Part shown: one piece after another, positions 1 through 64,000 of the stretch
Layout of the letters: every line of letters starts with the position of its first letter
How positions within the stretch are numbered: the stretch's first letter is position 1
Source of the DNA: a virus
IMG/VR virus record: IMGVR_UViG_3300044631_002422
Location: 84,314 to 148,313 of that record
DNA: 64,000 nucleotides
Direction: 5' to 3' (one strand)
Made by a program: the position numbers and the translations under genes
Notes under the pieces: generated by a model
The model's input: only the letters and a program-made list of their open reading frames with translations
Database searches by the model: none
What the model was told of the DNA's origin: nothing

Positions 1-116
1 CCGACAATTATTTAACTGGTTTCGATTTCTCTGGTGGAGATACGGAGGGTGGAAATGTAGAAGCTACTCTTAGTTATCAGAATGACAGCAGTGATTTTTA
101 TTTTACAAAGTCATAA
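1..116 (+). CDS. 3' end of a gene cut by the window edge; resembles the C-terminus of the tail-tube protein at 53081-54082
   Basis: Frame from nt 3 reads DNYLTGFDFSGGDTEGGNVEATLSYQNDSSDFYFTKS*, versus KNKLTSISYSGGDTGGGNATVTYSYSNY in 53081-54082. Confidence 0.7.
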   Translation, partial: DNYLTGFDFSGGDTEGGNVEATLSYQNDSSDFYFTKS

Positions 117-135
117 TTCCGTAAAGGAAAAATAA

Positions 136-804
136 ATGGCGAAAAAAAGGCAGGCGCAAAAACAATCAGTAAGACCTTCTCGTAAAACATTAAAACCAAA
201 AACAAAAAATCAAGAAAATTACATTATAGCTATGGCAGAATCAGACATAACATTTTGTTCTGGTCCAGCCGGATCTGGTAAAACTGCGGTTGCAGTTGGT
301 TTAGCTTGTGAATATATTCTTGCAAATAAAGTTGAAAAAATAGTTATAACTCGACCTGTTGTTGAATCTGGTAGAGGTCTTGGGTTTTTACCGGGAACTT
401 TAACCGAAAAAGTACAACCGTATTTAGTTCCAATAATCGAAGAAATGAAACTATATCTTGGTATAGACACATACAATTTAATGCGGGCTTCAAATATAAT
501 AGAGATTTGCCCACTAGAATATATGCGCGGAAGAAATTTTCATAATACATTTATGATTCTAGACGAAGGTCAAAATGCTACATTCGAGCAAATAAAAATG
601 TTTTTAACTAGAATAGGAATAAACTCCAAGGCTATAGTAAATGGCGACCTAGATCAAACTGATTTAAGAGGCGGTGATTACGGCGGGTTACATGAATGCA
701 TGAAACTTTTAGATGACTTAGAGGGTGTAGCTATTTGCAAACTCGATTATTCAGATATTGTTAGAAACGGAATAATATCAAGGGTTTTAAGTAGACTGCG
801 TTAA
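136..804 (+). CDS. phoH: PhoH-family ATPase
   Basis: GPAGSGKT Walker A, ITRPVVE, LGFLPG, YMRGR, ILDEGQN and GDLDQTD motifs. Confidence 0.95.
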   Translation: MAKKRQAQKQSVRPSRKTLKPKTKNQENYIIAMAESDITFCSGPAGSGKTAVAVGLACEYILANKVEKIVITRPVVESGRGLGFLPGTLTEKVQPYLVPIIEEMKLYLGIDTYNLMRASNIIEICPLEYMRGRNFHNTFMILDEGQNATFEQIKMFLTRIGINSKAIVNGDLDQTDLRGGDYGGLHECMKLLDDLEGVAICKLDYSDIVRNGIISRVLSRLR

Positions 805-827
805 CATTAGATTTTTTGTGTTTTATG

Positions 828-868
828 GGCTGCTTTGTATTACTATAAATACAGCAGCCTTTATTTTT
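828..868 (+). terminator. putative intrinsic terminator after phoH
   Basis: GGCTGCT(828-834)...AGCAGCC(853-859) inverted repeat followed by TTTATTTTT. Confidence 0.55.
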
Positions 869-881
869 GATAGGATGGAAA

Positions 882-1235
882 ATGCCAACTTACGATTTTG
901 AATGCGAGCCGTGCGCCTATATCACGGAAATAAGACAAAGTGCCAGTGAACCAAATATATTGAAATGTCCAATTTGCGAACAGGAAACGCTTAAAAAAGT
1001 TTTTATCTCCGCTCCAACTGTATTCGTTCGCGGAGAACCAACAACGATAGGCCAATTAGCAGAACGAAATACAAGCAAAATTGGCAAATATGAGCTAGAA
1101 ACTAAAAGAGAAAGTGATAAAATTCAAACCGCTGTAAGCGAAGAAGTAAAAAAGAAAAGAAAAGAACATAGAGCAATTCAGTCAATGACGCCAGAACAAC
1201 AAGTTAAATATATAAAAACTGGGGAAATGCCTTGA
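882..1235 (+). CDS. FmdB-family zinc-ribbon protein
   Basis: MPTYDFECEPC...CPIC...LKKVFISAP; the ATG at 882 follows AGGA. Confidence 0.85.
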   Translation: MPTYDFECEPCAYITEIRQSASEPNILKCPICEQETLKKVFISAPTVFVRGEPTTIGQLAERNTSKIGKYELETKRESDKIQTAVSEEVKKKRKEHRAIQSMTPEQQVKYIKTGEMP

Positions 1236-1531
1236 ATCCATACGAAGCAAAATTTACTGAACTACTGAAAAAACATTACGAGTCAGTAACTCAACAAATA
1301 ACAGAAAAACCTAGAAAAACAAATCCTCATATTGCAGTTTTGACATTCAAAATTGATGTTCGCGAGCTAGATAATCAAGGTATTATGGGAGAATCTATTT
1401 TGAGCAAGTCGGAATTATTGAAATATGGAATGAGTAATAAAGCACAAATTTTGATCAAAGGCGAAACAGAAGCTGATTGTATAAAAAAAGTAAAAGACAT
1501 ATTGGAGAATATAGATGCAAAATCCAGATGA
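1232..1531 (+). CDS. hypothetical protein
   Basis: 99-aa ORF overlapping both neighbours in operon fashion. Confidence 0.6.
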   Translation: MNPYEAKFTELLKKHYESVTQQITEKPRKTNPHIAVLTFKIDVRELDNQGIMGESILSKSELLKYGMSNKAQILIKGETEADCIKKVKDILENIDAKSR

Positions 1532-1877
1532 TGAAGTTTTATTTAAAGAAATGGGAATACCAGATCCAATACAAACAAAAGTCACATTCTTTGGCAAGGC
1601 GGCAAAAGAGTGCGAAGAATACTCATCGCTTGCTAAAAAGGTTGAAGTTAAATATAGTGTAACTGATTTGCAATACCACTACTTCGTAAGGGTTGGTCGC
1701 GGAGAGTTAATAGACCCATATGAAGCAAATTCAAATTTAAGCAGAAAGCATGTTTCTGAAATGTTTTCCTATAGAAAAGTTAGTGAAAGAGTTTTCAACT
1801 CTTTTTTGAAATATTTGGAAACTAAAAACAGAATACATTTTACTACGGCACGAAGACTTTTATTATCGGAGAGATGA
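1515..1877 (+). CDS. hypothetical protein
   Basis: 120-aa ORF with GGAGA RBS. Confidence 0.7.
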   Translation: MQNPDDEVLFKEMGIPDPIQTKVTFFGKAAKECEEYSSLAKKVEVKYSVTDLQYHYFVRVGRGELIDPYEANSNLSRKHVSEMFSYRKVSERVFNSFLKYLETKNRIHFTTARRLLLSER

Positions 1878-1878
1878 A

Positions 1879-2196
1879 ATGAAAAAGGGACCATTATCTG
1901 GAGAAGACAAAGAATATATCAAAACAAACTACAAAGGTTTGCAAGTTACTGTAATGGCCGAGAAGCTAAAACGGTCCTTGCCTATTGTTCAAAAATTTGT
2001 AGATGAACTATATTCCCAAGAGCCAAAAACCCCAGAAGCAACAGATGCCCAGAATCTTTACGCGCGCAAGCCAGAACGCGGAGTTGTTGTTTCAACTCAA
2101 GCGGCCTCTATGGCGGCAGATGAATCAAAAGAAAAGAAAGACCCCAGTAAAATTAGTCCAAGATACGATAAATTCATTCATAAGATAAAGAAATGA
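1879..2196 (+). CDS. hypothetical protein, possible N-terminal HTH
   Basis: 105-aa ORF; EDKEYIK...MAEKLKRS pattern. Confidence 0.65.
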   Translation: MKKGPLSGEDKEYIKTNYKGLQVTVMAEKLKRSLPIVQKFVDELYSQEPKTPEATDAQNLYARKPERGVVVSTQAASMAADESKEKKDPSKISPRYDKFIHKIKK

Positions 2197-2714
2197 GAAC
2201 AGAAGTTTGTACAAATTTTGATGATTACATGCATTGTTTATGTCATGTAAAAATAAACATGAGTTGGACAGCCGAAATGCAAAATGGCTTGACAATTTAC
2301 GGTGACTATGAACGCCCAGACTATCTCGACTGCTGGACAAGATTCAAGAACTATTGCGAAGAAAATAAAGTAGTTCCAGTTAGAATAAAACTGTATATGT
2401 TCGGCATGAAAGAGTTTATTTTTTTTGAAGACCCCAATGGACTAGATGGCTTTTCAATATGTAGGGGATGCTCAAGAGATCAATCTTTGAGTGGAGAGTT
2501 TAGAGATTTTCAGTTTTTAACAGTGTCGCTTTTGAGGGATGAGTGTGATTATATCAATGTCAGAAAGTTTGCTTGGCCGGAAACAGCTTTTGAAGAAGCT
2601 GAAAGCGTAAGGTTGATAACACAAAATAACATTGAACACATGATATTTAAACATGACTCAGAAAAAGCAAAACACGAAGAAGTTCAGCAGTATCTCAACA
2701 GGGCAACCATGTAG
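2193..2714 (+). CDS. hypothetical protein
   Basis: 173-aa ORF with ATGA overlap. Confidence 0.7.
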   Translation: MRTEVCTNFDDYMHCLCHVKINMSWTAEMQNGLTIYGDYERPDYLDCWTRFKNYCEENKVVPVRIKLYMFGMKEFIFFEDPNGLDGFSICRGCSRDQSLSGEFRDFQFLTVSLLRDECDYINVRKFAWPETAFEEAESVRLITQNNIEHMIFKHDSEKAKHEEVQQYLNRATM

Positions 2715-3123
2715 TGCTGCGCAATACATTGCCGAGCTTGTATGTATAAGAAAATCGGAAAAGGATAACAAAGGAAGTTTAGCTTATAAGTTTTGGAATC
2801 AAACAGAAAGCTACGAAATACAAATTCGTGTAGCCAATAAACTAATAAATAAGTACGGAGAAAGAGCCGTGCTTCATTATTTAAATAGCCCTAGCGGATC
2901 GAATGTTTATTCGCTTGGGTTTTTGCATAAAAGTAAGAATTTTGTTTTACCGTTAGATTTTGTGAAAAAGGGTATTGAAAATTCTAAGAAGATAACAGAT
3001 GCCGAAGACGCAAAACCAAAAAAGATAGTAGAACAACCAACAGGCGAATACAAATCAAAACAATCATTACCAGATAAAAAAAGTTTATTTTTCAAATTGA
3101 GGAAAGCAGATGGCAGTAACTAA
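2653..3123 (+). CDS. hypothetical protein
   Basis: 156-aa ORF directly before the recombinase. Confidence 0.7.
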   Translation: MTQKKQNTKKFSSISTGQPCSAAQYIAELVCIRKSEKDNKGSLAYKFWNQTESYEIQIRVANKLINKYGERAVLHYLNSPSGSNVYSLGFLHKSKNFVLPLDFVKKGIENSKKITDAEDAKPKKIVEQPTGEYKSKQSLPDKKSLFFKLRKADGSN

Positions 3124-5212
3124 AATACCTGATTATCTTAAAAAGTCAGCAAAAGATTATGGACAGATAATTAAAAGTGGTACAGAAGTATTAAAAGAAA
3201 AAAGCAGTTATGAAATTATTTCTGTGGGTCCAGCAATTGATATTGCTCTTGGAGGAGGAATAAAAGAAGGTAGTTGGGTTACTTTAACCGGCGATCCTAA
3301 GAGCGGAAAAGATCAGCCACTGACATCTACAGTTTATACACCAGATGGTCCTAAAACAATGGGATCATTAAAAATTGGAGATTTGGTTTGTACTCCAGAT
3401 GGCGACTTCGCGAAAATAAACGGTATTTATCCACAGGGATTAAAAGATGTTTATAGAGTTACATTTAATGATGGAACTTTTGCGGAGTGCGGGATAGACC
3501 ACTTATGGAAAGTATGCAAAAATTATCACGGAAGAAATGACGAATGGGTAGTTTTACCATTGAGACAGATAATAGAAGAAGGCTTATTTTACAGCGATAG
3601 AGCAAAGTGGAAAATTCCTATATGTGAACCTGTTTATTTCGGCTGTAAAAATCTTGAAATAGATCCGTATATACTGGGGTGCTTAATTGGCGATGGTGGG
3701 TTGTCACAAGGAACTCCTATTATTACCACATCAGATAATGAAATTTTAGAAGCTTTTAAATATTATGCAAAAAATAATGGCTTAGAAATTCATCATAGAT
3801 CAAGATATGATTATTCTATTGTTGGATATGAAAAAAATGTTAATAATTTAACTAATAAGTTAAGAACATTAAATCTTATGGGTAAAAACTCTCATACAAA
3901 ATTTATACCACAAAACTATCTTTATTCATCTATTAATGATAGATTTGAATTAATTCGTGGGCTGATGGATACTGACGGATATAATGACAATGGTAAGTCT
4001 GCTGAATACAGCACTGTGTCATACTTATTAAGTATTCATGTGGCAGAGTTATTGCGTTCGCTTGGGTATATGGTAAAAACAAAAGAAAGAATGACAAAAT
4101 GCAATGGTCAAGAATTTAAATCTTTTAGACTTTATATATCAGGCAATGATGTAAATAAGCTTTTTAAGCTTAGTCGTAAAATTTTCTATTCAAAAAGAAA
4201 AAAACCAAAATTATTCAAAACTATAAAGAAGGTTGAAGTTGTTAGAAAAGAAGAAACTCAATGTATCTTTATTAACCACCAAGACCATCTTTATTTAACT
4301 GATAGTTTTAATGTTACTCACAATACAACTACAGCAATGCAGATAGCCGCTAATTGCCAAAAGCTTGGAAGAAACATAATTTATATTGACGCAGAAGGAA
4401 GATTCAAGGATATGAATTTTCAAGTGGACGGACTAGATCCTGAAAAGATGCTTATTATGGCTCCAGAAGACAAACCTATTCCAGCTGAGAAGTTTCTTGA
4501 ATGGGCTTATATGATGATGAGTCACTCTGACAATTATGGGGCAGTATTGATTATTGATTCTATATCGTCGCTAATACCAGAAAAAGAACTTGATGGAGAT
4601 TTCACTGCTGGCCGCGCTGGATTACCAAAGGTTCTTTCTGTATTCACGAAGAAGGTTGGTCAGTTACTACCGAGGCAACGCGGTCTTGTTATTGCAATAA
4701 CTCATTACATTGCGAATACATCCGGTTTTGGTAAAGCTAAAATGGCTGATGGTGGAAATAAAATTCAATATCAAGCTGACACAAGAATGGAAATTGCTGG
4801 CGGCGGAGAAAATACCCCGGCAGTTAAATTTTGGGAAGATGATGAAGGTAAACGAGTTGGTCAGGTAGTTAACTGGAAAATTATTTGTTCATCTATGGGA
4901 CCACCGGGAGGACAGGTACAGAGTTATATCAAGTACGGCCACGGGATTGACCGAACGCAGGAAATTTTAATGCTTGCTTTAGATCTCGGTTTAATAGATA
5001 AATCCGGCGCTTGGTTTACTTGTTCTTTTATTCAACTTTATAAAGATTTAGCAAAACAAATTTTTCCAGATATAAATGTTGAAAATCAAGAAGAGTTGTT
5101 TTCAGTAAAAGGTTTTAAGTTTCAGGGGCAAAATAAACTATATGATTTTTTGAAATCTCATCCAGTTCTTGTTGATACCCTAGAAAAGATGATAAAGGAA
5201 AACTTAACATGA
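3110..5212 (+). CDS. recA: RecA/UvsX-like recombinase containing an intein
   Basis: IDIALGGG, spliced P-loop GDPKSGK|TT, IYIDAEG, IIDSISSL, GGNKIQYQA, LIDKSGAWF and KFQG motifs. Confidence 0.92.
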   Translation: MAVTKIPDYLKKSAKDYGQIIKSGTEVLKEKSSYEIISVGPAIDIALGGGIKEGSWVTLTGDPKSGKDQPLTSTVYTPDGPKTMGSLKIGDLVCTPDGDFAKINGIYPQGLKDVYRVTFNDGTFAECGIDHLWKVCKNYHGRNDEWVVLPLRQIIEEGLFYSDRAKWKIPICEPVYFGCKNLEIDPYILGCLIGDGGLSQGTPIITTSDNEILEAFKYYAKNNGLEIHHRSRYDYSIVGYEKNVNNLTNKLRTLNLMGKNSHTKFIPQNYLYSSINDRFELIRGLMDTDGYNDNGKSAEYSTVSYLLSIHVAELLRSLGYMVKTKERMTKCNGQEFKSFRLYISGNDVNKLFKLSRKIFYSKRKKPKLFKTIKKVEVVRKEETQCIFINHQDHLYLTDSFNVTHNTTTAMQIAANCQKLGRNIIYIDAEGRFKDMNFQVDGLDPEKMLIMAPEDKPIPAEKFLEWAYMMMSHSDNYGAVLIIDSISSLIPEKELDGDFTAGRAGLPKVLSVFTKKVGQLLPRQRGLVIAITHYIANTSGFGKAKMADGGNKIQYQADTRMEIAGGGENTPAVKFWEDDEGKRVGQVVNWKIICSSMGPPGGQVQSYIKYGHGIDRTQEILMLALDLGLIDKSGAWFTCSFIQLYKDLAKQIFPDINVENQEELFSVKGFKFQGQNKLYDFLKSHPVLVDTLEKMIKENLT
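3311..4324 (+). mobile_element. class 3 intein (338 aa) with LAGLIDADG endonuclease in the RecA P-loop
   Basis: Starts DQPLTSTVYTPDG; block B ECGIDHLW; LAGLIDADG blocks LGCLIGDG and IRGLMDTDG; block F TQCI; ends VTHN followed by Thr+1. Confidence 0.92.
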
Positions 5213-6138
5213 ATTTTTGGAGTCTTCAAAAAGAAGGTAAGATTGATGGAAAATTTTTCTGCAATTTATACAAATGTTGCAAGGAAATAAACATACAGGA
5301 TTTAAAAAATGGAACTCGTAAAAACACTTACGAAGCAATGCAGAGTTATATCAATATCGATGAAAATTCTCCTACTTTAGTAACACATGCTGGAGACTGG
5401 GGAATAAAGAAAAATCAATGTAGTATTACATCTAAAAACATATACGCTTATACTATTGAAGATGCAACTCACGGAGGAGTGTATCTTAATCTAGAAATAG
5501 ATTCAGTTCTGCCAAATGTAAAAAGATGGTTCATGTCAAACATGGGTCAGCTTTTGCATGAAAAGATATACCCAGTTCCGTTGAACATCCTTAAAAAGGA
5601 TTGGCAAGGAATAGATATAAATCAATTGAGACATGTCAAAAAAGAAAAACTATGCTACGCAAATTTTACAATCACTTCTCCGTACAGAATACGGGTAGCT
5701 GAGTGGGCTTGGGGTGAAAAGTATATTGATTGCCATTTCCCGAAACGGTATGCAAATCAAGACATAGAACTTAGTATGCCAATCTTAAAAGAGCAAAGAC
5801 TTTCTATGCAACAATTTACAGAAGTTTTATCTTCTTATCATTTTTGTATTGCGCCAACTGGAAACGGACTCGACACGTTTAGAACTTGGGAATGCATTTT
5901 ATGCAATACAGTTCCAATAGTTCAAGACAATTGGATGAATAGAGTTTTCTCAAAAATATGGCCAATGATCATAGTGCAAAGATATGAATTTACCGATGTT
6001 TACAAAAAGATAAATGAATTTCATGAGCAATATGGGAAAGTAAACTACGATTATTCTTTGCTGCTAGAAGAAAATTTTGATTTACTGCTAGATAGGATTG
6101 AATATGAAAGTAATAGGCTTAGACGGGAATACATATAA
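5209..6138 (+). CDS. exostosin/GT47-like glycosyltransferase
   Basis: FCIAPTGNGLDTFRTWECILCNTVPIV motif. Confidence 0.75.
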   Translation: MNFWSLQKEGKIDGKFFCNLYKCCKEINIQDLKNGTRKNTYEAMQSYINIDENSPTLVTHAGDWGIKKNQCSITSKNIYAYTIEDATHGGVYLNLEIDSVLPNVKRWFMSNMGQLLHEKIYPVPLNILKKDWQGIDINQLRHVKKEKLCYANFTITSPYRIRVAEWAWGEKYIDCHFPKRYANQDIELSMPILKEQRLSMQQFTEVLSSYHFCIAPTGNGLDTFRTWECILCNTVPIVQDNWMNRVFSKIWPMIIVQRYEFTDVYKKINEFHEQYGKVNYDYSLLLEENFDLLLDRIEYESNRLRREYI

Positions 6139-6508
6139 GTGGAATCCAAAATCAGGCTCAGATTCAGCCAAAAGGTCAAAACTTCATGAAAAGGCAAAAA
6201 TAATTCTTGACATATGTTTTCCTTATGATAGAATTCTACAAGAGGTTTCTTTACCCGGAACAAAAACACAAGGAAGAAAAGGAACTCTTCGGGCTGATTT
6301 TTTTATTCCGAATAGGAATCTTGTTGTAGAAATACATGGACAACAACACTTTAACTTTAACAAGTTTCATTTTAAAGATAAATTATCATTCTTTCGCGCT
6401 CAGGCTAGAGACAGGGATAAGCGCGAATGGTGTAATATAAACGAAATTAAGATAATAGAATTCAATTACAACGAGAGTGAAGATGACTGGAGAAGAAAAA
6501 TTAGCTGA
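6104..6508 (+). CDS. Vsr/DUF559-like endonuclease
   Basis: LRADFFIP...VVEIHGQQH...RDRDKREWC. Confidence 0.75.
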   Translation: MKVIGLDGNTYKWNPKSGSDSAKRSKLHEKAKIILDICFPYDRILQEVSLPGTKTQGRKGTLRADFFIPNRNLVVEIHGQQHFNFNKFHFKDKLSFFRAQARDRDKREWCNINEIKIIEFNYNESEDDWRRKIS

Positions 6509-6962
6509 ATTTTTACAAGTCATAGAGGATTGGAAATTCTCTAAACATCTCAAGGAAGTGAAACCGCCAAAAGATGAATCTACATTGAATGCCATTCTAA
6601 ATGGAAATTCCGAATGGTTAAAAATGCTGAACGATAAAGAATGTATGATGTACGCTTATGAACTTTATGTTTATGCTGAATATATTGAAACCATAAAAGC
6701 CAAAGAAAAAACAGTTTTAGAATGGGCGGATTCGTCTATTTGGTTTATAATAGGTGGAGTAATTAACCAGTACGGCAGTCAATACTCAAAGTGGCAAGAA
6801 AAGTATTACGCCGCTGTAAAAGAAAATCCACTCGCGTCAGAGATACTCAAGATTAAAAATCATGCAGAGGCTAGAGTAAGAATGCTTGATGGGAAACATG
6901 ATAGATTGATGAAAATGGCGGACACTTTAAATAATTTAGCGAGGAGAAAGTATGGACAATGA
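6483..6962 (+). CDS. hypothetical helical protein (possibly a recombination mediator)
   Basis: Helical-looking ~160-aa ORF in the recombination cluster; function is a guess. Confidence 0.6.
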   Translation: MTGEEKLAEFLQVIEDWKFSKHLKEVKPPKDESTLNAILNGNSEWLKMLNDKECMMYAYELYVYAEYIETIKAKEKTVLEWADSSIWFIIGGVINQYGSQYSKWQEKYYAAVKENPLASEILKIKNHAEARVRMLDGKHDRLMKMADTLNNLARRKYGQ

Positions 6963-7356
6963 ACATTTAAAAAGCATAGTAGATTCTTTGTCACCGGAAC
7001 AGGTTGCGGATCTTTTACAACAAATACTTAAACAACAATCGGAAAAAAATGAGAAACCTACCTATAAAAGAAATCCACAAACTAGCGAAAAAAATGACAA
7101 CTCTTTTGTAATGAAGCAAGAACAAAGCAAAGTTAGAAAAACACCAGTCACAGAAGGCAGGCGTTTTAATAAGTTTAAAGACACTGGCGAACATCGTGAC
7201 GAAGTAAACAAAACGCCAGAAGTTAATCTAACTGAAAGACGAAGACCAACTTTCAAACAAGTAGACCAAGTTTGTACACGTTGCAACAAAAAAGTTCAGG
7301 TTCATCCCCAACATGCTCGCGATTTTTATGTGTGTGACTCATGCCTAAGAAAGTAG
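6952..7356 (+). CDS. hypothetical protein with C-terminal zinc ribbon
   Basis: CTRC...CDSC; immediately upstream of the helicase. Confidence 0.7.
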   Translation: MDNEHLKSIVDSLSPEQVADLLQQILKQQSEKNEKPTYKRNPQTSEKNDNSFVMKQEQSKVRKTPVTEGRRFNKFKDTGEHRDEVNKTPEVNLTERRRPTFKQVDQVCTRCNKKVQVHPQHARDFYVCDSCLRK

Positions 7357-8813
7357 AAAATAAACTAGAAGACTTAGCTTCAGAAAGAGCCGTTCTGGCA
7401 GCACTTTGCCAACACGGTCTTGATGCATATCTAGATATAGATTTTATTGATTCTAGATCATTTACAGACCCCATGAATCAATTGATATTTGATTGTATTT
7501 ATAAGTCAATTTCTGAAAATACTCAAGTCGAACTATCGTCCATTCTTTCGGCAGCGAATAATCTTGGCGTTGCGGATCAAATAAACAACAAAGATGAAAT
7601 AGCATTTATAAGATCTTTGTTTAATTTTCCAATACACAAATCAAATATTGGAACATACGCTACAAAAATAGCCAAGCTCAAATTGGCTAGAGATTTACTG
7701 AAAACCCTTCGAGCTTGTGAAACTGAACTTAATTCAGTGACAGGCGAAGAAGATATTATTGATATTATATCTAAAATAGAAGAGCCTCTACTTGACGCAA
7801 CTAGCGATATATACCAATCATCAAGCAAAAAAACACAAACTCTTGGCGAGGGATTAGATGAATACTTAGAATATCTTTCAAATAACGTATCTGATTTTGT
7901 TGGAATATCTAGCGGTTTTCCAGCTTATGATGCTGCGATTGGCGGAGGTCTTCGTAGAAAATCTGTTGATCTTGTCGCCGCAAGACCAAAAGTAGGCAAA
8001 TCAATGTTTGGTGATGCGGTCGCTTTGCATGTAGCCAGCAAGTTGAATGTACCTGTTTTAGTTCTTGATACAGAAATGTCTAAAGAAGATCATTATAATA
8101 GAATTCTCGCGAACTTGTCTGGTGTTGAAATCAATAGAATTTCTACTGGAAAGTTTACTGAAAATGAAATAGATAAAGAGAAGGTATTTAACGCTGCAAA
8201 AAAACTAAAAGAAATACCATATCATTATATTAGTATTTCTGGAGAGTCTTTCGAGAACATACTCAGTCAAACAAGAAAATGGATTTACCAGCATGTTGGA
8301 TTTGATGAAAACGGAAAAACAAAAGATTGTTTGATAGTTTATGACTATCTCAAACTAATGGGATCGGAAGGCATTAGCGCTGCTATGCAAGAGTATCAAG
8401 TGCTTGGTTTTCAAATTACTAAACTGCATAACTTTACAGTCAAGTATGATGTTCCATGTTTAGCTTTTGTACAATTGAATAGAGATGGTATCACTAAAGA
8501 AAGCACAGACGCTGTTTCTGGTTCGGATCGTTTGATTTGGCTTTGTACTAGTTTTTCAATTTTTAAATTGAAATCAGATGAAGAAAAAGCAACCGATGGT
8601 GTAAACAATGGTGACAGAAAACTTGTACCAGTTGTTTCTAGACATGGCGAAGGGTTGTGTGATGGTGATTATATTAGTATGAAGATGCATGGTCGTTACG
8701 GAAGAATTGAACAGGGTTTAACGAGAAATGAAATTCACGAAAACAATAAAGTCAGACAAGAAGGTTTTGAAACAGACAACATTAACGAAGGAGAAGATCT
8801 CATCGTTATGTGA
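7341..8813 (+). CDS. dnaB: DnaB-like replicative helicase
   Basis: SERAVLAAL N-domain, ARPKVGKS Walker A, TEMS, VYDYLKLM and QLNR motifs. Confidence 0.93.
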   Translation: MPKKVENKLEDLASERAVLAALCQHGLDAYLDIDFIDSRSFTDPMNQLIFDCIYKSISENTQVELSSILSAANNLGVADQINNKDEIAFIRSLFNFPIHKSNIGTYATKIAKLKLARDLLKTLRACETELNSVTGEEDIIDIISKIEEPLLDATSDIYQSSSKKTQTLGEGLDEYLEYLSNNVSDFVGISSGFPAYDAAIGGGLRRKSVDLVAARPKVGKSMFGDAVALHVASKLNVPVLVLDTEMSKEDHYNRILANLSGVEINRISTGKFTENEIDKEKVFNAAKKLKEIPYHYISISGESFENILSQTRKWIYQHVGFDENGKTKDCLIVYDYLKLMGSEGISAAMQEYQVLGFQITKLHNFTVKYDVPCLAFVQLNRDGITKESTDAVSGSDRLIWLCTSFSIFKLKSDEEKATDGVNNGDRKLVPVVSRHGEGLCDGDYISMKMHGRYGRIEQGLTRNEIHENNKVRQEGFETDNINEGEDLIVM

Positions 8814-9810
8814 TGAAGTCTTTTTGAAGATTGATGATTTATTAGAAAAGCTTGAAATTGACTATGTTAAATACCCAAATAGACTAGCGTTTCCATGTCC
8901 AGTGCATGGAGGCGATAATCCAGAGGCTTGTTGTATTTTTACTGATGGAATTAGTAATCAGGGTAATTGGGCTTGTTGGACTCATTCCTGCCATGAAGAA
9001 TATGTAAATAATCTTTTTGGTTTTGTTCGGGGTTGTTTATCATACAAACAAAACAAACCAGTTTCCATGATTGAAACATCTAATTTTTTATGCGACTTTA
9101 TATCGAAAGATATCGACGAATTGGAAGTTAAGCAAGTAAGAGAATCTAAGAGTCTTGATATTTTCAATAGAAAAATAACGAGAGCTACATCTAACATTTC
9201 TCGCGAAGAAATAAGAGATAGAATACAAATACCTTCTGAATATTACATTCGCAGAGGATACTCGTCTGAAATTCTTAATTTATTTGACGTTGGAGAATGT
9301 TTGACAGAAAATCAGCCAATGAGTGGTCGTGTAGTCGTTCCAATTTATGACGAGGGCTCTAACTATGTAGGATGCGTTGGAAGATCAATCAAAGAGCATA
9401 TAAATCCAAAATGGCTACATAGTAAAAACTTCACTAAGAATGTTTTGTATGGAATGAATCTTGCAAAAGAATGTATATTGAAAACAAGAACGGTCGCAAT
9501 TGTCGAAGGACAGGGCGATGTATGGAGGGCGTTTGAAGCTGGATTAAACTTTACTGTAGGAATATTTGGATGTAGTTTAAATGACGATCAATTGATATTA
9601 CTAGAGCAAAGTGGAGCTTTAAATGCCATAATACTAACAGATCAAGACGAAGCAGGAAATAAAGCGGCAGAGCAAATAATGCATAAATGCGGTCGTAGAT
9701 TTAACTATATAAGACCAAACTGGTCAACAAAAGATATTGGTGATTTAACAGTCGAACAAATTAAAACAGAAATATATCCTCAGTTGAAAGGACTTGTTGA
9801 TGAAAACTAG
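8728..9810 (+). CDS. dnaG: DnaG-like primase (true start possibly TTG near 8767)
   Basis: CPVHGGDN zinc finger, GRVVVPI, VGR, TOPRIM VEGQGD...DQDEAG and KDIGD. Confidence 0.9.
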   Translation: MKFTKTIKSDKKVLKQTTLTKEKISSLCDEVFLKIDDLLEKLEIDYVKYPNRLAFPCPVHGGDNPEACCIFTDGISNQGNWACWTHSCHEEYVNNLFGFVRGCLSYKQNKPVSMIETSNFLCDFISKDIDELEVKQVRESKSLDIFNRKITRATSNISREEIRDRIQIPSEYYIRRGYSSEILNLFDVGECLTENQPMSGRVVVPIYDEGSNYVGCVGRSIKEHINPKWLHSKNFTKNVLYGMNLAKECILKTRTVAIVEGQGDVWRAFEAGLNFTVGIFGCSLNDDQLILLEQSGALNAIILTDQDEAGNKAAEQIMHKCGRRFNYIRPNWSTKDIGDLTVEQIKTEIYPQLKGLVDEN

Positions 9811-10696
9811 AATTTTGGCATTTGCTGGAGCTAAACAAGCTGGCAAATCTACTTTTTCAAATTTTTTACATGGGTATCAGCTTCGCGCACAAGAAGTGGT
9901 ACAAGATTTTGCAATTGCTGAAAATGGCAAACTTGTGGTTAAAACGGAAGTCATTGAAGATGGAAAAACTCAAATTGGCGAAACATTTCTAGATACATCA
10001 AGAAAAGACCCTGATTTCGTAGAGTGGGCAATGTATAATATGTGGCCATTTGTAAAAAAGTATTCGTTTGCCGATACATTAAAAGAAATTGGTATGACGT
10101 TGTTCGATTTGAGTTACGAGCAGGTTTACGGCTCGGAGGCGTACAAAAATCAATTAGTTGAACATCTTCGATGGGAAAATATGCCCGGAGTTCTCACGGA
10201 TGAACTTTGTGATATTTATCAGGATGTGTGTAGTGCAAATGCAAATCCTAAAGATTGGCCCTTGGAATACTCTAAACTAACTTATCACGCCGCAGGCCCA
10301 ATGACAGTGCGTGAATTCCTCCAGTTTTTTGGAACGGAAGTATGTCGTAAGATTTACTCGCCAATATGGGTAAATCGAACCATCAAAGATATACAGCAAG
10401 AAGAGCCTTTGCTTGCAGTTGTGGATGACTGTAGATTTGAAAACGAGATACGGGCCATACAAAAAGCTGGCGGAAAAGTTATCGGTTTAACACGCAAGCC
10501 GTCTAAAGATGATCATGGAAGCGAACGTGTTATTGAGCAACATTCTGATATATTAGATGCTATTATCGATAACCAAAACATGGAAATTCTAGATGTTTGC
10601 AAATCTATCATTACTCAATTGGATGAGTGGGGTTGGCTTGGAGCGCAAACAATTACAAACAATACAAAAGGACTTCACACCATAAAGGGTAAATAA
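9800..10696 (+). CDS. deoxynucleoside monophosphate kinase-like
   Basis: GAKQAGKS, SFADTLKE, REFLQFFGTE and DDCRFENE motifs. Confidence 0.85.
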   Translation: MKTRILAFAGAKQAGKSTFSNFLHGYQLRAQEVVQDFAIAENGKLVVKTEVIEDGKTQIGETFLDTSRKDPDFVEWAMYNMWPFVKKYSFADTLKEIGMTLFDLSYEQVYGSEAYKNQLVEHLRWENMPGVLTDELCDIYQDVCSANANPKDWPLEYSKLTYHAAGPMTVREFLQFFGTEVCRKIYSPIWVNRTIKDIQQEEPLLAVVDDCRFENEIRAIQKAGGKVIGLTRKPSKDDHGSERVIEQHSDILDAIIDNQNMEILDVCKSIITQLDEWGWLGAQTITNNTKGLHTIKGK

Positions 10697-11718
10697 TGAT
10701 AGTTACATACATCAGAAGTTCTTCGTATAACAATTACGATTACTGCGAAATGCAGTATTTTATAACTTACGTTCTTGGTCATACATCGACTTCTGGTAAA
10801 AAGGCACAGCTTGGCACTATTGTCCATAAAGTTATGGAGTGCCTTGCTTCCTGCAAAAAACATCTTCAAGATAATCAAGATGAAAAAAGTTTGTTTATCA
10901 ACGACGACGCTTTGGGCAAAATAAACTTTACTCCCAAAACTCTATTTACAAAAGCTTTTGTTTTTAAGTTACTTGATCAAAGCTATGAATACTATACAGC
11001 AAATTGTACTCATAAGTATATTACGGCAGATAAAAAGTTCTGTAAAGAATCAACTGATATTGCTTTGGATTACAACGGGGGTCAATTTGATCCTAGAAAT
11101 AGAAACATAATTCAAGCAGAGCCTCATTTTGATATACCAATCACTCAAGAGTGGGCAAAATTTAAGTACATGATTGACGGAAAAGAAGTTGAAGGGCAAT
11201 TAGCTATAAAAGGAACAATAGACCTTGTAACCAAGGTAGATGATGGTATAATCGAGGTGATAGACTGGAAGACTGGACAAAGAAAGAACTGGGCGACTGG
11301 CGAAGAAAAAACTTACGAAAAACTAATTGATGACCCGCAATTACTTTTGTATAATTATGCAATATCTCAACTTTATCCTGAATATGAACAAGCAATAATG
11401 TCGATATTTTTCATACGAGATGGAGGCCCATTTAGTATGTGCTTCGACAAATCTGATCATGATAGATTTTTAGAGATGCTTGAAAAAAGATTTACAGAAA
11501 TCAAAAATAACACAAGGCCGAATTTATGTTCTCGTAATCGAACAAGTTTTAAATGCACAAGACTTTGTGATTTTTATAAAAAAAATTGGCCCGGAACAAA
11601 TGTTTCGATGTGCGAACATGTTGAAGAACATTTAAAAACTTTTGGACACGATACTACTATAGAGAAATGCACAAGAGAAGGACATAACATTGGATACTAC
11701 CAAGCTCCCGGAGGTTAA
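10696..11718 (+). CDS. PD-(D/E)XK exonuclease (Cas4/RecB-like)
   Basis: GTIVHKVME, GTIDLV, IDWKTG, QLLLY; N-terminal Cys plus C-terminal Cys cluster. Confidence 0.85.
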   Translation: MIVTYIRSSSYNNYDYCEMQYFITYVLGHTSTSGKKAQLGTIVHKVMECLASCKKHLQDNQDEKSLFINDDALGKINFTPKTLFTKAFVFKLLDQSYEYYTANCTHKYITADKKFCKESTDIALDYNGGQFDPRNRNIIQAEPHFDIPITQEWAKFKYMIDGKEVEGQLAIKGTIDLVTKVDDGIIEVIDWKTGQRKNWATGEEKTYEKLIDDPQLLLYNYAISQLYPEYEQAIMSIFFIRDGGPFSMCFDKSDHDRFLEMLEKRFTEIKNNTRPNLCSRNRTSFKCTRLCDFYKKNWPGTNVSMCEHVEEHLKTFGHDTTIEKCTREGHNIGYYQAPGG

Positions 11719-12466
11719 AATAGTTCTTTTAACTGAGTTTTATAAGTCAAAATTCGAAGAAAGAAACAAAGAGTTGCTGGACTCTTTGCAAAGAAATATT
11801 GATTGTGAACATATCAAAAAAATTGTTTTGTTTTATGAAAATAGTCTAGACGAATATCCAGATATAGCATTCAGCCCAAAGATTGAAATTGCTTATACAA
11901 AATCAAGAATGAAGTTTGCAGACTATTTTAATTACTACAATAGTAACCTATCTGGACATATTTGCATAATTGCCAACAGTGATATCTACTTTGATGATTC
12001 AATAAAACATATTCACAACATCAGAGAAAATGAATTTTTATGTATAACCAGATGGAATCGAAATGAGCTTCAGGGACATGACGAATATAGTCAAGATGTG
12101 TGGGTTTTTAGAAAACTAATACCGCAAAAAATGGTTGATTGTTCAGGTTTTTACCTTGGCAAACAGCAATGCGATAATAGAATATCTTTTGTGGCGATGA
12201 AGAATGGATTTGATTTAATTAATCCGTGCCATTTAGTCAAATGTCAACATCTACATAAAGACCCAGATAAAATCACTTACAACAAAAAAGAGAACTTTAA
12301 AAATTTACTATATTTGTCAACGGTTAAACCGTCTGATAAAATTGAATATACCGAGAATAATGTTTGTTCATATTGGGCAGATTCTGGTGGAACTAGGTAT
12401 TGCGGATCATGGTATGTTAACTTTTGCAGGAATGAATTAAATGACTTGGAATCCAATCAATTGTAA
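11690..12466 (+). CDS. putative GT-A fold glycosyltransferase-like protein
   Basis: IIANSDIYFD (DxD-like), SQDVW, CDNRI and HLH motifs. Confidence 0.6.
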   Translation: MDTTKLPEVKIVLLTEFYKSKFEERNKELLDSLQRNIDCEHIKKIVLFYENSLDEYPDIAFSPKIEIAYTKSRMKFADYFNYYNSNLSGHICIIANSDIYFDDSIKHIHNIRENEFLCITRWNRNELQGHDEYSQDVWVFRKLIPQKMVDCSGFYLGKQQCDNRISFVAMKNGFDLINPCHLVKCQHLHKDPDKITYNKKENFKNLLYLSTVKPSDKIEYTENNVCSYWADSGGTRYCGSWYVNFCRNELNDLESNQL

Positions 12467-14018
12467 AACACATTTTAGCTTGCAGCACGGTTTTTGCAAA
12501 CCTGATAAACTTTCTAAAAAATGCGCTGATTATGGTTACACATCTTGCGGAATCGCAGATTTTGGAACCTTGTCTGGTGCAGTTGACTTTCATCAAAATT
12601 GCACTAAATATGGTATCAAGCCAATAATTGGGTGCGAATTTGATGGATACATTCTTTATGCTAAAAACAAAAACGGATGGTTTGACTTGGTTAAATATGT
12701 ATCAAACCAAACACTGGATGTTTTAAAAGAAATAGCAAAAAATGGAAATGTACTTTGTGTAACACCATCTGTAAACGGTTTTGCTAATCTATTTAAATCA
12801 AACCATATTCAACTAGATTATCCAAGTGAAGCTATCTATTATGTGGAAAAAAATGATGCAGATTGTCATAGAATTATGCTTTGTGGTAAGCTAAAAACAA
12901 CACTAAAGAAAATTAAATTACTGGAAGTAAACGAGTACAGCCAGTTTTTTGATGATAATGACAGATGGTATTTACCATCCAATGATGAAATTCTAGACAG
13001 GTCTAAAAATATCGCTAAAATAGTTGACGCTTGCGAAGCTTACGAGCTTGCTGGACCTCCTATGCTTCCTGCTTTTGAATGTCCAACTGGCTATGATGAA
13101 GACGAGTATTTGACTGAACTTTGTAGAAGTGGCTGGAAAAATAAATTAGTTCCATTCAAAAAAATATCAACAGAAGAACAAAAGAGTATTTACGCAGAAA
13201 GAGTAAAGCATGAACTTAAGGTTATATTCAAGGCTAAACTTTCTGGTTATTTCTTGATTGTTCAAGATATCATTCGATGGGTTAAATCAAAAGGTTGGCT
13301 TGCTGGTCCGGGACGAGGCAGTGCCGCAGGATGCCTTATTTCTTATCTACTTGATATAACTGAAGTAGATCCAATAGAATATGATTTGATCTTCGAAAGG
13401 TTTTATAATGAAGGAAGAAACACCGATGGTAACGTGGCTATTCCAGATATTGATATGGATATACCAGCCGAACACCGCGACGAAGTTATTGATTATATCA
13501 AACAAAAATATGGAGCGTCTAACGTATCTCAAATGATAACATTTGGAAGACTGCAAGGCAGAGCGGCCATAAAAGAAGTTCTTAGAATCAATGAGGCTGT
13601 GTCATTCGCAGAAATGAATGCTATAACAGATAGTATTCCTGACGAAGCTAAAATTTCTGACCAGTTAGAGCTTATGGAAGAAAAGTCAATCATCAAGTGG
13701 GCGTTAGAAAATGAACCAGATAATTTAAGGAATTGGTGCTTCTATAATGACAATGAAAAGCTTGATGGTCCTTTGGCGAATTTGTTTGAACAAGCTATAA
13801 AAATAGAAGGAACAAATAAGTCTCAAGGTAAACACCCTGCTGGTGTTATTATATCGAAACACAAGCTAAATGAAGTTTGTCCAATGACAAGTGATAAGTC
13901 TGGAGATTCTATTGTTGCTTTTGAAATGAATGCTTTGGAATACCAAGGCCATATAAAATTTGATGTTCTGGGAATTGATTTACTTTCTAAGATAATGGAG
14001 ATTTGTGAAAATGACTGA
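12441..14018 (+). CDS. dnaE: DNA polymerase III alpha (DnaE), part 1: reduced PHP plus palm/thumb
   Basis: GIKPIIGCE, YFLIVQD, GPGRGSAAG, FERF, PDIDMD, GKHPAGV and KFDVLG; ends just after the third catalytic Asp. Confidence 0.95.
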   Translation: MTWNPINCKTHFSLQHGFCKPDKLSKKCADYGYTSCGIADFGTLSGAVDFHQNCTKYGIKPIIGCEFDGYILYAKNKNGWFDLVKYVSNQTLDVLKEIAKNGNVLCVTPSVNGFANLFKSNHIQLDYPSEAIYYVEKNDADCHRIMLCGKLKTTLKKIKLLEVNEYSQFFDDNDRWYLPSNDEILDRSKNIAKIVDACEAYELAGPPMLPAFECPTGYDEDEYLTELCRSGWKNKLVPFKKISTEEQKSIYAERVKHELKVIFKAKLSGYFLIVQDIIRWVKSKGWLAGPGRGSAAGCLISYLLDITEVDPIEYDLIFERFYNEGRNTDGNVAIPDIDMDIPAEHRDEVIDYIKQKYGASNVSQMITFGRLQGRAAIKEVLRINEAVSFAEMNAITDSIPDEAKISDQLELMEEKSIIKWALENEPDNLRNWCFYNDNEKLDGPLANLFEQAIKIEGTNKSQGKHPAGVIISKHKLNEVCPMTSDKSGDSIVAFEMNALEYQGHIKFDVLGIDLLSKIMEICEND

Positions 14019-14241
14019 CAATCGAGACGTTTATAAGGCTGTAATTTTTGACGGTGCTATCATAGAATCAAACGGAGTGTCTTTGTGCAACCTTGAAGAT
14101 GCTATGCGAGGAAATTCTTTTATACCGCGAGCAAAGTACCAAGTGTGGTCAGATCGGCACAAGTTTCATGAGTTGTTCTTTAGTATTGATGAAGCTGTAG
14201 AAAAATTCTTAGAACTCAAGTCTAGAAAGAATTGGAACTAA
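14011..14241 (+). CDS. hypothetical protein
   Basis: Short ORF overlapping the end of dnaE part 1. Confidence 0.6.
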   Translation: MTDNRDVYKAVIFDGAIIESNGVSLCNLEDAMRGNSFIPRAKYQVWSDRHKFHELFFSIDEAVEKFLELKSRKNWN

Positions 14242-14242
14242 T

Positions 14243-14665
14243 ATGGAAATAGAAGTTTCTAATGGTGAAGTAATTGACAAATTAACTATTTTGAATATAA
14301 AGTCTGAGAAAATTAAAGATCAAGAAAAACTTGAGAATATCCATCGCGAATTGCATTTTCTAAGGATGAAGTCTACCGAGTGGTGGAGTTATTGGGAAAA
14401 AGAGATACTTCCTTTATTTGATAGTTTACTATCGGTTAATCGGCAACTTTGGGATATTGAAGATAAAATACGCGAGCTAGATAATGAGGTATTTCTACCA
14501 CGTTTAGATGCTGCTATACAATCTGTATACCGTTTTTCTAAAGTTTGTGAATATATAGAGTGCGCAAGAATGGTTTATACGTTGAATGATAAACGATCTA
14601 AAATCAAACGCGAAATCAATGAAATTACCAAGTCTGGAATAATAGAAGAAAAATCTCATTTTTAG
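14243..14665 (+). CDS. DUF6165-like protein
   Basis: VSNGEVIDKLTILNIK...LWDIEDKIR...ARMVYTLNDKR...EEKS pattern. Confidence 0.7.
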   Translation: MEIEVSNGEVIDKLTILNIKSEKIKDQEKLENIHRELHFLRMKSTEWWSYWEKEILPLFDSLLSVNRQLWDIEDKIRELDNEVFLPRLDAAIQSVYRFSKVCEYIECARMVYTLNDKRSKIKREINEITKSGIIEEKSHF

Positions 14666-14675
14666 AAAGATTTAT

Positions 14676-15362
14676 ATGAATCATCGGGATATAATCGTGT
14701 TTGATTTTGAAACGACTGGCAGGAATCCATTAAAGTGTCAACCAACACAAATTGCCGCTGTAGCTATACATGCTAGAAAGTTGACAATACAACCCGGAGG
14801 AGTTTTTGAAAGTAATATACGTTGCATAGTAGATGACGAAAAGGCTATAGCGGCTGGTTTTGACCCAGTAGAAGAAGGCGCTCTTGAAGTTACTAGAAAA
14901 ACAAGAGATCAAATATCTAAAGGACCATCGCCAAAAGTAGTATGGCAAAAGTTCACCCAGTTTTGCGAAAAATTTAACTTCAACAAGACCTCATTTTCTG
15001 CCCCAATAGCGGCTGGTTATAATATCAATAGTTATGATATGCCGATTGTACAAAGAATGTGTGAAATGTATGGTCCTGTAGATGAAAAAACTGGCCGTCA
15101 AAAAATATTCAATCCTATCTTTTCAATGGATCTTATGCAGCACATTTACTGCTGGTTTGAAAACAATGCCGATGTTAAAGGTTACAGCATGGACTATCTA
15201 AGAGACTATCTTGGAATGTCAAGCGAAAAATCACACGATGCATTGCAGGACGTTAAAGATACAGCTAATATACTAATAAGGTTTCTGGTTATGCAAAGAA
15301 ACCTTTCGAAGAAAATTAAATTTGAGAAAGCTTTTGCGAATGGCGATCTTCACATAAAATAG
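14676..15362 (+). CDS. DEDDh 3'-5' exonuclease (DnaQ/epsilon-like)
   Basis: VFDFETTG, AGYNINSYD and HDALQD motifs. Confidence 0.9.
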   Translation: MNHRDIIVFDFETTGRNPLKCQPTQIAAVAIHARKLTIQPGGVFESNIRCIVDDEKAIAAGFDPVEEGALEVTRKTRDQISKGPSPKVVWQKFTQFCEKFNFNKTSFSAPIAAGYNINSYDMPIVQRMCEMYGPVDEKTGRQKIFNPIFSMDLMQHIYCWFENNADVKGYSMDYLRDYLGMSSEKSHDALQDVKDTANILIRFLVMQRNLSKKIKFEKAFANGDLHIK

Positions 15363-15370
15363 GAATCCGA

Positions 15371-16189
15371 ATGTTTGATATTAATAATTTTGACGACTCC
15401 AAAGTTTGGGACTTGATTTGCGAAGGAGATACTAAAGGTATTTTTCAGCTTGAATCAAATCTTGGTAGGTATTGGGCAAAAGAAACTAAGCCGCGCAATA
15501 TAAAAGAATTAGCGGCTTTGATTAGTCTTATTCGTCCCGGAACTCTGCTTGCTAGAGATGCAAATGGTAAAAGCATGACTCAGGTTTATGCTGATCGTAA
15601 GAATGGTAAACCCAATTCGCCGGTAGAATATCTGCACGATTCTTTGGAGCCAATACTCAAAGAAACATACGGCGTTTTGGTTTATCAAGAACAATCTATG
15701 ATGATCGCGCAAAAACTGGCAGGTTTCGATTTGAAAGAAGCTGACGCACTCAGAAAGGCTATTGGAAAAAAGAAAGCCGATCTCATGGAGAAAGTAAAGA
15801 AAGCTTTTCTAGAAGGCGCGGCTAGTCAAGGAATCATTACTAAGGAAATTGCAGAGGAATTGTTTTCTTGGATTGAAAAATCTAACCGTTATGCATTCAA
15901 TAAATGCTTGTCTCCCAAAACTATTGTAATCACAGAAAATGGAGAAAAGTGTTTAGATGAATTAAATATAGGCGATAAAGTTCTTGCTCCTAAAAATTTG
16001 AACGAAGATGAATTTGTTGAAGTTATAGATATAATTGATAATGGAATAAAAGAAGTTGTTGAAATAACTATGGAAGATGGTAAAAAAATTATATGCACAT
16101 TAGACCATAAATTCCTTTGTTCCGATGGAAAAGTTCATAAATTGATAGAAATTTTAGAGCAGAATTTGGAAATAATGTGTATAGATTAG
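15371..16189 (+). CDS. dnaE: DnaE part 2 (fingers) fused to split-intein N-half
   Basis: GIFQLES, LIRPG, LKETYGVLVYQEQ, ADALRKAIGKK and YAFNK, then intein CLSPKT. Confidence 0.95.
   Translation: MFDINNFDDSKVWDLICEGDTKGIFQLESNLGRYWAKETKPRNIKELAALISLIRPGTLLARDANGKSMTQVYADRKNGKPNSPVEYLHDSLEPILKETYGVLVYQEQSMMIAQKLAGFDLKEADALRKAIGKKKADLMEKVKKAFLEGAASQGIITKEIAEELFSWIEKSNRYAFNKCLSPKTIVITENGEKCLDELNIGDKVLAPKNLNEDEFVEVIDIIDNGIKEVVEITMEDGKKIICTLDHKFLCSDGKVHKLIEILEQNLEIMCID
15905..16189 (+). mobile_element. split intein N-half (94 aa)
   Basis: Block A CLSPKTIV...LNIGDKV; block B IICTLDHKF; acidic; ends at a stop codon with no blocks F/G. Confidence 0.92.
16176..16183 (+). promoter_or_regulatory. TGTGTATA motif upstream of the homing endonuclease
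   Basis: Same motif as upstream of structural genes; ~35 nt before the ATG, which has an AGGAG RBS. Confidence 0.45.
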
Positions 16190-16218
16190 TATGAGATTTA
16201 TTAACAGGAGTCATACTA

Positions 16219-17124
16219 ATGAGTATAAAAAAAGAAGATTGGCATATATGCAAAATGTGCAATAAAAAAATTAAAGATCTATCTAAAGAGCTTGGCGGCA
16301 GCGGTATATACAGCACAGAAGTATTTGCCAAACATTTAAATCAATTTCATAAAATTACTCCAGAAGATTACTTTGAAAAAATATCGAATAGACCAAAATG
16401 TTCATGTGGAATATGTGACTCAAATGTCGATTTAACTTGGAAAGGCAAAACCAATTTCAACTGGAGACAATATAAATGCGGAAGAAATGAAGGTGTTAAA
16501 AAATGGAGCGAAGAAGCAAAGAAAACTAGATCCGGTAAAAATAATCCAATGTATAATAAAATACCTTGGAATAAAGACAAAACCAAAGATAACTCAGAAT
16601 CTCTAAAAATTGTTTCTCAAAAAATGAGTGGACGAAGCGTGTCTGAAGAGATTAGGCAAAAACAATCAAAATCAGCTAAATCTCGTTTGAGTCATGGTCA
16701 TACAGGCTTTAAACATTCCGAAGAAAGTAAAGATAAAATGCGCCAATCGACTTTATCAATGATAAAGAATGGAAGATTTAAACACACAAAAACCAAACCG
16801 CATTTAGAATTTGCCAAGATATTGTCTGAATTAAATATTGCTTTTCAAGAAGAATATGTTATTAAATATTGGTCATTTGATTTTTTCTTGACTGATTTCC
16901 ATGTATTAATAGAGGTAGATGGAGATTATTTTCATTCAAATCCAAAGTTTTATAACAAACCAAAAACCAAAACTCAAAAAATAAACTCATACAGAGATCA
17001 AAAGAAAAATGATTTTTGCGAGTCTAATGGCTACGCTTTGATTAGAATATGGGAAGACGATGTTATCAACAACAAAGAGAAAATATTATGCAGCCTAAAA
17101 GAATTGTTCATGTTCGGACAATAG
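16219..17124 (+). mobile_element. free-standing homing endonuclease (Zn finger + NUMOD3 + Vsr-like/EDxHD domain) between the intein halves
   Basis: CKMC...HLNQFH, CSCGIC, PWNK, HSEESKDKMR, FDFF...IEVDGDYFHSNP...LIRIWE. Confidence 0.88.
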
Positions 17125-17201
17125 GAAATATTCCAACAATGGATATTGAAGTCAATAGCGATTCTCATATTTTTTATGGAGATGGTATCGTTACATCAAA
17201 T
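17088..17201 (+). mobile_element. split intein C-half (38 aa)
   Basis: Basic start, block F TMDIEV...H, block G IVTSN, Ser+1. Confidence 0.9.
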
Positions 17202-18227
17202 TCACATGCTATTTCATATGCAATCAATGCTTATTGGTCCGCTTATTGTAAAACCTACAAACGTAAGAAGTTTTATGAAAAATATCTCAATAGGTCAGAT
17301 AGAAAGCCTGATCCAGATATAGAGAAGAAACAATTAATAATGGATGCAAAGCGGTGCGAGATAGAAGTTTTACCGCCCAGATTACAACATTTACACAAGG
17401 ACTTTACTAGGCATCCTAGCAAAGATATTATTTACTATGGATTGTCACATGTTAAACATGTTGCTGAAAAGGAGTGTGACAAACTCATTGGTTTATCAGG
17501 TGTTGAAAAGTATAACTGGATGGATTGCTTGATCAATATCGTTCATGGTTTAAATATTAATAAAAGCGCCACCGTAGCGCTTATTTCTGTTGGTGCGTTT
17601 AATGGAATCAACAATACAACAAGTAGACAAAAGATGTTGTACGAGTTTGATAGCTGGAAGCATCTTACTGCCAAAGAACAAGAAGCAATTGCAAATGCCT
17701 ATAATTCAGGTTCGCAAAAACCAAAAGATTTAACGCAGGCAATAGAGTGGCTTATTACAAATACCAAGATTAACTCCAGAAGATTGCAATCGGTAGAAGA
17801 TATAAAAAATTCTCTAAAAAATCCTTTCTATGATATCGACGATAAACCAGAAACAATTGCCGCAGATGAAGAAAAATATATGAGTTGCTCCTTAACATGT
17901 AGTAAAGTTGATGGTTTAGACCTAAATACAGTGATAAATATGTGTCAAGATGTGTCTAGCCATTCTATAATAGGTAAGGTAACTCTTGCTGTAGAAATTG
18001 TGCGCATAAAGATTGTAAAGACTAAAAAGGGTAAAACTCCCGGTCAGGAAATGGCTTTTCTGACTGTCGAGGATGGAAGTGGATCTTTAGACTCAATAAC
18101 CATTTTCCCAGAAGCTTACGATAAATACAAAGACTTACTAGTGGAAAATAATACTGTTCTTTTGATTGGCGAGATATTTAAAAAAGATAAAGAAGCTATC
18201 ATCGTCAATCAAGTATCGCAAATTTGA
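17088..18227 (+). CDS. dnaE: split-intein C-half fused to DnaE part 3 (HhH + OB fold)
   Basis: MQPKRIVHV...MDIEV...HIFY...VTSN|SHAISYA; YGLSHVKHV; KTKKG...MAFLTVED OB fold. Confidence 0.93.
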   Translation: MQPKRIVHVRTIGNIPTMDIEVNSDSHIFYGDGIVTSNSHAISYAINAYWSAYCKTYKRKKFYEKYLNRSDRKPDPDIEKKQLIMDAKRCEIEVLPPRLQHLHKDFTRHPSKDIIYYGLSHVKHVAEKECDKLIGLSGVEKYNWMDCLINIVHGLNINKSATVALISVGAFNGINNTTSRQKMLYEFDSWKHLTAKEQEAIANAYNSGSQKPKDLTQAIEWLITNTKINSRRLQSVEDIKNSLKNPFYDIDDKPETIAADEEKYMSCSLTCSKVDGLDLNTVINMCQDVSSHSIIGKVTLAVEIVRIKIVKTKKGKTPGQEMAFLTVEDGSGSLDSITIFPEAYDKYKDLLVENNTVLLIGEIFKKDKEAIIVNQVSQI

Positions 18228-18237
18228 AAGGTAATAT

Positions 18238-18570
18238 GTGAATAAATGTCATTTTTTAGGAAAATTAACACGCGAACCAAATGTTAAAAAAGAAAACAAT
18301 GTTTCGGTAATTGATTTTGAATTAGAAATAGAAGAGTTTAGAAAAGATAACAATAAAGATAAAGTTAGGTCTGTAATATATTTGAATTTTGAAGCTTGGG
18401 ACACGGCGGCTGAAGCTATTGAAAAGTATGCTAAAAAGGGAAGCTTAATGGCAATAGAGTCAGTAGCAAGAAACTATTTTTATGAAGATCCGAATAATCC
18501 AGAAGCTGGCGAAATAATTGAAACGTATTTTCGAGTAACTAATTTTAAAATCCTTGGATTTGGAACATGA
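18238..18570 (+). CDS. single-stranded DNA-binding protein (SSB-like OB fold)
   Basis: NKCHFLGKLTREP...EAWDTAAE...KKGS pattern; lacks an acidic tail. Confidence 0.75.
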   Translation: MNKCHFLGKLTREPNVKKENNVSVIDFELEIEEFRKDNNKDKVRSVIYLNFEAWDTAAEAIEKYAKKGSLMAIESVARNYFYEDPNNPEAGEIIETYFRVTNFKILGFGT

Positions 18571-20201
18571 GAAAAAAAAGGATACTTTGGGTAAACGATG
18601 CGTCTTGGAAAGGAACTGGTTATGCCGTTTACTCCAATGAGGTATTGTCTAGGCTTAATAAGGTTGAAGATTTTGAAGTTGCTGAAATAGCTTGTTATGC
18701 AGACAAAAATGATCCAAAAATAAAAGAAGTTCCTTGGAAGGTTTACCCGAATAGACCCTTGGAAACGGACCCTTCGTTTGAAAGTTATGTAAAAAATCCA
18801 AGCTCAATTTTTGGCGAAAATTCTTTCAACGAAGTTCTTTTAGACTTCATGCCGGATATAGTTATGGATATACGAGACTGGTGGATGTTTGAATATCAGC
18901 AACGTTCGCCATTTCGTGACTTTTTTCATTGGGCTATAATGCCAGCCGTTGATGCTGCTCCTCAAAATCCTCAATGGTTGAATACCTATGCTTCCGCTGA
19001 TAGCGTTTTTGGGTATTGTGAATTCAGTAAAAAGACGTTGCAAAATCAATCGGACAAGATAAACTTTATAGATATAGCATCCCCAGCAGCCAATGCCGAA
19101 GATTTCAGACCAGTCGAGAATAAACAACTTCACAAAGATGCTATGGGACTAGATTCTGGTTCTATAATAGTAGGAACTGTGATGCGTAATCAACGCAGGA
19201 AACTTTATCCAGACCTATTTAAAGCGTTTAGAATGTTTCTTGACAAAACTAAAAACCCAAATGTCTTTCTTCTCTGCCATAAATATTATCCAGATATTGG
19301 CTGGGAAACTCCTGTACTACTTGATATGTTTGGCTTAAGCAATAGAGTGTTATTTTCATATAAGTGTCAAGAGTGCAAAGATATCAGTGTTGACTTCTTT
19401 AAAGATTCAGTAACTCATTGTACAAAATGTAAAAAATTTAGCAAAAGGCTGGTTGGCGTTGACAACCCTATGAACAATCAAGAGTTGAGCAAAGTATACA
19501 ATCTTTTTGATGTATATGTTCAGTATGCCAACAGCGAAGGATTTGGTATGCCGCAGTTAGAAGCTGCTTATTGCGGAGTTCCAGTAATGACTATTTATTA
19601 CTCTGCAATGAAGTCAGTGGCAGATAATATTGGAGCTATACCAATACATCCAATCCAATATTCAATGGAATGCGAAACTGGATGTTATCGAGCTATACCA
19701 AACAATCAGCAATTTGTAGAAAAGTTAGAAGATATATTGAACGCCGATTTCAGATCGTTTGGTTTAAAAACCGCCGAGTTGGCTAGGAATCATTATAGTT
19801 GGGATAAAACTGCTAAAGTGTGGATAGACTACTTTAAAACAGTTCCAATGAAGAATCATCTTGATACATGGAAGTCTCCGCCTAAAATATTCGAACCAAC
19901 AACAACGATACCAAATGATATTGTTGATTTAAAAGATCAAGTTAATTATATATTTAGATACGTTCTTTATAAACCAGAATGGATTGGTGGGTATTTTTGG
20001 TCAAAAGTATTGAAAGATATTACATTTGGATACCGCGTAAGAAATTCTGAAGATGATTATTACTTCAATGAATCACATATGCCAGCAGTTGATAAGTATG
20101 AAAAGTTTAATTTTGTTATGGCAGTAAACGAGCTAACAAATCTTAGAAACCAATGGAACGAATGGGAAAAATTAAGGAGTGAATACATTGCAAGACTTTA
20201 G
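18567..20201 (+). CDS. GT-B (GT4-like) glycosyltransferase with CxxC insert
   Basis: TGYA, VMRNQRRK, YNLFDVYV, EGFGMPQLEAAYCGVP. Confidence 0.88.
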   Translation: MRKKRILWVNDASWKGTGYAVYSNEVLSRLNKVEDFEVAEIACYADKNDPKIKEVPWKVYPNRPLETDPSFESYVKNPSSIFGENSFNEVLLDFMPDIVMDIRDWWMFEYQQRSPFRDFFHWAIMPAVDAAPQNPQWLNTYASADSVFGYCEFSKKTLQNQSDKINFIDIASPAANAEDFRPVENKQLHKDAMGLDSGSIIVGTVMRNQRRKLYPDLFKAFRMFLDKTKNPNVFLLCHKYYPDIGWETPVLLDMFGLSNRVLFSYKCQECKDISVDFFKDSVTHCTKCKKFSKRLVGVDNPMNNQELSKVYNLFDVYVQYANSEGFGMPQLEAAYCGVPVMTIYYSAMKSVADNIGAIPIHPIQYSMECETGCYRAIPNNQQFVEKLEDILNADFRSFGLKTAELARNHYSWDKTAKVWIDYFKTVPMKNHLDTWKSPPKIFEPTTTIPNDIVDLKDQVNYIFRYVLYKPEWIGGYFWSKVLKDITFGYRVRNSEDDYYFNESHMPAVDKYEKFNFVMAVNELTNLRNQWNEWEKLRSEYIARL

Positions 20202-20778
20202 TTGGATAATCGACCAAATAAATAAAGGCAGCATAAACCTAGATACGATTCGTATCGAGAGCAATCTAGCTGTAAGAGATGGTTTGTTTAAAGAAATATT
20301 GGACTCTTTTAATGAACAGCCAATCAAAGTTTTTCAAATTGGAGCAATAGAATCTCTAGAAAATAAATTCAGGATTGGCTCTGGTTGGAGCGACTTATTT
20401 TTTGGTGTTTATATTAAAAAATATGGCGGAACCCTTGTAGTTGTAGATATATGCTTGAACCATATAGCTAATTCAAGTTTTGTATCTAGCCAGATAGGTT
20501 ATGAAACAAATTTTATTTTTGGAGATGCAAATAATTTTATTTCTACTGGATATGACATATACTATCTCGATGGTGCTGACATATCTTATGCGGAAGATGC
20601 TTACGAGCAAACATTGTCACAATTCAAGAAAATTGAAGGTACAAATTCTGTTGTTCTTGTTGATGATGCTCCAAGCAAGGGCAAGGCTTTGCTCGATTAC
20701 CTAAAACAAAAAAACATACCATATACATACCATAATTTTGGTTCTGGAATGATCAAGATTGATATGAGGTCAAAATGA
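20179..20778 (+). CDS. class I SAM methyltransferase-like
   Basis: FQIGA, VVVDI, YYLDGAD and VLVDD motifs. Confidence 0.55.
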   Translation: MNTLQDFSWIIDQINKGSINLDTIRIESNLAVRDGLFKEILDSFNEQPIKVFQIGAIESLENKFRIGSGWSDLFFGVYIKKYGGTLVVVDICLNHIANSSFVSSQIGYETNFIFGDANNFISTGYDIYYLDGADISYAEDAYEQTLSQFKKIEGTNSVVLVDDAPSKGKALLDYLKQKNIPYTYHNFGSGMIKIDMRSK

Positions 20779-21854
20779 AAGTTCTTTATATTGGACACTA
20801 TAGAGATGGAACAGGATGGGGAAATGCAGCTATAAACAATATTTTAGCCTTGGATTCTGTTGGGGTTAAAGTTGTTCCGCGAGCCATTACATACGAGGCT
20901 CAAGATAGGTTATATCCAAATAGAATCCGAGAATTGGAAGATAACTCAGAGTCTGGTTGCGATATTGTGATTCAACACACGTTGCCAAATAACTACTGGT
21001 ATAATTCTAGTTATAGAAATATTGGCTGTATGACTGCCGAGTCTTCAAATTTTAAATCAACAGGATGGCAAAACTATTGCAATATAATGGACGATATTTG
21101 GGTTTCGAGTAAAGTGACAAAAGATATATGCAAACGAAGCGGAGTCAAAACACCAATAGATATTGTTCCTTATGCTATAGACTTAAGTAAATATGAAAAC
21201 CCATCTGGCGAACAAATAGAAGAACTAAAAAACAACTTTACTTTTGGTTTTGTTGGCGAGTTTATTGAGCGTAAAAACATAAAAGCTCTTATCCAAGCTT
21301 TTCATATGGAGTTTGATCCAAGAGAACCCGTTAACTTGTTGATCAAAACCTCAAAAAGAGATTTAAATGGAATTCAGGCTTATTTTAATCATATCAAACG
21401 AGGGTTAAAAATAAGACAAAATTACATAGAAGAAATAATCATAACTGGAATCATGCCAGAAAATGACTACATATCTGTTTTATCGCAAGTAGATTGTTTT
21501 GTTATGCCGAGCAGAGGAGAAGCTGGTTGTATTCCATCGCTTGAAGCTATGGCTCTAGGAATACCCGTTATTTGGACTCATGGCATAGGAATGGACCACG
21601 CAATTGGTACAGCGGTAAAATCCGATAACGTCCCTTGTTTTGGGGCAATAGAAACTCTTAATGACTTAGACACTGCGGAAGCTACATGGAAGGATATCGA
21701 TGTAATAGAATTGACAAATGCTATGAGAAAAATGTATGAAAACATAATTGTCAAAAATAACAAAGAAAACATGGCAAAACAATGCAAAAATCAAGCAGCG
21801 AGATATTCTCACAAAGAAATAGGAAAACTTATGCTGGAGGTTTTAAATAAATGA
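20775..21854 (+). CDS. GT4-like glycosyltransferase
   Basis: ERKNI, DCFVMPSRGEA...LEAMALGIPVI. Confidence 0.88.
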   Translation: MKVLYIGHYRDGTGWGNAAINNILALDSVGVKVVPRAITYEAQDRLYPNRIRELEDNSESGCDIVIQHTLPNNYWYNSSYRNIGCMTAESSNFKSTGWQNYCNIMDDIWVSSKVTKDICKRSGVKTPIDIVPYAIDLSKYENPSGEQIEELKNNFTFGFVGEFIERKNIKALIQAFHMEFDPREPVNLLIKTSKRDLNGIQAYFNHIKRGLKIRQNYIEEIIITGIMPENDYISVLSQVDCFVMPSRGEAGCIPSLEAMALGIPVIWTHGIGMDHAIGTAVKSDNVPCFGAIETLNDLDTAEATWKDIDVIELTNAMRKMYENIIVKNNKENMAKQCKNQAARYSHKEIGKLMLEVLNK

Positions 21855-22879
21855 CCGCTAGAGCCAATGTCAGAGCAGTTCGTTCATTTATGGGGAAGAA
21901 TAAACCAAAAGACAAGTTGAATATTTTGACTTTTCCAACCCATGAACGCTATGAAGAAAATCTTTGTAGAACCGGGCATAATTTTTACGCATTCAACTAT
22001 GGGAAAACTTGGAATACAACGTATGCTCCAGTTCCTGAAAACTATCATATAATCAATAGTCTTCCTAATTGGCTTGATATTGATTTAGTTTTGAGTCACA
22101 CATCATGCGAACGACTCCAAGTAGCACATGATTTACTTTCCGAAACTTTAGGAATATCGGACGGTGTATCAGTTCCAATACTGAGGCATTGTCACATTCT
22201 TCCGACTGCTGGACTTGAGAATCAAGTAGAAAATTACAAAAACATAAAAGTATTTCGCGACTCATTTATTTCAAAGTATAGCATGAATGCTTGGGGATAT
22301 ACAGACGATGAAGCTTTTGTTGTAAATCATGGAATTGATACAGATTTTTGGAAACCGGACAATTCGATAAAACGCGACAATGTTTTATTGTCAGTAGTAA
22401 ACGATTGGCCAAACCGTGATTGGTGTTGCGGGTTTAACTTGTGGAGACGTACAGTTAAACTAGGAACTGAAAACCAATTACCAGTTAGTGTCTTTGGAGA
22501 TAGTCCGGGATTATCAATTGCAGCAAAAGATAAACAGCATTTACGACAAATATATCAAAATTCAAGTATCTTTTATAACACATCGCTGTTTTCACCAATT
22601 CCAACTGTGTTAATGGAAGCAATGGCTTGTGGCTGTGCAATTATTTCAACAAATAATTGTATGATACCAGAAGTTATAGAGCATGGCTACAATGGTCTTT
22701 TATCAAACGATCCAGACGAGCTAACTTCATATTGCGAATTGTTGTTAAATAAACCAGAGTTCGCAAGAAGGCTTGGAAATAACGCTATGTTGACAATACT
22801 AGAAAAGTATAATATGCAAAATTTTATCGATAATTGGAACACATTACTTTACAATACAGTTGGAGATTTTAGATGTTGA
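21851..22879 (+). CDS. GT4-like glycosyltransferase
   Basis: HGIDTDFW, MEAMACGCAIIST, PEVIEHGYNG. Confidence 0.88.
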   Translation: MTARANVRAVRSFMGKNKPKDKLNILTFPTHERYEENLCRTGHNFYAFNYGKTWNTTYAPVPENYHIINSLPNWLDIDLVLSHTSCERLQVAHDLLSETLGISDGVSVPILRHCHILPTAGLENQVENYKNIKVFRDSFISKYSMNAWGYTDDEAFVVNHGIDTDFWKPDNSIKRDNVLLSVVNDWPNRDWCCGFNLWRRTVKLGTENQLPVSVFGDSPGLSIAAKDKQHLRQIYQNSSIFYNTSLFSPIPTVLMEAMACGCAIISTNNCMIPEVIEHGYNGLLSNDPDELTSYCELLLNKPEFARRLGNNAMLTILEKYNMQNFIDNWNTLLYNTVGDFRC

Positions 22880-23319
22880 TATACCTAACAGGAAGAGATT
22901 TGGTCTTATCAGTGCCAGAAGCTTACTCAAAGCATAACATATATCGTGACGCTGCTTCGTTATCGCGGAACGTGCTTCAAAATGAAGCTACTGAAATTAT
23001 TTGTCAAGATTTTCTTTGCTGCTTCAACTGGAAAGACCTTCCAAAAATAATCGATTTAATCTTAAGTAAAATGAGAAAAGGTTGCAAGTTGACTATAATA
23101 GAAAAAGACTTGAGATTAATTTCTAGACAAGTTTACAAAGATTTATACAATACAGAACTTTTAAACAAAAAAGTGTTCGAATTTGGCCAAATAGTCAAGT
23201 CTTTGTTTTCTTTAGAAGATATAATTGGACATATAACTGATACCGATCAATATATTGTAACATCTAAGGGCTTCATAGATGCAACAAGTTTTAGCCTAAT
23301 AGTGGAGAGAGTTAGATGA
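22873..23319 (+). CDS. hypothetical protein (possible degenerate methyltransferase fold)
   Basis: 148-aa ORF; KMRKGCKLTI resembles the methyltransferase LKPGG strand. Confidence 0.55.
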   Translation: MLIYLTGRDLVLSVPEAYSKHNIYRDAASLSRNVLQNEATEIICQDFLCCFNWKDLPKIIDLILSKMRKGCKLTIIEKDLRLISRQVYKDLYNTELLNKKVFEFGQIVKSLFSLEDIIGHITDTDQYIVTSKGFIDATSFSLIVERVR

Positions 23320-24116
23320 AAATAGTTACGCATTGCGAAGATTGTATATTCGCTAAATTAAATAAAGAAAATAAACAAGAATCGTGTTCACTTGATAGGC
23401 CGAATAAACTTGGTATTGAAAAGTTAGAGGGTGATTATTTCGAGTTGCGGAGGTATTGCAATGCGTTTCGTCCACTGGAGTGGGTTCAACAATTAGAGTT
23501 TGAAGAGTCATTAAATCCAGAAAATGCAGTTCTACAGGAAGTATATCCAAGAATTGGTTTTTTTGTAAAGCTAAATACAAATGAACCAAACGCAATAGAT
23601 GCTTTGGATCTAACTATAAATTCTATCACTAAAATTCATGGTAAACAGGCATCGTATGTCGTTGTAATTAATGATAAAGTTGAATACAATGAAGAAATAT
23701 GGGGACTCTTTATCAAGTACTTTGGCGAACAATCACCGGTAACAAAATACCATATTGTACAAATTGAAGAAAAGCCAAATAAAATAATTCAAATAATTGA
23801 CGAAGCTTTCGGCAAGGCGGAAAATAGTTGGATAATGTGTACATCGAGCGGACTTAGAGTTAAGCCGGAAACGCTTGATAGGCTTCATGAAATTCTTAAC
23901 ATAGAAATGAAGCAAATCACAATGATAGAACCAATTGATGATTTTAACGGACTTATGTTTCCGGCTTATTTATTCAAGTTCTTGAATGGAAATAAAACAA
24001 AAGTTTTCAGTGATGAAATAGCTGACAGTAATGAATTCATTGAAAAAGTAAGAAACGCAGAAGAGCGTGGACAAACAAAAACCATATTTAACTGGAGAGA
24101 GTTTTATGGGAAATAA
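23316..24116 (+). CDS. hypothetical protein (possible degenerate GT-A fold)
   Basis: 266-aa ORF in the glyco-operon with N-terminal CEDC. Confidence 0.6.
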   Translation: MKIVTHCEDCIFAKLNKENKQESCSLDRPNKLGIEKLEGDYFELRRYCNAFRPLEWVQQLEFEESLNPENAVLQEVYPRIGFFVKLNTNEPNAIDALDLTINSITKIHGKQASYVVVINDKVEYNEEIWGLFIKYFGEQSPVTKYHIVQIEEKPNKIIQIIDEAFGKAENSWIMCTSSGLRVKPETLDRLHEILNIEMKQITMIEPIDDFNGLMFPAYLFKFLNGNKTKVFSDEIADSNEFIEKVRNAEERGQTKTIFNWREFYGK

Positions 24117-24840
24117 CTTTCCAAATGTTGCTATTGTTTGCGCAAATTACAACTATGGTAAATTTATAGTTGCTGCAATGAAAAGCATTATGAGCCAAAC
24201 ATATAAAGGTAAAATTCGTCTTTATGTTGTAGATGACGGATCTACCGATAACTCATGGGAATTAATATCTGAATATGCCGCGTTATTTTCTGATAAAATT
24301 TTTCCAATCAGAATACAAAATTCTGGCGCTAGTGCTGCTAGAAATTTAGCAATTGAATACGCTATTGAATGGGCTGAAATCATAGGTATACTTGATGCTG
24401 ATGACGCATACATGCCAAATAAAGTCGCGGTCTTAGTTAACAAACTTGTAGAACATGACGAAATAGGCGTTGCTTACGGCGATTATATGAATGTATTTCC
24501 AGAGTATTCTAAACTAGAATTCAAGTCATCTTACAGTAAAATAGGTCTTCTACAAAAGTGTATGGTTCATAGTAATTCTTTGATAAAAAAGAAATACTTA
24601 CAACAAGCAAAACTTCCAAACGGAGACTTCTTTGATAGAAATCTTCATGGACCGGCAAGCAAAGATTTTATTGGATGCACCGAAGATTATGACTTATGGA
24701 TAAGATTGTCTAACTTATGTATCATAACACACGTTCCAGAATGTTTAGCTATTGCCAATCAACATGGAAACAATCAATCAATGAAGATGACTGCTGAAAT
24801 TTTCAATCAAAACACACGAACAATGATGGAAAGAAAATGA
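24106..24840 (+). CDS. GT2 glycosyltransferase
   Basis: NYNYG, SQTY, VVDDGSTD, ARN, LDADD and EDYDLW motifs. Confidence 0.92.
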   Translation: MGNNFPNVAIVCANYNYGKFIVAAMKSIMSQTYKGKIRLYVVDDGSTDNSWELISEYAALFSDKIFPIRIQNSGASAARNLAIEYAIEWAEIIGILDADDAYMPNKVAVLVNKLVEHDEIGVAYGDYMNVFPEYSKLEFKSSYSKIGLLQKCMVHSNSLIKKKYLQQAKLPNGDFFDRNLHGPASKDFIGCTEDYDLWIRLSNLCIITHVPECLAIANQHGNNQSMKMTAEIFNQNTRTMMERK

Positions 24841-25547
24841 GTAGATTTGTTACCAATATAAGAAAAAAAGTAGTTCAAAATGATCAGTCAGATGGTATAT
24901 CGGTAGCAATACTTTCCGCTGGCTGTGGAAGTAAAATCAAGTCATATGAACCAAGAAGTTTGCTAAAAATAAACAACGAAGAATTTTTGATAGATCATCA
25001 ACTTACAACTATAGCTAATTTTTTTGTAAAACCGGAAATCATTACTGTTGTTGGTTGCTATGCAAACAAGGTAATCAAAAAAATTAAAGGTAAATGCAGA
25101 GTAGTTGAAAATCAGATACATGAAGAAACTAATGCTTCAGAAAGTATGAGACTTGCGTTCAACAATTCAAGCATGTCAAGTTTTATGTTTATACATGGAG
25201 ATATTCTGTTTGATACAAATTGTTTAGATGCAGAATACTCTCATTCGTTTATAATTACAGATTCCAAAAAAATGATAGGTGAAAATGAAATAGGAGTTAC
25301 TATTGTTGATAATAAAGCTTCGATAATGTCATACGGACTTCCTATAAAATGGGCGCAAATAGCGTTTTTTACTGGCAAAGAGTTAAAAATACTAAATAAC
25401 ATCTTTCAAAGATTTGAAGACAAAGATAAAAAGAAACTTTCATTTGAAATAATTAATGATGTTATTTCTAACGGGGGAGTGTTTCATTGTTATGAACCAC
25501 ATAAGATGAGAATCAAGGAAATTGATACAATAAAGGATATAGAATGA
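24837..25547 (+). CDS. sugar/choline-phosphate nucleotidyltransferase-like
   Basis: ILSAGCGSKI...PRSLL, HGDILF and EIDT motifs. Confidence 0.75.
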   Translation: MSRFVTNIRKKVVQNDQSDGISVAILSAGCGSKIKSYEPRSLLKINNEEFLIDHQLTTIANFFVKPEIITVVGCYANKVIKKIKGKCRVVENQIHEETNASESMRLAFNNSSMSSFMFIHGDILFDTNCLDAEYSHSFIITDSKKMIGENEIGVTIVDNKASIMSYGLPIKWAQIAFFTGKELKILNNIFQRFEDKDKKKLSFEIINDVISNGGVFHCYEPHKMRIKEIDTIKDIE

Positions 25548-26590
25548 AAGTACTAATAGCAAGCGATGGTTTACACGCTCATTTCTATGAAAGAATGACA
25601 TGGGCAAATGCTTTCATGGCCTGCGGAATAAATGTTGCTATATGGGACATAAAACAACATTCAGCTTTTGATGTTTTTGATACTTTCGAACCAGATTTGT
25701 TTCTTGGTCAATCATACAATCTTGATGAAGCAACGATAAAATGTATATATGAAAGACCTCATTTAAAAGTTGGTCTTCGTGCTGGCGATTGGGGGGATCA
25801 AACAAAAGAAATTGACTTTAATAAGTTCAATATATTGGCATGTTCTATTAAAGAACGAGAAATGCTAAAAAAACTAAAAGATGAAACTGGCCAACCGGAG
25901 TTTGTTCATATCCATTATACTCCAGAAGCTATATCTAAAACTCATAACTATTTTGAAACAATTGGAATCAAACCAGTTTCAATTATGATGTCTGCCGATA
26001 CCGTTTCTTATAGCAATGCAAAGTTTGATCCGTCTTTAGAATGTGACATAGCTTTTGTTGGCGGATTTTGGCCGTATAAAGGTCAAGTAATACGTCCATA
26101 TTTTTTCCCGCTACTTGAGCATATTGGCAAATACAGAGTGAAAATTTTTGGAAATCAACCTTGGCCAGTCAACCAATACTGCGGACTCATCAACGATGAA
26201 GACGTAAAGAATTTATTTGCCTCTGCTAAAATATGTCCAAATTTAAGTGAGCCACATGCTCATGAATTTGGCTTTGATGTTAATGAAAGAATATTCAAGA
26301 TTTTATATGCTGATGGATTCTGCATAAGTGATAATGTAGAAGGATACAAAAACACTTTTTCTGATTCGGTTGTTTATGCAAGTTCTCCAAATGACTTCAG
26401 TGAAAAGGTTGAATATTACCTACAAAACCCAGATGAAAGAAAAATTATATCAAATCTTGGAAAAAAACTTGTTCGGGAAAATCATACAGGGTTTCATCGT
26501 GTATCGCAAATATTACAAGAATCTGGATATACAGAGTTATCAAAAGAACTATTGACTCAATACCGAAAGTATATAAATGAACAAGCCTAA
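25544..26590 (+). CDS. CgeB-like GT-B glycosyltransferase
   Basis: DIAFVG, AKICPN, NERIF, YYLQNPDER...ENHT. Confidence 0.8.
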   Translation: MKVLIASDGLHAHFYERMTWANAFMACGINVAIWDIKQHSAFDVFDTFEPDLFLGQSYNLDEATIKCIYERPHLKVGLRAGDWGDQTKEIDFNKFNILACSIKEREMLKKLKDETGQPEFVHIHYTPEAISKTHNYFETIGIKPVSIMMSADTVSYSNAKFDPSLECDIAFVGGFWPYKGQVIRPYFFPLLEHIGKYRVKIFGNQPWPVNQYCGLINDEDVKNLFASAKICPNLSEPHAHEFGFDVNERIFKILYADGFCISDNVEGYKNTFSDSVVYASSPNDFSEKVEYYLQNPDERKIISNLGKKLVRENHTGFHRVSQILQESGYTELSKELLTQYRKYINEQA

Positions 26591-27542
26591 AATTTTGATT
26601 ACTGGGTCTACTGGATTTCTTGGTAGGGCAGTTATGAGCGCAATCGATGATAAATATATCAAAATTGGGCTTAAGGGAAAATCTCATTGTGATTTAACAA
26701 ATCAAAAATATGTTGATTATACTTTACAAGAATATGAACCGGACTATATTATTCATCTAGCTGCCGCCTGTGGAGGGATAGGAATAAACCAAAAATTACC
26801 GGGACAATTCTTGTATGACAATCTAGCGATGGGAATGAATTTAATCGAAAGCTGCCGCAAATATGGCAGACTGAAAAAATTCATTATGGTTGGCACTGTT
26901 TGTTCTTATCCTAAATACACTCCAGTTCCATTTCAAGAAGAAGATCTTTGGAACGGATATCCTGAAGAAACCAATGCTCCATACGGTATAGCAAAAAAGA
27001 CGTTAATAGAAATGCTTGTTGCTTATAATAAGCAGTATGGATTTAATTCCACAAACTTAATACCAGTAAATATGTATGGCCCAAACGATAATTTCAATCC
27101 TACTAGCAGTCATGTTATACCAGCATTGATATTAAAAATAGATCGCGCTATTCAAAATAATGAAAACAGTATCATACTATGGGGCAGCGGACACGCAAGT
27201 CGTGAATTTTTGTATGTTGAAGATTGCGCGCAGGCAATCGTTTCTTGCCTAAATGTAGATACTGATCCATATCCAATCAATATAGGAACATGTAGCGAAA
27301 TTACTATCAAAGATCTAGTATCAAAGATTGCAAATGTAATGGGCTATAATGGAAACATATTATACAATTTAAATTATCCAGATGGTCAACCAAGGAGATG
27401 TTTAGATATAACCAAAGCTTCAACTATTCTAAATTTTACAGCTAAAACAAATCTTGACGATGGATTGAAACAAACCGTTGACTGGTACTACAAAAACAAA
27501 GATATGGAGAAATTCGTTGATTACTTTAATTATATTCAGTAA
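26577..27542 (+). CDS. fcl: GDP-L-fucose synthase
   Basis: TGSTGFLG, HLAAACGGI, GTVCSYPK, YGIAKK, NMYGPNDNF, SHVIPALI, REFLYVED. Confidence 0.93.
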   Translation: MNKPKILITGSTGFLGRAVMSAIDDKYIKIGLKGKSHCDLTNQKYVDYTLQEYEPDYIIHLAAACGGIGINQKLPGQFLYDNLAMGMNLIESCRKYGRLKKFIMVGTVCSYPKYTPVPFQEEDLWNGYPEETNAPYGIAKKTLIEMLVAYNKQYGFNSTNLIPVNMYGPNDNFNPTSSHVIPALILKIDRAIQNNENSIILWGSGHASREFLYVEDCAQAIVSCLNVDTDPYPINIGTCSEITIKDLVSKIANVMGYNGNILYNLNYPDGQPRRCLDITKASTILNFTAKTNLDDGLKQTVDWYYKNKDMEKFVDYFNYIQ

Positions 27543-28395
27543 AAATAGACCATTACAATTAGATCTTTGCTTGTCTAGCATAAGGCAAAACTTTAATGCA
27601 AACTATACTCCAATAGTTTTGTATGACTGTGACGAACAGTATGAAAATGCATATAAAAATCTCAAAGATGAACATGCTAATGTAATGTTTTGGCGGCAGG
27701 GTAGATCTTTATTTGAAGATGTTTTTGTTGCCATAAACTCTTACGATGATTCGTATGTTTGTTTTATGACCGATGATTGTATTATGTACCAACAATCACC
27801 AAATCTTAGCAACGAAAATATAAACAACATATTTGCAATGGAAAATATTTGTTGTTTTTCTTTACGGCTTGGAGCCAATATAACAAAACGCGGGCATTTA
27901 GGAGAAAAAGAGTTTGAATGGTTTGATAGTCCACTTCTATACTCAGAAGGCTTAACCGTATGGCAAAATAAGCTAGGATTTATTTGTTGGGATAGAACAC
28001 AACATTTTTATGGAAGCTATTGGAATTACCCAATTTCAGTAGATGGCCATATATTCAGAACCAAAGACCTTTCATCTTGGATGGAAGAGTTGGTGTATTT
28101 AGAGCCAATAAAAAAATGGCAACAAACACCAAATGAACTAGAACGATCTTTACAGAGATTTGTAAACGAAATAAAACCACTGGTTGGATGTTTCGAGTTG
28201 AGTTGTGTTGTAAATAGTCCAAACAATAGAGTTCAAAATACAATTCTAAATTACGAAGGTGTTTTTCATCCCGCGACAGCAGAATTACTGCTTCAATATT
28301 TTGAACAAGGAAAACGAATAGATTTACAGAAATTAGATACTGGTAATATCGAATGTCCTCATACTGAAATTGATATACTTAAGGGATTAGAATGA
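27517..28395 (+). CDS. GT-A fold glycosyltransferase-like
   Basis: IIFSKNRPLQL, FMTDD, FSLRLG and YPISVDGH; TTG start after GGAGA. Confidence 0.7.
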   Translation: MITLIIFSKNRPLQLDLCLSSIRQNFNANYTPIVLYDCDEQYENAYKNLKDEHANVMFWRQGRSLFEDVFVAINSYDDSYVCFMTDDCIMYQQSPNLSNENINNIFAMENICCFSLRLGANITKRGHLGEKEFEWFDSPLLYSEGLTVWQNKLGFICWDRTQHFYGSYWNYPISVDGHIFRTKDLSSWMEELVYLEPIKKWQQTPNELERSLQRFVNEIKPLVGCFELSCVVNSPNNRVQNTILNYEGVFHPATAELLLQYFEQGKRIDLQKLDTGNIECPHTEIDILKGLE

Positions 28396-29138
28396 TTAGT
28401 GTAGTAACTGGCACTTTGAATAGATATGATTATCTTTACGGACTTCTAAAAAATACTATTTGGGCTGACGATAGAATAGAATTAGTTTTAGTTGATGGTG
28501 GAAGTACAGATGGTACAATAGAATTAGGACGAGAGATAGCCTCAAAAGAACCAAGACTTAAATTTATAGAAGTTGGACATAGAAGTTCTTACCCACATTA
28601 TATGAATCTGGGTATAAAAAATGCCTCGCATGAGTTGATTTGCCAATGGAACGACGATGTTTTACTTTGCAACAAATGGTCAGAGGCTTTAGATGAAATT
28701 GATGATCATGATGTTTACATATTTAATTGGAAAACTGGATCTTTAGAAGACACGCACAATCCTGAATGGCTCAAGTGCAACAGCATACGCGACAACGGAT
28801 GGATTGTAATAAACAATGCCGAATACAAATATCCACAATCCATAGGCGAGCAATACAATGAAGTATGCGTAAACTACGGAATTTACAAAAAGGATGTGTT
28901 TAGAAAATATGGTCTTTACAATCCAGAGTATCAATACTACTGTGCAGATGGAGAAATGGCCATGCGATCAAAATATCATGGGGCAAAATTTAAAACTTGT
29001 TTAAACATAAAGGTTTGTGTGCTTCCAGCGGAAAAAAGAGCCATTATGACTAATGAGGATGTTCAAAGATACAATTTGGACTGCTTTCATTTTAACTATA
29101 AAACACCTAGCTATTTCAATGGTGAGTATCTGGAGTAA
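28392..29138 (+). CDS. GT2 glycosyltransferase
   Basis: ISVVTGTLNR, VDGGSTDGT, NLGIKNA and WNDD motifs. Confidence 0.88.
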   Translation: MISVVTGTLNRYDYLYGLLKNTIWADDRIELVLVDGGSTDGTIELGREIASKEPRLKFIEVGHRSSYPHYMNLGIKNASHELICQWNDDVLLCNKWSEALDEIDDHDVYIFNWKTGSLEDTHNPEWLKCNSIRDNGWIVINNAEYKYPQSIGEQYNEVCVNYGIYKKDVFRKYGLYNPEYQYYCADGEMAMRSKYHGAKFKTCLNIKVCVLPAEKRAIMTNEDVQRYNLDCFHFNYKTPSYFNGEYLE

Positions 29139-29141
29139 ATT

Positions 29142-29693
29142 ATGAGTAAAACTGGGTTTTTGCTATTCGGAAGATTTGATTCAGATAATAGCATAGATAG
29201 TGAAATACAACAATGTTTGCAGCATTTTGGGAATCTAGAAATAGACTTGCATTTCTTGGGATTTGGCGCAGCAGGAAAAAATACAACAAAATTAAACGAT
29301 AATTTTTCATTATTTGAAAGTTTGGATATTACATTTTTTCAGAACAAAATCGTCTCAAAATTAGAAAACTTTACAGAGTTGGGTTATAACAAAACAATAA
29401 TATGCAGCTGCTCGTACCAAATAAAGAATCTAAATTTTCTAGACAAAAACTTAATATTTGTTTACTATGATGATTTGGATTTTGAAAAACACAAAAATAT
29501 CAACCATAGATTCATGTATGGTCGCACTTCTTTAATAAAAAGAATATGGGAAAATAGACCGTTTGACGTAACCAAAGACTTAGATAAAAATTTGTTTCTA
29601 AATACATTTAATGTAATAGGTCTTAAAAAAATGAATGAAAACAAAGTATTGATGGATCAAACGATCCAAAGAATCGGATGGTCTTCTCAATGA
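29142..29693 (+). CDS. hypothetical protein
   Basis: 183-aa ORF within the operon. Confidence 0.6.
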   Translation: MSKTGFLLFGRFDSDNSIDSEIQQCLQHFGNLEIDLHFLGFGAAGKNTTKLNDNFSLFESLDITFFQNKIVSKLENFTELGYNKTIICSCSYQIKNLNFLDKNLIFVYYDDLDFEKHKNINHRFMYGRTSLIKRIWENRPFDVTKDLDKNLFLNTFNVIGLKKMNENKVLMDQTIQRIGWSSQ

Positions 29694-30400
29694 AACTATT
29701 ATCATTCAGTCTTTACGGTGATGACCCAAAATACACTCGCGGTTTAATAACAAACCTAGATATAAAATTACGAGACAATCTATATCAAGATTGGGATGTT
29801 ATTGTATATCACGATAATAGTGTAAAAGATAATATTTTAAATGAACTTGAATCTAAAGGGGCTATTTTAAGGAATGTAACTAACTCTGGAATATTTCCTT
29901 TAAGTTGGAGATTTTTAGCCAACGATGAATCTAATGTTGAAAGATTTATTTCTAGAGATGCCGACTCAAGAATCAGTAAACGCGAAGAAGAAGCTGTTTT
30001 ACAATGGATTGCTAGTAATAAAACTCTTCATATAATGAGAGATCATCCTCATCATAGCTATAAAATTTTAGCCGGTATGTGGGGAATGAAAACTCAAGAA
30101 TTTAATATGCAACAAGAAATATTAAGATATCAAAAACAAGAATATATAACAAATGTTAGTAATTGGCCAAAACAAACAGATCAGTATTTTTTAGCTGATT
30201 TTGTTTACACTAAATATGGGAACCAAGAAAATTCAATAATACACGTTGCTAGAGACTATGTTAACAGAAGGTGGACGAATGAAAATTGGGCAATTGATTT
30301 TCCGAGCGCAATCGGTAAAGAAAAATATTTTGTTGGAGAGGTTTTCTATTTCGATCATAATGGAATAGAAAGAAGAGACTATCAATGTGGGGAAAGATAA
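29690..30400 (+). CDS. putative GT-A-like protein
   Basis: SFSLYGDDPKY, WRFL, SRDADSR (DxD), MRDHPHH and AGMWG motifs. Confidence 0.65.
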   Translation: MKLLSFSLYGDDPKYTRGLITNLDIKLRDNLYQDWDVIVYHDNSVKDNILNELESKGAILRNVTNSGIFPLSWRFLANDESNVERFISRDADSRISKREEEAVLQWIASNKTLHIMRDHPHHSYKILAGMWGMKTQEFNMQQEILRYQKQEYITNVSNWPKQTDQYFLADFVYTKYGNQENSIIHVARDYVNRRWTNENWAIDFPSAIGKEKYFVGEVFYFDHNGIERRDYQCGER

Positions 30401-30858
30401 TGTTAAATATATCAGCTTTAATCAACGATTTGTCAGCATCGCAAAATTCATTTTATATGATTAAGGAATTCAATAAGTGTATTGAAAATACTGATTTATC
30501 AGTGAGCGTATTTTGTAATAGGCATTGTGTTCCTGTTATACAACCATTATTTGCTTGTAGGTTGGTTAATTTTCTTGTGTCTTACAATGGAATTGTGATT
30601 GCCACAACTCTGGAAGAAGCCGAGATAATATTAAAACTTCCAAATAAGTCGAGCAGATATCTATATTTATGGGATTTAGATTGGTTAGAAAATCCTGTAT
30701 TTTTCTCAAGTGCCATGAATATTCTCCGCGACAATAAGTTGCAGATTTTAGCCAGAAGTGAATCTCATGCAAAAGCGATAGATAATTTTGCTAATCGTGA
30801 AGTAAAGGGAATTATAGATAATTGGAATATTGATCAGGTTTTAAAACTATGTACTTAA
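30400..30858 (+). CDS. hypothetical protein (possible GT-B N-domain)
   Basis: IATT...YLYLWDLDW pattern. Confidence 0.6.
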   Translation: MLNISALINDLSASQNSFYMIKEFNKCIENTDLSVSVFCNRHCVPVIQPLFACRLVNFLVSYNGIVIATTLEEAEIILKLPNKSSRYLYLWDLDWLENPVFFSSAMNILRDNKLQILARSESHAKAIDNFANREVKGIIDNWNIDQVLKLCT

Positions 30859-31484
30859 TACATCATCATCTTGGGCTTGGAGATCATATAATTTGCAATG
30901 GGCTAGTTCGTCAACTTGCAAAAGTCAAAGATGTTACTTTAGCAGTAAAACACAAAAATCTAGCAAATGTTTGCAGGATGTTTAATGATATTCCTATTGA
31001 GTATTACTTGATCGATAAAGACGAATCAACTGGTAATATTGGGTGGTGTTTTGGAGGAGATAAAAGAATTAATTTTGATGAGGCTTTTTATAAGCAAGCT
31101 GTAGTAAATTTTGAAGAGCGATGGAACTCTTTTTACATTGAAAGAGACGTAAAGAAAGAACGCCAGTTAATAGAATATATTTGCCCATCAAAAAAATTCT
31201 GTCTTGTCCACAACACAGCGAGTGCTGGAAAAGTAAACATAAACATAGAAACCGACTTACCGATAGTAGAACTACATAAAACACCAATTGAAAAATCTAT
31301 ATTTGACTGGATGGGCATTATTGAATTGGCTTCAGAAATACATTGTATAAATTCTTCATTCATTCATTTGGTTGATTCGATGCAGCCAATCGCTAAACTA
31401 TATTTTCATGACGATAGATCTCATTTACAATTTTCAAAAAAATTAAACTGGAGAACTTTAGGTGTCGGGGCAGATACAAATTGA
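30849..31484 (+). CDS. putative glycosyltransferase (GT9/GT11-like start motif)
   Basis: HLGLGDHIICNGL...ASEIHCINSSF. Confidence 0.6.
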   Translation: MYLIHHHLGLGDHIICNGLVRQLAKVKDVTLAVKHKNLANVCRMFNDIPIEYYLIDKDESTGNIGWCFGGDKRINFDEAFYKQAVVNFEERWNSFYIERDVKKERQLIEYICPSKKFCLVHNTASAGKVNINIETDLPIVELHKTPIEKSIFDWMGIIELASEIHCINSSFIHLVDSMQPIAKLYFHDDRSHLQFSKKLNWRTLGVGADTN

Positions 31485-32082
31485 TAGTAAGTTTGGAAAA
31501 ATTCTCAAGCAGATTTCCGAACGAAGTAATGTAATAAATATCGTTGAAATAGGAACTTGGAATGGTCTTGGTTCAACCTTATGTATACTAGAAGGAATAA
31601 AAAATAAACAACAAACTAATTTCATTAGTATTGAGTTGATAGATGAAATGCACCATGTCGCTAAAATCAATTTAGAAAAATACAAAGACAAAGTAAAGTT
31701 GTTAAACGGAACAATAATAAAAAAACAAGATCTGTATTGGTTTGAACCGTCTGACTATTTATTCAAAGACATAGAAAAACAGCATTTTGATTTGTATTAC
31801 GATAAAGAAGTTGCCGCAATAAAAAACGCAAAAAATGTAATAGAAGAAATACCTGAAATTATTGATTTTTTGATTTTGGATGGCGGAGAATATAGCACAT
31901 ATCCAGAATGGCAAATGCTAAAATTTAAAACAAATACAGTGGCTTTGGATGATACTACTCTTCTTAAAACAAAAAAAATACGAGAAGAATTATTGTTGGA
32001 CAATGAATGGAAAATCACTCATGAAGATTTATCAGATAGAAATGGATATACAGTATTCGAGAGGATAACCTATGTTCGATAA
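31462..32082 (+). CDS. class I SAM methyltransferase-like
   Basis: IVEIGTWNGLGST, ISIE, ILDGGE and LDD motifs. Confidence 0.7.
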   Translation: MSGQIQIDSKFGKILKQISERSNVINIVEIGTWNGLGSTLCILEGIKNKQQTNFISIELIDEMHHVAKINLEKYKDKVKLLNGTIIKKQDLYWFEPSDYLFKDIEKQHFDLYYDKEVAAIKNAKNVIEEIPEIIDFLILDGGEYSTYPEWQMLKFKTNTVALDDTTLLKTKKIREELLLDNEWKITHEDLSDRNGYTVFERITYVR

Positions 32083-32653
32083 ACCAAATAGTAAACAACT
32101 TATAGATGATAGATGCGGGCTGGTATTTCCTTGGTATGTTCCATTATCTCTAGAGTTTTTTCTCATCAATGACGTAGGCAATTGGGATATATTCGAGTGG
32201 GGAGGAGGATTGTCAAGCGCGTGGTATGCTTACAATGCAAAATACGTCGATATTCTAGAAACAAACGAAAAATGGACAAAAGAAATAGATGATTACATCA
32301 AACATAAACTAAATAAAAACAACTATTCTATCAAATACATAGATGTAAAATCAGAAGAAGCCGAATATGGCTCGCAAAATATTCCTACTCCAAACATGGA
32401 ATTGTACCTATCATATATCAGCACTTTAAACAAAACCTACGATTGTATTATTATTGACGGATCGTATCGCGATGAAGCCATCATTCCGTCTATTCAATAT
32501 GTTAAAAATGGAGGATACATAATATTTGACAACTATGAGCAAGTAACTTCTGGTTATTCTACCCTAAAAAATAAAGATCTCTTGAATAGATACGATTCCA
32601 ATATCTATACCGAGGGCGACTGGAAAACTGGTATATGGAGAATATATAAATGA
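32072..32653 (+). CDS. class I SAM methyltransferase-like
   Basis: IFEWGGGLSS, YDCIIIDG and VKNGGYIIFDN motifs. Confidence 0.78.
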   Translation: MFDKPNSKQLIDDRCGLVFPWYVPLSLEFFLINDVGNWDIFEWGGGLSSAWYAYNAKYVDILETNEKWTKEIDDYIKHKLNKNNYSIKYIDVKSEEAEYGSQNIPTPNMELYLSYISTLNKTYDCIIIDGSYRDEAIIPSIQYVKNGGYIIFDNYEQVTSGYSTLKNKDLLNRYDSNIYTEGDWKTGIWRIYK

Positions 32654-33420
32654 AATTAGATGAAAAATACGTTATTGAACAATATCGATCTGGACTTAGC
32701 TGTCAAGAAATTGCCGAAAAACTGAGTACCTATTCTAAAAAAGTTGAAAGGGTTTTAAAGAAAAACGGAGTTGCAATTAGAGATAGGTCCAGTGCTATGA
32801 AATTAGCTATTGAAAATGGAAGATCCGAGCATCCAACAAAAGGTAAAAAACGCAACGAAGACTCAAAACTTGCGATTAGCAAGGGTGTTGAACAGGCATG
32901 GAAAGATATGACACAAGAAACAAAAGAAGAACTTTCCAGCAACGCAAAAGATAGATGGAAAAATATGGACCCAGTTAAAAAACGCGAAATGCAAGAAAAG
33001 GCTGGCCGAGCTTTGAGGCAGGCTTGTCTTAATGGTTCAAAAGCTGAAAAGTTTTTAAAGTCAAAACTCCAAGAAATGGGCTATGAAGTAACCATGCATA
33101 AGAAGGGTTTGATAGAAGGAAATTTTGAAATAGATTTGCTTTTACCAGAACTAAACACGATAATAGAAGTAGATGGTCCACAGCATTTTTTGCCAGTTTT
33201 TGGCGAAGAAAAGCTGGCAGATATAGTCAAGATGGATAGCATCAAAAATGGTTTATTGATTGGTAAAGGTTTTTGTATAATCAGGATAAAGTACCTTTGC
33301 AAAAATATGAATCTGAGCGTTGAAAGAAAGTTATGGGATGCTGTGTCTAAAGAAATAGAAAAAATTGAGATTAGTTTCCCCGAAAAGACTAAACGATTTA
33401 TTGAATTGGAGATTAAGTAA
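32650..33420 (+). mobile_element. free-standing Vsr/DUF559-like putative homing endonuclease
   Basis: N-terminal HTH (GLSCQEIA), NUMOD3-like segment, SKAEK, EIDLL...IEVDGPQH. Confidence 0.75.
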
Positions 33421-34178
33421 TGGGATCACAGGATTTGTTTGATATTGATAATATCAAAGAGGATATAACCAACGAGCAAATGGGTGAACGTGATATGATG
33501 CCAGCTTACGGATCTGAAAAGTGGCATGATTATGTAATGAGTAGATTTTATCCAAGCGAGCTTTATGACGGCAACCCTGTTTGCGCTGGGCTACGTCGTG
33601 TAACCGAAGAACTTCTTGGAACAATTGTTGTAAGTAGACCATCCCAAGTTTGGCCAGCAATGGATACAGATGGTCCCGGACGAGCAACTGTAGTATTTGA
33701 AGTTGTTATTGACTGGATGGATTCTGGTCAATTAAGAACATTTTCTGATGTTGCCGACGTATGGCATGGAAATACAGATGACTTATTCTGCGCGCATCCT
33801 GTTGCTACTGCGTCAACGCGGGCAGAAGGACGAGCGCTTCGCAAAGCGTTAAAGGTTCGATGTTTGGCAGCAGAAGAGCTTGCCAAGAAGGATATTGTTT
33901 CTATCGTTAGACAATCGGTTCAAAACCAATCATCTACGGATGGAAGCTGGAAGGAAGATGAAAGTATTAGTATTCCACAGATTAACTTTATTGATGCTAA
34001 GTGCAAGCAACTTAATATCAATGTCATAAAGTTTATCAACATTGGAGAATCTAAATATGAAACCATCGACAAAGTAAGTAAAAAGACAGCATCTAAAATG
34101 CTAGGAGTCTTGAACGAGTACCAAACTGGTACAAAATCTATTCCAACTGAAGTTGTTGGATATACTAACTGGAGGTAA
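33420..34178 (+). CDS. putative Rad52/Sak-like ssDNA-annealing protein
   Basis: ATASTRAEGRALRKAL resembles the annealase helix; C-terminal ISIPQINFI helical domain. Confidence 0.5.
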   Translation: MGSQDLFDIDNIKEDITNEQMGERDMMPAYGSEKWHDYVMSRFYPSELYDGNPVCAGLRRVTEELLGTIVVSRPSQVWPAMDTDGPGRATVVFEVVIDWMDSGQLRTFSDVADVWHGNTDDLFCAHPVATASTRAEGRALRKALKVRCLAAEELAKKDIVSIVRQSVQNQSSTDGSWKEDESISIPQINFIDAKCKQLNINVIKFINIGESKYETIDKVSKKTASKMLGVLNEYQTGTKSIPTEVVGYTNWR

Positions 34179-34181
34179 TAA

Positions 34182-34511
34182 ATGAAAGTAACTTATCAAC
34201 TTGGCAAACTTAATGCGTCTTTTGAATGCGATACGCAGAAAGATTTGTTTATGCAACTATCTTCTTTTCAAGAAGTATTTGGACAGTCTAAATGTGGAAA
34301 GTGCGGGGCAGAAGATTTAGTTTTTATTGTTCGTGAGAATGGTGGAAACGAATATCATGAAATGCGATGCACTTCTTGCAATGCTCGCCTTTCTTTTGGT
34401 GTCAATAAGAAGGGAGGCGGATTGTTTCCGAAACGTAAGGACGCAGAAGGTAACTGGTTGCCAGATGGCGGCTGGGTAAAGTGGAATCAAAAAACTCAAG
34501 CAGTAGAATAA
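34182..34511 (+). CDS. zinc-binding hypothetical protein
   Basis: CGKC...CTSC; GGAGG RBS. Confidence 0.7.
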   Translation: MKVTYQLGKLNASFECDTQKDLFMQLSSFQEVFGQSKCGKCGAEDLVFIVRENGGNEYHEMRCTSCNARLSFGVNKKGGGLFPKRKDAEGNWLPDGGWVKWNQKTQAVE

Positions 34512-34542
34512 CATAATCATCTATTGTTTTATTTCAAAAAAT

Positions 34543-34568
34543 AAGGGGTATCTAAGTATACCCCTTTT
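34543..34568 (+). terminator. hairpin, probable intrinsic terminator
   Basis: AAGGGGTAT-ctaagt-ATACCCCTT followed by TT. Confidence 0.65.
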
Positions 34569-34589
34569 ACTTCAATTAAGGAAAAACAA

Positions 34590-34883
34590 ATGGACAATCA
34601 GCCAGAACCGAAAAAAGCAAAAACCTTACAGTATGATATAGCGAGCCTTACAGACAATGACAAGTACATTATAGTCTTATCTAAACTTAATGGAGAGAGC
34701 ATTGACTCTTGGGTAGCTGCAAATAACTTCAGGGTCAATGATTACCCTATTGTTAGAAATGCTATTTCTCAGATGATTTATGAAATGCATGAAAATGAAT
34801 CAAAGAAGTCAACAACAACTATTCAGGAAGAACAAATTAAGAGCAGTGAAAAAGAAATAAAGAGTTTGCTTGACTCTCAATAA
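34590..34883 (+). CDS. hypothetical protein
   Basis: 97-aa ORF with AAGGA RBS. Confidence 0.7.
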   Translation: MDNQPEPKKAKTLQYDIASLTDNDKYIIVLSKLNGESIDSWVAANNFRVNDYPIVRNAISQMIYEMHENESKKSTTTIQEEQIKSSEKEIKSLLDSQ

Positions 34884-34931
34884 AAAAATCCAGCGATATT
34901 TGAAAACCAAGTAACGCTGGATTCTTATTTT
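34882..34931. terminator. bidirectional terminator at the convergence of the two arms
   Basis: AATCCAGCG(34887-34895)...CGCTGGATT(34915-34923), with an A-tract on the left and a T-rich tract on the right. Confidence 0.6.
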
Positions 34932-34948
34932 AAAATTTGAACTATTGA

Positions 34949-35923
34949 TTAATAGTATTCTAGCGACACATACAAACCATAAGCTTCTTTTGCGCCAGTT
35001 GAAAGAGGTGTGGCAGAAAGAGCAACTGACCAATTATGATGAGTTGAAACACCAGTTCCTCCATATGTTTTGATTCTATTACCAACAGTAGAACCATCAC
35101 CAAAACTAAAACCAAATACAGTTGATTGATTTGTTGTATCAGTGAGATATTGCGTCCATTTCGGCCAAACCATACCGGTCCCACTAATGGTTTGACTAAC
35201 ATGTAAATTCTTTTGGCCAGATCCGGGACTATCCAAAAGTGGTACAATTATACCAGTTCCGCCAACAGTGTCATAACTACCCGCAACAGCAGCAGCAGAA
35301 AGACGAGAATCGCCATTAACTCTACTGTCTGAGCTAGTTCCGTTACGGAATACAGCACCAACACTATTTGTATAGTAGTTTTTCCCACCGGTAATCAAAG
35401 CTGCTGGCCAAGGTTCTCCCCACCACCATAAGTCACCACTGCCTTGAGCAGCAGAATTAAGACCGTTGTCAGCACCTTGGTTATTGAATGTACTTCCATT
35501 AAAATTGACAATCTCGGCAACCTTGGTATTGACACCACTGGCTGGATAATTGACATTAGCCCGATCATAAATTCTCAATTGACAATTCTGCACTCTAACT
35601 GCCGAGGTATGACCAAACTCAATACCGAGCGTACCATACATACTTCTAACGCCGCTTAAGCCGGTTGTACTTGGCGTTCCCGGAACAGAGTCAAGAACAC
35701 ATCGCCCACTAGGATAAGAATTTGCTACATATTTAATGTTTGAGGTAGCGTCAGCGATCACTGTAGCATCACCATTAGCAACATATGTAGTATCTTGGTA
35801 CGCTCCAATTTGTACCGAAGATCCTTGAGTAGTACCAAAAAACGCAAGGCCAGAACCAGACAATGTTCTGACGCTAGGCGTTCCGTTGTTATTACCAAGT
35901 ATTTGAAATTGTATTTCTGCCAT
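34949..35923 (-). CDS. putative virion structural protein
   Basis: 324-aa Gly/Ser/Thr-rich beta-type ORF; AGGAG RBS; TGTGTATAAT upstream. Confidence 0.65.
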   Translation of the reverse strand: MAEIQFQILGNNNGTPSVRTLSGSGLAFFGTTQGSSVQIGAYQDTTYVANGDATVIADATSNIKYVANSYPSGRCVLDSVPGTPSTTGLSGVRSMYGTLGIEFGHTSAVRVQNCQLRIYDRANVNYPASGVNTKVAEIVNFNGSTFNNQGADNGLNSAAQGSGDLWWWGEPWPAALITGGKNYYTNSVGAVFRNGTSSDSRVNGDSRLSAAAVAGSYDTVGGTGIIVPLLDSPGSGQKNLHVSQTISGTGMVWPKWTQYLTDTTNQSTVFGFSFGDGSTVGNRIKTYGGTGVSTHHNWSVALSATPLSTGAKEAYGLYVSLEYY

Positions 35924-35952
35924 TTTATTTACTCCTGTTGAGGTTATAGTTT

Positions 35953-35962
35953 ATTATACACA
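35953..35962 (-). promoter_or_regulatory. TGTGTATAAT putative promoter
   Basis: Recurring intergenic motif ~30 nt upstream of the ATG. Confidence 0.6.
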
Positions 35963-35986
35963 TAATATCGAATATCAATTAAAATT

Positions 35987-36901
35987 TTATATAGTTCCAG
36001 TAGATGTTCCACTAGCACATTCAACTGGTGGACAACCTCCTTGTGGGCATTGTTCTGGGCATCCAACCCACACTGGAATCCATTCATAGTTTATTCTTGC
36101 CGCAACTACCCAAATTAAATCCCTTACATATTCTTGATACAAGCTTGGATCTCGATTAGTTATTTGACATTTTTCTAATCTTTGATTAGGCCATTTAACA
36201 TTACCTGTTGATGGAGATGTTTCTCCAGTATCCCTGAAAACTTTAATTGAAAAATGTGTTGGGCTGCATGGTGTTGATGGAGCTACAATTGCTTGTTCTG
36301 CGACACCACAAATCATATGATGACCCATGCTCCATACTTTTCTATCTCGGTCCCATTGTAGTGCGACTGGGCCGCTTTTCCATATTCCACGATTATTAAC
36401 AAACTCAGGATTAATTTCAAAAGGCCGTCCTCCAGAATTAGGAACTGGTCTATCTACTAAGTCTGTTCCCCATCCGCTAACTATCATTGGTCCACGATGA
36501 TGACTTACGGCAACCTGAGTAATGCTAGATCTATCCACATTTCTTTGATTAACGTCGGCTCCTCCAGTTCCAGTACCGTTATTCATAACCATTTGATAGT
36601 CATTTTCCATCATGAATCGCACTGGGCTTAAAGTAGACAATAAAGTTGAAAAATAAGGGTCAAGCTCTGCTCTTGTTGCTCCAAGATGACCACTATTATA
36701 TTTTCCTTTTGATCTTGTATCTCCTTGAGGAACTTCAAAGCTAGACATAAGACCAGAACGATTTTGACCTCCAGCAGCAATAACTATCGGAGAATAAAGC
36801 TGTTCCACTCCAGTAATTGTATAGTTTGATGGAAATAATCCAGCGGCAGCGGCAGCATCTGATACTGTGCCAAATGATCCGCTTATATCTTTTGATCCCA
36901 T
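35987..36901 (-). CDS. putative tail-tip protein
   Basis: 304-aa ORF downstream of the large tail protein; Cys-rich C-terminus. Confidence 0.6.
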   Translation of the reverse strand: MGSKDISGSFGTVSDAAAAAGLFPSNYTITGVEQLYSPIVIAAGGQNRSGLMSSFEVPQGDTRSKGKYNSGHLGATRAELDPYFSTLLSTLSPVRFMMENDYQMVMNNGTGTGGADVNQRNVDRSSITQVAVSHHRGPMIVSGWGTDLVDRPVPNSGGRPFEINPEFVNNRGIWKSGPVALQWDRDRKVWSMGHHMICGVAEQAIVAPSTPCSPTHFSIKVFRDTGETSPSTGNVKWPNQRLEKCQITNRDPSLYQEYVRDLIWVVAARINYEWIPVWVGCPEQCPQGGCPPVECASGTSTGTI

Positions 36902-36911
36902 AACATTTTCC

Positions 36912-39668
36912 TTATATATCGTTTTTGATATTTGATTGATTAACTCTTGCTACCGGTCGTACTAAATTGGAGAATGCAGACGAATTAGTATGAGCAGACT
37001 TAGCTTTATCCTGCATATCAAAATTTGTTTTTTCAAATTTTAACTTTGGAAATGGAGGACGTTCTATTTCACTTCTTAATTTTTGTGCGCGCGCCCAAGA
37101 GTTTTTATTTATCTTTGCTATTCTATCTAAATTGTATTTTGCTAATTTTCCAAACTCTGGTGTCCAAGTATTGAATTTATATGTTGTTTTTACTCCACCG
37201 GTGGCGTCTGCTGATATATCCATACCGCTAACATAAGGACCATCACCAACAAATCTTTCGCCTATATTAAATGATGGAGCGCCAGCAAGTTCGATACTGC
37301 CAGTTTCACTTTCATGCATTTTAGCAGTGGAAACTTGAGCATAAATACTTCCAGCTATACGCAAATCCGAATAGCTTCCGTATACTTCTGGTGTGAGTTG
37401 TGATATTTCAGAAGCTTCTGCTTTTCCGTCTGGGCTATAGTTACCTCTAACTAAAATACCGTCGATTACTGTATCTTCCTTTAATGTAATCCAAGGGCCA
37501 TAATTAAATCTTTGGCTTTCTTGGGGGATTCCAAAATATGTTGGATCTAGTACATCTGGAGGAATAGCTATTTGCAAACTTTCTTTACCCGATCCTATAT
37601 ATGTTATCGGTGGAATATTTATTCCAAGCAGCATTTGGGCGACATAAGTTAATCCAAAATCTGGGGTAGTAACATAATCAAATTCTCTTGGTTGACAACC
37701 AGTTTTAAACATCACTCCAAATGTGCCTGTATTTGACCCAAAACCGTATGCATCATTTGTATACCAAAAAGATTCACCATCCGGTTGACCCTTTTTAGAT
37801 ATTACATTACCAGATGCTCTATTTACTCCCAGAGCATAATCAGAACCAAGAGGCGATAAATCTGGAGTACCACCATTTCTTCCCGCTAAAATTGGGTATC
37901 CAACACAAGCCTGCATTTTTCCACTGCCATCAAAAAATGAAGCGTCAACGGAAGGAGCATAAAGCCCATACTGTATAAAAGCAGAACTAGCTACCGACCA
38001 AGACCTCATGTAATAAGTGTCTTCAAAATCTTCTTGGGGTGAATAAATATTGTATCTTGTATTTGCGCTTTCACTCGGAAGAAAAACAAAATACTCTTGT
38101 TTGTAAGAATTGCTTGCTACGGCAGAAACAGCTGAAAAAAGTTTGTCAGACAAGGCGTTTTTCTCTTCATTCCATGCTTTGTTTGCGCGTTGCAAACTTG
38201 TGTTAACTGCGTCGTAACTATTTCCTATTCCTTGTACAAGTAAATTCAAAACATTGGCAGTAACTTCTTGCGAAGCTGTAAATGGGGCAGTGTAAATGTT
38301 CCATATCCCATTTGGCTCTTTTCTAGAAATTATTTCCATTGTTTTCCAGAATTGCCAAGACTCTTTTCCTTCAAGTGCCATTCTAATTTCAAATGGAGTA
38401 CATCTATATATTCCAAATCCAGAAATGTATATTCCTATGCCAGCAGGAGCCAATGGCGATCCATAAACAATACCAGACGAACCAACAATATTTGGATTGT
38501 TTTTCACAACGGCAGAAGTTATATTACGTTGACCCCAAACAGCGTATCCGGCAATAGCTATGTCAACAGGATTATATTCTAAATATCTAGTTCTTCTTCC
38601 GCCCCAAATAATTTTTTGTGTTACAACATCAGCTAACTCTTTACCAACATTGTAAGACATTAATATTTTATCTTTACGATTTCGTACTTCTTCAATAAAC
38701 TGTTTGATTCTATTTGGTTCTGGCGGAACTGATTTATCTACAATTTGCAAATAAATTGTTGGCTTTAGGCTATTTGGAATTTGCGCACCTCCATCTGACA
38801 ATCCATCAATTCCACTTTCTGGCTGAATACTGTAATAATAATCAAATTGATGAAACTCTGCAAGCTCTTGAAATAAACTATTCACACTTTTAACTGGACC
38901 CTGAAGTCTTAAAGCAATTAAATCTCTATCGGTCAAACCAATACCTCTATAAAAGTTCTCTAGATTAGAAATATTTAAAGCGTACTCTGTTGCAGAAGGA
39001 GAAAGTTTAGGGCCAGAATTTTGTCCAGAAAATCTGATTGGACCGCCCCAAGGACTATTATTGTATGGCTCATGTTTTATCAACAATTCAACAGCCGACA
39101 AAATACTAAGAACTGGCATACCAGAAGAATTAAACCCAGAAGACCCAAAATTCCCACCGGATTCATTATAGTTTAAACCATAAATAGGGTTTTCAAAAAA
39201 TGCAAAAAGATTGTACACATTGTAGTAATTTGTGTAAAATGAATGGAAAGTGGCAATATTTGTACTCGACTCATATTGATTATACTGATTAGCAAATAAG
39301 TCAGTGGCTCCATTCCAATTTTCTATTATAAGTTGCACACCATCCATAAGTTTAGATGGAGACTCAAGAATAATATCATATGTTCTGCCAGATGATGGAC
39401 TTTCTTTGTACGACCACCTTTGAAAGATACCACCAAAATAAAATCCGCCATATTTGAAATAACAGGCAGTGCCAGTTGTTGGAGAATTTGGACCTCCGCC
39501 AAAAAACGGATTTCCATTTGCATCTTTTTCTAAAAGAACTCCATTTGTTTCATCTTCAACTAAAGTCATTTGAAGAGTTCCGCCTTGTCCATTCACTGCC
39601 ATATTGACGGTAATATTTGATATGTAAATACCAAACATTTTTGGAACATAGCCTTTATTTATTATCAT
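36912..39668 (-). CDS. putative tail hub/central tail protein
   Basis: 918-aa ORF downstream of the tape measure gene; C-terminal GSIELAGAP...TTYKF strand pattern. Confidence 0.6.
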   Translation of the reverse strand: MIINKGYVPKMFGIYISNITVNMAVNGQGGTLQMTLVEDETNGVLLEKDANGNPFFGGGPNSPTTGTACYFKYGGFYFGGIFQRWSYKESPSSGRTYDIILESPSKLMDGVQLIIENWNGATDLFANQYNQYESSTNIATFHSFYTNYYNVYNLFAFFENPIYGLNYNESGGNFGSSGFNSSGMPVLSILSAVELLIKHEPYNNSPWGGPIRFSGQNSGPKLSPSATEYALNISNLENFYRGIGLTDRDLIALRLQGPVKSVNSLFQELAEFHQFDYYYSIQPESGIDGLSDGGAQIPNSLKPTIYLQIVDKSVPPEPNRIKQFIEEVRNRKDKILMSYNVGKELADVVTQKIIWGGRRTRYLEYNPVDIAIAGYAVWGQRNITSAVVKNNPNIVGSSGIVYGSPLAPAGIGIYISGFGIYRCTPFEIRMALEGKESWQFWKTMEIISRKEPNGIWNIYTAPFTASQEVTANVLNLLVQGIGNSYDAVNTSLQRANKAWNEEKNALSDKLFSAVSAVASNSYKQEYFVFLPSESANTRYNIYSPQEDFEDTYYMRSWSVASSAFIQYGLYAPSVDASFFDGSGKMQACVGYPILAGRNGGTPDLSPLGSDYALGVNRASGNVISKKGQPDGESFWYTNDAYGFGSNTGTFGVMFKTGCQPREFDYVTTPDFGLTYVAQMLLGINIPPITYIGSGKESLQIAIPPDVLDPTYFGIPQESQRFNYGPWITLKEDTVIDGILVRGNYSPDGKAEASEISQLTPEVYGSYSDLRIAGSIYAQVSTAKMHESETGSIELAGAPSFNIGERFVGDGPYVSGMDISADATGGVKTTYKFNTWTPEFGKLAKYNLDRIAKINKNSWARAQKLRSEIERPPFPKLKFEKTNFDMQDKAKSAHTNSSAFSNLVRPVARVNQSNIKNDI

Positions 39669-39678
39669 GTCCTAAATC

Positions 39679-41085
39679 CTAATTTGATGGTTGATTATCT
39701 GTCCATACATAGTCAAGATTGAGTGTATAACTACCGCTAATTGGATTCCAAGTTTCAGTCATATTTTCTCTGTATCTTGGCTTGACCGATGGTAGGTATG
39801 TATCAATATAAGCAAGCGCACTAGCGGTTGGTTTTGAAACTCTATTATTTTGGTCCATAGTTACGTCCAAACCTATGCTACGCTTTCTTTCGCCAGTAGT
39901 TTGCATGTCTTGAATAACCGGACCATTTGTTTTTGCAATAATTGGCAAAATTGCAACAATGTTGTTTCCGCCGTCTTCATTGTTGTAGGTAATGTTTAAA
40001 CTAACACTCGCAGCACCCGGAAATGGAACAACTCTATCGTTAAAAGTTTGTCCGATAGTTATAACACCATCTGTTCGATTGTCACTTCTTGATAAAGAAG
40101 ATGAATTGATATTGAATGTTTTTGTTCCGCCAGCAGTTACATAAAAAGTACTTGCCCATGTCGATATATTAGGTTTTATGTAAGTATTGTAAAACGCTAA
40201 AGCATTCGTGTATTTATCAACTGTTCCACCATTTAAATTCAAAGAAGACAAACCACTAACAGTAATATTTACTTCTACATTTTGCGCATCGGCAGTTTGA
40301 TCACCAGTAAAACTAAATTCTATTGTTGAAGTTGCTGGATACAAACTTGTTTGCCAAGTTGTTGTAGCGCTATAAGTGCCTTCAAGAATATCTTGACTAA
40401 TTTGAATTGTGCGATTGTATGTAGAATAACCAACTGGAATTTCAAGAGCTATTAATTGTGGCGACTTTGAAAAATCTTGAGGCACAGTAGTAATTGGGTT
40501 GGTAGATATTCTGCCTTGCACCCAAGCTTTAGCAGCAATATAACCAGAGGAACCGGCAGGAACAGTACCTCCAGAAAGACCGCGAGGTCTTCCTGTGGCA
40601 GAAAGAGTTTGTGTTATTGTAAAAATAGTTTGCGGAAGACCAGTTCCAATATCTGTATATGTTGTTTCGTCTACGCTACTTTCCCAGCTTTCAGATATAT
40701 CAAGCAAATTTGTTTTGCTTAATGTGGCTCCGGTAAAGTCATAAGCCTCAAAATTAAGTGTATAGTCTTGATTTTGAATACCACGACTTGTTTCATCTTG
40801 CTGGGCCGCTTCGGTGCTTAAAAGAAAACAATCTGTAAAAACAAGAGGAACAACACCGTTGATTGTAAGGGTTCCTATTTCCCCAATTGTTTTTGCTATA
40901 GTTTTTACTTGAGCCTGAAGGTCGCTATTTAAAATCAAAGTTCCAATTACAGTAATGCTATACTTAACGCCAAGATCAACACTGTCTTTTTTTACAGGCT
41001 CTGAATTTACACTGTATGTTGGAGATGGATTGTTTACATTTCCAATGTCTATTTGACCGCCACTATATGTAAATGTTATTGACAT
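39679..41085 (-). CDS. putative distal tail/baseplate protein
   Basis: 468-aa Thr/Ser-rich beta protein after the tape measure gene. Confidence 0.55.
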   Translation of the reverse strand: MSITFTYSGGQIDIGNVNNPSPTYSVNSEPVKKDSVDLGVKYSITVIGTLILNSDLQAQVKTIAKTIGEIGTLTINGVVPLVFTDCFLLSTEAAQQDETSRGIQNQDYTLNFEAYDFTGATLSKTNLLDISESWESSVDETTYTDIGTGLPQTIFTITQTLSATGRPRGLSGGTVPAGSSGYIAAKAWVQGRISTNPITTVPQDFSKSPQLIALEIPVGYSTYNRTIQISQDILEGTYSATTTWQTSLYPATSTIEFSFTGDQTADAQNVEVNITVSGLSSLNLNGGTVDKYTNALAFYNTYIKPNISTWASTFYVTAGGTKTFNINSSSLSRSDNRTDGVITIGQTFNDRVVPFPGAASVSLNITYNNEDGGNNIVAILPIIAKTNGPVIQDMQTTGERKRSIGLDVTMDQNNRVSKPTASALAYIDTYLPSVKPRYRENMTETWNPISGSYTLNLDYVWTDNQPSN

Positions 41086-41810
41086 TATTCGTAGCCTATT
41101 TCAAAAAGGGTTGTGGTTTTATTGGTAGGAGTTTTGATAAATAAAGTCGCTGTATTTGTGGTTAATGACCGCCCAGAAGCAAACATTGAAATCGCGGCAA
41201 TTGGATTTGTTTGTTTGATAAACAACGGAATATCTTTTCCTTTATTGAAATCTGTTTCAATATACAAAGTAGTATTTGTTGTATTCGATTGGTCGCCGCG
41301 AATGTACATCGAAATATTTTTGTTTGCAGCTGCGTACCCGCTTATATTTATCACACCCAAAAGCGACAGAGCGCCAATGTCCAAAGGGCTTGTACTACCA
41401 CCTTGAGGAATTTCTGGCGGAACAGGGCGTGTTATGAACAAAGTAGTAAGAGTATTTTTCTCGATGTAATCTGGTCCACGCATCGTCAGTGTTGCGTTTG
41501 TTGCAAACACAGTATTTGGAATGCCATTCATTCTTAAGGTCAACGGATTAGCAATTGACGTTCCTCCATAATTTGGGTCGCCATTCATATAAATTGGCAT
41601 ACTACTAGCGGAAATGCCATCCGATAATGGCAACCCAATAAATAAAGGAATTTCTGCTGACTTTGGGCCAGTAATAAAAAGGTTTGCAGTGTTAACAGTT
41701 TGATAAACAGGCCCAATAAACAAACTTATATCGCCAGAAGCATCTGGGCCTCCGCGTATTGTTAAACTTGCCGTGTTTACAGTTTCTAATCCAAATACCA
41801 TTTTACCCAC
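41085..41810 (-). CDS. putative tail protein with short LFI/LYI repeats
   Basis: Repeated (T/P)LFI and MY(I/M) strands; adjacent to the tape measure gene. Confidence 0.6.
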   Translation of the reverse strand: MGKMVFGLETVNTASLTIRGGPDASGDISLFIGPVYQTVNTANLFITGPKSAEIPLFIGLPLSDGISASSMPIYMNGDPNYGGTSIANPLTLRMNGIPNTVFATNATLTMRGPDYIEKNTLTTLFITRPVPPEIPQGGSTSPLDIGALSLLGVINISGYAAANKNISMYIRGDQSNTTNTTLYIETDFNKGKDIPLFIKQTNPIAAISMFASGRSLTTNTATLFIKTPTNKTTTLFEIGYE

Positions 41811-44800
41811 CAGCCTTGAAGTTGTTTAATCTTGAATCTAATTCTTGGGTTATTATTTCTTTTAGTTTGGGCGTAATAGCTTCGGCTATTTGGTTTTTAA
41901 GAACGTCTCCATTCTGAATATTAAATGCCAAAGTCATATCACCGCTAAATTGATGAGTCACAGTCATTCCGGCAGAAAGAGCAGCAACCAAACTATTTAT
42001 TGACCCACCAATTGTACTAAATGCTGTTATAATGTTATCAATGTTATTTTGAAAATTATCACTAAACGTATCAAAAATAGCTTGCAAAGCTCCAAAATTG
42101 AAAGAAACACCGCCGCCAGTGGCCTGACCGCCATTTTGTAAATAATTCACGCCGCCTACTAAACCTCCTCTTTTAAATCCGGGAACTTTACCTTTGTTTA
42201 AAGAATCCATATAATTTATACCGTATTTTTGTACAGCGTTTTTATTTACTACAAATTCTCCCGCGTTTAACATCGCTGGAATAGTATCTTCTTGACCAGC
42301 AACTCCACCAGAAGAATAATACGAAGGATAAAACCCTCTTGCTTCATATCTAGCGTTTTGAGCAGATGCCCTAGAATTGTATCTTGCTTGCTTAGCTTGC
42401 ATTCTAAGCATATATCTTTGCTCTCTGGTCATCCCTGCCGGATTTTCTCTTGAATCTTGAAGATTTTGTTGTTGCTGAATAGCCATATCTTGAAAATTCT
42501 TTTTTTGCAAGACCATCTGTTCAGCTTTTTGTTTAGCCATCAATTTTATTTGCTCAAATTCGAAATAACTTGGTTCTCTTTCAGATTGAGCAACAAAATT
42601 AGAGTATAATTCTTGACCAGCCTGAGCTTCAATCATAGGATCTATTTCAGTTTCGCTAGTATTAGAACTATCAACTGTAACAGCGTTATTAATATTCAAA
42701 AAGCTATTTTGTTTTTTTAACTGTTTAAATTTATCTCTTTTAGCTTTTCTATCTAAAGCAAGCTGTTTTCTTTTTTCTGATATTCTTACCTCTGCGGCTT
42801 TTTTTTCTGTTAATTTTTTCTGAGTAGACGAATAAGATGAAGATACAGAACTAGCTACTGAGGCTACACCTCCGCCAATATCATTAATAGCACCTCCAAC
42901 AGTATCTACTGCTGACGATATATTTGCGCCAATAGACTGAAACTTTTCTTTACTTGAGTCTAAAGATTGTTGTTTCATTGCCTGTATTCTTTTTTCAGAT
43001 TCAAGAGTTGCTTTTATGAAATAATCTTCAGGTATAGCTTCTTGTTTTTGAGATTTTGCTTGCTGTATTATGTTTAATAATCGGGCGTTTTCTAAATTTT
43101 CTGGAGTGGCAAGTATTTCAGTTCTTTCATTATTAGCAAAAATTTCGCCATTAATACCACGCCTTCCGGCAACAAGCTCATTGGTTGTTCGATATCCGCT
43201 AATAGTTCCTAATTTCTCCTTTTCTTTTTGAAAAGGCGTTTTGTATGTCATATCTTCAAAACTTTTCGCGACATCTTTAAATGGATTTTCTTCTGATTGT
43301 TGGTTTTTGAAATCTTTTATAGCTTGTATTCTATTAGCTAACCCAACTTGATCATAATCTGGATTTAAAAACCCAAAAGAGCCACGACGAGCATAATCTT
43401 CAGATCTTTTAAAAGCTTCTTCAAATTTCATTTTTCCAGCAACAACCTCTTCTGCCAATCCTTGATAAACTTCACCTGAAGATCTGGTGTATTGTTTAGG
43501 CGCAGTTGGACCAAGAGATGCTATTTTAGCAGCTTCAATTTCTAGATTTTTAGGATCTGGATTTCTATTTTCCATTCCCATAAAAATGGGCTGACTTTTT
43601 ACTGAAGAAATAGCATTTTTAGCCAAAGACCTAGATGTACCAAGAGCATTTTCGCCCTTTTTCATAAGATCAAAAAATCCGGGATATTTTTTTTCGCTGT
43701 CTCCTAAAATTTTAGGAAATATTGATCCAGTCTCATCGTATCTTCTAGAAAGAGCAGCTAAACCCGGAAACACTGGTTTTTTTGAACCATCTTTAAGATA
43801 ACGTATTTTCCCACCTTTACTAGCATATTGTGTTGCGCCTAAACTTTCACCGCTGTTTATGGCTTGCAACAATCCTAAATTTTTGTCAGTGGCTTTTGCA
43901 TTAACAACAAATTCTCCCGGAGTTAGCATTGCTGGAATTGTATCTGTTCCGCGCGGTTTAAATATAGAACCTCCGTTAGCCCGATAAACTGCACCACCTT
44001 CAGAAAATTTAGTGACGGGTTTGGTCTCAGACATTAGCTGAGCGTTTGCCATAAGTTTAGTCTGAAGTTCTAATTGTTGTAATATTTTTTCTTCTGTAGT
44101 TGTTTGTGTTGCCAATTCAATTGCTGTTTTTTTATCAACCCCAAAAAAGTTCACTAAATCACGCACAACAAGCTCGGTAGATAATTGCTTTCCTGTAAGT
44201 CCAGTTCCGGCAATTTGAACATCTGATAATTTATCCAATAAGCCAAAAACAGAAGCTCTTATTTCTTCTGGAAGATTTTGAGTTGTCCCGGTTTGTATAG
44301 CTGATAAAATTCCCTGTCTAGCCAAAAGAAAATCTTGTCTTGATTGTTGCCCTCCAGCAACCAAATCTTTTAATACTCCAAACGCCTGCTCTCGCGCGTT
44401 TCGTTCTTTATCTAAAGATTCTGTTAACTTATCTATTTCAGCACTGGAGTTAGCTATTTCCTGCAATGCGTCCGAAGCATCTTTGCTGGTATTTATAAGT
44501 TCCTGTTGAACTCTCAATAAATCAGAAAGTCGTTGTTGAGATGTTTGATCTAATGTAGATCTATTTTTCAAATCACTAATTTCTTTTGTAACCTGAACTA
44601 TTCTTTCGTCTGTTAATTTTTTTACTTGACCTAATTGCTGTATATTTGTAGCATCAAGAGCAATTCCGCCGCGACTAACTTGTCCAGCATTTAATTTTCT
44701 TTGACGGGACTCTTGCTCGACTCTTAATCTTGCAGCAGCCACGCTTTTATTGTTTGCTCTTGCTAAAATTTCCGCTCCAGATGCAACAACATTATTGTAT

Positions 44801-47800
44801 TTATCTATATCAGAAAGTTGGCGTTCTCTAAGAGACTGCTCTGCTTGTAACTGTTGTTGACGTAAATTTAGCTCTTGTTGCTGTGTTGATTGAAGTTTAT
44901 TTATAACGTCAGCGGCATCTTTTGATTGTTGACTTAACGGAGATAATATATTTTGCAATAAATCTTCTGTTATTACTGGATTTTCTCCGGCTGCTTTTGT
45001 TAACTCAGCCGCAATATCATCTAAAACTTTTTTACCAGCATCTCCGCCACCAAAAGTTTCTGATGTTAAACCTATATTTTTTAATATTTGCTCAGCATTA
45101 ATAGATTCGCCCAAATCAAGAGTTTTATTAAGAAGTGTTTCATTAGCTTTAGCAAATATATCGGCGGCATTGGTAAGTTGATTTGCAAATTTTATAGCCT
45201 CTGGATCTTTAGATGTGCGTGCAACTGTTTGAATATCCGATGCAAACCTTGATCTATCTGTCACTTTACTTGGATCTTCAATATTTATAATTGGTTTTAT
45301 GGCATTAGAAAGATCAGCGGCATTGCCGGAAAGAGCATCAGTAAAATCTTTTAATGCGTCAGACTGCGCTTTTATACTATTTTCTTGATCAGCTAAACTA
45401 TTCAAAAATACAGCAGTTTTTCTAGCAGATTCAGCCATTACTAATTGAGCCGCAGCTGCTCTTTTAACGGCTTCTATTTCAGATATTTTTGCTTTTTCAG
45501 ATGCGGCTATTCCGGCATCAAATGCCTTTAATCTACTGTTTGTTTGTTGAGTTATTAAATTTCTTTGTTCGTCGGTTGTAGCCCCAGATAATTTTACAGA
45601 TTGCTCTTCTTCAATGGCTTTTCTTGCGGCATCTGTTGCTTGTTTAAATAACAACACCGACTCTCGCGCAGCGGTGGTGTCTGCAAAACTTAATGATTGT
45701 GATGCGTCTTGTAATGTTTTTCCAGTTTCCTGAACTCTAGTAGCAGCAATATCACTAGCTATTTTTAAAGTTTCAAACGAAGCTTGCGCCCTTAAAGCTA
45801 TTCCCTCGGTTGTAGTCTCGCTAAGACCTCTATCCGATGCTTTTGCTCGTATTTCATCGGGAGTAAGTGCTTTTAACTCAGATTCTTTTAACCCTAAAGC
45901 AGCTGCATCTTCTGAAATTTTGGGCCTAATTTTTTGTGCTGTTTGTATTGCTAAACCAGCCCCAATTTCTTGAGCTTCTAATCTTCTTTTAATTTTTTCC
46001 GGTCCTTGTAAACCCTGCGCCGATTCAATAGAGCTTAAAGCAGAATTTAATTGAAAAGAAGCTTCTGATAGCTTGATGTTTGCTTCATAAACTTCCAATA
46101 TAGATTGGACCTCTTTTTGTCTAGCTGTATTTGCATTTTCAACAGCCGCGTCTGCGGATAACATAGCTAAACCAAACCCGCCAATTGCGCCAATAACTGC
46201 TCCTATCGCAGTTCCAAAAACAGGTACAGAACTTCCTATACTAGCTCCTAAAAGAGCGCCGCCAGCGGTTATGCTAAGAGCAGCAGCAACAGTACTGGTT
46301 TTAAATATTTCAGCAGTATATTCTCTCGCCGCCAATTCACTATCGATACTTTTCTGCAATTCTCCAGCAGCAAAATCAGACTTTCCGGTTTCGGCAACAG
46401 CTGCTAATCTTGCTTTTCTTTCTTTCTCTATTGTATCTGCTTGAGCTTTTGATCTAGCAGAAAGAAATTTCAACGCGCTAATCACGGCTATAACTGCGAA
46501 AGAAACTACTCCAAAAGCTGCCGCCGCCCGAGAACCGGCACTAGCGTTTTGAACTTTGGCCACTGTTTCCGCTTCAGTAGCTCCGGTATTTGCAACTGTG
46601 GCTACAGTATTTGTCAAAAACGACGTAACCATTTGAGTAGTGGTTCCTACTATACCAACTAAAGCAGTAGTAAATCCAGCGGTTTCTGTTATAGCCTGAG
46701 TAGTAACTGCGTCAAGTCCACTAAATTGAGCGGCTAACGCAGCGGCACTAGCACCGAGAAAAACAAAATTCTGCATAGCGCCGCCGATTTGACTTGTTCT
46801 GTTTGCGAAATCTTCTCTATTTTGCTTACCGCCAGTTGCTGCGTCTAAACCGCCTTTAGCTCTAGATGCTAAAGAAGCTTGTTTTTTAACTTCAACAGTA
46901 GTATTTTGAATTACTTGATTTAAAGCGTCTTGAGAAGTCCATCCCAAATTAACAAATTTTTTATATCTTGCAAAAGAATCTTGAAGTTGCTGTCCCTGCA
47001 TACCAACAGCTTTCAACATTCCAGCAGCATATAAAGAGTCTTTTTCAACTTGATTTAAACCAGCAGCATAAACTCCTGTATTTACACTTCCAGCGACTCT
47101 AGTTTCTTTAACTCCCAAATCTTTTCTTTGTTGGTTAGCTGCTTGTTGTTCAGCCCTTCTAGCGGCTTGGTCATTCATAGCGGCAGTAGCATTACCCATA
47201 CCCTTATCTATTTGACGAGCAGCGGCTTGCAAAGAACGGTCAATAAGTTCAGAGCCGTCGCTAATTTTATCAATATTTCTAGTAAAAGCCTTCAAAGCCG
47301 CTTCTACTATTTTTGGATCATCGGTAATATTGTCAAGTTCTGTTGCTAGTCTATCAAAGACTTGCGCATTCTTTTTTACCGCAGCCTCCAAAAGAACATA
47401 GTCTTTAGATGATAATTGCTCTATGGTTGACTGAACTGTTCCGCCAGTAGCAAACTTTTGTACACCAACCACACCTCCACTAGCATAACCAGTAACACCA
47501 TGTTTGTTCATGCGGTTTAGATTTGTGTATCCAATACTTTGAGCAGCCGACTTACTAACAACAAATTCACCGGGAGTAAGCATAGCGGGAACAGTATCTG
47601 AACCAGATATACCCCCACCAGAAGCTCGTTTAACAACTCTTTGCGCCCTTGAGCCTTTTGTGTTAAAAGCATCCAGCGCGGGCTGCTTGCTGCCGCCTTG
47701 AGTAAATATCATATTGGCAAGCGGAATACCAAATAACTGATTTAAATACTCTCCGACACCATCAACGCGGCGAGACTTGGTTATAATCTTTAGATTATTT

Positions 47801-50562
47801 GGATTGATTTGACCGCTTTGAATGGCCGATTGCAATGTTTTTCCAAATTGTGTTAGTGGAGAAGATTTAATATCTTGTAGTCTGCCCGCACCAACAAAAT
47901 ACTTTTTCAATACTTCTTCTTTTGCTTTTTCGGTTTTAGCTTGGGCGTAAGCTTTATCGCCAATTGTTCTAATTAATGTACGGTCTACGTCAAGAGCGCC
48001 GCCGCCAGCTTTGATAATATCTTCAATATTTTTTGGATTTGGAAGAATCGCCCCTTTGGCATTTTCTAATATATCGTCAACCAAAGGATAGTTACTTGGT
48101 TTTACACCAGTGCCAGAACTACCTTTATTAAATTTTTGTACACCTTCAAGATTTCCGGCATTAATATCATTAATGGTTTTATTAATAACTCCGTCAGCGC
48201 CAGTAAATTGACCTCTACTCCTTTTTGCCTCGGCTTTAACTAAATTTTGAATAGCTTTATTTTCAAAGAGAGTTTCTAATTTAGTTTTATTTGCCCCAAT
48301 ACTAGAACTAGGAAAATCAAAACCGGACCTACCGCCAGCGGGTATTGCTCCAGATAAAGCCCCTATCATTCCTTCAAATAAATAACCAGACATAGTTGAT
48401 ATAATTTGCTGATCTTTCAACAAGTTGCCAGATACTTTTTTCATCAAACTTTCGTCTGTATCGATAGCCGGATTAACATCTAATAATTTGGCGCTTTTGA
48501 CTAAACTAACGGTATTTTCAATACCTGCCTTTATACCTAGTTTAGATCCCGCATCTAGAATTCTGCTGTAAGCAGCAGCTTTAAGCGTTTTTCCATTTGC
48601 AATACCTCTTCCGCCGGGATAAAATGTTGGAAATCCAGCACTTGTATCCAAAGTCGCAGTTGTCCCATCTTTGTACTGGAAAGTTGGGTTACTTTTTGGT
48701 CTATAAATATCATCCTGACCTTGAGATGGTTGGAGTATAAAACCGCCAATTTGTCCCGGCAAGACTTTAAATCTCGGACCCTTTTTTGTAGAACCTTCCC
48801 CTTTTGCTTCTTCTGTCTTTTTTATTTCTTGAGAAGCTTGCTGAGTAGTATATTTCTTTTTGATAATACCATCTGCTAAATTTGGATTATTGGCAATTTT
48901 TTGAGCATCTCTATCTGATAAATTTATATTTTGTTCACGATATACAGATTGCACACTTTGCCAATTTCCTTTATCGCCATATAAAGCCCTTTTTCCAGTA
49001 ACAATACCCCCGGCCATATACCCATTAGCATTCATTTGTGCCAATGTACCAGCGCCAATTTTGTTTACACTACTTTTACGAATAACAAATTCGCCCGGCA
49101 TAAGCATCGCCGGAACAGTGTCACGATTTCCAGTACCGGGAACCATACCGCCACTAGCAAACTTGCTCGCGCGAATACCGCTTGGCGCACCAGCAAATCC
49201 ACGCAAAATACCAATACCACTAGCCAATCCCTGACCAGCTTTTAGGGCAAATAAAGTTGTAAGAAGTGGAAGAACTGGTTCCAAAGCTTTACCAATGCTG
49301 ATCATAGCATCAGCAAGTTTAAGCGCTCCAGATATAATACTTCTAAACGAACCACTATCAACTAAACTAGCAATAAACTCATTGAATTTTTCTTTGGTTT
49401 TGTTTATTTGTACTGCTAAAGCTTGTTGCGATGTTTGAGCATCAGCAGCAATTGAACCACTTGCATTTTGAGCAACATTTAACGCCTGTTGCGCCACTGA
49501 AAATTGATTGATAAGAGGAATAACCTTACCAATTTGACGATAACCACCAAGCTCTTCCACAATAGCAGAAAATCTAAAATCACGCGGATCTAAAGATGAT
49601 AATCCTTCAGACAATCTTTTGACAGCTTCAAAAGCTCCAACAAATTGTCCTTCTGAATTTCTAAGCTCGACACCCAATTCCTTCAAAGCATCAACGGTAT
49701 CGCCTCGCTGGATACGAGTAAAAATAGTTCGCAAACCAGTACCAATCGTTTCGGCACTTTCGCGCGTAGTGGCACGAACACTCGTAAACAAAGCAATAAG
49801 CTCGTTTACGCTTCCGCCAGCATTTGAAAATACACCACCAACTTTACTAATAACATCCACAAGGTCGGCAGATTCAACAGCAAAAGCTTTAGAAACAGCA
49901 TTGATGGAATCAAGACTTTGTTCTAAAAATTTAACATCTCCACCAGCCCTTGCGGCTTCGCCACGAAATTGGTTTATAAGTGAAATAGCACCTTCCGTAG
50001 TTGACTGAAGATCATCGAACGATGCCGCTAAAGTTGTTTTCGCAAGAATATCAAGTGACTTTTTAGTTTTATCAGCACTCAAACCAGCTTGTAACAATAT
50101 ACGGGCAGTGCCAGCAAGTTGGGCAGAAGAAACACCTAAAGAAGATGATAGTTTGCGAATTTCATCGGACGTACCGGAAACTTCACGCATTGTTTGTCCG
50201 GTGGTCTGAGATATTTTGACCATTTCATATTCAAAGTCAATCGCGGCACTCGTTGACTTCTTGAATGCGTTAACGAGCGATAATAAACTACCAGTAGCAA
50301 CAGTAATGACACTGAACCTTCTAGCGGATTCAGCCAAAGTTCGATTTAATTCACCAACAGATTTTGTTGAACTTTGCGCGTATTTATTGAATTGACCCAT
50401 TTGCTGATTAGCTTGAGCCAAAGAGCGTCCATCTATTATGGCCTTGAGTTTTATATTACCAAGCGGAGCAAGTTGTTTTTGTACTTGCGAAACCACTTGA
50501 TTGATATTACTTTGATTGGCCTGTAACTGTAATTGTGCCGTTAAATTAAACTTCTGTGCCAT
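41803..50562 (-). CDS. tape measure protein (2919 aa) with repeated PAMLxxGEFV motifs and inserted domains
   Basis: TP901-type N-region (FEYEMVKI...RESAETIGTGLRTIFTRI), Ala/Gly-rich hydrophobic segments, long helical stretches, four DT(V/I)PAMLxxGEFV motifs. Confidence 0.9.
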   Translation of the reverse strand: MAQKFNLTAQLQLQANQSNINQVVSQVQKQLAPLGNIKLKAIIDGRSLAQANQQMGQFNKYAQSSTKSVGELNRTLAESARRFSVITVATGSLLSLVNAFKKSTSAAIDFEYEMVKISQTTGQTMREVSGTSDEIRKLSSSLGVSSAQLAGTARILLQAGLSADKTKKSLDILAKTTLAASFDDLQSTTEGAISLINQFRGEAARAGGDVKFLEQSLDSINAVSKAFAVESADLVDVISKVGGVFSNAGGSVNELIALFTSVRATTRESAETIGTGLRTIFTRIQRGDTVDALKELGVELRNSEGQFVGAFEAVKRLSEGLSSLDPRDFRFSAIVEELGGYRQIGKVIPLINQFSVAQQALNVAQNASGSIAADAQTSQQALAVQINKTKEKFNEFIASLVDSGSFRSIISGALKLADAMISIGKALEPVLPLLTTLFALKAGQGLASGIGILRGFAGAPSGIRASKFASGGMVPGTGNRDTVPAMLMPGEFVIRKSSVNKIGAGTLAQMNANGYMAGGIVTGKRALYGDKGNWQSVQSVYREQNINLSDRDAQKIANNPNLADGIIKKKYTTQQASQEIKKTEEAKGEGSTKKGPRFKVLPGQIGGFILQPSQGQDDIYRPKSNPTFQYKDGTTATLDTSAGFPTFYPGGRGIANGKTLKAAAYSRILDAGSKLGIKAGIENTVSLVKSAKLLDVNPAIDTDESLMKKVSGNLLKDQQIISTMSGYLFEGMIGALSGAIPAGGRSGFDFPSSSIGANKTKLETLFENKAIQNLVKAEAKRSRGQFTGADGVINKTINDINAGNLEGVQKFNKGSSGTGVKPSNYPLVDDILENAKGAILPNPKNIEDIIKAGGGALDVDRTLIRTIGDKAYAQAKTEKAKEEVLKKYFVGAGRLQDIKSSPLTQFGKTLQSAIQSGQINPNNLKIITKSRRVDGVGEYLNQLFGIPLANMIFTQGGSKQPALDAFNTKGSRAQRVVKRASGGGISGSDTVPAMLTPGEFVVSKSAAQSIGYTNLNRMNKHGVTGYASGGVVGVQKFATGGTVQSTIEQLSSKDYVLLEAAVKKNAQVFDRLATELDNITDDPKIVEAALKAFTRNIDKISDGSELIDRSLQAAARQIDKGMGNATAAMNDQAARRAEQQAANQQRKDLGVKETRVAGSVNTGVYAAGLNQVEKDSLYAAGMLKAVGMQGQQLQDSFARYKKFVNLGWTSQDALNQVIQNTTVEVKKQASLASRAKGGLDAATGGKQNREDFANRTSQIGGAMQNFVFLGASAAALAAQFSGLDAVTTQAITETAGFTTALVGIVGTTTQMVTSFLTNTVATVANTGATEAETVAKVQNASAGSRAAAAFGVVSFAVIAVISALKFLSARSKAQADTIEKERKARLAAVAETGKSDFAAGELQKSIDSELAAREYTAEIFKTSTVAAALSITAGGALLGASIGSSVPVFGTAIGAVIGAIGGFGLAMLSADAAVENANTARQKEVQSILEVYEANIKLSEASFQLNSALSSIESAQGLQGPEKIKRRLEAQEIGAGLAIQTAQKIRPKISEDAAALGLKESELKALTPDEIRAKASDRGLSETTTEGIALRAQASFETLKIASDIAATRVQETGKTLQDASQSLSFADTTAARESVLLFKQATDAARKAIEEEQSVKLSGATTDEQRNLITQQTNSRLKAFDAGIAASEKAKISEIEAVKRAAAAQLVMAESARKTAVFLNSLADQENSIKAQSDALKDFTDALSGNAADLSNAIKPIINIEDPSKVTDRSRFASDIQTVARTSKDPEAIKFANQLTNAADIFAKANETLLNKTLDLGESINAEQILKNIGLTSETFGGGDAGKKVLDDIAAELTKAAGENPVITEDLLQNILSPLSQQSKDAADVINKLQSTQQQELNLRQQQLQAEQSLRERQLSDIDKYNNVVASGAEILARANNKSVAAARLRVEQESRQRKLNAGQVSRGGIALDATNIQQLGQVKKLTDERIVQVTKEISDLKNRSTLDQTSQQRLSDLLRVQQELINTSKDASDALQEIANSSAEIDKLTESLDKERNAREQAFGVLKDLVAGGQQSRQDFLLARQGILSAIQTGTTQNLPEEIRASVFGLLDKLSDVQIAGTGLTGKQLSTELVVRDLVNFFGVDKKTAIELATQTTTEEKILQQLELQTKLMANAQLMSETKPVTKFSEGGAVYRANGGSIFKPRGTDTIPAMLTPGEFVVNAKATDKNLGLLQAINSGESLGATQYASKGGKIRYLKDGSKKPVFPGLAALSRRYDETGSIFPKILGDSEKKYPGFFDLMKKGENALGTSRSLAKNAISSVKSQPIFMGMENRNPDPKNLEIEAAKIASLGPTAPKQYTRSSGEVYQGLAEEVVAGKMKFEEAFKRSEDYARRGSFGFLNPDYDQVGLANRIQAIKDFKNQQSEENPFKDVAKSFEDMTYKTPFQKEKEKLGTISGYRTTNELVAGRRGINGEIFANNERTEILATPENLENARLLNIIQQAKSQKQEAIPEDYFIKATLESEKRIQAMKQQSLDSSKEKFQSIGANISSAVDTVGGAINDIGGGVASVASSVSSSYSSTQKKLTEKKAAEVRISEKRKQLALDRKAKRDKFKQLKKQNSFLNINNAVTVDSSNTSETEIDPMIEAQAGQELYSNFVAQSEREPSYFEFEQIKLMAKQKAEQMVLQKKNFQDMAIQQQQNLQDSRENPAGMTREQRYMLRMQAKQARYNSRASAQNARYEARGFYPSYYSSGGVAGQEDTIPAMLNAGEFVVNKNAVQKYGINYMDSLNKGKVPGFKRGGLVGGVNYLQNGGQATGGGVSFNFGALQAIFDTFSDNFQNNIDNIITAFSTIGGSINSLVAALSAGMTVTHQFSGDMTLAFNIQNGDVLKNQIAEAITPKLKEIITQELDSRLNNFKAGG

Positions 50563-50589
50563 CGTTTTACCTTCTTAGTATTAAAATAC

Positions 50590-50607
50590 GTGGGGCCGAA
50601 GCCCCAC
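50590..50607 (-). terminator. cUUCGg tetraloop hairpin upstream of the tape measure gene
   Basis: Minus strand reads GTGGGGC-TTCG-GCCCCAC, then GTATTTT. Confidence 0.65.
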
Positions 50608-50619
50608 TACTTTCCATAC

Positions 50620-50632
50620 ATTAAAATACACA
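50620..50632 (-). promoter_or_regulatory. TGTGTATTTTAAT putative promoter
   Basis: Recurring intergenic motif. Confidence 0.45.
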
Positions 50633-50633
50633 A

Positions 50634-51617
50634 TTATTCGCCCGCAGAGTCGTTTTCAGCCAAAACCTTTTTCTTTGTTTTTTTGGTTTTTTCCTCGGAA
50701 ACATTACCTTCGGCTACAAGATTTTCTTCTTTTTCTAAATCTTCTTTTTTGGCAGTAACAATAGGGTCGCCATTATCATCCAAAAACGGCTTGCGAACAG
50801 CTTTGTCTTTTGAAACCCAACTTTCTTCGCCGTCTTCGTCAACCACTTTGACAACTTCCTGACCGTCTCTGTTTACATAGTAACGATCATTTGGATCTTT
50901 ATTTGCTTCGCCTTCTGGAGTGCGATATGCAATAAAACGCCCATCGTCGTCAATTAATCGGCCATCGATATCAACAGTATGACCCTTATCATTGATGAGT
51001 GACAATTCTTCATTGACAAATTCAAACTCACGCAAAAACTTGTTTTCCGTAAGCTTGTTATCATAATCAGGATCAAGCCCATAAATAATGCTTGCCAACT
51101 CAGAAGAAGCTTTTACAACCCAAGGTTGATCACCACTAGAATCAAAATCTTTTTGAGTTTGAAAATAAGGCCCATTGGTATTTGGGTTGATCATGCACAA
51201 TCTAACCAGTTCGGTAAATCGCGCGTTGTCAGCTTGACCTTCAACAGTGTTTTGATCAAGTATATTTCTTTCTGCAATAAACTCACGAAACTCAAATCGA
51301 AGACGACGCAAGTCCAAGGCAATTTGCTTGGCTTCAGATAACTTGATGCCGCCGCTTTTCAAAATTTGCTCTTTGGCTTGAATTTCATTGATATAATTAT
51401 CATTCTTTTGCTGTTTTTCTTTGTTCCAAATTCCCTGATCGGTCATGTAGTCCGAAAGTTTTTGCCGCAACAAAGCCCCAGAGTCAAGGGCTTTTCTAAA
51501 AGCCTTGTTGTACTCAATTTGAGAATCTCGGTACTCTTGAGGTCCGGGAGTTTTCAGCTTGATCTTTACAGTGTTTCCGTTTTTGTCCAACGACTCGATA
51601 ATGTTTTCTTTATCCAT
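50634..51617 (-). CDS. hypothetical protein, possible tail assembly chaperone
   Basis: Lies between the tail tube and tape measure genes; GGAGA RBS before ATG 51617. Confidence 0.6.
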   Translation of the reverse strand: MDKENIIESLDKNGNTVKIKLKTPGPQEYRDSQIEYNKAFRKALDSGALLRQKLSDYMTDQGIWNKEKQQKNDNYINEIQAKEQILKSGGIKLSEAKQIALDLRRLRFEFREFIAERNILDQNTVEGQADNARFTELVRLCMINPNTNGPYFQTQKDFDSSGDQPWVVKASSELASIIYGLDPDYDNKLTENKFLREFEFVNEELSLINDKGHTVDIDGRLIDDDGRFIAYRTPEGEANKDPNDRYYVNRDGQEVVKVVDEDGEESWVSKDKAVRKPFLDDNGDPIVTAKKEDLEKEENLVAEGNVSEEKTKKTKKKVLAENDSAGE

Positions 51618-52002
51618 CTTGTGTCTCTCCTGATTGATTAAAATCATTTTTTACTGGTAAATTAATCTGATATCTTTTTCTTTGAATTTCATATCCTGAA
51701 AATTCAGCTTCTAAACTTCTGATTTGGGTATTGCCCCTATCTAAGATTATTGCACGAACTTCATCGTATATGTCCTTCATTTGTTTTTGCTCTTGAGTTA
51801 TTTCTTCTTCACTTTCAAAGCTCCAAAGAAATCCTAATTTTTTTTCAATTGTGTCTAGCGCCCCAATCATCGTTGTTTGTATTTTCTTTTTGCAAGATTT
51901 AAACAGCGAATCTTTTGATACTTCTTTGCTCCTTTCCTCACGAATGTTTTTCAAGTTGATTGATTTTTTAAGAAAGTTGTTGTAATCTTTATCATCCGAC
52001 AT
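51610..52002 (-). CDS. hypothetical protein
   Basis: 130-aa helical ORF in the tail operon. Confidence 0.65.
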   Translation of the reverse strand: MSDDKDYNNFLKKSINLKNIREERSKEVSKDSLFKSCKKKIQTTMIGALDTIEKKLGFLWSFESEEEITQEQKQMKDIYDEVRAIILDRGNTQIRSLEAEFSGYEIQRKRYQINLPVKNDFNQSGETQDG

Positions 52003-52003
52003 A

Positions 52004-53056
52004 TTATCTTCCTTTTGACTTTATTGCACTTCTTGCAGAATTAACTGCATTCATCATTCTTTCCTGCTTGACATCCGATAAATCTTTGTGATGTATATTT
52101 TCAGATGAAGCTCTAATTTCCCGTTGTCGTTCTTGTATTATAGCTCGCATATGGTCATTATTTAACGAATAAATATCTTGAGCTTCTTCTTGAGAATTAG
52201 CAACAACAAAAATCTCTTGAGAATTTTTGATTTTAGGGTTGCTGATCAAATCATCAGTTTGTTGTTTTATTTTATCTTTTTCGTGCTTTCTTCGTTGTTC
52301 AATAAACCACCCATCAAGACAGTCATCATCTTCAATAACTTCTTCTTTGGGCGATTCTGGGTTTTCAAAAACACCATCATACATTTGTGAATATGAAATA
52401 AGTGCAAGTTGGTTTTGGTCAAGATATACAGATGGTTTTCCAAAAACATCGCCGCGTTTTTTAGAGCCATTCCACATTTGACGCCACGGTGAACTTCTCG
52501 CAATTTTACGAAACTCAGAAGCATCAATTGCAGCAGACGAATATTCTTCCAAAATATTTTGGATATTTATATCTCTAAAATCATAGTTTTTACCATCAAT
52601 ATTTTTGGTGGTTTGTTGCAAAATCCAACATCTACGCATAAAATTAGCAACACCAGAACATGTTGTATGATCAAATTGTTTTTTCTTGTGGGCTGTTGTT
52701 GCCCTGTCAATTTCTGCCACTCTTATCATTCGTTTAGCGTTTGCTAGTTCCTTTTTTCTAAAAAATGCTTTGTATGCATTAACCTTTAGATCTTCTATCT
52801 TTTTGTCCAACTCTAGTACATATTTGTCATCGAGCGGAGTCCATAAATCATATTCGATCAACATCGCCAAAACTTCTTGTTCTGTATAACATCCAGAAAA
52901 ATAAGCTTTTTTATATGCTTGATCATAAATCTCAAACGATTCTTCCATTATATCAGAAGAAGGTTCGTGTATAAACAAAACAAGATCGCCCACCCGAATG
53001 CGTAGGCGACCTTGAATTATTCTATTTAAAATCTTTTCACAGTAAATTTCATCCAA
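52004..53056 (-). CDS. hypothetical protein, possible tail assembly chaperone
   Basis: 350-aa ORF right after the tail tube gene; IEDDDCLDGW motif. Confidence 0.6.
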   Translation of the reverse strand: MDEIYCEKILNRIIQGRLRIRVGDLVLFIHEPSSDIMEESFEIYDQAYKKAYFSGCYTEQEVLAMLIEYDLWTPLDDKYVLELDKKIEDLKVNAYKAFFRKKELANAKRMIRVAEIDRATTAHKKKQFDHTTCSGVANFMRRCWILQQTTKNIDGKNYDFRDINIQNILEEYSSAAIDASEFRKIARSSPWRQMWNGSKKRGDVFGKPSVYLDQNQLALISYSQMYDGVFENPESPKEEVIEDDDCLDGWFIEQRRKHEKDKIKQQTDDLISNPKIKNSQEIFVVANSQEEAQDIYSLNNDHMRAIIQERQREIRASSENIHHKDLSDVKQERMMNAVNSARSAIKSKGR

Positions 53057-53080
53057 GTCCTAATCCTTAATGACTAAATT

Positions 53081-54082
53081 TTAGCCACCACCATCTACAA
53101 CAAGCAGAGAGTTATAGTTACTGTAAGAGTAAGTAACAGTAGCATTTCCGCCACCGGTATCGCCACCCGAGTAAGAAATCGAAGTCAGCTTGTTCTTGGT
53201 TCCGAGACTGAGAACAGTTCCTGCGGTATCTCTGATTGTGATAGTATCACCAACTCCGGGCTGATTCTTACCAGCACCCGAAACGCTCTTGAGATCGCCC
53301 GAAGTTGCAATGACTTCAAACTCGCAAGTAACTTCAATTGGGAAACTAGTAAACTTAGCATAAGGCCCAAAACGTCCCAATTCAAGAATATTTTCTTGAC
53401 CAAAGTCAGCACTAACACTGATACTTTGAATATGGAAATTATTATTGCCCGCGAGGTCGCCTCTTTGTTCTCGAACCAAGGCTGGAAGAGTTGAAGCGCC
53501 CAAGTCAACATTCACGCGACGAACAACACCCGAAGCTGGCGTATCGGTATTGAAACCGGTCGCCGGATTTCCGTAACGTCCAAATGCAGTTTGTGCGGTT
53601 TGGTTAACATCGGCATTCCAAAACTTGTCGTTACCAACAAGCGTAACCGATTCGGTAGCATTTCCATCAACACTGTAACTGTATGCTACATTACTGATAT
53701 ACATACCCGAATTCCAGCATACGTTTTGTGGTACGCCAGTAGCGTTTGAAGTGCTATCGCTATAAATACCCACATAAACATCGCATCGCGATTTTGCGGC
53801 AGCAACGAGATCAGTTTTGCAAGCACCATTACTTGCAAGGTTATAAATAAGTTTTTCGCCGTCGATAACCTTTTCTAGGCTAACGTCAACGTCGGTAATA
53901 TCTTCTACGTTTTCATAAAGTTCAAGCTGGCCAAGTTCAAAAACCTGATCAAGCGTGAAAGTAGAATTCATACCAACGCTTTGCAAACCGCGCACAGTAT
54001 TCGCAGCACTAACAGCAGTTCCTGTTGGTGCTTGAATAATTACCGCTTGGCAAGCGTAAAAAATTCTGTCATTTCTTGGCAT
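53081..54082 (-). CDS. major tail (tube) protein
   Basis: GLQSVG...VFELGQL...; internal duplication ILELGRF; gene position; strong AGGAG RBS. Confidence 0.7.
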   Translation of the reverse strand: MPRNDRIFYACQAVIIQAPTGTAVSAANTVRGLQSVGMNSTFTLDQVFELGQLELYENVEDITDVDVSLEKVIDGEKLIYNLASNGACKTDLVAAAKSRCDVYVGIYSDSTSNATGVPQNVCWNSGMYISNVAYSYSVDGNATESVTLVGNDKFWNADVNQTAQTAFGRYGNPATGFNTDTPASGVVRRVNVDLGASTLPALVREQRGDLAGNNNFHIQSISVSADFGQENILELGRFGPYAKFTSFPIEVTCEFEVIATSGDLKSVSGAGKNQPGVGDTITIRDTAGTVLSLGTKNKLTSISYSGGDTGGGNATVTYSYSNYNSLLVVDGGG

Positions 54083-54123
54083 TTAAAATTCTCCTATAGA
54101 ATTTAGTCCTCTGGTAAGGCACT

Positions 54124-54135
54124 ATTATATACACA
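54124..54135 (-). promoter_or_regulatory. TGTGTATATAAT putative promoter
   Basis: Recurring intergenic motif ~40 nt upstream of the tail tube gene. Confidence 0.55.
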
Positions 54136-54143
54136 AAAATATG

Positions 54144-55130
54144 TTAAACTGGCCCAACTTCTGTTTTGCAGCGGGCAACACCCATATAAAGATCAACAGA
54201 AAGCTGCGTAATATTTTCGGCTCTGGATTCATAAACCCAGCATTTACGATAAGGATAATTATCTACTAAATGAGGATAAAGTCCACTAGCGCGAGCATGA
54301 CCCCTCAATTCACGCTCTTTTCCATTTTCAAAAGTAAATGGAGAAACGCCACTTTGGGCAACTTTGGTGCTATCGAAAAGCGTTAAAGTTCGATCATTTT
54401 GGGCAACAATAGTATCAATTAAGTTAACAGCTTCCCAGTGGTTTTCGGCCATTACATAAAACAAAATATCGCTGTTTATCCACTGACCGCCGCCAAGTTG
54501 ATACCCTTTGGTTTCACGGGCTGGAACAACTTCCACGGCAATAGCCGGTAATTGAACGCGAGTTTCGCCCAAGCGAACCCATCCGCCAGAACCTTGAAAT
54601 TGAAAATTTGCTTCATTTCTGAAAGAATTTTGTTGAAGTTGGCGAAACCATGAAACACCTTCGGCGGGAAGTGTTTGCACACGTTTGTGGCTATATTCTA
54701 CCTGAACATTGCTATTGGTTGATTGGGCAGTGTCAAATACAATGCGGCCAAGTGGGTAATCGATATAAAATGGTTTTGTGACATTGCCTGTGGCATAAAA
54801 CGTGCCATTAACATAAACACCAGAAATATTGACTGGTTGCTGAGCGACACCATCAACGTTGCCGCTACCTTCCCACACCCAGTTTTGGCGATAACCTTCC
54901 CAAACACGACCAGCCGTATAATTTGGAGTATCTACAAGTCTCAGCTTGTGACGGTCGCCGCCATAAATGCCACTTTGTGGAATAGATATAGTGTAAAAAC
55001 CGCCCTTGTCAAGCAAACCCCAATCGTAAAAATTTACAAAATTATCAAGCAATATTTCTGACAAAGTTGCGTCTGTGGCCTTTTCTATTCCCGCCGTTAA
55101 GTTTAATTTTGTGTGCGATCCTCCGGGCAT
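54144..55130 (-). CDS. putative tail terminator/completion protein
   Basis: Position before the tail tube gene; VQLPAIAVE...YQLGGG. Confidence 0.55.
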   Translation of the reverse strand: MPGGSHTKLNLTAGIEKATDATLSEILLDNFVNFYDWGLLDKGGFYTISIPQSGIYGGDRHKLRLVDTPNYTAGRVWEGYRQNWVWEGSGNVDGVAQQPVNISGVYVNGTFYATGNVTKPFYIDYPLGRIVFDTAQSTNSNVQVEYSHKRVQTLPAEGVSWFRQLQQNSFRNEANFQFQGSGGWVRLGETRVQLPAIAVEVVPARETKGYQLGGGQWINSDILFYVMAENHWEAVNLIDTIVAQNDRTLTLFDSTKVAQSGVSPFTFENGKERELRGHARASGLYPHLVDNYPYRKCWVYESRAENITQLSVDLYMGVARCKTEVGPV

Positions 55131-55759
55131 TATAGTGTTCCTATTATTATACTTTGAATTTGTGGATAAACTCTATTTATTGCTCGCGTTATAAAGTTGT
55201 CATTTAAAGTTCCAGAAAATGCACTATTTACTTTATAGGGTGCTGCTTTACTGGACATTTTAGCTTCGCCGGTGCGTGATGTTTTAAATGACCCAAATTC
55301 TACGCCAAAATCAGTTATAATAACTGTATCGCCCAAGGTTAAAAGCCAACTTAACCACGGCAAACTTCCGCCGTCTATTGGTTGCTGCGCAAAAGACTGC
55401 CCAAGAATATTTGAATAGTCCGATGGCTGCATTGTGATTTCAATACCACCGCCACGATTTTTTTGAGCATAAAGTGGTCGAATTGAAATTGTTGATAAAA
55501 TTGCCGCAATAAGCTCGTCGGTTGGATCAGAAGTCAAACCAAATTCAGCGCGTAAAATACCATTTTGTAGCGAATTAATTTCTGGACTCGACAACAAAAC
55601 AGCTTGAATAATTGGCATAATTTTTTGTTGCAACACAGGAATTGCTTGCTTGATTGCAATATTGAGTTCTTTTGCCAAACTAGAATTTATGCGCGATACA
55701 ATTTCAGCGTTGGATTCTCTAAACTTAATCACAATTATCCTCCGGGAGCGCGAGTCCAA
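55130..55759 (-). CDS. putative neck/tail-completion protein (start uncertain)
   Basis: LPWLSWLL...NFITRA; head-tail gene order. Confidence 0.55.
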   Translation of the reverse strand: MDSRSRRIIVIKFRESNAEIVSRINSSLAKELNIAIKQAIPVLQQKIMPIIQAVLLSSPEINSLQNGILRAEFGLTSDPTDELIAAILSTISIRPLYAQKNRGGGIEITMQPSDYSNILGQSFAQQPIDGGSLPWLSWLLTLGDTVIITDFGVEFGSFKTSRTGEAKMSSKAAPYKVNSAFSGTLNDNFITRAINRVYPQIQSIIIGTL

Positions 55760-56253
55760 AAAGTGACTATGTATTTGGTATTGTTTTGTTTGAATCCTTG
55801 CGGAAAAGATATTCCGGTTTTTTCATATTTGGCATTTGGGTCATACTTTTCAATACCATCATATTTTGGTATCATATACTTACACTTTTCTATTTTGTCC
55901 AAATCGGCCATATAGGCTATGGTTTGAATTGATCCATCGGGAATATTGATTGGCACACCAATACTAACCCAAGATTTTCTATCCCAGTAAATTCTAAGCG
56001 TTATTTCATCGGTTGCTTCAACTGACTTGTATCCTTCTCCATTGCAGTAAGGGCATGGCATACCTCGTTCGAATGGATATGGTCCTCCAGTTTTATAAAT
56101 ACTGATAGAACGTCCAGTACTGCCCATCATATTCATCAAGCAATTTGGACAATCTTCTTTTTTTTCTGGATATACCAATGTAGCGCTACGAGTAAACAAC
56201 AAAATAGCTTCGTTGTAAACATCAAAAACACCGCCGGGAATATTGATAGCCAT
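55735..56253 (-). CDS. putative head-closure protein with CxxC...CxxC insert
   Basis: CPNC...CPYCNGEG; head-tail gene order. Confidence 0.55.
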   Translation of the reverse strand: MAINIPGGVFDVYNEAILLFTRSATLVYPEKKEDCPNCLMNMMGSTGRSISIYKTGGPYPFERGMPCPYCNGEGYKSVEATDEITLRIYWDRKSWVSIGVPINIPDGSIQTIAYMADLDKIEKCKYMIPKYDGIEKYDPNAKYEKTGISFPQGFKQNNTKYIVTFWTRAPGG

Positions 56254-56262
56254 TTATATTTC

Positions 56263-56499
56263 CTAACTAGCAGAATCGCCAGCATAGTAACGTGGATCAT
56301 CGTATCTGGTATCAAGCGAAGCATCAATCGCAGCTATAGATTTATCGACATTTAACGGCGAAACACCGGCTGGATTTAATGTATGTTTACTATCTAAAAA
56401 AGAAGCTGGATCAAGACCACGCGCACCAGCAACGCCAACAACGGCACAGCCGCCATTTGGTTGTGGATTGCCGCTAATTATTTTTTGAGATACAGCCAT
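56263..56499 (-). CDS. hypothetical protein
   Basis: 78-aa ORF with GGAGA RBS. Confidence 0.65.
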   Translation of the reverse strand: MAVSQKIISGNPQPNGGCAVVGVAGARGLDPASFLDSKHTLNPAGVSPLNVDKSIAAIDASLDTRYDDPRYYAGDSAS

Positions 56500-56524
56500 T
56501 TATATTTCTCCATTTATTATTAGA

Positions 56525-57034
56525 TTAAAAATATCCACCGCCATCGTAACGATTTTGACTAACATTCCAACTTCCGGGACTGTATGGACCAAGTATTGCC
56601 GTGCCAACTGGAGTACCATCTCCGTTACCGGATTCGTAACGGTAACTATTTAATAAATCTTCATACTTTGCGCACAAGTCTTTGTAAAGAGCAATTAAAC
56701 TTCCGCTAACTCCGCGAAGGTCAATTGCCGAAGGACCGTCTTTGATTGAAATAGCGTTGGCCGATTCGGTTTTGACTTCGCTGCCAACTAAAATACAAGC
56801 ACTTTTATAAATAGTCAAAACAGTAAAATTTGTGTCGTTTAAATCAACTGGATCTGGAGTAATAGAAACGCCGCCTACATTTGCTGTGTATGTATTTGGA
56901 AATGTCGCATCATTTTGCACATTGTATGCACCAACCACCAAAACTTGCTTGAGGCGTTCATCGGTATATTTTGTAGAATCAAGGTCGCCAATAACCGACC
57001 TTAACATCAAAACCATATCTGTTTTCCAAGGCAT
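56525..57034 (-). CDS. putative head-tail adaptor
   Basis: LRSVIGDLD...YTDERL N-terminus typical of connector proteins. Confidence 0.6.
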   Translation of the reverse strand: MPWKTDMVLMLRSVIGDLDSTKYTDERLKQVLVVGAYNVQNDATFPNTYTANVGGVSITPDPVDLNDTNFTVLTIYKSACILVGSEVKTESANAISIKDGPSAIDLRGVSGSLIALYKDLCAKYEDLLNSYRYESGNGDGTPVGTAILGPYSPGSWNVSQNRYDGGGYF

Positions 57035-57042
57035 ACTTTCAC

Positions 57043-57369
57043 CTATAGATTTTCGTAAACTTTGAATGTTCCAATATCAGATCTGAATGTTCCAGTTGGT
57101 ATTGTTATTTTTGCCTGAATACTCCAAGTTCCTACTTCATTTAAATCGTTGTTAATTGTAACATACACAATTTTTCCATCGGTTCCGTTGGTATAAAAAG
57201 AAGCTGTTTTTGTGTAAGATACTCCAGAAGGAGATTTAAGTATAACTTGTAAAGATGAAGCAGTAGATAAATCTAACGCGACTGACGTTCCAGAAACACA
57301 ATCATTAACAGTAATTAAAAATACTGTTCCTATATCATTGTAGTGAACTTCTCGTTCTGAACAGGTCAT
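57043..57369 (-). CDS. BppU-N-like Ig-fold virion protein
   Basis: DLSTAS...LKSPSG...DGKIVY...DLNEVGTWSIQ...FKVYENL. Confidence 0.65.
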   Translation of the reverse strand: MTCSEREVHYNDIGTVFLITVNDCVSGTSVALDLSTASSLQVILKSPSGVSYTKTASFYTNGTDGKIVYVTINNDLNEVGTWSIQAKITIPTGTFRSDIGTFKVYENL

Positions 57370-57387
57370 TGTTATTTCTCTATAAAA

Positions 57388-58686
57388 TTAAACTTGGGTA
57401 TTTACTTCTAGTGCTATGTCAACCTGTTTATTTATACTCAAAATGTCCTCAAATCTTGATTTAATTTGCAAACTAAATTCTGGTAATGTAGTTATATGAG
57501 AATCAAAGTTTAAAGACGAATTGGTATTTAAGGCAAAAATAACTAAATCTCTTTCGCCAATAAAATCATCACCGAATCTAAAACCGTCCGAAATTAAGTT
57601 TGCAGCTTCTAGGGCTTTGTTTATTTGTGCGGTTAAACCCGGAGCAAGTGAAGCCTCCGAAACTAAAGAAGAGCCATCAAGGTTTTTATTTAAATTTCCT
57701 TTTAACCCTTCGGCCAATGTTGCCGAAGAAGCAAGGGCCGCAGAACCTAAAGTTAGGTTTAAATTGCCCTTAGCTCCATCAATAATAGTAGCAAAACTGT
57801 TTAGAGATGCCGAACTTAATGTTTTTACAAGATCGCCACTTGCTCCATCGGCCAAAGTCGAAGAAGACGAAAATGAAACAGAGTCAAGCGTTTTTATCAA
57901 ACTACCACTTAGACCAGCCGCAAGCGTACCAGAACTAGATAGCGAAGCATCTGCGAGTGTTCTTGAAACCGTTCCACTCAGGCCAGCCGCAAGCGTACCA
58001 GTTGACGATAGCGTAGCATCTGCAAGTGTTCTTGAAACCGTTCCACTTGCGCCAGCAGCGACAGTACCAGTTGACGATAGCGTAGCGTTTGCAAGTGTTC
58101 TTGAAACCGTTCCACTTGCGCCAGCAGCGACAGTACCAGTTGACGATAGCGTAGCGTTTGCGAGTGTAGTATTGGTGCTACCAGTTAAGTTAGCCGCAAG
58201 CGTACCAGAACTAGACAGCGAAGCATCTGCGAGTGTTCTTGAAACCGTACCACTCAGGCCAGCCGCTAGTGTAGCAGAAGAAGATAAAACGGCATTGTTT
58301 AATGTTTTATTTAACTGCCCAGAAGCAGCAAGAGACGCAGCGCTAGTCAATACTGCCGAGCCAAGATTTTTAACAAGCGATCCTGTCAGTACAGCAGTTA
58401 AACTTGCAGAACTTGAAAGCGTTGCGTTTGCAAGGCTAGAAACAACCGATGCATTTAACCCAGAAGAACTTACAAGAGTCGCGTTGGCCAGAGCGGAGTT
58501 AACCGAAGCTGTTAAACCACCAGCCGCAAGAGTTCCATTGCTAACTAAAGTTACATTATCAAGAGTTTTATTGAGATTTGCGGATAAACCCGCCGCAAGA
58601 CTTCCCGAAGCAAGTAAATTTGCTGCATCAAGTGTTTTACTAAGCGAATTACCAGCCGCTTGTGAACTGAGCAGCGTTAAAAGCAC
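57388..58686 (-). CDS. Ala/Ser/Thr/Leu-rich 23-aa repeat virion protein
   Basis: About 15 degenerate repeats of AAGLSGTVSRTLADASLSSSGTL; GTG start. Confidence 0.75.
   Translation of the reverse strand: MLLTLLSSQAAGNSLSKTLDAANLLASGSLAAGLSANLNKTLDNVTLVSNGTLAAGGLTASVNSALANATLVSSSGLNASVVSSLANATLSSSASLTAVLTGSLVKNLGSAVLTSAASLAASGQLNKTLNNAVLSSSATLAAGLSGTVSRTLADASLSSSGTLAANLTGSTNTTLANATLSSTGTVAAGASGTVSRTLANATLSSTGTVAAGASGTVSRTLADATLSSTGTLAAGLSGTVSRTLADASLSSSGTLAAGLSGSLIKTLDSVSFSSSSTLADGASGDLVKTLSSASLNSFATIIDGAKGNLNLTLGSAALASSATLAEGLKGNLNKNLDGSSLVSEASLAPGLTAQINKALEAANLISDGFRFGDDFIGERDLVIFALNTNSSLNFDSHITTLPEFSLQIKSRFEDILSINKQVDIALEVNTQV
57914..58327. repeat. 69-bp coding tandem repeat
   Basis: Units start at 57914, 57983, 58052, 58121, 58190 and 58259; the central copies are near-identical. 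Confidence 0.9.
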
Positions 58687-58688
58687 GG

Positions 58689-58850
58689 TTATAGACTCCG
58701 AAGTGCGTTAAGCGTTAGTTCCGTTTCAATAATTTTATGATCGATAGTCATAACCATTTCTAAGTCTCCTCTGGCTTCGGCTAAGATACGATCTTCTTGC
58801 AGTCTAACCAAGCAATTAGTCGCCATATGAATCAAAAATTCGATTGTCAT
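58689..58850 (-). CDS. small hypothetical protein (53 aa, not in the ORF track)
   Basis: MTIEFLIHMATNCLVRLQEDRILAEARGDLEMVMTIDHKIIETELTLNALRSL*; fills the gap; AGGTG RBS. Confidence 0.7.
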   Translation of the reverse strand: MTIEFLIHMATNCLVRLQEDRILAEARGDLEMVMTIDHKIIETELTLNALRSL

Positions 58851-58860
58851 TTTTCACCTA

Positions 58861-61500
58861 TTACCAGAATAAAAGACATCGGAAACATTCTGAAAATGAC
58901 GCTCGGTTAAGCCATAAATATTTCAGTCCATCTTTTGTTTCAAATATTTCCATACGATTACCAAGAATTGCGGTTGGAACCACGTATGGATACATACTTG
59001 CACCGTTCACGTTGGCAGTAACCACATTCAGCGAAAAAATACGTTGAGTAGCATCTTTATGAAAATAAATACGATCTTTACCATCGTAAGCAGTCATAGT
59101 TCCAGTTGTTAACGTTTCAGTTATTGGCGAAGTGGCAAGCAAATTAAATCTATCGGTGGTAATATCCCATCGGTCAAATCCAGCAACAGCGCCGCCGCGA
59201 GTACAATACACATATTTTCCGCGTATATCTTCGATACTAGTTCCAAACGCCCAGTTAACACTTGTACCCAAGCCTTTTGCAGTTTGTTCTAAGATTGCAT
59301 AGCCAGTTACAGCAGATGTTGGTGCGGTAATTGTTGCTGTGGTCAATGTATTAGATGTATTACTCGTAATGGCTACTTCCGCTGGACCACTGCTTGTCAA
59401 AATACGAAGACGTTTACCGGCCCATATATTGACTGCCCAACTCTTGCTTGTGTCTTGAAGTGTAGTGGTAGAGTGAGTTCCAGTTGCGACACCAAAGTCG
59501 GCGGCTCCGACAGCTCTAGAAGTGCAAATTGCATATCTACTAACTCCGTTCGTTGGGGCTGTAGCCGCCACAGAAAAAGTAAGAGTTGTTGCTGTATTGG
59601 AAACAATACGCATAATTTGACCAGTTACCGAACCCGAAGCAGCAGTTACTGCCGAAGCATACATATAAACTGTAAAACCAGCCCATTGATTGGTTGTCCA
59701 GTTTTTAGTTGAATCAGTTAGCGTAAGTGTACTTTGTGAACCAACAATAGTAGTGGATGCTGGGGTTCCGGCCATTGTATAAGTAAATGTAGTAGCACTT
59801 GGAACCGTTGCAATAGCTACGTTAGTTACGTTAAAATTTGCATCAGTTGCGCCACGCACTGTCACAAGTTCGCCAACACGAAATTGATGTGTATGCGCTG
59901 TAGTTACAGTTGCCGTTGTGCCAGCATTCGCTAAAGAAGCAATTGCCACTGGTTGATAGCCACCAACAGCGGCAGAAGCATTGCGAGCAATGCCAAAATC
60001 TTGTTGCCGTCCATATGATTGAATCTGAGCTTCAAAATTAACAATAGGAACACCAGCAATACCACCACCAAAAATATATGCTTTGTCTGGATCGCCCTGA
60101 ATTGAATAAACACTTGTATTGTCTGGGTTGGTTGCCCATGTTCCAACTACGGTAAGAGCAGTTGCTGTATTTGATGCAATTGGACGAACTTGACCAGCAC
60201 CAGTGCCATACAAAATTCGAACAGCGTAATTTGACCACCGATTTGTTGCCCAGTTTTTGCTGCTATCGGTTAATGTTGATGCTGCACCAGAAGTTGCTGT
60301 ACCTGCGTCAAAACCAAGAATCATATAACGACTGGTATCTGTTGGGGCAGTACCAACATCTGTCCATGTAAGTGTATTGCTGGTATTGCTAACAATTTGG
60401 CGAATTTGACCCTCGCCAGTTCCCGACGTAATATACAACCAATAACCAGCCCAGTCATTGGTACGCCAAGCTGCACGATCTACCCCAATAGAAGTATCAA
60501 TAAGTGTTGTAGTTGAACCGCCTGTAGCTTCTCCATTTGCCCAAATAGAAGCATTTTCGCTCATTCGCTCCAAGCTGATATCTGTTACAGCAGCGGTAAG
60601 AATATTGGTCATTGTTGGAAGTACATACCATGTATCCGTTAAAATATCATAAAACTGTGTTGTGATAAACGGAGCGGTTGCTGTTGCGGCGTTTGGACTA
60701 ACAAGCATAATTGCGCCAGACTGAATACGAAATACCGAAGTACTATCGGGAGTAGTAGCCCAAGCAGAATCCAATGTTAAAACCTGTGATTCAATAGCAT
60801 AAGCACTTTGCGAACCAGCAGGTGTTGAAGCAATAGCCGGAGCAAAAATGGCTGGATTGTTCATACGCATATTTGTTTGGGCGCTATCGCCAATAGTAAG
60901 TACTGTCGCGGTATTCGATAAAATACGGCGATATTGACCAACGCCCAAATTGCCAGTTACACGAACTGTATAACCAGCATATTGATTACCACCCCAACTT
61001 TTGAGAGTATCAGTCATAGTAATACCGCCAAGAGCATTGGCTACCGCTGTAACAACACCGCTATCGTGAACCACAGCCTCGGAAGCGTCAATAATTCTTC
61101 GCCGCTGACCAGCGCCAGTACCAGAAATAATTACAATATCATAACCCTTCATTGCCTCCATTGCAGCAACAGCTGGAACTGTCAATGTAGTAGACGTAGC
61201 TGAAATTACTTTACCTTCTGGTCCATATGCTCCAGCAAATTTCATAGACGAAACGTTGAATGGAGAAGCGGCTGGTGATGCTAGTTGTTGAAACATGTCG
61301 GTCCATGTATCGTAACGACTAAAGTTTGTGGCAGAAATCAAATAATAAATATACCGACCATGTTCGGTTTGCAAAAAATCAGGATTATCAGCCGAACAAG
61401 TCGAAGAAACGGCGCTAGACACTGCTGGAGCAAAACGTGTCCATTCCCAAGTTGGAAGATCAACCTGATTTGTTAAAGTATTTTTATTGAGTGCTGGCAT
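58861..61500 (-). CDS. 879-aa virion/adhesin-like protein with repeated beta modules
   Basis: About six TLxD...W...N.W.G...GTGAGQ.R.I.SNT modules; Kelch-like termini. Confidence 0.7.
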   Translation of the reverse strand: MPALNKNTLTNQVDLPTWEWTRFAPAVSSAVSSTCSADNPDFLQTEHGRYIYYLISATNFSRYDTWTDMFQQLASPAASPFNVSSMKFAGAYGPEGKVISATSTTLTVPAVAAMEAMKGYDIVIISGTGAGQRRRIIDASEAVVHDSGVVTAVANALGGITMTDTLKSWGGNQYAGYTVRVTGNLGVGQYRRILSNTATVLTIGDSAQTNMRMNNPAIFAPAIASTPAGSQSAYAIESQVLTLDSAWATTPDSTSVFRIQSGAIMLVSPNAATATAPFITTQFYDILTDTWYVLPTMTNILTAAVTDISLERMSENASIWANGEATGGSTTTLIDTSIGVDRAAWRTNDWAGYWLYITSGTGEGQIRQIVSNTSNTLTWTDVGTAPTDTSRYMILGFDAGTATSGAASTLTDSSKNWATNRWSNYAVRILYGTGAGQVRPIASNTATALTVVGTWATNPDNTSVYSIQGDPDKAYIFGGGIAGVPIVNFEAQIQSYGRQQDFGIARNASAAVGGYQPVAIASLANAGTTATVTTAHTHQFRVGELVTVRGATDANFNVTNVAIATVPSATTFTYTMAGTPASTTIVGSQSTLTLTDSTKNWTTNQWAGFTVYMYASAVTAASGSVTGQIMRIVSNTATTLTFSVAATAPTNGVSRYAICTSRAVGAADFGVATGTHSTTTLQDTSKSWAVNIWAGKRLRILTSSGPAEVAITSNTSNTLTTATITAPTSAVTGYAILEQTAKGLGTSVNWAFGTSIEDIRGKYVYCTRGGAVAGFDRWDITTDRFNLLATSPITETLTTGTMTAYDGKDRIYFHKDATQRIFSLNVVTANVNGASMYPYVVPTAILGNRMEIFETKDGLKYLWLNRASFSECFRCLLFW

Positions 61501-61510
61501 ACTGTACCCT

Positions 61511-61951
61511 TTATGTGAATTCCAAACGATTACGAATCGATTGGGTGTAGGTTTGTTTTGCTATATTAATATATTGTTCGCGATCCATACCCGCATTATT
61601 GGTTATATTAGACACGGTAGTAATCGTGCCGCCAGTAATTGTAGAAACCGTTCCAACTGTTGTAACGGTTGCCAAAGTTAAAGCTCCTGTAATTGCGTCG
61701 AGCGTAATACGTTGACGTTGCGCCGAATCAACAGTCGCATTACTTTCAAGAATTTTCACAAGCCGGGCCATCATTTCCAACAAATTATCGGTGCGGTCAA
61801 CGCGCGAAGGCATTGGATTGTCTACGCTAACATCAACCGCCACACCATCGTCACCAATTGTTGGTTTAACTCGTTGGTACAATACGTTATTAATTTCATC
61901 GGCAGCAATCGTTACTCCCGATCCGGGAGTATAACCTACATTATCTGGCAT
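61511..61951 (-). CDS. hypothetical virion-associated protein
   Basis: 146 aa with a TVTTVGTV tract. Confidence 0.65.
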   Translation of the reverse strand: MPDNVGYTPGSGVTIAADEINNVLYQRVKPTIGDDGVAVDVSVDNPMPSRVDRTDNLLEMMARLVKILESNATVDSAQRQRITLDAITGALTLATVTTVGTVSTITGGTITTVSNITNNAGMDREQYINIAKQTYTQSIRNRLEFT

Positions 61952-62370
61952 TAGGCGTTCCCATCAGTTAAAGTAAATGTATCAACAGTAAATGATTGAC
62001 CAGCAGTAAAACTCACACTACTAACTTCCATATCGCCACCTCCGCCAGTTCCAGTTACGGTTCCTTGCATAAAGCAAGTTGTATTATCTTTGGTGGCTTG
62101 GCTATTATAAATACAAAAATGCCCAGCTGTCCCAGTATTGTCTGCCGACAAATCTTGCCAAGTTCCACTCTTAGATTTACTACCAGAGCTTGCGGCAGTC
62201 ATCCAATCAGATGGTAAGTTGATTGTTGCTAAAATAGTTCCAGTTCTGGTTGCCGCGCAGTTTGCTGGAGGTGTTCCGGTACGAATTTCCAATGAACAGC
62301 TATTTCCATTAGTTGATTCAATAGTGTCAAGACGAGCATTTCTCGTTGCTGCATTAAATTGAATTGCCAT
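61951..62370 (-). CDS. hypothetical virion-associated protein
   Basis: RNARLD...GTPPA...GTAGHF...QGTV pattern. Confidence 0.7.
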   Translation of the reverse strand: MAIQFNAATRNARLDTIESTNGNSCSLEIRTGTPPANCAATRTGTILATINLPSDWMTAASSGSKSKSGTWQDLSADNTGTAGHFCIYNSQATKDNTTCFMQGTVTGTGGGGDMEVSSVSFTAGQSFTVDTFTLTDGNA

Positions 62371-62420
62371 ATTTTAACTCACATAGTAAAAGTAAAATTT
62401 TAAGAAAAATGTCATCTTTG

Positions 62421-62428
62421 TATACACA
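62421..62428 (-). promoter_or_regulatory. TGTGTATA putative promoter
   Basis: Recurring intergenic motif. Confidence 0.45.
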
Positions 62429-62451
62429 ATTTACGCGGCTAATTTTAAAAA

Positions 62452-63231
62452 TTACTGAACTCCAACCACAAAAGTTGCTGTTGAATCTGGAGTTAAAGTT
62501 TTAACCAAGTGAGTTGTGATTCCATCGCTACGTTTAATCGTCCAAGTTGTGCCTGAAATACTATATTCGAGCGCCGCTAAAACCAAAGTACATAAAGAAT
62601 GCTCTGGAGCTATACTTTCAACACTAAACATATCACGCGTAAGAATACCGTCACCAATTTTATAAGCAGCACTTGTTGCTAGTGAACTAGAATTGATGGC
62701 ATCAACAGCAAAAGCAGCACTTGTTATTGCTCCGGTAGTAAATCCTAAAACAGTAACACCAGTTGCTCCCATATCGTTAAGATATTTACCGGCAGTACCA
62801 GCACCATTATGAGGAGCAAGAACTTCATCCCAAACCGCATCGGCTATTTCAGCAACTGCCGAAGCAGACAATTCAAGACTACCAATCGCATCGGTTGCAA
62901 TTGCAGCCGCAGTAATCGCGCCATCGGTAAACGACAAAGGGGCGATTGCTTTGTTTAGCAACACCCCCGATGATTGTCCAAATTGAAAAGTTGTATTTGT
63001 ATCTTCTGCATAACCCCACCAAATAGCCACTGCGGTAGCGCCAACAGTAGCAACGAGTTGATAAGTTCCAGCCGAAACATTGCCAAAGGTAGCTATATAA
63101 AAACCTTTACGATTTGTTTGTTCAACACACGACGACGCGTTGTATGCGACTGAATCTGATCCAATCGCATACAACTTTACCGTTAGTGTCATTCCGCTTG
63201 GAGCTTCAAACTCGATTTGTTGAGTTGGCAT
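62452..63231 (-). CDS. putative fibre-like virion protein
   Basis: GAITAAAIATDAI / GAITSAAFAVDAI repeats; IADAVWDE motif. Confidence 0.65.
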   Translation of the reverse strand: MPTQQIEFEAPSGMTLTVKLYAIGSDSVAYNASSCVEQTNRKGFYIATFGNVSAGTYQLVATVGATAVAIWWGYAEDTNTTFQFGQSSGVLLNKAIAPLSFTDGAITAAAIATDAIGSLELSASAVAEIADAVWDEVLAPHNGAGTAGKYLNDMGATGVTVLGFTTGAITSAAFAVDAINSSSLATSAAYKIGDGILTRDMFSVESIAPEHSLCTLVLAALEYSISGTTWTIKRSDGITTHLVKTLTPDSTATFVVGVQ

Positions 63232-63602
63232 TATTGAGGCTCGGGTTCGGGTTCTGGATCAGGTTCTGGCTCAGGAACCGGAGGACTCATTTGATCGGAA
63301 ATCCATTGCTTAAGCGGATTAACAGCCAAAAGAATTGCGCCCATTGCCTGTGCAACTTCTGGAACTTCAGCAACTGCCTGCATCAACTTATCGGAAGAAA
63401 TAGTCTGAACCTGTGGTAAGGTTTCAAAAGTTTCACTTGACATGGGCAGATATTCAATCACCACTAACCCACCGCCACTTTGATCGGTTGGCGATAAAGT
63501 GCGAATTACAATCTGACTAATCCACAGAGAATCAAACGATTTTTCTGTGGCAGCAGGAATAGTAACTGGCGTTTCTAGCGGAATAATTATAGATTCGGGC
63601 AT
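63231..63602 (-). CDS. hypothetical protein with PE-repeat tail
   Basis: 123 aa ending PEPEPDPEPEPEPQ. Confidence 0.65.
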   Translation of the reverse strand: MPESIIIPLETPVTIPAATEKSFDSLWISQIVIRTLSPTDQSGGGLVVIEYLPMSSETFETLPQVQTISSDKLMQAVAEVPEVAQAMGAILLAVNPLKQWISDQMSPPVPEPEPDPEPEPEPQ

Positions 63603-63605
63603 TAC

Positions 63606-63743
63606 TTAGCTTCCCCCGGTTGAAGACGCAAGAGCTTTTGAGATTGTTTGTAAAGCCTGTTGTATAGTTTCATGGTCCTTGCGGGTTCCAGCAACATTTT
63701 GAGTAACTTGATCGAGAATTTGAAGAGCTTGTTCTGGAGTCAT
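63606..63743 (-). CDS. small hypothetical protein (45 aa, not in the ORF track)
   Basis: MTPEQALQILDQVTQNVAGTRKDHETIQQALQTISKALASSTGGS*; AAGGA RBS. Confidence 0.7.
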   Translation of the reverse strand: MTPEQALQILDQVTQNVAGTRKDHETIQQALQTISKALASSTGGS

Positions 63744-63841
63744 ATTTATATCCTTCTTAAAAACATTGAAAAAACACTACTAATGAATTATACCCATAAA
63801 TCAAGAAAAAACCACTTGGTTTGAGATATTTTCAAAAAAAT

Positions 63842-64000
63842 TTATCGTTTGAATGGAATTATCCCACGACCAATCATATCTTTAACTACAGTTAAATTAC
63901 CGGACACATCCTTTATGGCAAGATGAACAGCAGTGCGTTCAGAAGAATCTCCAACGAATCCAATGTTTCTAGGTCCAGTTCCAGTGGCTGTTTCGGTAAC
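63842..64000 (-). CDS. 3' end of a gene cut by the window edge
   Basis: Open frame VTETATGTGPRNIG...GIIPFKR*. Confidence 0.55.
   Translation of the reverse strand, partial: VTETATGTGPRNIGFVGDSSERTAVHLAIKDVSGNLTVVKDMIGRGIIPFKR

Follow-up and report, generated by a model that had tools for sequence, protein, structure and literature searches.

Split polymerases and fractured genes

The split DnaE of cyanobacteria (Ssp and Npu) and the phage DnaE considered here share a naturally split intein with a homologous N-terminal half (IntN; E 6.6e-8), the split point within the intein and an ...SN ending. Relative to the cyanobacterial junction (Ssp, AEY/CFNK; a slash marks a junction or a break throughout), the FNK/SH insertion of the phage gene lies four residues downstream. 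Furthermore, the +1 residue of the phage gene is Ser rather than Cys, the two halves are not unlinked but separated by 0.9 kb containing an endonuclease gene, and the gene is broken a second time by a plain fission.

'Fractured genes', including three DnaE loci from the GOS data, have been described (Dassa et al. 2009, PMC2677866) and defined by an N-extein/IntN part that is followed, on one strand, by a spacer of 27-51 nt with a hairpin, the gene of an endonuclease and the IntC/C-extein part. The present locus shares the gene order on one strand, the spacer hairpin and the Vsr-like endonuclease, and its 29-nt spacer, 94-aa IntN and 38-aa C-terminal half (IntC) fall within the ranges given (PMC2677866). 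The GOS DnaE loci are also similar in that the interrupted gene is a phage-like DnaE and in an insertion point unlike the cyanobacterial one; however, they are incomplete read assemblies, compared here by description, and the text mentions no second, intein-less break in them (PMC2677866).

Intein-free splits of phage enzymes are represented by T4-like gp43 (43A/43B) and Aeh1 NrdA (cited in PMC2677866). As in the present case, an essential enzyme is encoded by two genes with one or more genes between them, and is known or presumed to function as a non-covalent complex, but those breaks contain a homing endonuclease and are found in few phages, whereas the gap discussed below is family-wide, has no endonuclease and contains the gene of the proofreading partner. 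Finally, group 2.2 jumbo phages have a 'minimal' split Pol III alpha module (Iyer et al. 2021, PMC7824862), again a C-family catalytic module made of two standalone proteins for which reconstitution is predicted. PHP is among the domains missing from that module, its two genes are widely separated and the phages also have a family B polymerase, in contrast to a full-size DnaE that is the sole polymerase of the phage and whose halves flank an exonuclease gene. The initial annotation had presented the combination of plain fission and trans-splicing as unfamiliar. Indeed, no paper describing an intein-less split of a full-size phage DnaE, or a three-piece form, was found in full-text searches of the literature, but fractured DnaE genes were already published, the plain fission is common to the family and three-piece forms are frequent.

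Anatomy of the three-piece DnaE

The locus belongs to the complete 148-kb genome of an uncultured marine phage, with direct terminal repeats and a completeness rating of 100%; the window is the 64,000-nt stretch of it that was analysed. Re-reading of the sequence found all ORFs where they had been placed and, with Pfam, a DnaE of the bacterial Pol III alpha type encoded by three separate ORFs, namely P1, P2 (15371-16189, fingers and the 94-aa IntN) and P3 (17088-18227, the 38-aa IntC followed by the extein) (table 1). The PHP, palm, thumb, fingers, HhH and OB domains follow one another over P1, P2 and P3 collinearly with solved alpha subunits and, with the three catalytic Asp, identify a C-family, DnaE-type enzyme; phmmer searches against the PDB sequences 2HNH and 2HPI gave E values of 2e-54 for P1 and 1e-31 for P2. 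P1 is the sole PF07733 match of the complete genome, in which no second polymerase was found.

Table 1. Features of the dnaE locus; positions are those of the window.
Feature	Position	Strand	Evidence
DnaE piece P1, 525 aa: PHP, palm, thumb and first fingers helix	12441..14018	+	PF02811, PF07733
orfA, small conserved gene, 76 aa from ATG (76-78 aa)	14011..14241	+	sequence; start overlaps P1 stop ATGACTGA
DUF6165 gene, 140 aa	14243..14665	+	Pfam PF19662, E 1.5e-7
DnaQ/epsilon-like 3'-5' exonuclease, 228 aa	14676..15362	+	Pfam RNase_T, E 3.9e-15
DnaE piece P2 extein, 178 aa, fingers to ...RYAFNK	15371..15904	+	PF17657 (DNA_pol3_finger), E 1.9e-45
N-intein, 94 aa (CLSP...TLDH...IMCID) and stop	15905..16189	+	Hint, Intein_splicing matches
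10-bp RNA hairpin in 29-nt spacer	16185..16220	+	MFE -13.3 kcal/mol, z -3.97
Vsr-like (EDxHD family) homing endonuclease, free-standing, 301 aa	16219..17124	+	PF04480, E 1.3e-6
C-intein, 38 aa (...MDIEVNSDSHIFYGDGIVTSN)	17088..17201	+	sequence; ...SN/SH junction conserved, four alleles
DnaE piece P3 extein, 341 aa: SHAISYA..., remaining fingers, HhH, OB fold	17202..18227	+	PF14579, PF01336
SSB gene	18238..18570	+	PF00436, E 4.2e-13; replication module shared with dnaE

The sequence being a metagenome assembly, a misassembled or chimeric contig could be held responsible for the layout, and misassembly had been named at the outset as an observation that would overturn the three-piece reading. 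The same layout recurs in independent samples (contigs L054, L055 and L074) and the P2-IntN protein of the window is recorded on 11 contigs, so that the arrangement is not an assembly artefact; together with the terminal repeats and the completeness of the contig, these observations make misassembly the least probable of the alternatives, to the point of being negligible. As to relatives in culture, tblastn and blastn searches of 50,697 phage records returned identities of at most 37% and no DNA match. A scan for promoters and terminators gave counts matching those of shuffled controls, with no excess.

The P1/P2 break, an intein-less fission

P1 (PHP, E 1.3e-16; DNA_pol3_alpha, E 1.6e-72) aligns to residues 13-564 of the E. 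coli alpha subunit, its residue 517 corresponding to 564, and contains all three catalytic Asp, the PDIDMD and KFD motifs aligning with D401/D403/D555, as had been proposed. It had also been described as stopping right after KFDVLG: the end does follow this motif, but 14 residues later (...IDLLSKIMEICEND, then the stop codon). The restart of P2 at 15371 with MFDINNFDD, 1,352 nt past the P1 stop and with three genes in between, was found as annotated, P2 residue 7 corresponding to E. coli residue 591.

The gap contains orfA, a DUF6165 gene and the DnaQ-like exonuclease gene, the motifs of which (DFETTG, NINSYD and HDALQD) are readable in the translation. Gene boundaries overlap or are 8-11 nt apart, and non-coding spacers of at most 11 nt leave no room for a structured RNA; 8 nt separate the exonuclease stop codon from the P2 ATG, and AGGA is found 6 nt ahead of the latter. 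orfA is kept in 18 relatives, including a genome with a fused DnaE (L073), where it adjoins the exonuclease gene, while its profile did not match a 68-aa ORF of another fused locus (L069). Its identification as a theta/HOT-like subunit was considered and rejected on the basis of the mixed alpha/beta fold of its AF2 model (pLDDT 83.7) and of a Foldseek search of the PDB that gave no match (best E 1.0). The DUF6165 gene is a variable cargo of the gap that L001 alone among the relatives has, L024 retaining a remnant; it did not align with a 165-aa ORF of L069.

The absence of intein motifs at this junction, as reported in the initial annotation, was borne out: Pfam shows no Hint domain in P1, Hint halves are missing from both sides of the break, and the end of P1 and the start of P2 lie within approximately 4 and 2 residues, respectively, of sequence that fused relatives have uninterrupted. 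An intron was also rejected, since a permissive Rfam scan of the gap (E at most 1) returned no intron family and only three chance-level snoRNA/riboswitch matches. Fission by a homing endonuclease finds no counterpart among the gap genes, which encode orfA (no family), DUF6165 and an RNase_T protein.

The survey of relatives that had been suggested was carried out, and both split and syntenic fused forms were found. The order P1, exonuclease, P2P3 is present in 42/42 IMG/VR relatives for which enough sequence is available (P1 identity 41-89%), so is the exonuclease gene between the two DnaE halves, and the P1 stop and the P2 start, the latter an ATG with a Shine-Dalgarno sequence, are conserved in all 42; the PDxDxD and KxD motifs are kept in 48/48 P1 ORFs. 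The gap varies between 678 and 2,997 nt and contains one to five ordinary genes, being either the exonuclease gene alone, as in L027-L031, where it fills a gap of only approximately 680-700 nt, or the latter with glycosyl- and methyltransferase genes. With the fused relative P0121 as the reference, the cut always falls between residues approximately 529 and 546, a region that in the AF2 model of P0121 (pLDDT 90.9) consists of a surface coil (533-542) and the two flanking helix ends. Thus, the P1/P2 fission is the norm in a very large phage family rather than a peculiarity of this genome.

In sister phages DnaE is a single chain of 1052-1141 aa (P0121-P0150; loci L069, L071 and L073), collinear with P1 and 55-58% identical to it, in which the regions homologous to P1 and P2 are in frame and 2 codons apart. 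Their neighbourhood is syntenic with the window (DNMK, PDDEXK_1, exonuclease, dnaE, glycosyltransferases), but dnaE is one ORF and the exonuclease gene lies upstream of it and not inside. Monophyly of the split forms was rejected (p-AU 0.0009; 19 rows, LG+G4), so that the split or fused state has changed at least 2 times.

These data bear on the possibility that the break is only apparent and is bridged during RNA processing or translation, by an intron containing ORFs, RNA trans-splicing or ribosomal bypass. No sign in its favour was found, and the Rfam result, the tightly packed gap genes and the varying size and gene content of the gap, along with the location of the same exonuclease gene outside dnaE in fused relatives and the conserved in-frame stop and Shine-Dalgarno-preceded ATG, make it extremely improbable. 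Decay of the DnaE pieces in a phage relying on the host polymerase is also very improbable. A PF00712 profile search for a clamp gene gave zero matches, as such a phage might lead one to expect, but every piece, with IntN, IntC and the endonuclease among them, shows a dN well under dS (values that are only qualitative because dS is saturated), full-length homologues number in the thousands, the catalytic Asp are retained throughout the P1 ORFs and the genome has no other polymerase.

The P2/P3 break, a split intein with a homing endonuclease

The split intein that had been proposed to link P2 and P3 at YAFNK/SHA is indeed present, the junctions reading RYAFNK/CLSP...IVTSN/SHAISYA. The P2 extein aligns to E. 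coli residues 591-758, which places the intein between K758 and S759, within a motif that is invariant at Y704, F706, N707 and H710 of alignment A1, and the P2 and P3 exteins are directly contiguous in 36 intein-less relatives (L001 and 35 other loci). IntN resembles the Npu and Ssp DnaE and gp41-1 inteins (E 6.6e-8 to 1.5e-6), and IntC matches gp41-1 weakly over its whole length (E about 0.5); the latter likely starts at the ATG at 17088 rather than at 17049. Intein motifs are intact, with Cys1, TLDH (the block B TxxH), the terminal Asn and Ser+1 conserved across four alleles that are 55-81% identical, the range found for IntN with L054, L055 and L074.

The endonuclease, which is 52-68% identical to its counterparts in the same three loci and similar to the 'mobile intron protein' of PDB 3R3P (E 5.2e-5), is encoded by an ORF that overlaps the start of IntC by 37 nt. 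The spacer hairpin spans the IntN stop codon and extends to the second base of the endonuclease AUG, and an AGGAG Shine-Dalgarno sequence lies near its top; L054 and L055 have weaker equivalents. With genes in this order on the same strand, a 29-nt spacer, an endonuclease of the Vsr-like/EDxHD family, intein motifs and empty alleles, the P2/P3 break reads as a textbook 'fractured gene', made of a split intein and a free-standing homing endonuclease. Its distribution is patchy: the element is missing from the closest relative (L001, 89% identity in P1) and present at the same site in L055 (75%) and L074 (44%), and thus behaves as a mobile element would. L074 and L080, of which only the former has the element, form a matched pair with approximately 91% identity over the P2 extein. 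Homologues of P2-IntN number 371 and, among the 120 matches listed, most span the intein; three-piece DnaE alleles are widespread in metagenomes.

The intein halves might only dock P2 to P3, or splice poorly, leaving a three-chain non-covalent enzyme with an interrupted FNK/SH site. The weak match of IntC to known inteins would agree with docking, but the splicing residues are conserved across four divergent alleles and an unspliced insert of approximately 130 aa would disrupt the invariant motif. Moreover, the Npu and Ssp DnaE inteins share an ...ASN ending, and inteins of fractured genes with Ser+1 are known to splice fast. On balance, docking alone is unlikely, and trans-splicing remains the preferred reading.

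Proposed assembly of the replicase

Nothing rejoins P1 and P2 while a split intein would rejoin P2 and P3; therefore, the mature enzyme probably consists of one free and one spliced piece held together non-covalently. In the proposed mechanism, P2 and P3 would be joined after translation through protein trans-splicing by the canonical split intein, restoring the invariant FNK-SH motif and yielding a 519-aa fingers/HhH/OB polypeptide. This C-terminal half would bind P1, with the PHP, palm and thumb domains, non-covalently through the native palm-fingers interface, and the co-encoded epsilon-like exonuclease would probably join the complex. A point against it is that added dimerization tags are lacking in the split forms. 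All in silico tests fit, and thus support, such an assembly, although splicing, the binding of the pieces to one another and their activity as a polymerase are here predicted from sequence.

As to its origin, the P1/P2 fission may be regarded as an old, heritable gene arrangement of the phage family, with the break in a surface coil and the P1-coding segment placed upstream, and not downstream, of the orfA-exonuclease cassette with respect to fused kin. The intein and the Vsr-like endonuclease would instead be a later, mobile 'fractured gene' element homing into FNK/SH. We consider it quite probable that a non-covalent complex of P1 with trans-spliced P2-P3, the old fission and the later mobile element together describe this enzyme. 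With even chances of being correct, a broader reading takes the palm-fingers coil as a natural seam of C-family polymerases. The core would be an obligate set of P1, the epsilon-like exonuclease, P2P3 and perhaps orfA, in one tightly coupled operon, the seam having been opened or closed at least 2 times by a shift of the P1 segment across the exonuclease cassette. Many members would add a third chain through the homing split intein, so that their catalytic subunit would need both non-covalent assembly and trans-splicing.

If a full-size Pol III alpha works in pieces, residues approximately 533-542 of P0121 (roughly E. coli 572-585) would be a permissive split site, useful for engineering and for studies of palm-fingers communication. 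Syntenic genomes in which one enzyme occurs naturally in fused, two-piece and three-piece form offer a ready system for the study of gene fission and fusion and of the cost of an intein in an essential gene, and the FNK/SH split inteins (Ser+1, 94 and 38 aa, many diverged alleles) are candidates for an orthogonal split-intein toolbox. Annotation pipelines label the pieces 'DNA polymerase III subunit alpha' or 'hypothetical protein', and the architecture is missed.

Organization of the dnaE locus

The DnaE (Pol III α) of this phage is encoded by three ORFs, P1, P2 and P3, in a tightly packed locus lying entirely on the plus strand. By alignment with E. coli α, residue 517 of P1 corresponds to position 564 of the bacterial protein and residue 7 of P2 to position 591, and the intein at the P2/P3 break is positioned between K758 and S759 (E. 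coli numbering). The initial annotation had assigned all three catalytic Asp to P1 and counted three genes within the P1/P2 gap; PDIDMD and KFD are indeed both present in P1, and the gap holds orfA, a DUF6165 gene and an exonuclease gene.

Features of the dnaE locus (window positions)
Feature	Position	Strand	Remarks
P1	12441-14018	+	525 aa; PHP and Pol III α NTPase domain
orfA	14011-14241	+	ATG overlaps P1 stop (ATGACTGA)
DUF6165 gene	14243-14665	+	
RNase_T/DnaQ-like exonuclease	14676-15362	+	
P2	15371-16189	+	fingers, 178 aa, then in-frame N-intein (IntN), 94 aa
Spacer between P2 and endonuclease			29 nt
DUF559/Vsr-like endonuclease	16219-17124	+	301 aa
P3	17088 (ATG)-18227	+	C-intein (IntC), 38 aa, then 341 aa with HhH and OB fold
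SSB	18238-18570	+	

The window covers positions 84,314-148,313 of an IMG/VR virus record (148,313 bp) that has direct terminal repeats and a completeness rating of 100%. The complete genome gave one DNA_pol3_alpha match and none for polymerase families A and B, which makes the split dnaE the phage's only recognizable DNA polymerase. Among 50,697 phage records the best tblastn identity to a cultured relative was 37%, with no DNA-level match. A long run of glycosyltransferase genes (18567-32653), syntenic in fused and split relatives, directly follows the replication module. Within the P3 coding region a perfect GC-rich inverted repeat (AAGCGCCACCGTAGCGCTT, 17564-17582) has a terminator-like score on both strands, probably by chance.

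The P1/P2 break

The P1/P2 break is a true, old gene fission. When relatives were surveyed for fused or two-part forms, as had been suggested, 51 related loci were found in IMG/VR (P1 identity, 41-89%), and the order P1, exonuclease, P2 was read in all 42 with enough DNA. The distance from P1 end to P2 start varies from 678 to 2,997 nt and is shortest in L027-L031, where the exonuclease gene alone fills it. One glycosyltransferase-like and two methyltransferase-like genes are also found in the gap of locus L024 (L024:9774-12567), so that the gap acts like ordinary intergenic space for cargo. The catalytic Asp motifs are kept in 48/48 P1 ORFs, the stops of which fall a few residues from ...LLSKIMEI..., and in protein searches of marine metagenomes, standalone homologues of P1 (520-540 aa) number in the thousands. 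As for splicing, the reported lack of intein motifs agrees with Pfam, which gives no Hint domain in P1; a permissive Rfam scan revealed no intron at this break, and spacers of 11 nt or less in the gap leave no room for structured RNA. In L003, L006 and L024, glycosyltransferase-like and methyltransferase-like genes have been inserted before or after the exonuclease gene, making the gap a cargo hot spot.

The fused form, also sought among relatives, exists as single-ORF dnaE genes (proteins P0121-P0150) on syntenic contigs, which share a neighbourhood of DNMK, PDDEXK_1, then exonuclease, dnaE and glycosyltransferase genes, with the exonuclease gene immediately upstream of dnaE. P0121-P0123 (1052 aa) are 55-58% identical to full-length P1, while P0124-P0150 span 990-1519 aa (about 1100-1148 aa for intein-free members). 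In the fused ORFs only two codons, in frame, separate the P1 and P2 homologies, indicating a clean cut with no loss and no added tags. The AF2 model of P0121 (pLDDT 90.9, pTM 0.86) comprises a strand carrying the third Asp (514-520), a helix (521-532), a coil (533-542) and a further helix (543-550), and all split forms end and restart inside this coil or at its edges. An orfA homologue lies just upstream of the exonuclease gene in the fused genome L073; thus, the two states differ in the position of the P1 segment relative to an orfA-exonuclease cassette. The 76-aa OrfA protein is conserved, and its gene adjoins the exonuclease gene in split and fused genomes; its AF2 model is confident (pLDDT 83.7), with no match among PDB folds, and the protein may serve the polymerase core as an accessory subunit. 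The PHP region carries an extra ~100 aa, located between positions aligned to P1 residues ~88 and ~133, in the basal split clade (L033-L051; P1 ORFs of ~630 aa) and in many fused relatives, L073 among them; the window's clade lacks this insert.

Evolution of the split

Quick IQ-TREE trees of P1 only (70 rows) and full-length DnaE (35 rows) gave one topology, with SH-aLRT of 96-100 on key branches: a bacterial outgroup, the split clade L032-L051, a fused clade, then a mixed group of split L027-L031, fused P0121-P0123 and the window's split clade. Forcing the split forms into one clade cost 70 lnL units (p-AU 0.0009; 19 rows, LG+G4), so that their monophyly is rejected and a minimum of two transitions between the states is required, which may have occurred by independent fission, re-fusion or recombinational transfer of the arrangement. 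Exonuclease identity follows that of DnaE in split and fused relatives alike (P1/exonuclease identity to the window: L001, 89/94%; fused L069, 58/64%; L027, 53/52%; L035, 42/34%), which suggests that the exonuclease gene is a partner passed on by vertical descent and not a recent insertion.

The P2/P3 break

Judged from its sequence, the P2/P3 break is a 'fractured gene'. The split intein proposed to link the two pieces can be read at the junction as RYAFNK/CLSPKT...TLDH...IMCID (stop) and M...MDIEVNSDSHIFYGDGIVTSN/SHAISYA. IntN is matched by gp41-1 and by the DnaE inteins of Npu and Ssp (E, 6.6e-8 to 1.5e-6), and IntC aligns weakly with gp41-1 over its whole length. For the endonuclease there are matches to DUF559 and to PDB 3R3P, which is of the intron-encoded I-Bth0305I type (E, 5.2e-5). 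The insertion site falls inside an invariant motif (Y704, F706, N707 and H710 in DnaE alignment A1), and a 5' hairpin with a 10-bp stem (z, -3.97) spans the stop codon of IntN and the AUG of the endonuclease gene. The locus agrees with the fractured genes of Dassa et al. 2009 (PMC2677866) in spacer length, in the lengths of the intein halves, in the order of its parts on a single strand and in the 5' hairpin. Three DnaE loci of this type from GOS data, all incomplete, were reported in that study; their endonucleases are Vsr-like, and their insertion points differ from the cyanobacterial one.

Trans-splicing would restore FNK-SH, giving a 519-aa C-half, which would then bind P1 through the native palm-fingers interface, so that the active site would combine the P1 Asp triad with the fingers of the spliced P2-P3 product. 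With translation tightly coupled across P1, orfA, the exonuclease gene and P2, assembly together with the proofreader would be favoured.

Fractured dnaE genes with a split intein have been published before (PMC2677866), as have intein-free splits of other phage enzymes (gp43 and NrdA, cited in that paper), and in T4-like jumbo phages a 'minimal' Pol III α module is split over two distant genes (PMC7824862). Full-text searches yielded no account of a full-size DnaE divided at the palm-fingers coil and enclosing an exonuclease gene, or of the combined three-piece form. What the window contributes is a second break of a different kind, evidence for the mobility of that break and the finding that the split forms are not monophyletic.

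Mobility of the intein element

From its distribution among related sequences, the intein-endonuclease element is mobile. The exteins are contiguous in L001, the closest relative (89% identity in P1), and in 35 other loci. The element is found at the window's site in L055 (75% in P1) and L054 (IntN 79-81%, endonuclease 67-68% identical), and the same three-piece layout occurs in the distant L074 (P1 44%, P3 extein 30%; IntN 55%, endonuclease 52%). L080, with a P2 extein ~91% identical to that of L074, lacks it. A search with P2 plus IntN returned 371 homologues; of the 120 listed, the majority have 265-317 aa and align over 96-100% of the query, the intein part as well, implying that the three-piece form is widespread. 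All pieces, including IntN, endonuclease and IntC, show dN far below dS, a qualitative reading only, as dS is saturated.

L074 and L080 share one contig, IMGVR_UViG_3300024509_000007 (221 kb), and likewise 3300024358_000009; the former carries two syntenic DnaE modules, one with intein and endonuclease and the other without, which may reflect either the chimeric joining of two strains during assembly or a genuine duplication. The two-piece relative L029 (L029:10331-12679) has a contiguous (cis) intein, containing an HNH-type endonuclease domain, at a different DnaE site inside the fingers (ILRPG/CVSGDT...IVHN/CLKS).

Follow-up and report, generated by a model that had tools for sequence, protein, structure and literature searches.

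A giant phage tape measure protein with repeated Gly-rich modules of the lambda gpH type and module-bounded, exchangeable inserts

Tail tape measure proteins (TMPs) are usually viewed as rulers and channel formers. In phage lambda, the TMP gpH matures to gpH* and gpHC by a cut in a Gly-rich region, estimated to lie at about aa 690-730 (PMC12617516). The mycobacteriophage TM4 has a TMP with an embedded peptidoglycan hydrolase motif (PMC1796659), and Thermus phage P23-45 encodes a 5,002-aa TMP, gp96, which is fused to a virion RNA polymerase and delivered at infection (PMC10770324). Since the enzyme carried by gp96 acts in the cytoplasm, a TMP can be a protein-delivery vehicle. Sle1, a TMP-related effector of an actinobacterial contractile injection system, has been called 'reconfigurable' (PMC13277306). 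Phages and conjugative elements also encode polyvalent proteins: large, multidomain proteins that are delivered together with DNA, include shuffled effector domains (for example, ADP-ribosyltransferases) and probably break up into units through metallopeptidase domains of their own; P1 DdrB, which is packaged in the head, is a documented example, and the paper describing this group contains no mention of tape measure proteins (PMC5512222).

The stretch of DNA analysed here (the window, 64,000 nucleotides) comes from an uncultured phage of 148 kb that is known from a metagenome only. It includes a gene for a protein of 2,919 aa whose identity as a TMP we judge, from profile matches, to be genuine. 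PF10145 (PhageMin_Tail) scores 96 bits against a Pfam gathering score of 33.2, and the ORF matches the TMP PHROGs 4211, 1533, 167 and 28. A Pfam analysis of the whole protein returned PF10145 alone, with no protease or peptidase domain. A search with the protein retrieved 755 giant relatives. We think it reasonably probable that this is a modular TMP composed of a conserved backbone and of slots that are fenced by modules and swapped between relatives, the inserts being carried within, and expelled with, the TMP. The original prediction went further in proposing an undescribed system, which is an overstatement, given that enzymes embedded in TMPs, and an RNA polymerase fused to one, have been described before. 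The features of the gene are as follows.

41803..50562, (-) strand: tail TMP gene (P0001), a single ORF of 2,919 aa
49168..50562, (-) strand: N-terminal backbone, aa 1-465, conserved; includes PF10145 at aa 132-336
48991..49167, (-) strand: module 1, aa 466-524 (FASGG...DTVPAMLMPGEFV...GYMAGG), HMM score 79 bits
47662..48990, (-) strand: slot 1, aa 525-967, 443 aa between modules 1 and 2
48097..48990, (-) strand: slot 1a, aa 525-822, a variable linker and a predicted folded alpha/beta domain at about aa 594-809
47662..48096, (-) strand: slot 1b, aa 823-967, a small putative HAD-like domain, from its predicted fold and motif residues
47431..47661, (-) strand: module 2, aa 968-1044, HMM score 90 bits
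44032..47430, (-) strand: central Ala-rich backbone, aa 1045-2177, defined by composition
43777..44031, (-) strand: module 3, aa 2178-2262, HMM score 80 bits
42376..43776, (-) strand: slot 2, aa 2263-2729, an orphan insert of 467 aa between modules 3 and 4
42121..42375, (-) strand: module 4, aa 2730-2814, HMM score 75 bits
41806..42120, (-) strand: C-terminal piece, aa 2815-2919, conserved in relatives and ending NFKAGG

As originally reported, the pattern D-T-[VI]-P-A-M-L-x-x-G-E-F-V has exactly four occurrences, which begin at aa 481, 989, 2207 and 2759 (nt 49122, 47598, 43944 and 42288). Each copy is the core of a larger Gly-rich module of 59-85 aa, which is recognized by a family HMM with 75-90 bits per copy; chance is excluded as a source of the four copies. 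The invariant residues of the module include the D, the P-A, the G-E-F-V and an N. All of the 120 giant TMPs included in a module census have between two and seven modules and 64 have four. At the DNA level the four copies share a common core of only about 40 nt, with synonymous differences, and there is no long repeat to drive recombination within the genome. When module 1, slot 1 and module 2 were modelled as one chain using AF2, both modules received a pLDDT of 28-46, which suggests that they are not folded as a monomer and would fit flexible joints. The regions between the motifs had been described as unlike the Ala-rich helix, and their composition agrees with this: Ala accounts for 8-9% of slot 1 (Gly 10-12%, Pro 4-5%) and 9% of slot 2 (Gly 6%, Pro 4%), compared with 15% of the central region (Gly 6%, Pro 1%).

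A shorter motif, [FYR]xxG[GS], had been proposed to punctuate the domain boundaries. It occurs 15 times in the TMP against 4.2 expected. One occurrence, FNKGS (aa 811), does mark a real joint: it is at aa 781-840 that similarity to relatives begins or ends, and relatives have QKFAAGG at this position. About nine of the 15 belong to the modules, whose two termini they form (as in FASGG...GYMAGG), and these nine are therefore not independent punctuation.

The module alone has no match in Pfam. A profile built from 52 module sequences matches lambda gpH at aa 731-792 (E 1.4e-5; E 0.002 with a profile of four sequences) and Douge gp16 twice (E 6.6e-10). By this profile comparison the TMP modules share homology with the one module that gpH has in its cleaved Gly-rich region, which bears out the earlier remark that the motif is typical of the C-terminal part of lambdoid TMPs. 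Like the protein described here, gpH has a copy of the module shortly before a tip-anchored C-terminal piece; unlike it, gpH has one module and no inserts, whereas here four modules fence inserts of 443 and 467 aa. The mycobacteriophage TMPs (TM4, BirdsNest gp30 and Douge gp16) are similar in having an internal, non-helical enzymatic domain. In BirdsNest gp30 an Rpf-type transglycosylase (aa 1148-1220) lies between modules at aa 946-1006 (a weak match) and aa 1601-1663, and Douge gp16 also has two module copies. The mycobacteriophage inserts are known cell-wall hydrolases, whereas no hydrolase was found in the TMP described here: its inserts are HAD-like or unassigned and occupy two fenced slots with a very high turnover.

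The other known systems differ in other respects. The enzyme of P23-45 gp96 is fused at the N-terminus and does not lie between repeated modules, and no exchangeable slots have been described for it. Sle1 has in common with the present TMP a carrier that resembles TMPs and a functional domain that can be exchanged but, comparing the descriptions, it belongs to a non-phage contractile system and its domain is C-terminal without fencing of the gpH type. Polyvalent proteins have a processing peptidase of the MPTase type and none was found here using Pfam; as to the several unrelated effector-type enzymatic domains that characterize them, the TMP has one HAD-like domain and one without a fold match, and a relative has an ADP-ribosyltransferase. 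In SPbeta YomI, domains of the SLT and M23 types are embedded in the absence of any module. We had considered that modules might always bracket TMP enzymes and dropped this idea in view of YomI; modules are thus not a general requirement for enzymes embedded in TMPs.

Comparison with 119 relatives supports, at the level of sequence, an exchange of cassettes bounded by the modules, in which slot contents are swapped, reordered or replaced. The starts and ends of BLAST HSPs cluster at aa 511-540 (94), 961-990 (51), 2251-2280 (58) and 2731-2760 (92), and homology therefore breaks at the modules, in line with the original suggestion that the motifs delimit exchangeable segments. The N-terminal backbone aligns in 118 of these relatives and the C-terminal piece in 64-94, against 0-1 for slot 2. 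In the closest relative, P0006, the backbone shows identities of 86%, 61% and 72%, yet the sequence is unrelated precisely at aa 532-807 and 2260-2746, which points to replacement and not to drift. In the 64 four-module relatives, the N-terminal backbone is 445-473 aa long and similar in all pairs (mean identity 63%). Detectable similarity is found in 100% of pairs for this region, 24% for slot 1, 73% for the central region, 3% for slot 2 and 56% for the C-terminal piece. The slot 2 sequences of the same 64 relatives form 46 clusters, 39 of them singletons, and vary in length from 0 to 1278 aa. Another relative, P0123, carries a PF03496 ADP-ribosyltransferase in a module-fenced slot (28.5 bits against a cut-off of 23.4).

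The term 'cassette' applies well to slot 2, where nearly every relative has another sequence in its place, but less well to slot 1. The core of slot 1a is kept in 80 of the 120 relatives, always following module 1, and because of this constant place it resembles a fixed part of the TMP more than an exchangeable cargo. Slot 1b is present in 30 of the 120. The two parts assort independently, being found apart as well as in swapped order. Outside TMPs, slot 1 was found in just one 582-aa MAG protein, which is probably itself a TMP fragment; a search for free-standing relatives of slot 1b of 77-266 aa found none, and a metagenome scan for slot 1 returned four loci only.

The AF2 model of slot 1a is a confident one (pLDDT 82, pTM 0.78). 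Foldseek searches gave a best E value of 1.5 for the PDB and 0.59 for BFVD, and the best match in VIA (Z 4.2) involved a helical hairpin only, with no nuclease listed. The domain thus combines a confidently predicted fold with the absence of a match among solved structures or BFVD models, although this is not proof of a new fold. Residue G726 is invariant, E730, D749, A779 and K780 are invariant or nearly so among 16-18 sequences, and E730, D749 and E778-A779-K780 follow an order like that of PD-(D/E)xK enzymes. Pfam analysis of 16 slot 1a members identified no nuclease or other family. A PD-(D/E)xK nuclease is thus not supported as an assignment for slot 1a: the residue pattern, E...D...(D/E)AK, which had led to the label 'nuclease-like', is accompanied by neither a fold nor a profile match.

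The label 'HAD-like' for slot 1b has fared better, with moderate structural support. The sequence includes D858-V-D860-R-T862, K929-S930 and MIFTQGGSK. In VIA, model residues 384-518 match more than 20 HAD phosphatases with Z scores of 7.3-5.0, among them 3pct (Z 7.3; rmsd 3.9 over 122 aa), the T4 Pnkp phosphatase (6.6), AphA (6.4) and MDP-1 (5.4); with all Z below 8 these are middling scores, for a model with a pLDDT of 70-82. The top Foldseek matches are all HAD proteins, with probabilities of up to 0.96 but E values of 0.04 and above. Residues D858, D860, R861, T862 and K929-S930, corresponding to motifs I and II, are invariant in 14 sequences, which are 50-99% identical to the copy in the window. 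On the other side, past the last core strand, where the sequence reads MIFTQGGSKQPALD, no invariant acidic residue suitable for motif IV (DD or GDxxxD) occurs in these 14 sequences, Pfam attributed none of them to a HAD family, and a slot 1b profile compared with PDB sequences retrieved no HAD protein (chance ClpB rows only).

Slot 2 is an orphan. A search of 1.84 billion representative proteins gave no match for it at E<=0.001, viral contigs gave none either, and within its own genome it matches only itself. For both inserts, Pfam and PHROGs analyses (whole, in segments and member by member) returned nothing, and the best ESM Atlas scores (0.76-0.77) are beneath the useful level. Slot 2 has the lowest GC of the gene (0.342), and a composition-based disorder scale does not distinguish it from the folded parts; as it is without a homologue, it may not be a globular domain. 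The three backbone parts together amount to about 1,700 aa. Within the central one, at about aa 1342-1370 and 1424-1474, are hydrophobic segments of the membrane and glycine-zipper types (the Gly-zipper matches being weak). By analogy with residues 1658-1699 of Douge gp16 (PMC13033339), the C-terminal piece is probably anchored in the tail tip.

In the reading we favour, the modules would serve as flexible joints, perhaps also for cutting or docking, and would let folded or foldable non-helical domains ride inside the tail lumen within the TMP. As infection begins, the slot domains would leave the tail along with the TMP and enter the envelope or the cytoplasm of the host. The conserved slot 1 domain could serve a common entry step, and slot 2, near the tip end that leaves first, could be the fast-replaced and probably host-specific part; its replacement in nearly every lineage makes it a candidate determinant of host specificity. 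That the modules are cut, or that active effectors are co-injected, may be supposed by analogy only, namely with the cut of lambda gpH in its Gly-rich region and with the ADP-ribosyltransferase domain of one relative. By our own reasoning, three folded copies of a 240-aa domain would be hard to fit in the lumen of a siphovirus tail.

A giant ORF of this type could also be an assembly chimera, or several genes fused by a miscall. We found nothing in favour of this, and it is hardly credible since the 8.76-kb frame (41803-50562, (-) strand) is open throughout, with no internal stops, the protein sequence is found on four contigs, and the five parts follow one another in the same order in 64 four-module relatives, which come independently from assemblies of JGI, ENA, Logan and NCBI. 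Another explanation is that the TMP is a true polyprotein, cut at or beside the modules during tail maturation or ejection into up to five products, of which the free slot proteins would be injected effectors. The homologous lambda module (aa 731-792) adjoins the estimated gpH cleavage site (about aa 690-730) and T5 pb2 is likewise cleaved (PMC12617516), but no protease domain was found in the TMP using Pfam. FxxGG elements stand at every domain border and the TMP itself ends FKAGG, but a GG C-terminus occurs in only 16 of the 120 relatives when their C-termini are compared. The ADP-ribosyltransferase in a fenced slot of one relative would suit an injected effector; the approximately 60 conserved residues of a module, however, are far more than a simple cleavage site would need, and we consider a true polyprotein unlikely. 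A more general proposal, that the gpH-type module is itself a processing element (an autoproteolytic site or the site of a maturation protease) and that the giant TMPs of this family release a changeable set of free proteins into the host before the DNA, seems to us distinctly improbable. If it were true, the same element would explain the cleavage of lambda gpH to gpH*, and the released set would consist of a HAD-like phosphatase, the slot 1a domain, the slot 2 proteins and, in a relative, the ADP-ribosyltransferase.

The arrangement might instead be purely structural, the modules docking or registering the chaperone, the tube or the trimer and the slots being non-enzymatic spacers or parts used in penetrating the envelope. 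The variation of slot 2 would then reflect relaxed constraint or else an arms race, whether against entry factors of the host or against superinfection exclusion, which has been reported to act on TMPs. The constant position of the slot 1 core in 80 of 120 relatives fits this explanation, as do the orphan status, lowest GC and nearly tip-proximal location of slot 2, and a catalytic family has been confirmed for no insert. The DxDRT and K-S residues, however, are invariant in the 14 sequences of the HAD-like domain, the ADP-ribosyltransferase of the relative exceeds its Pfam cut-off, and BirdsNest gp30 has a transglycosylase between modules. In addition, slot 2 is swapped outright between close relatives with no gradual divergence. 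We regard a purely structural role as rather unlikely and retain the modular TMP with carried and expelled inserts.

The 755 matches define a large family of TMPs from uncultured phages in which a fixed backbone is interrupted by repeated joints of the lambda type and inserts turn over at these joints. Should the inserts be active in the host, the tail lumen would be a second route, beside the head-packaged polyvalent proteins, by which interchangeable proteins are delivered at the first moment of infection, with consequences for host takeover and for counter-defence. The module also relates to a problem from a model phage, namely where and how lambda gpH is cut.

The genes for tail assembly chaperones are usually an overlapping pair of ORFs upstream of the TMP gene. 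Two overlapping ORFs (51610-52002 and 50634-51647) lie upstream here, and genes for proteins of 241, 468 and 918 aa follow downstream, in the position of distal tail genes. As none of the neighbouring genes has a PHROG match, their placing as a chaperone-type pair and distal tail genes reflects arrangement only. The same gene order is found in a relative (L016). No host emerged from a search that matched only MAG contigs, which came from many phyla, the best match being a Flavobacteriales MAG (60%).

The tape measure protein (TMP) of the window has a fixed backbone, and its four modules, which resemble a part of lambda gpH, coincide with the homology breakpoints. Turnover differs greatly between the two inserts that they bracket (slot 1 and slot 2). 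The source record is 148,313 bp long and has direct terminal repeats; the window covers its final 64 kb. PF10145 (PhageMin_Tail; aa 132-336, 96 bits against a cut-off of 33.2) is the sole Pfam family matched in the TMP. In PHROGs, four tape-measure families match its N-terminal part and the unannotated phrog_35029 matches four separate stretches.

As originally predicted, the motif D-T-[VI]-P-A-M-L-x-x-G-E-F-V occurs four times, at aa 481, 989, 2207 and 2759 (nt 49122, 47598, 43944 and 42288). Around this core extends a longer unit, the module, with the consensus [FY]AxGG-x5-G-x-DTVPAMLTPGEFV-x-K-S-x-V-x-K-x-G-x-x-N-L-x-x-M-N-x5-Y-A-x-G-G. In nucleotide sequence the copies have only a core of about 40 nt in common, with synonymous changes. 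Pentads of the form [FYR]xxG[GS], proposed to punctuate boundaries, are indeed enriched in the TMP (15 observed, 4.2 expected), but most are simply the two ends of modules.

Features of the TMP region (each module scores 75-90 bits with the family HMM)
41803-50562, minus strand: TMP ORF, 2,919 codons open
TMP aa 466-524: module 1
TMP aa 968-1044: module 2
TMP aa 2178-2262: module 3
TMP aa 2730-2814: module 4
51610-52002 and 50634-51647, minus strand: two ORFs of 130 and 337 aa, with a 38-nt overlap, directly upstream of the TMP

A word-indexed search gave 755 proteins of 1.6-5.1 thousand residues. All of the best 120 of these, which were analysed, contain two to seven modules, and 64 of the 120 contain four.

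Conservation along the TMP: BLAST coverage over 119 relatives, and share of protein pairs with detectable similarity among the 64 four-module proteins
aa 1-520: covered by 118 of 119
aa 530-950: covered by about 22-32 of 119
Central region: covered by 22-85 of 119, rising toward module 3
aa 2300-2650: covered by 0-1 of 119
C-terminal 170 aa: covered by 64-94 of 119
N-terminal part: 100% of pairs similar
Slot 1: 24% of pairs similar
Central part: 73% of pairs similar
Slot 2: 3% of pairs similar (46 clusters, 39 singletons, length 0-1278 aa)
C-terminal part: 56% of pairs similar

HSP ends and starts cluster at aa 511-540 (94), 961-990 (51), 2251-2280 (58) and 2731-2760 (92), with a minor cluster at aa 781-840. 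P0006, the closest relative among the best 120 of 755, is 86%, 61% and 72% identical in the three backbone parts, and BLAST detects no similarity between the two proteins at aa 532-807 or 2260-2746; these stretches were replaced and did not drift. The proposal that the modules delimit exchangeable segments is thus borne out. The inter-module regions were also expected to be unlike the Ala-rich helix, and they do have lower Ala and higher Pro than the central region (slot 1 also has higher Gly). The central region itself includes two hydrophobic, glycine-zipper-like stretches (approximately aa 1342-1370 and 1424-1474).

Slot 1 (aa 525-967) consists of two independently assorting pieces, 1a and 1b. 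They join at FNKGS (aa 811), where the original prediction had placed the border between a nuclease-like and a HAD-like segment; relatives read QKFAAGG there. Alignment-built HMMs detect 1b in 30 of 120 proteins and the 1a core in 80 of 120, where it always follows module 1; in four of the 120 the two pieces stand in reverse order. Structure prediction for slot 1a as a separate chain (aa 585-822), from 16 sequences, yielded a confident model (pLDDT 82, pTM 0.78). It has no structural relative in the PDB by Foldseek (best E 1.5), by VIA (best match, confined to a helical hairpin, Z 4.2) or in BFVD (best E 0.59), and slot 1a has no Pfam family. The invariant residues of slot 1a are G726, E730, D749, A779 and K780. 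The last four follow the E...D...(D/E)xK order, which agrees with the nuclease-like label; a nuclease fold is not supported, and a negative fold search cannot exclude one.

The model of slot 1b is part of that of a 596-residue chain (local pLDDT 70-82). Its structure matches are dominated by HAD phosphatases (for example, class C acid phosphatase, Z 7.3; the T4 Pnkp phosphatase domain, Z 6.6; AphA, Z 6.4; MDP-1, Z 5.4), and the top Foldseek matches are all HAD (E 0.04 and above). D858-x-D860-R-T862 and K929-S930 are invariant. The HAD-like label has moderate support from the predicted fold, besides the DxDRT motif, and any catalytic activity would be putative. The alignment contains no invariant acidic motif IV and 1b has no sequence-family match; we do not assign it to the HAD superfamily. 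By the models, slot 1 combines a domain that folds well, but into no detected known fold, with a HAD-like one. Its sequences are found almost only inside TMPs. Among non-giant proteins, P0125 alone resembles slot 1; it is a 582-aa hypothetical protein from a Proteobacteria MAG (NCBI; 42% identity over 83% of the query), probably a TMP fragment rather than a free-standing form.

Slot 2 (aa 2263-2729) has no match at E<=0.001 among 1.84 billion representative proteins, none in viral contigs, no family match and no usable neighbour in the protein atlas. Weak partial similarity to its second half occurs in only two relatives. Within the TMP gene, GC (0.342) and GC3 (0.188) are lowest in slot 2 (42376-43776, minus strand), against a GC of 0.406 in the N-terminal part, which fits a separate origin or relaxed constraint.

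Judged by profile matches, the module is old and already present in model phages. A 52-sequence profile matches lambda gpH at aa 731-792 (E 1.4e-5) and mycobacteriophage Douge gp16 at two places (E 6.6e-10), and tblastn finds the module in 69 cultured-phage records, nearly always once per record. The cryo-EM map of Douge gp16 shows residues 1658-1699 alone, within the hub, and leaves the module regions unresolved (PMC13033339). Its matches also include T4-like cyanomyovirus proteins with hypothetical or transmembrane annotations (for example, S-SM2 7674-7817 and P-TIM68 7729-7893) and some genes annotated as endolysin (Streptomyces phage SF1 30178-30366 is among the example records); the range of the module therefore extends beyond siphovirus TMPs.

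Both embedded domains and lambda-type maturation are already known for TMPs, and the TMP of the window is a variant of this kind. One reading makes it a full polyprotein, cut at each module. Lambda gpH* is estimated to end at about residue 690-730, gpH residues ~690-817 are unresolved, and the site and catalyst of the cut are stated as unknown (PMC12617516); the homologous module therefore adjoins the lambda cut, an analogy that does not itself show any cutting of the window's TMP. Polyvalent proteins, known delivered multidomain effectors, depend on their own peptidase domains, and the paper defining them does not mention tape measures (PMC5512222). In contrast, Pfam finds no peptidase domain anywhere in the TMP, and we regard cutting at every module as unlikely. 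A purely structural, non-enzymatic reading also seems improbable. There are precedents for a payload. Phage P23-45 shows that an enzyme acting in the cytoplasm can be carried by a TMP (PMC10770324). Among the giant relatives, P0123 contains an ADP-ribosyltransferase domain (PF03496; aa 1067-1276, 28.5 bits against a cut-off of 23.4) beside its HAD-like domain, in an additional slot between modules at aa 775 and 1593, and P0013 has an SHD1 domain in its slot 2. In the cultured mycobacteriophage BirdsNest a weak module (aa 946-1006) and a strong one (aa 1601-1663) bracket an Rpf-type transglycosylase (aa 1148-1220). The fence is not universal, since YomI of SPbeta lacks the module and yet has embedded SLT and M23 domains.

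We consider it rather probable that the inserts are delivered and that the modules are joints, uncut or of unspecified processing. Because the modules are Gly-rich and poorly ordered as monomers in the predicted structure (pLDDT 28-46), they may act as flexible joints, perhaps as cutting or docking sites. Such joints would let the tail lumen carry non-helical domains, expelled along with the TMP. The conserved slot 1 domain would have a common role at entry rather than being free cargo, and slot 2, near the tail end that leaves first, looks like a host-specific, rapidly replaced part. We found no publication that describes exchangeable TMP inserts fenced by repeated gpH-type modules, although coverage was incomplete and such absence is weak evidence.

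The overlapping ORFs upstream of the TMP have the usual arrangement of tail assembly chaperone genes, which are expressed by programmed frameshift. Genes of 241, 468 and 918 aa lie downstream, and the gene order is the same in a relative on another contig. None of the ten flanking genes (34949-41810 and 50634-55130, minus strand) has a PHROG match at E<=0.001; the lineage is therefore remote and its structural module very far from described phages. A relative's 334-aa gene at the matching flank position gives only a faint Phi812_tail_tube match. Genes of ~240, ~470 and ~920 aa, with no giant, follow the TMP in the window and in contig L016. In contigs L017, L019, L020 and L021 a second giant gene (3,182-3,819 aa) directly follows the TMP, and three of these four genes give a faint FG-GAP_2 match. 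The last residues of the window's TMP are NFKAGG (41803-41820, minus strand), the same [FY]xxGG element as at the module openings and the 1a/1b joint; a C-terminal GG occurs in 16 of 120 relatives, and FKAGG(S) ends the close ones.
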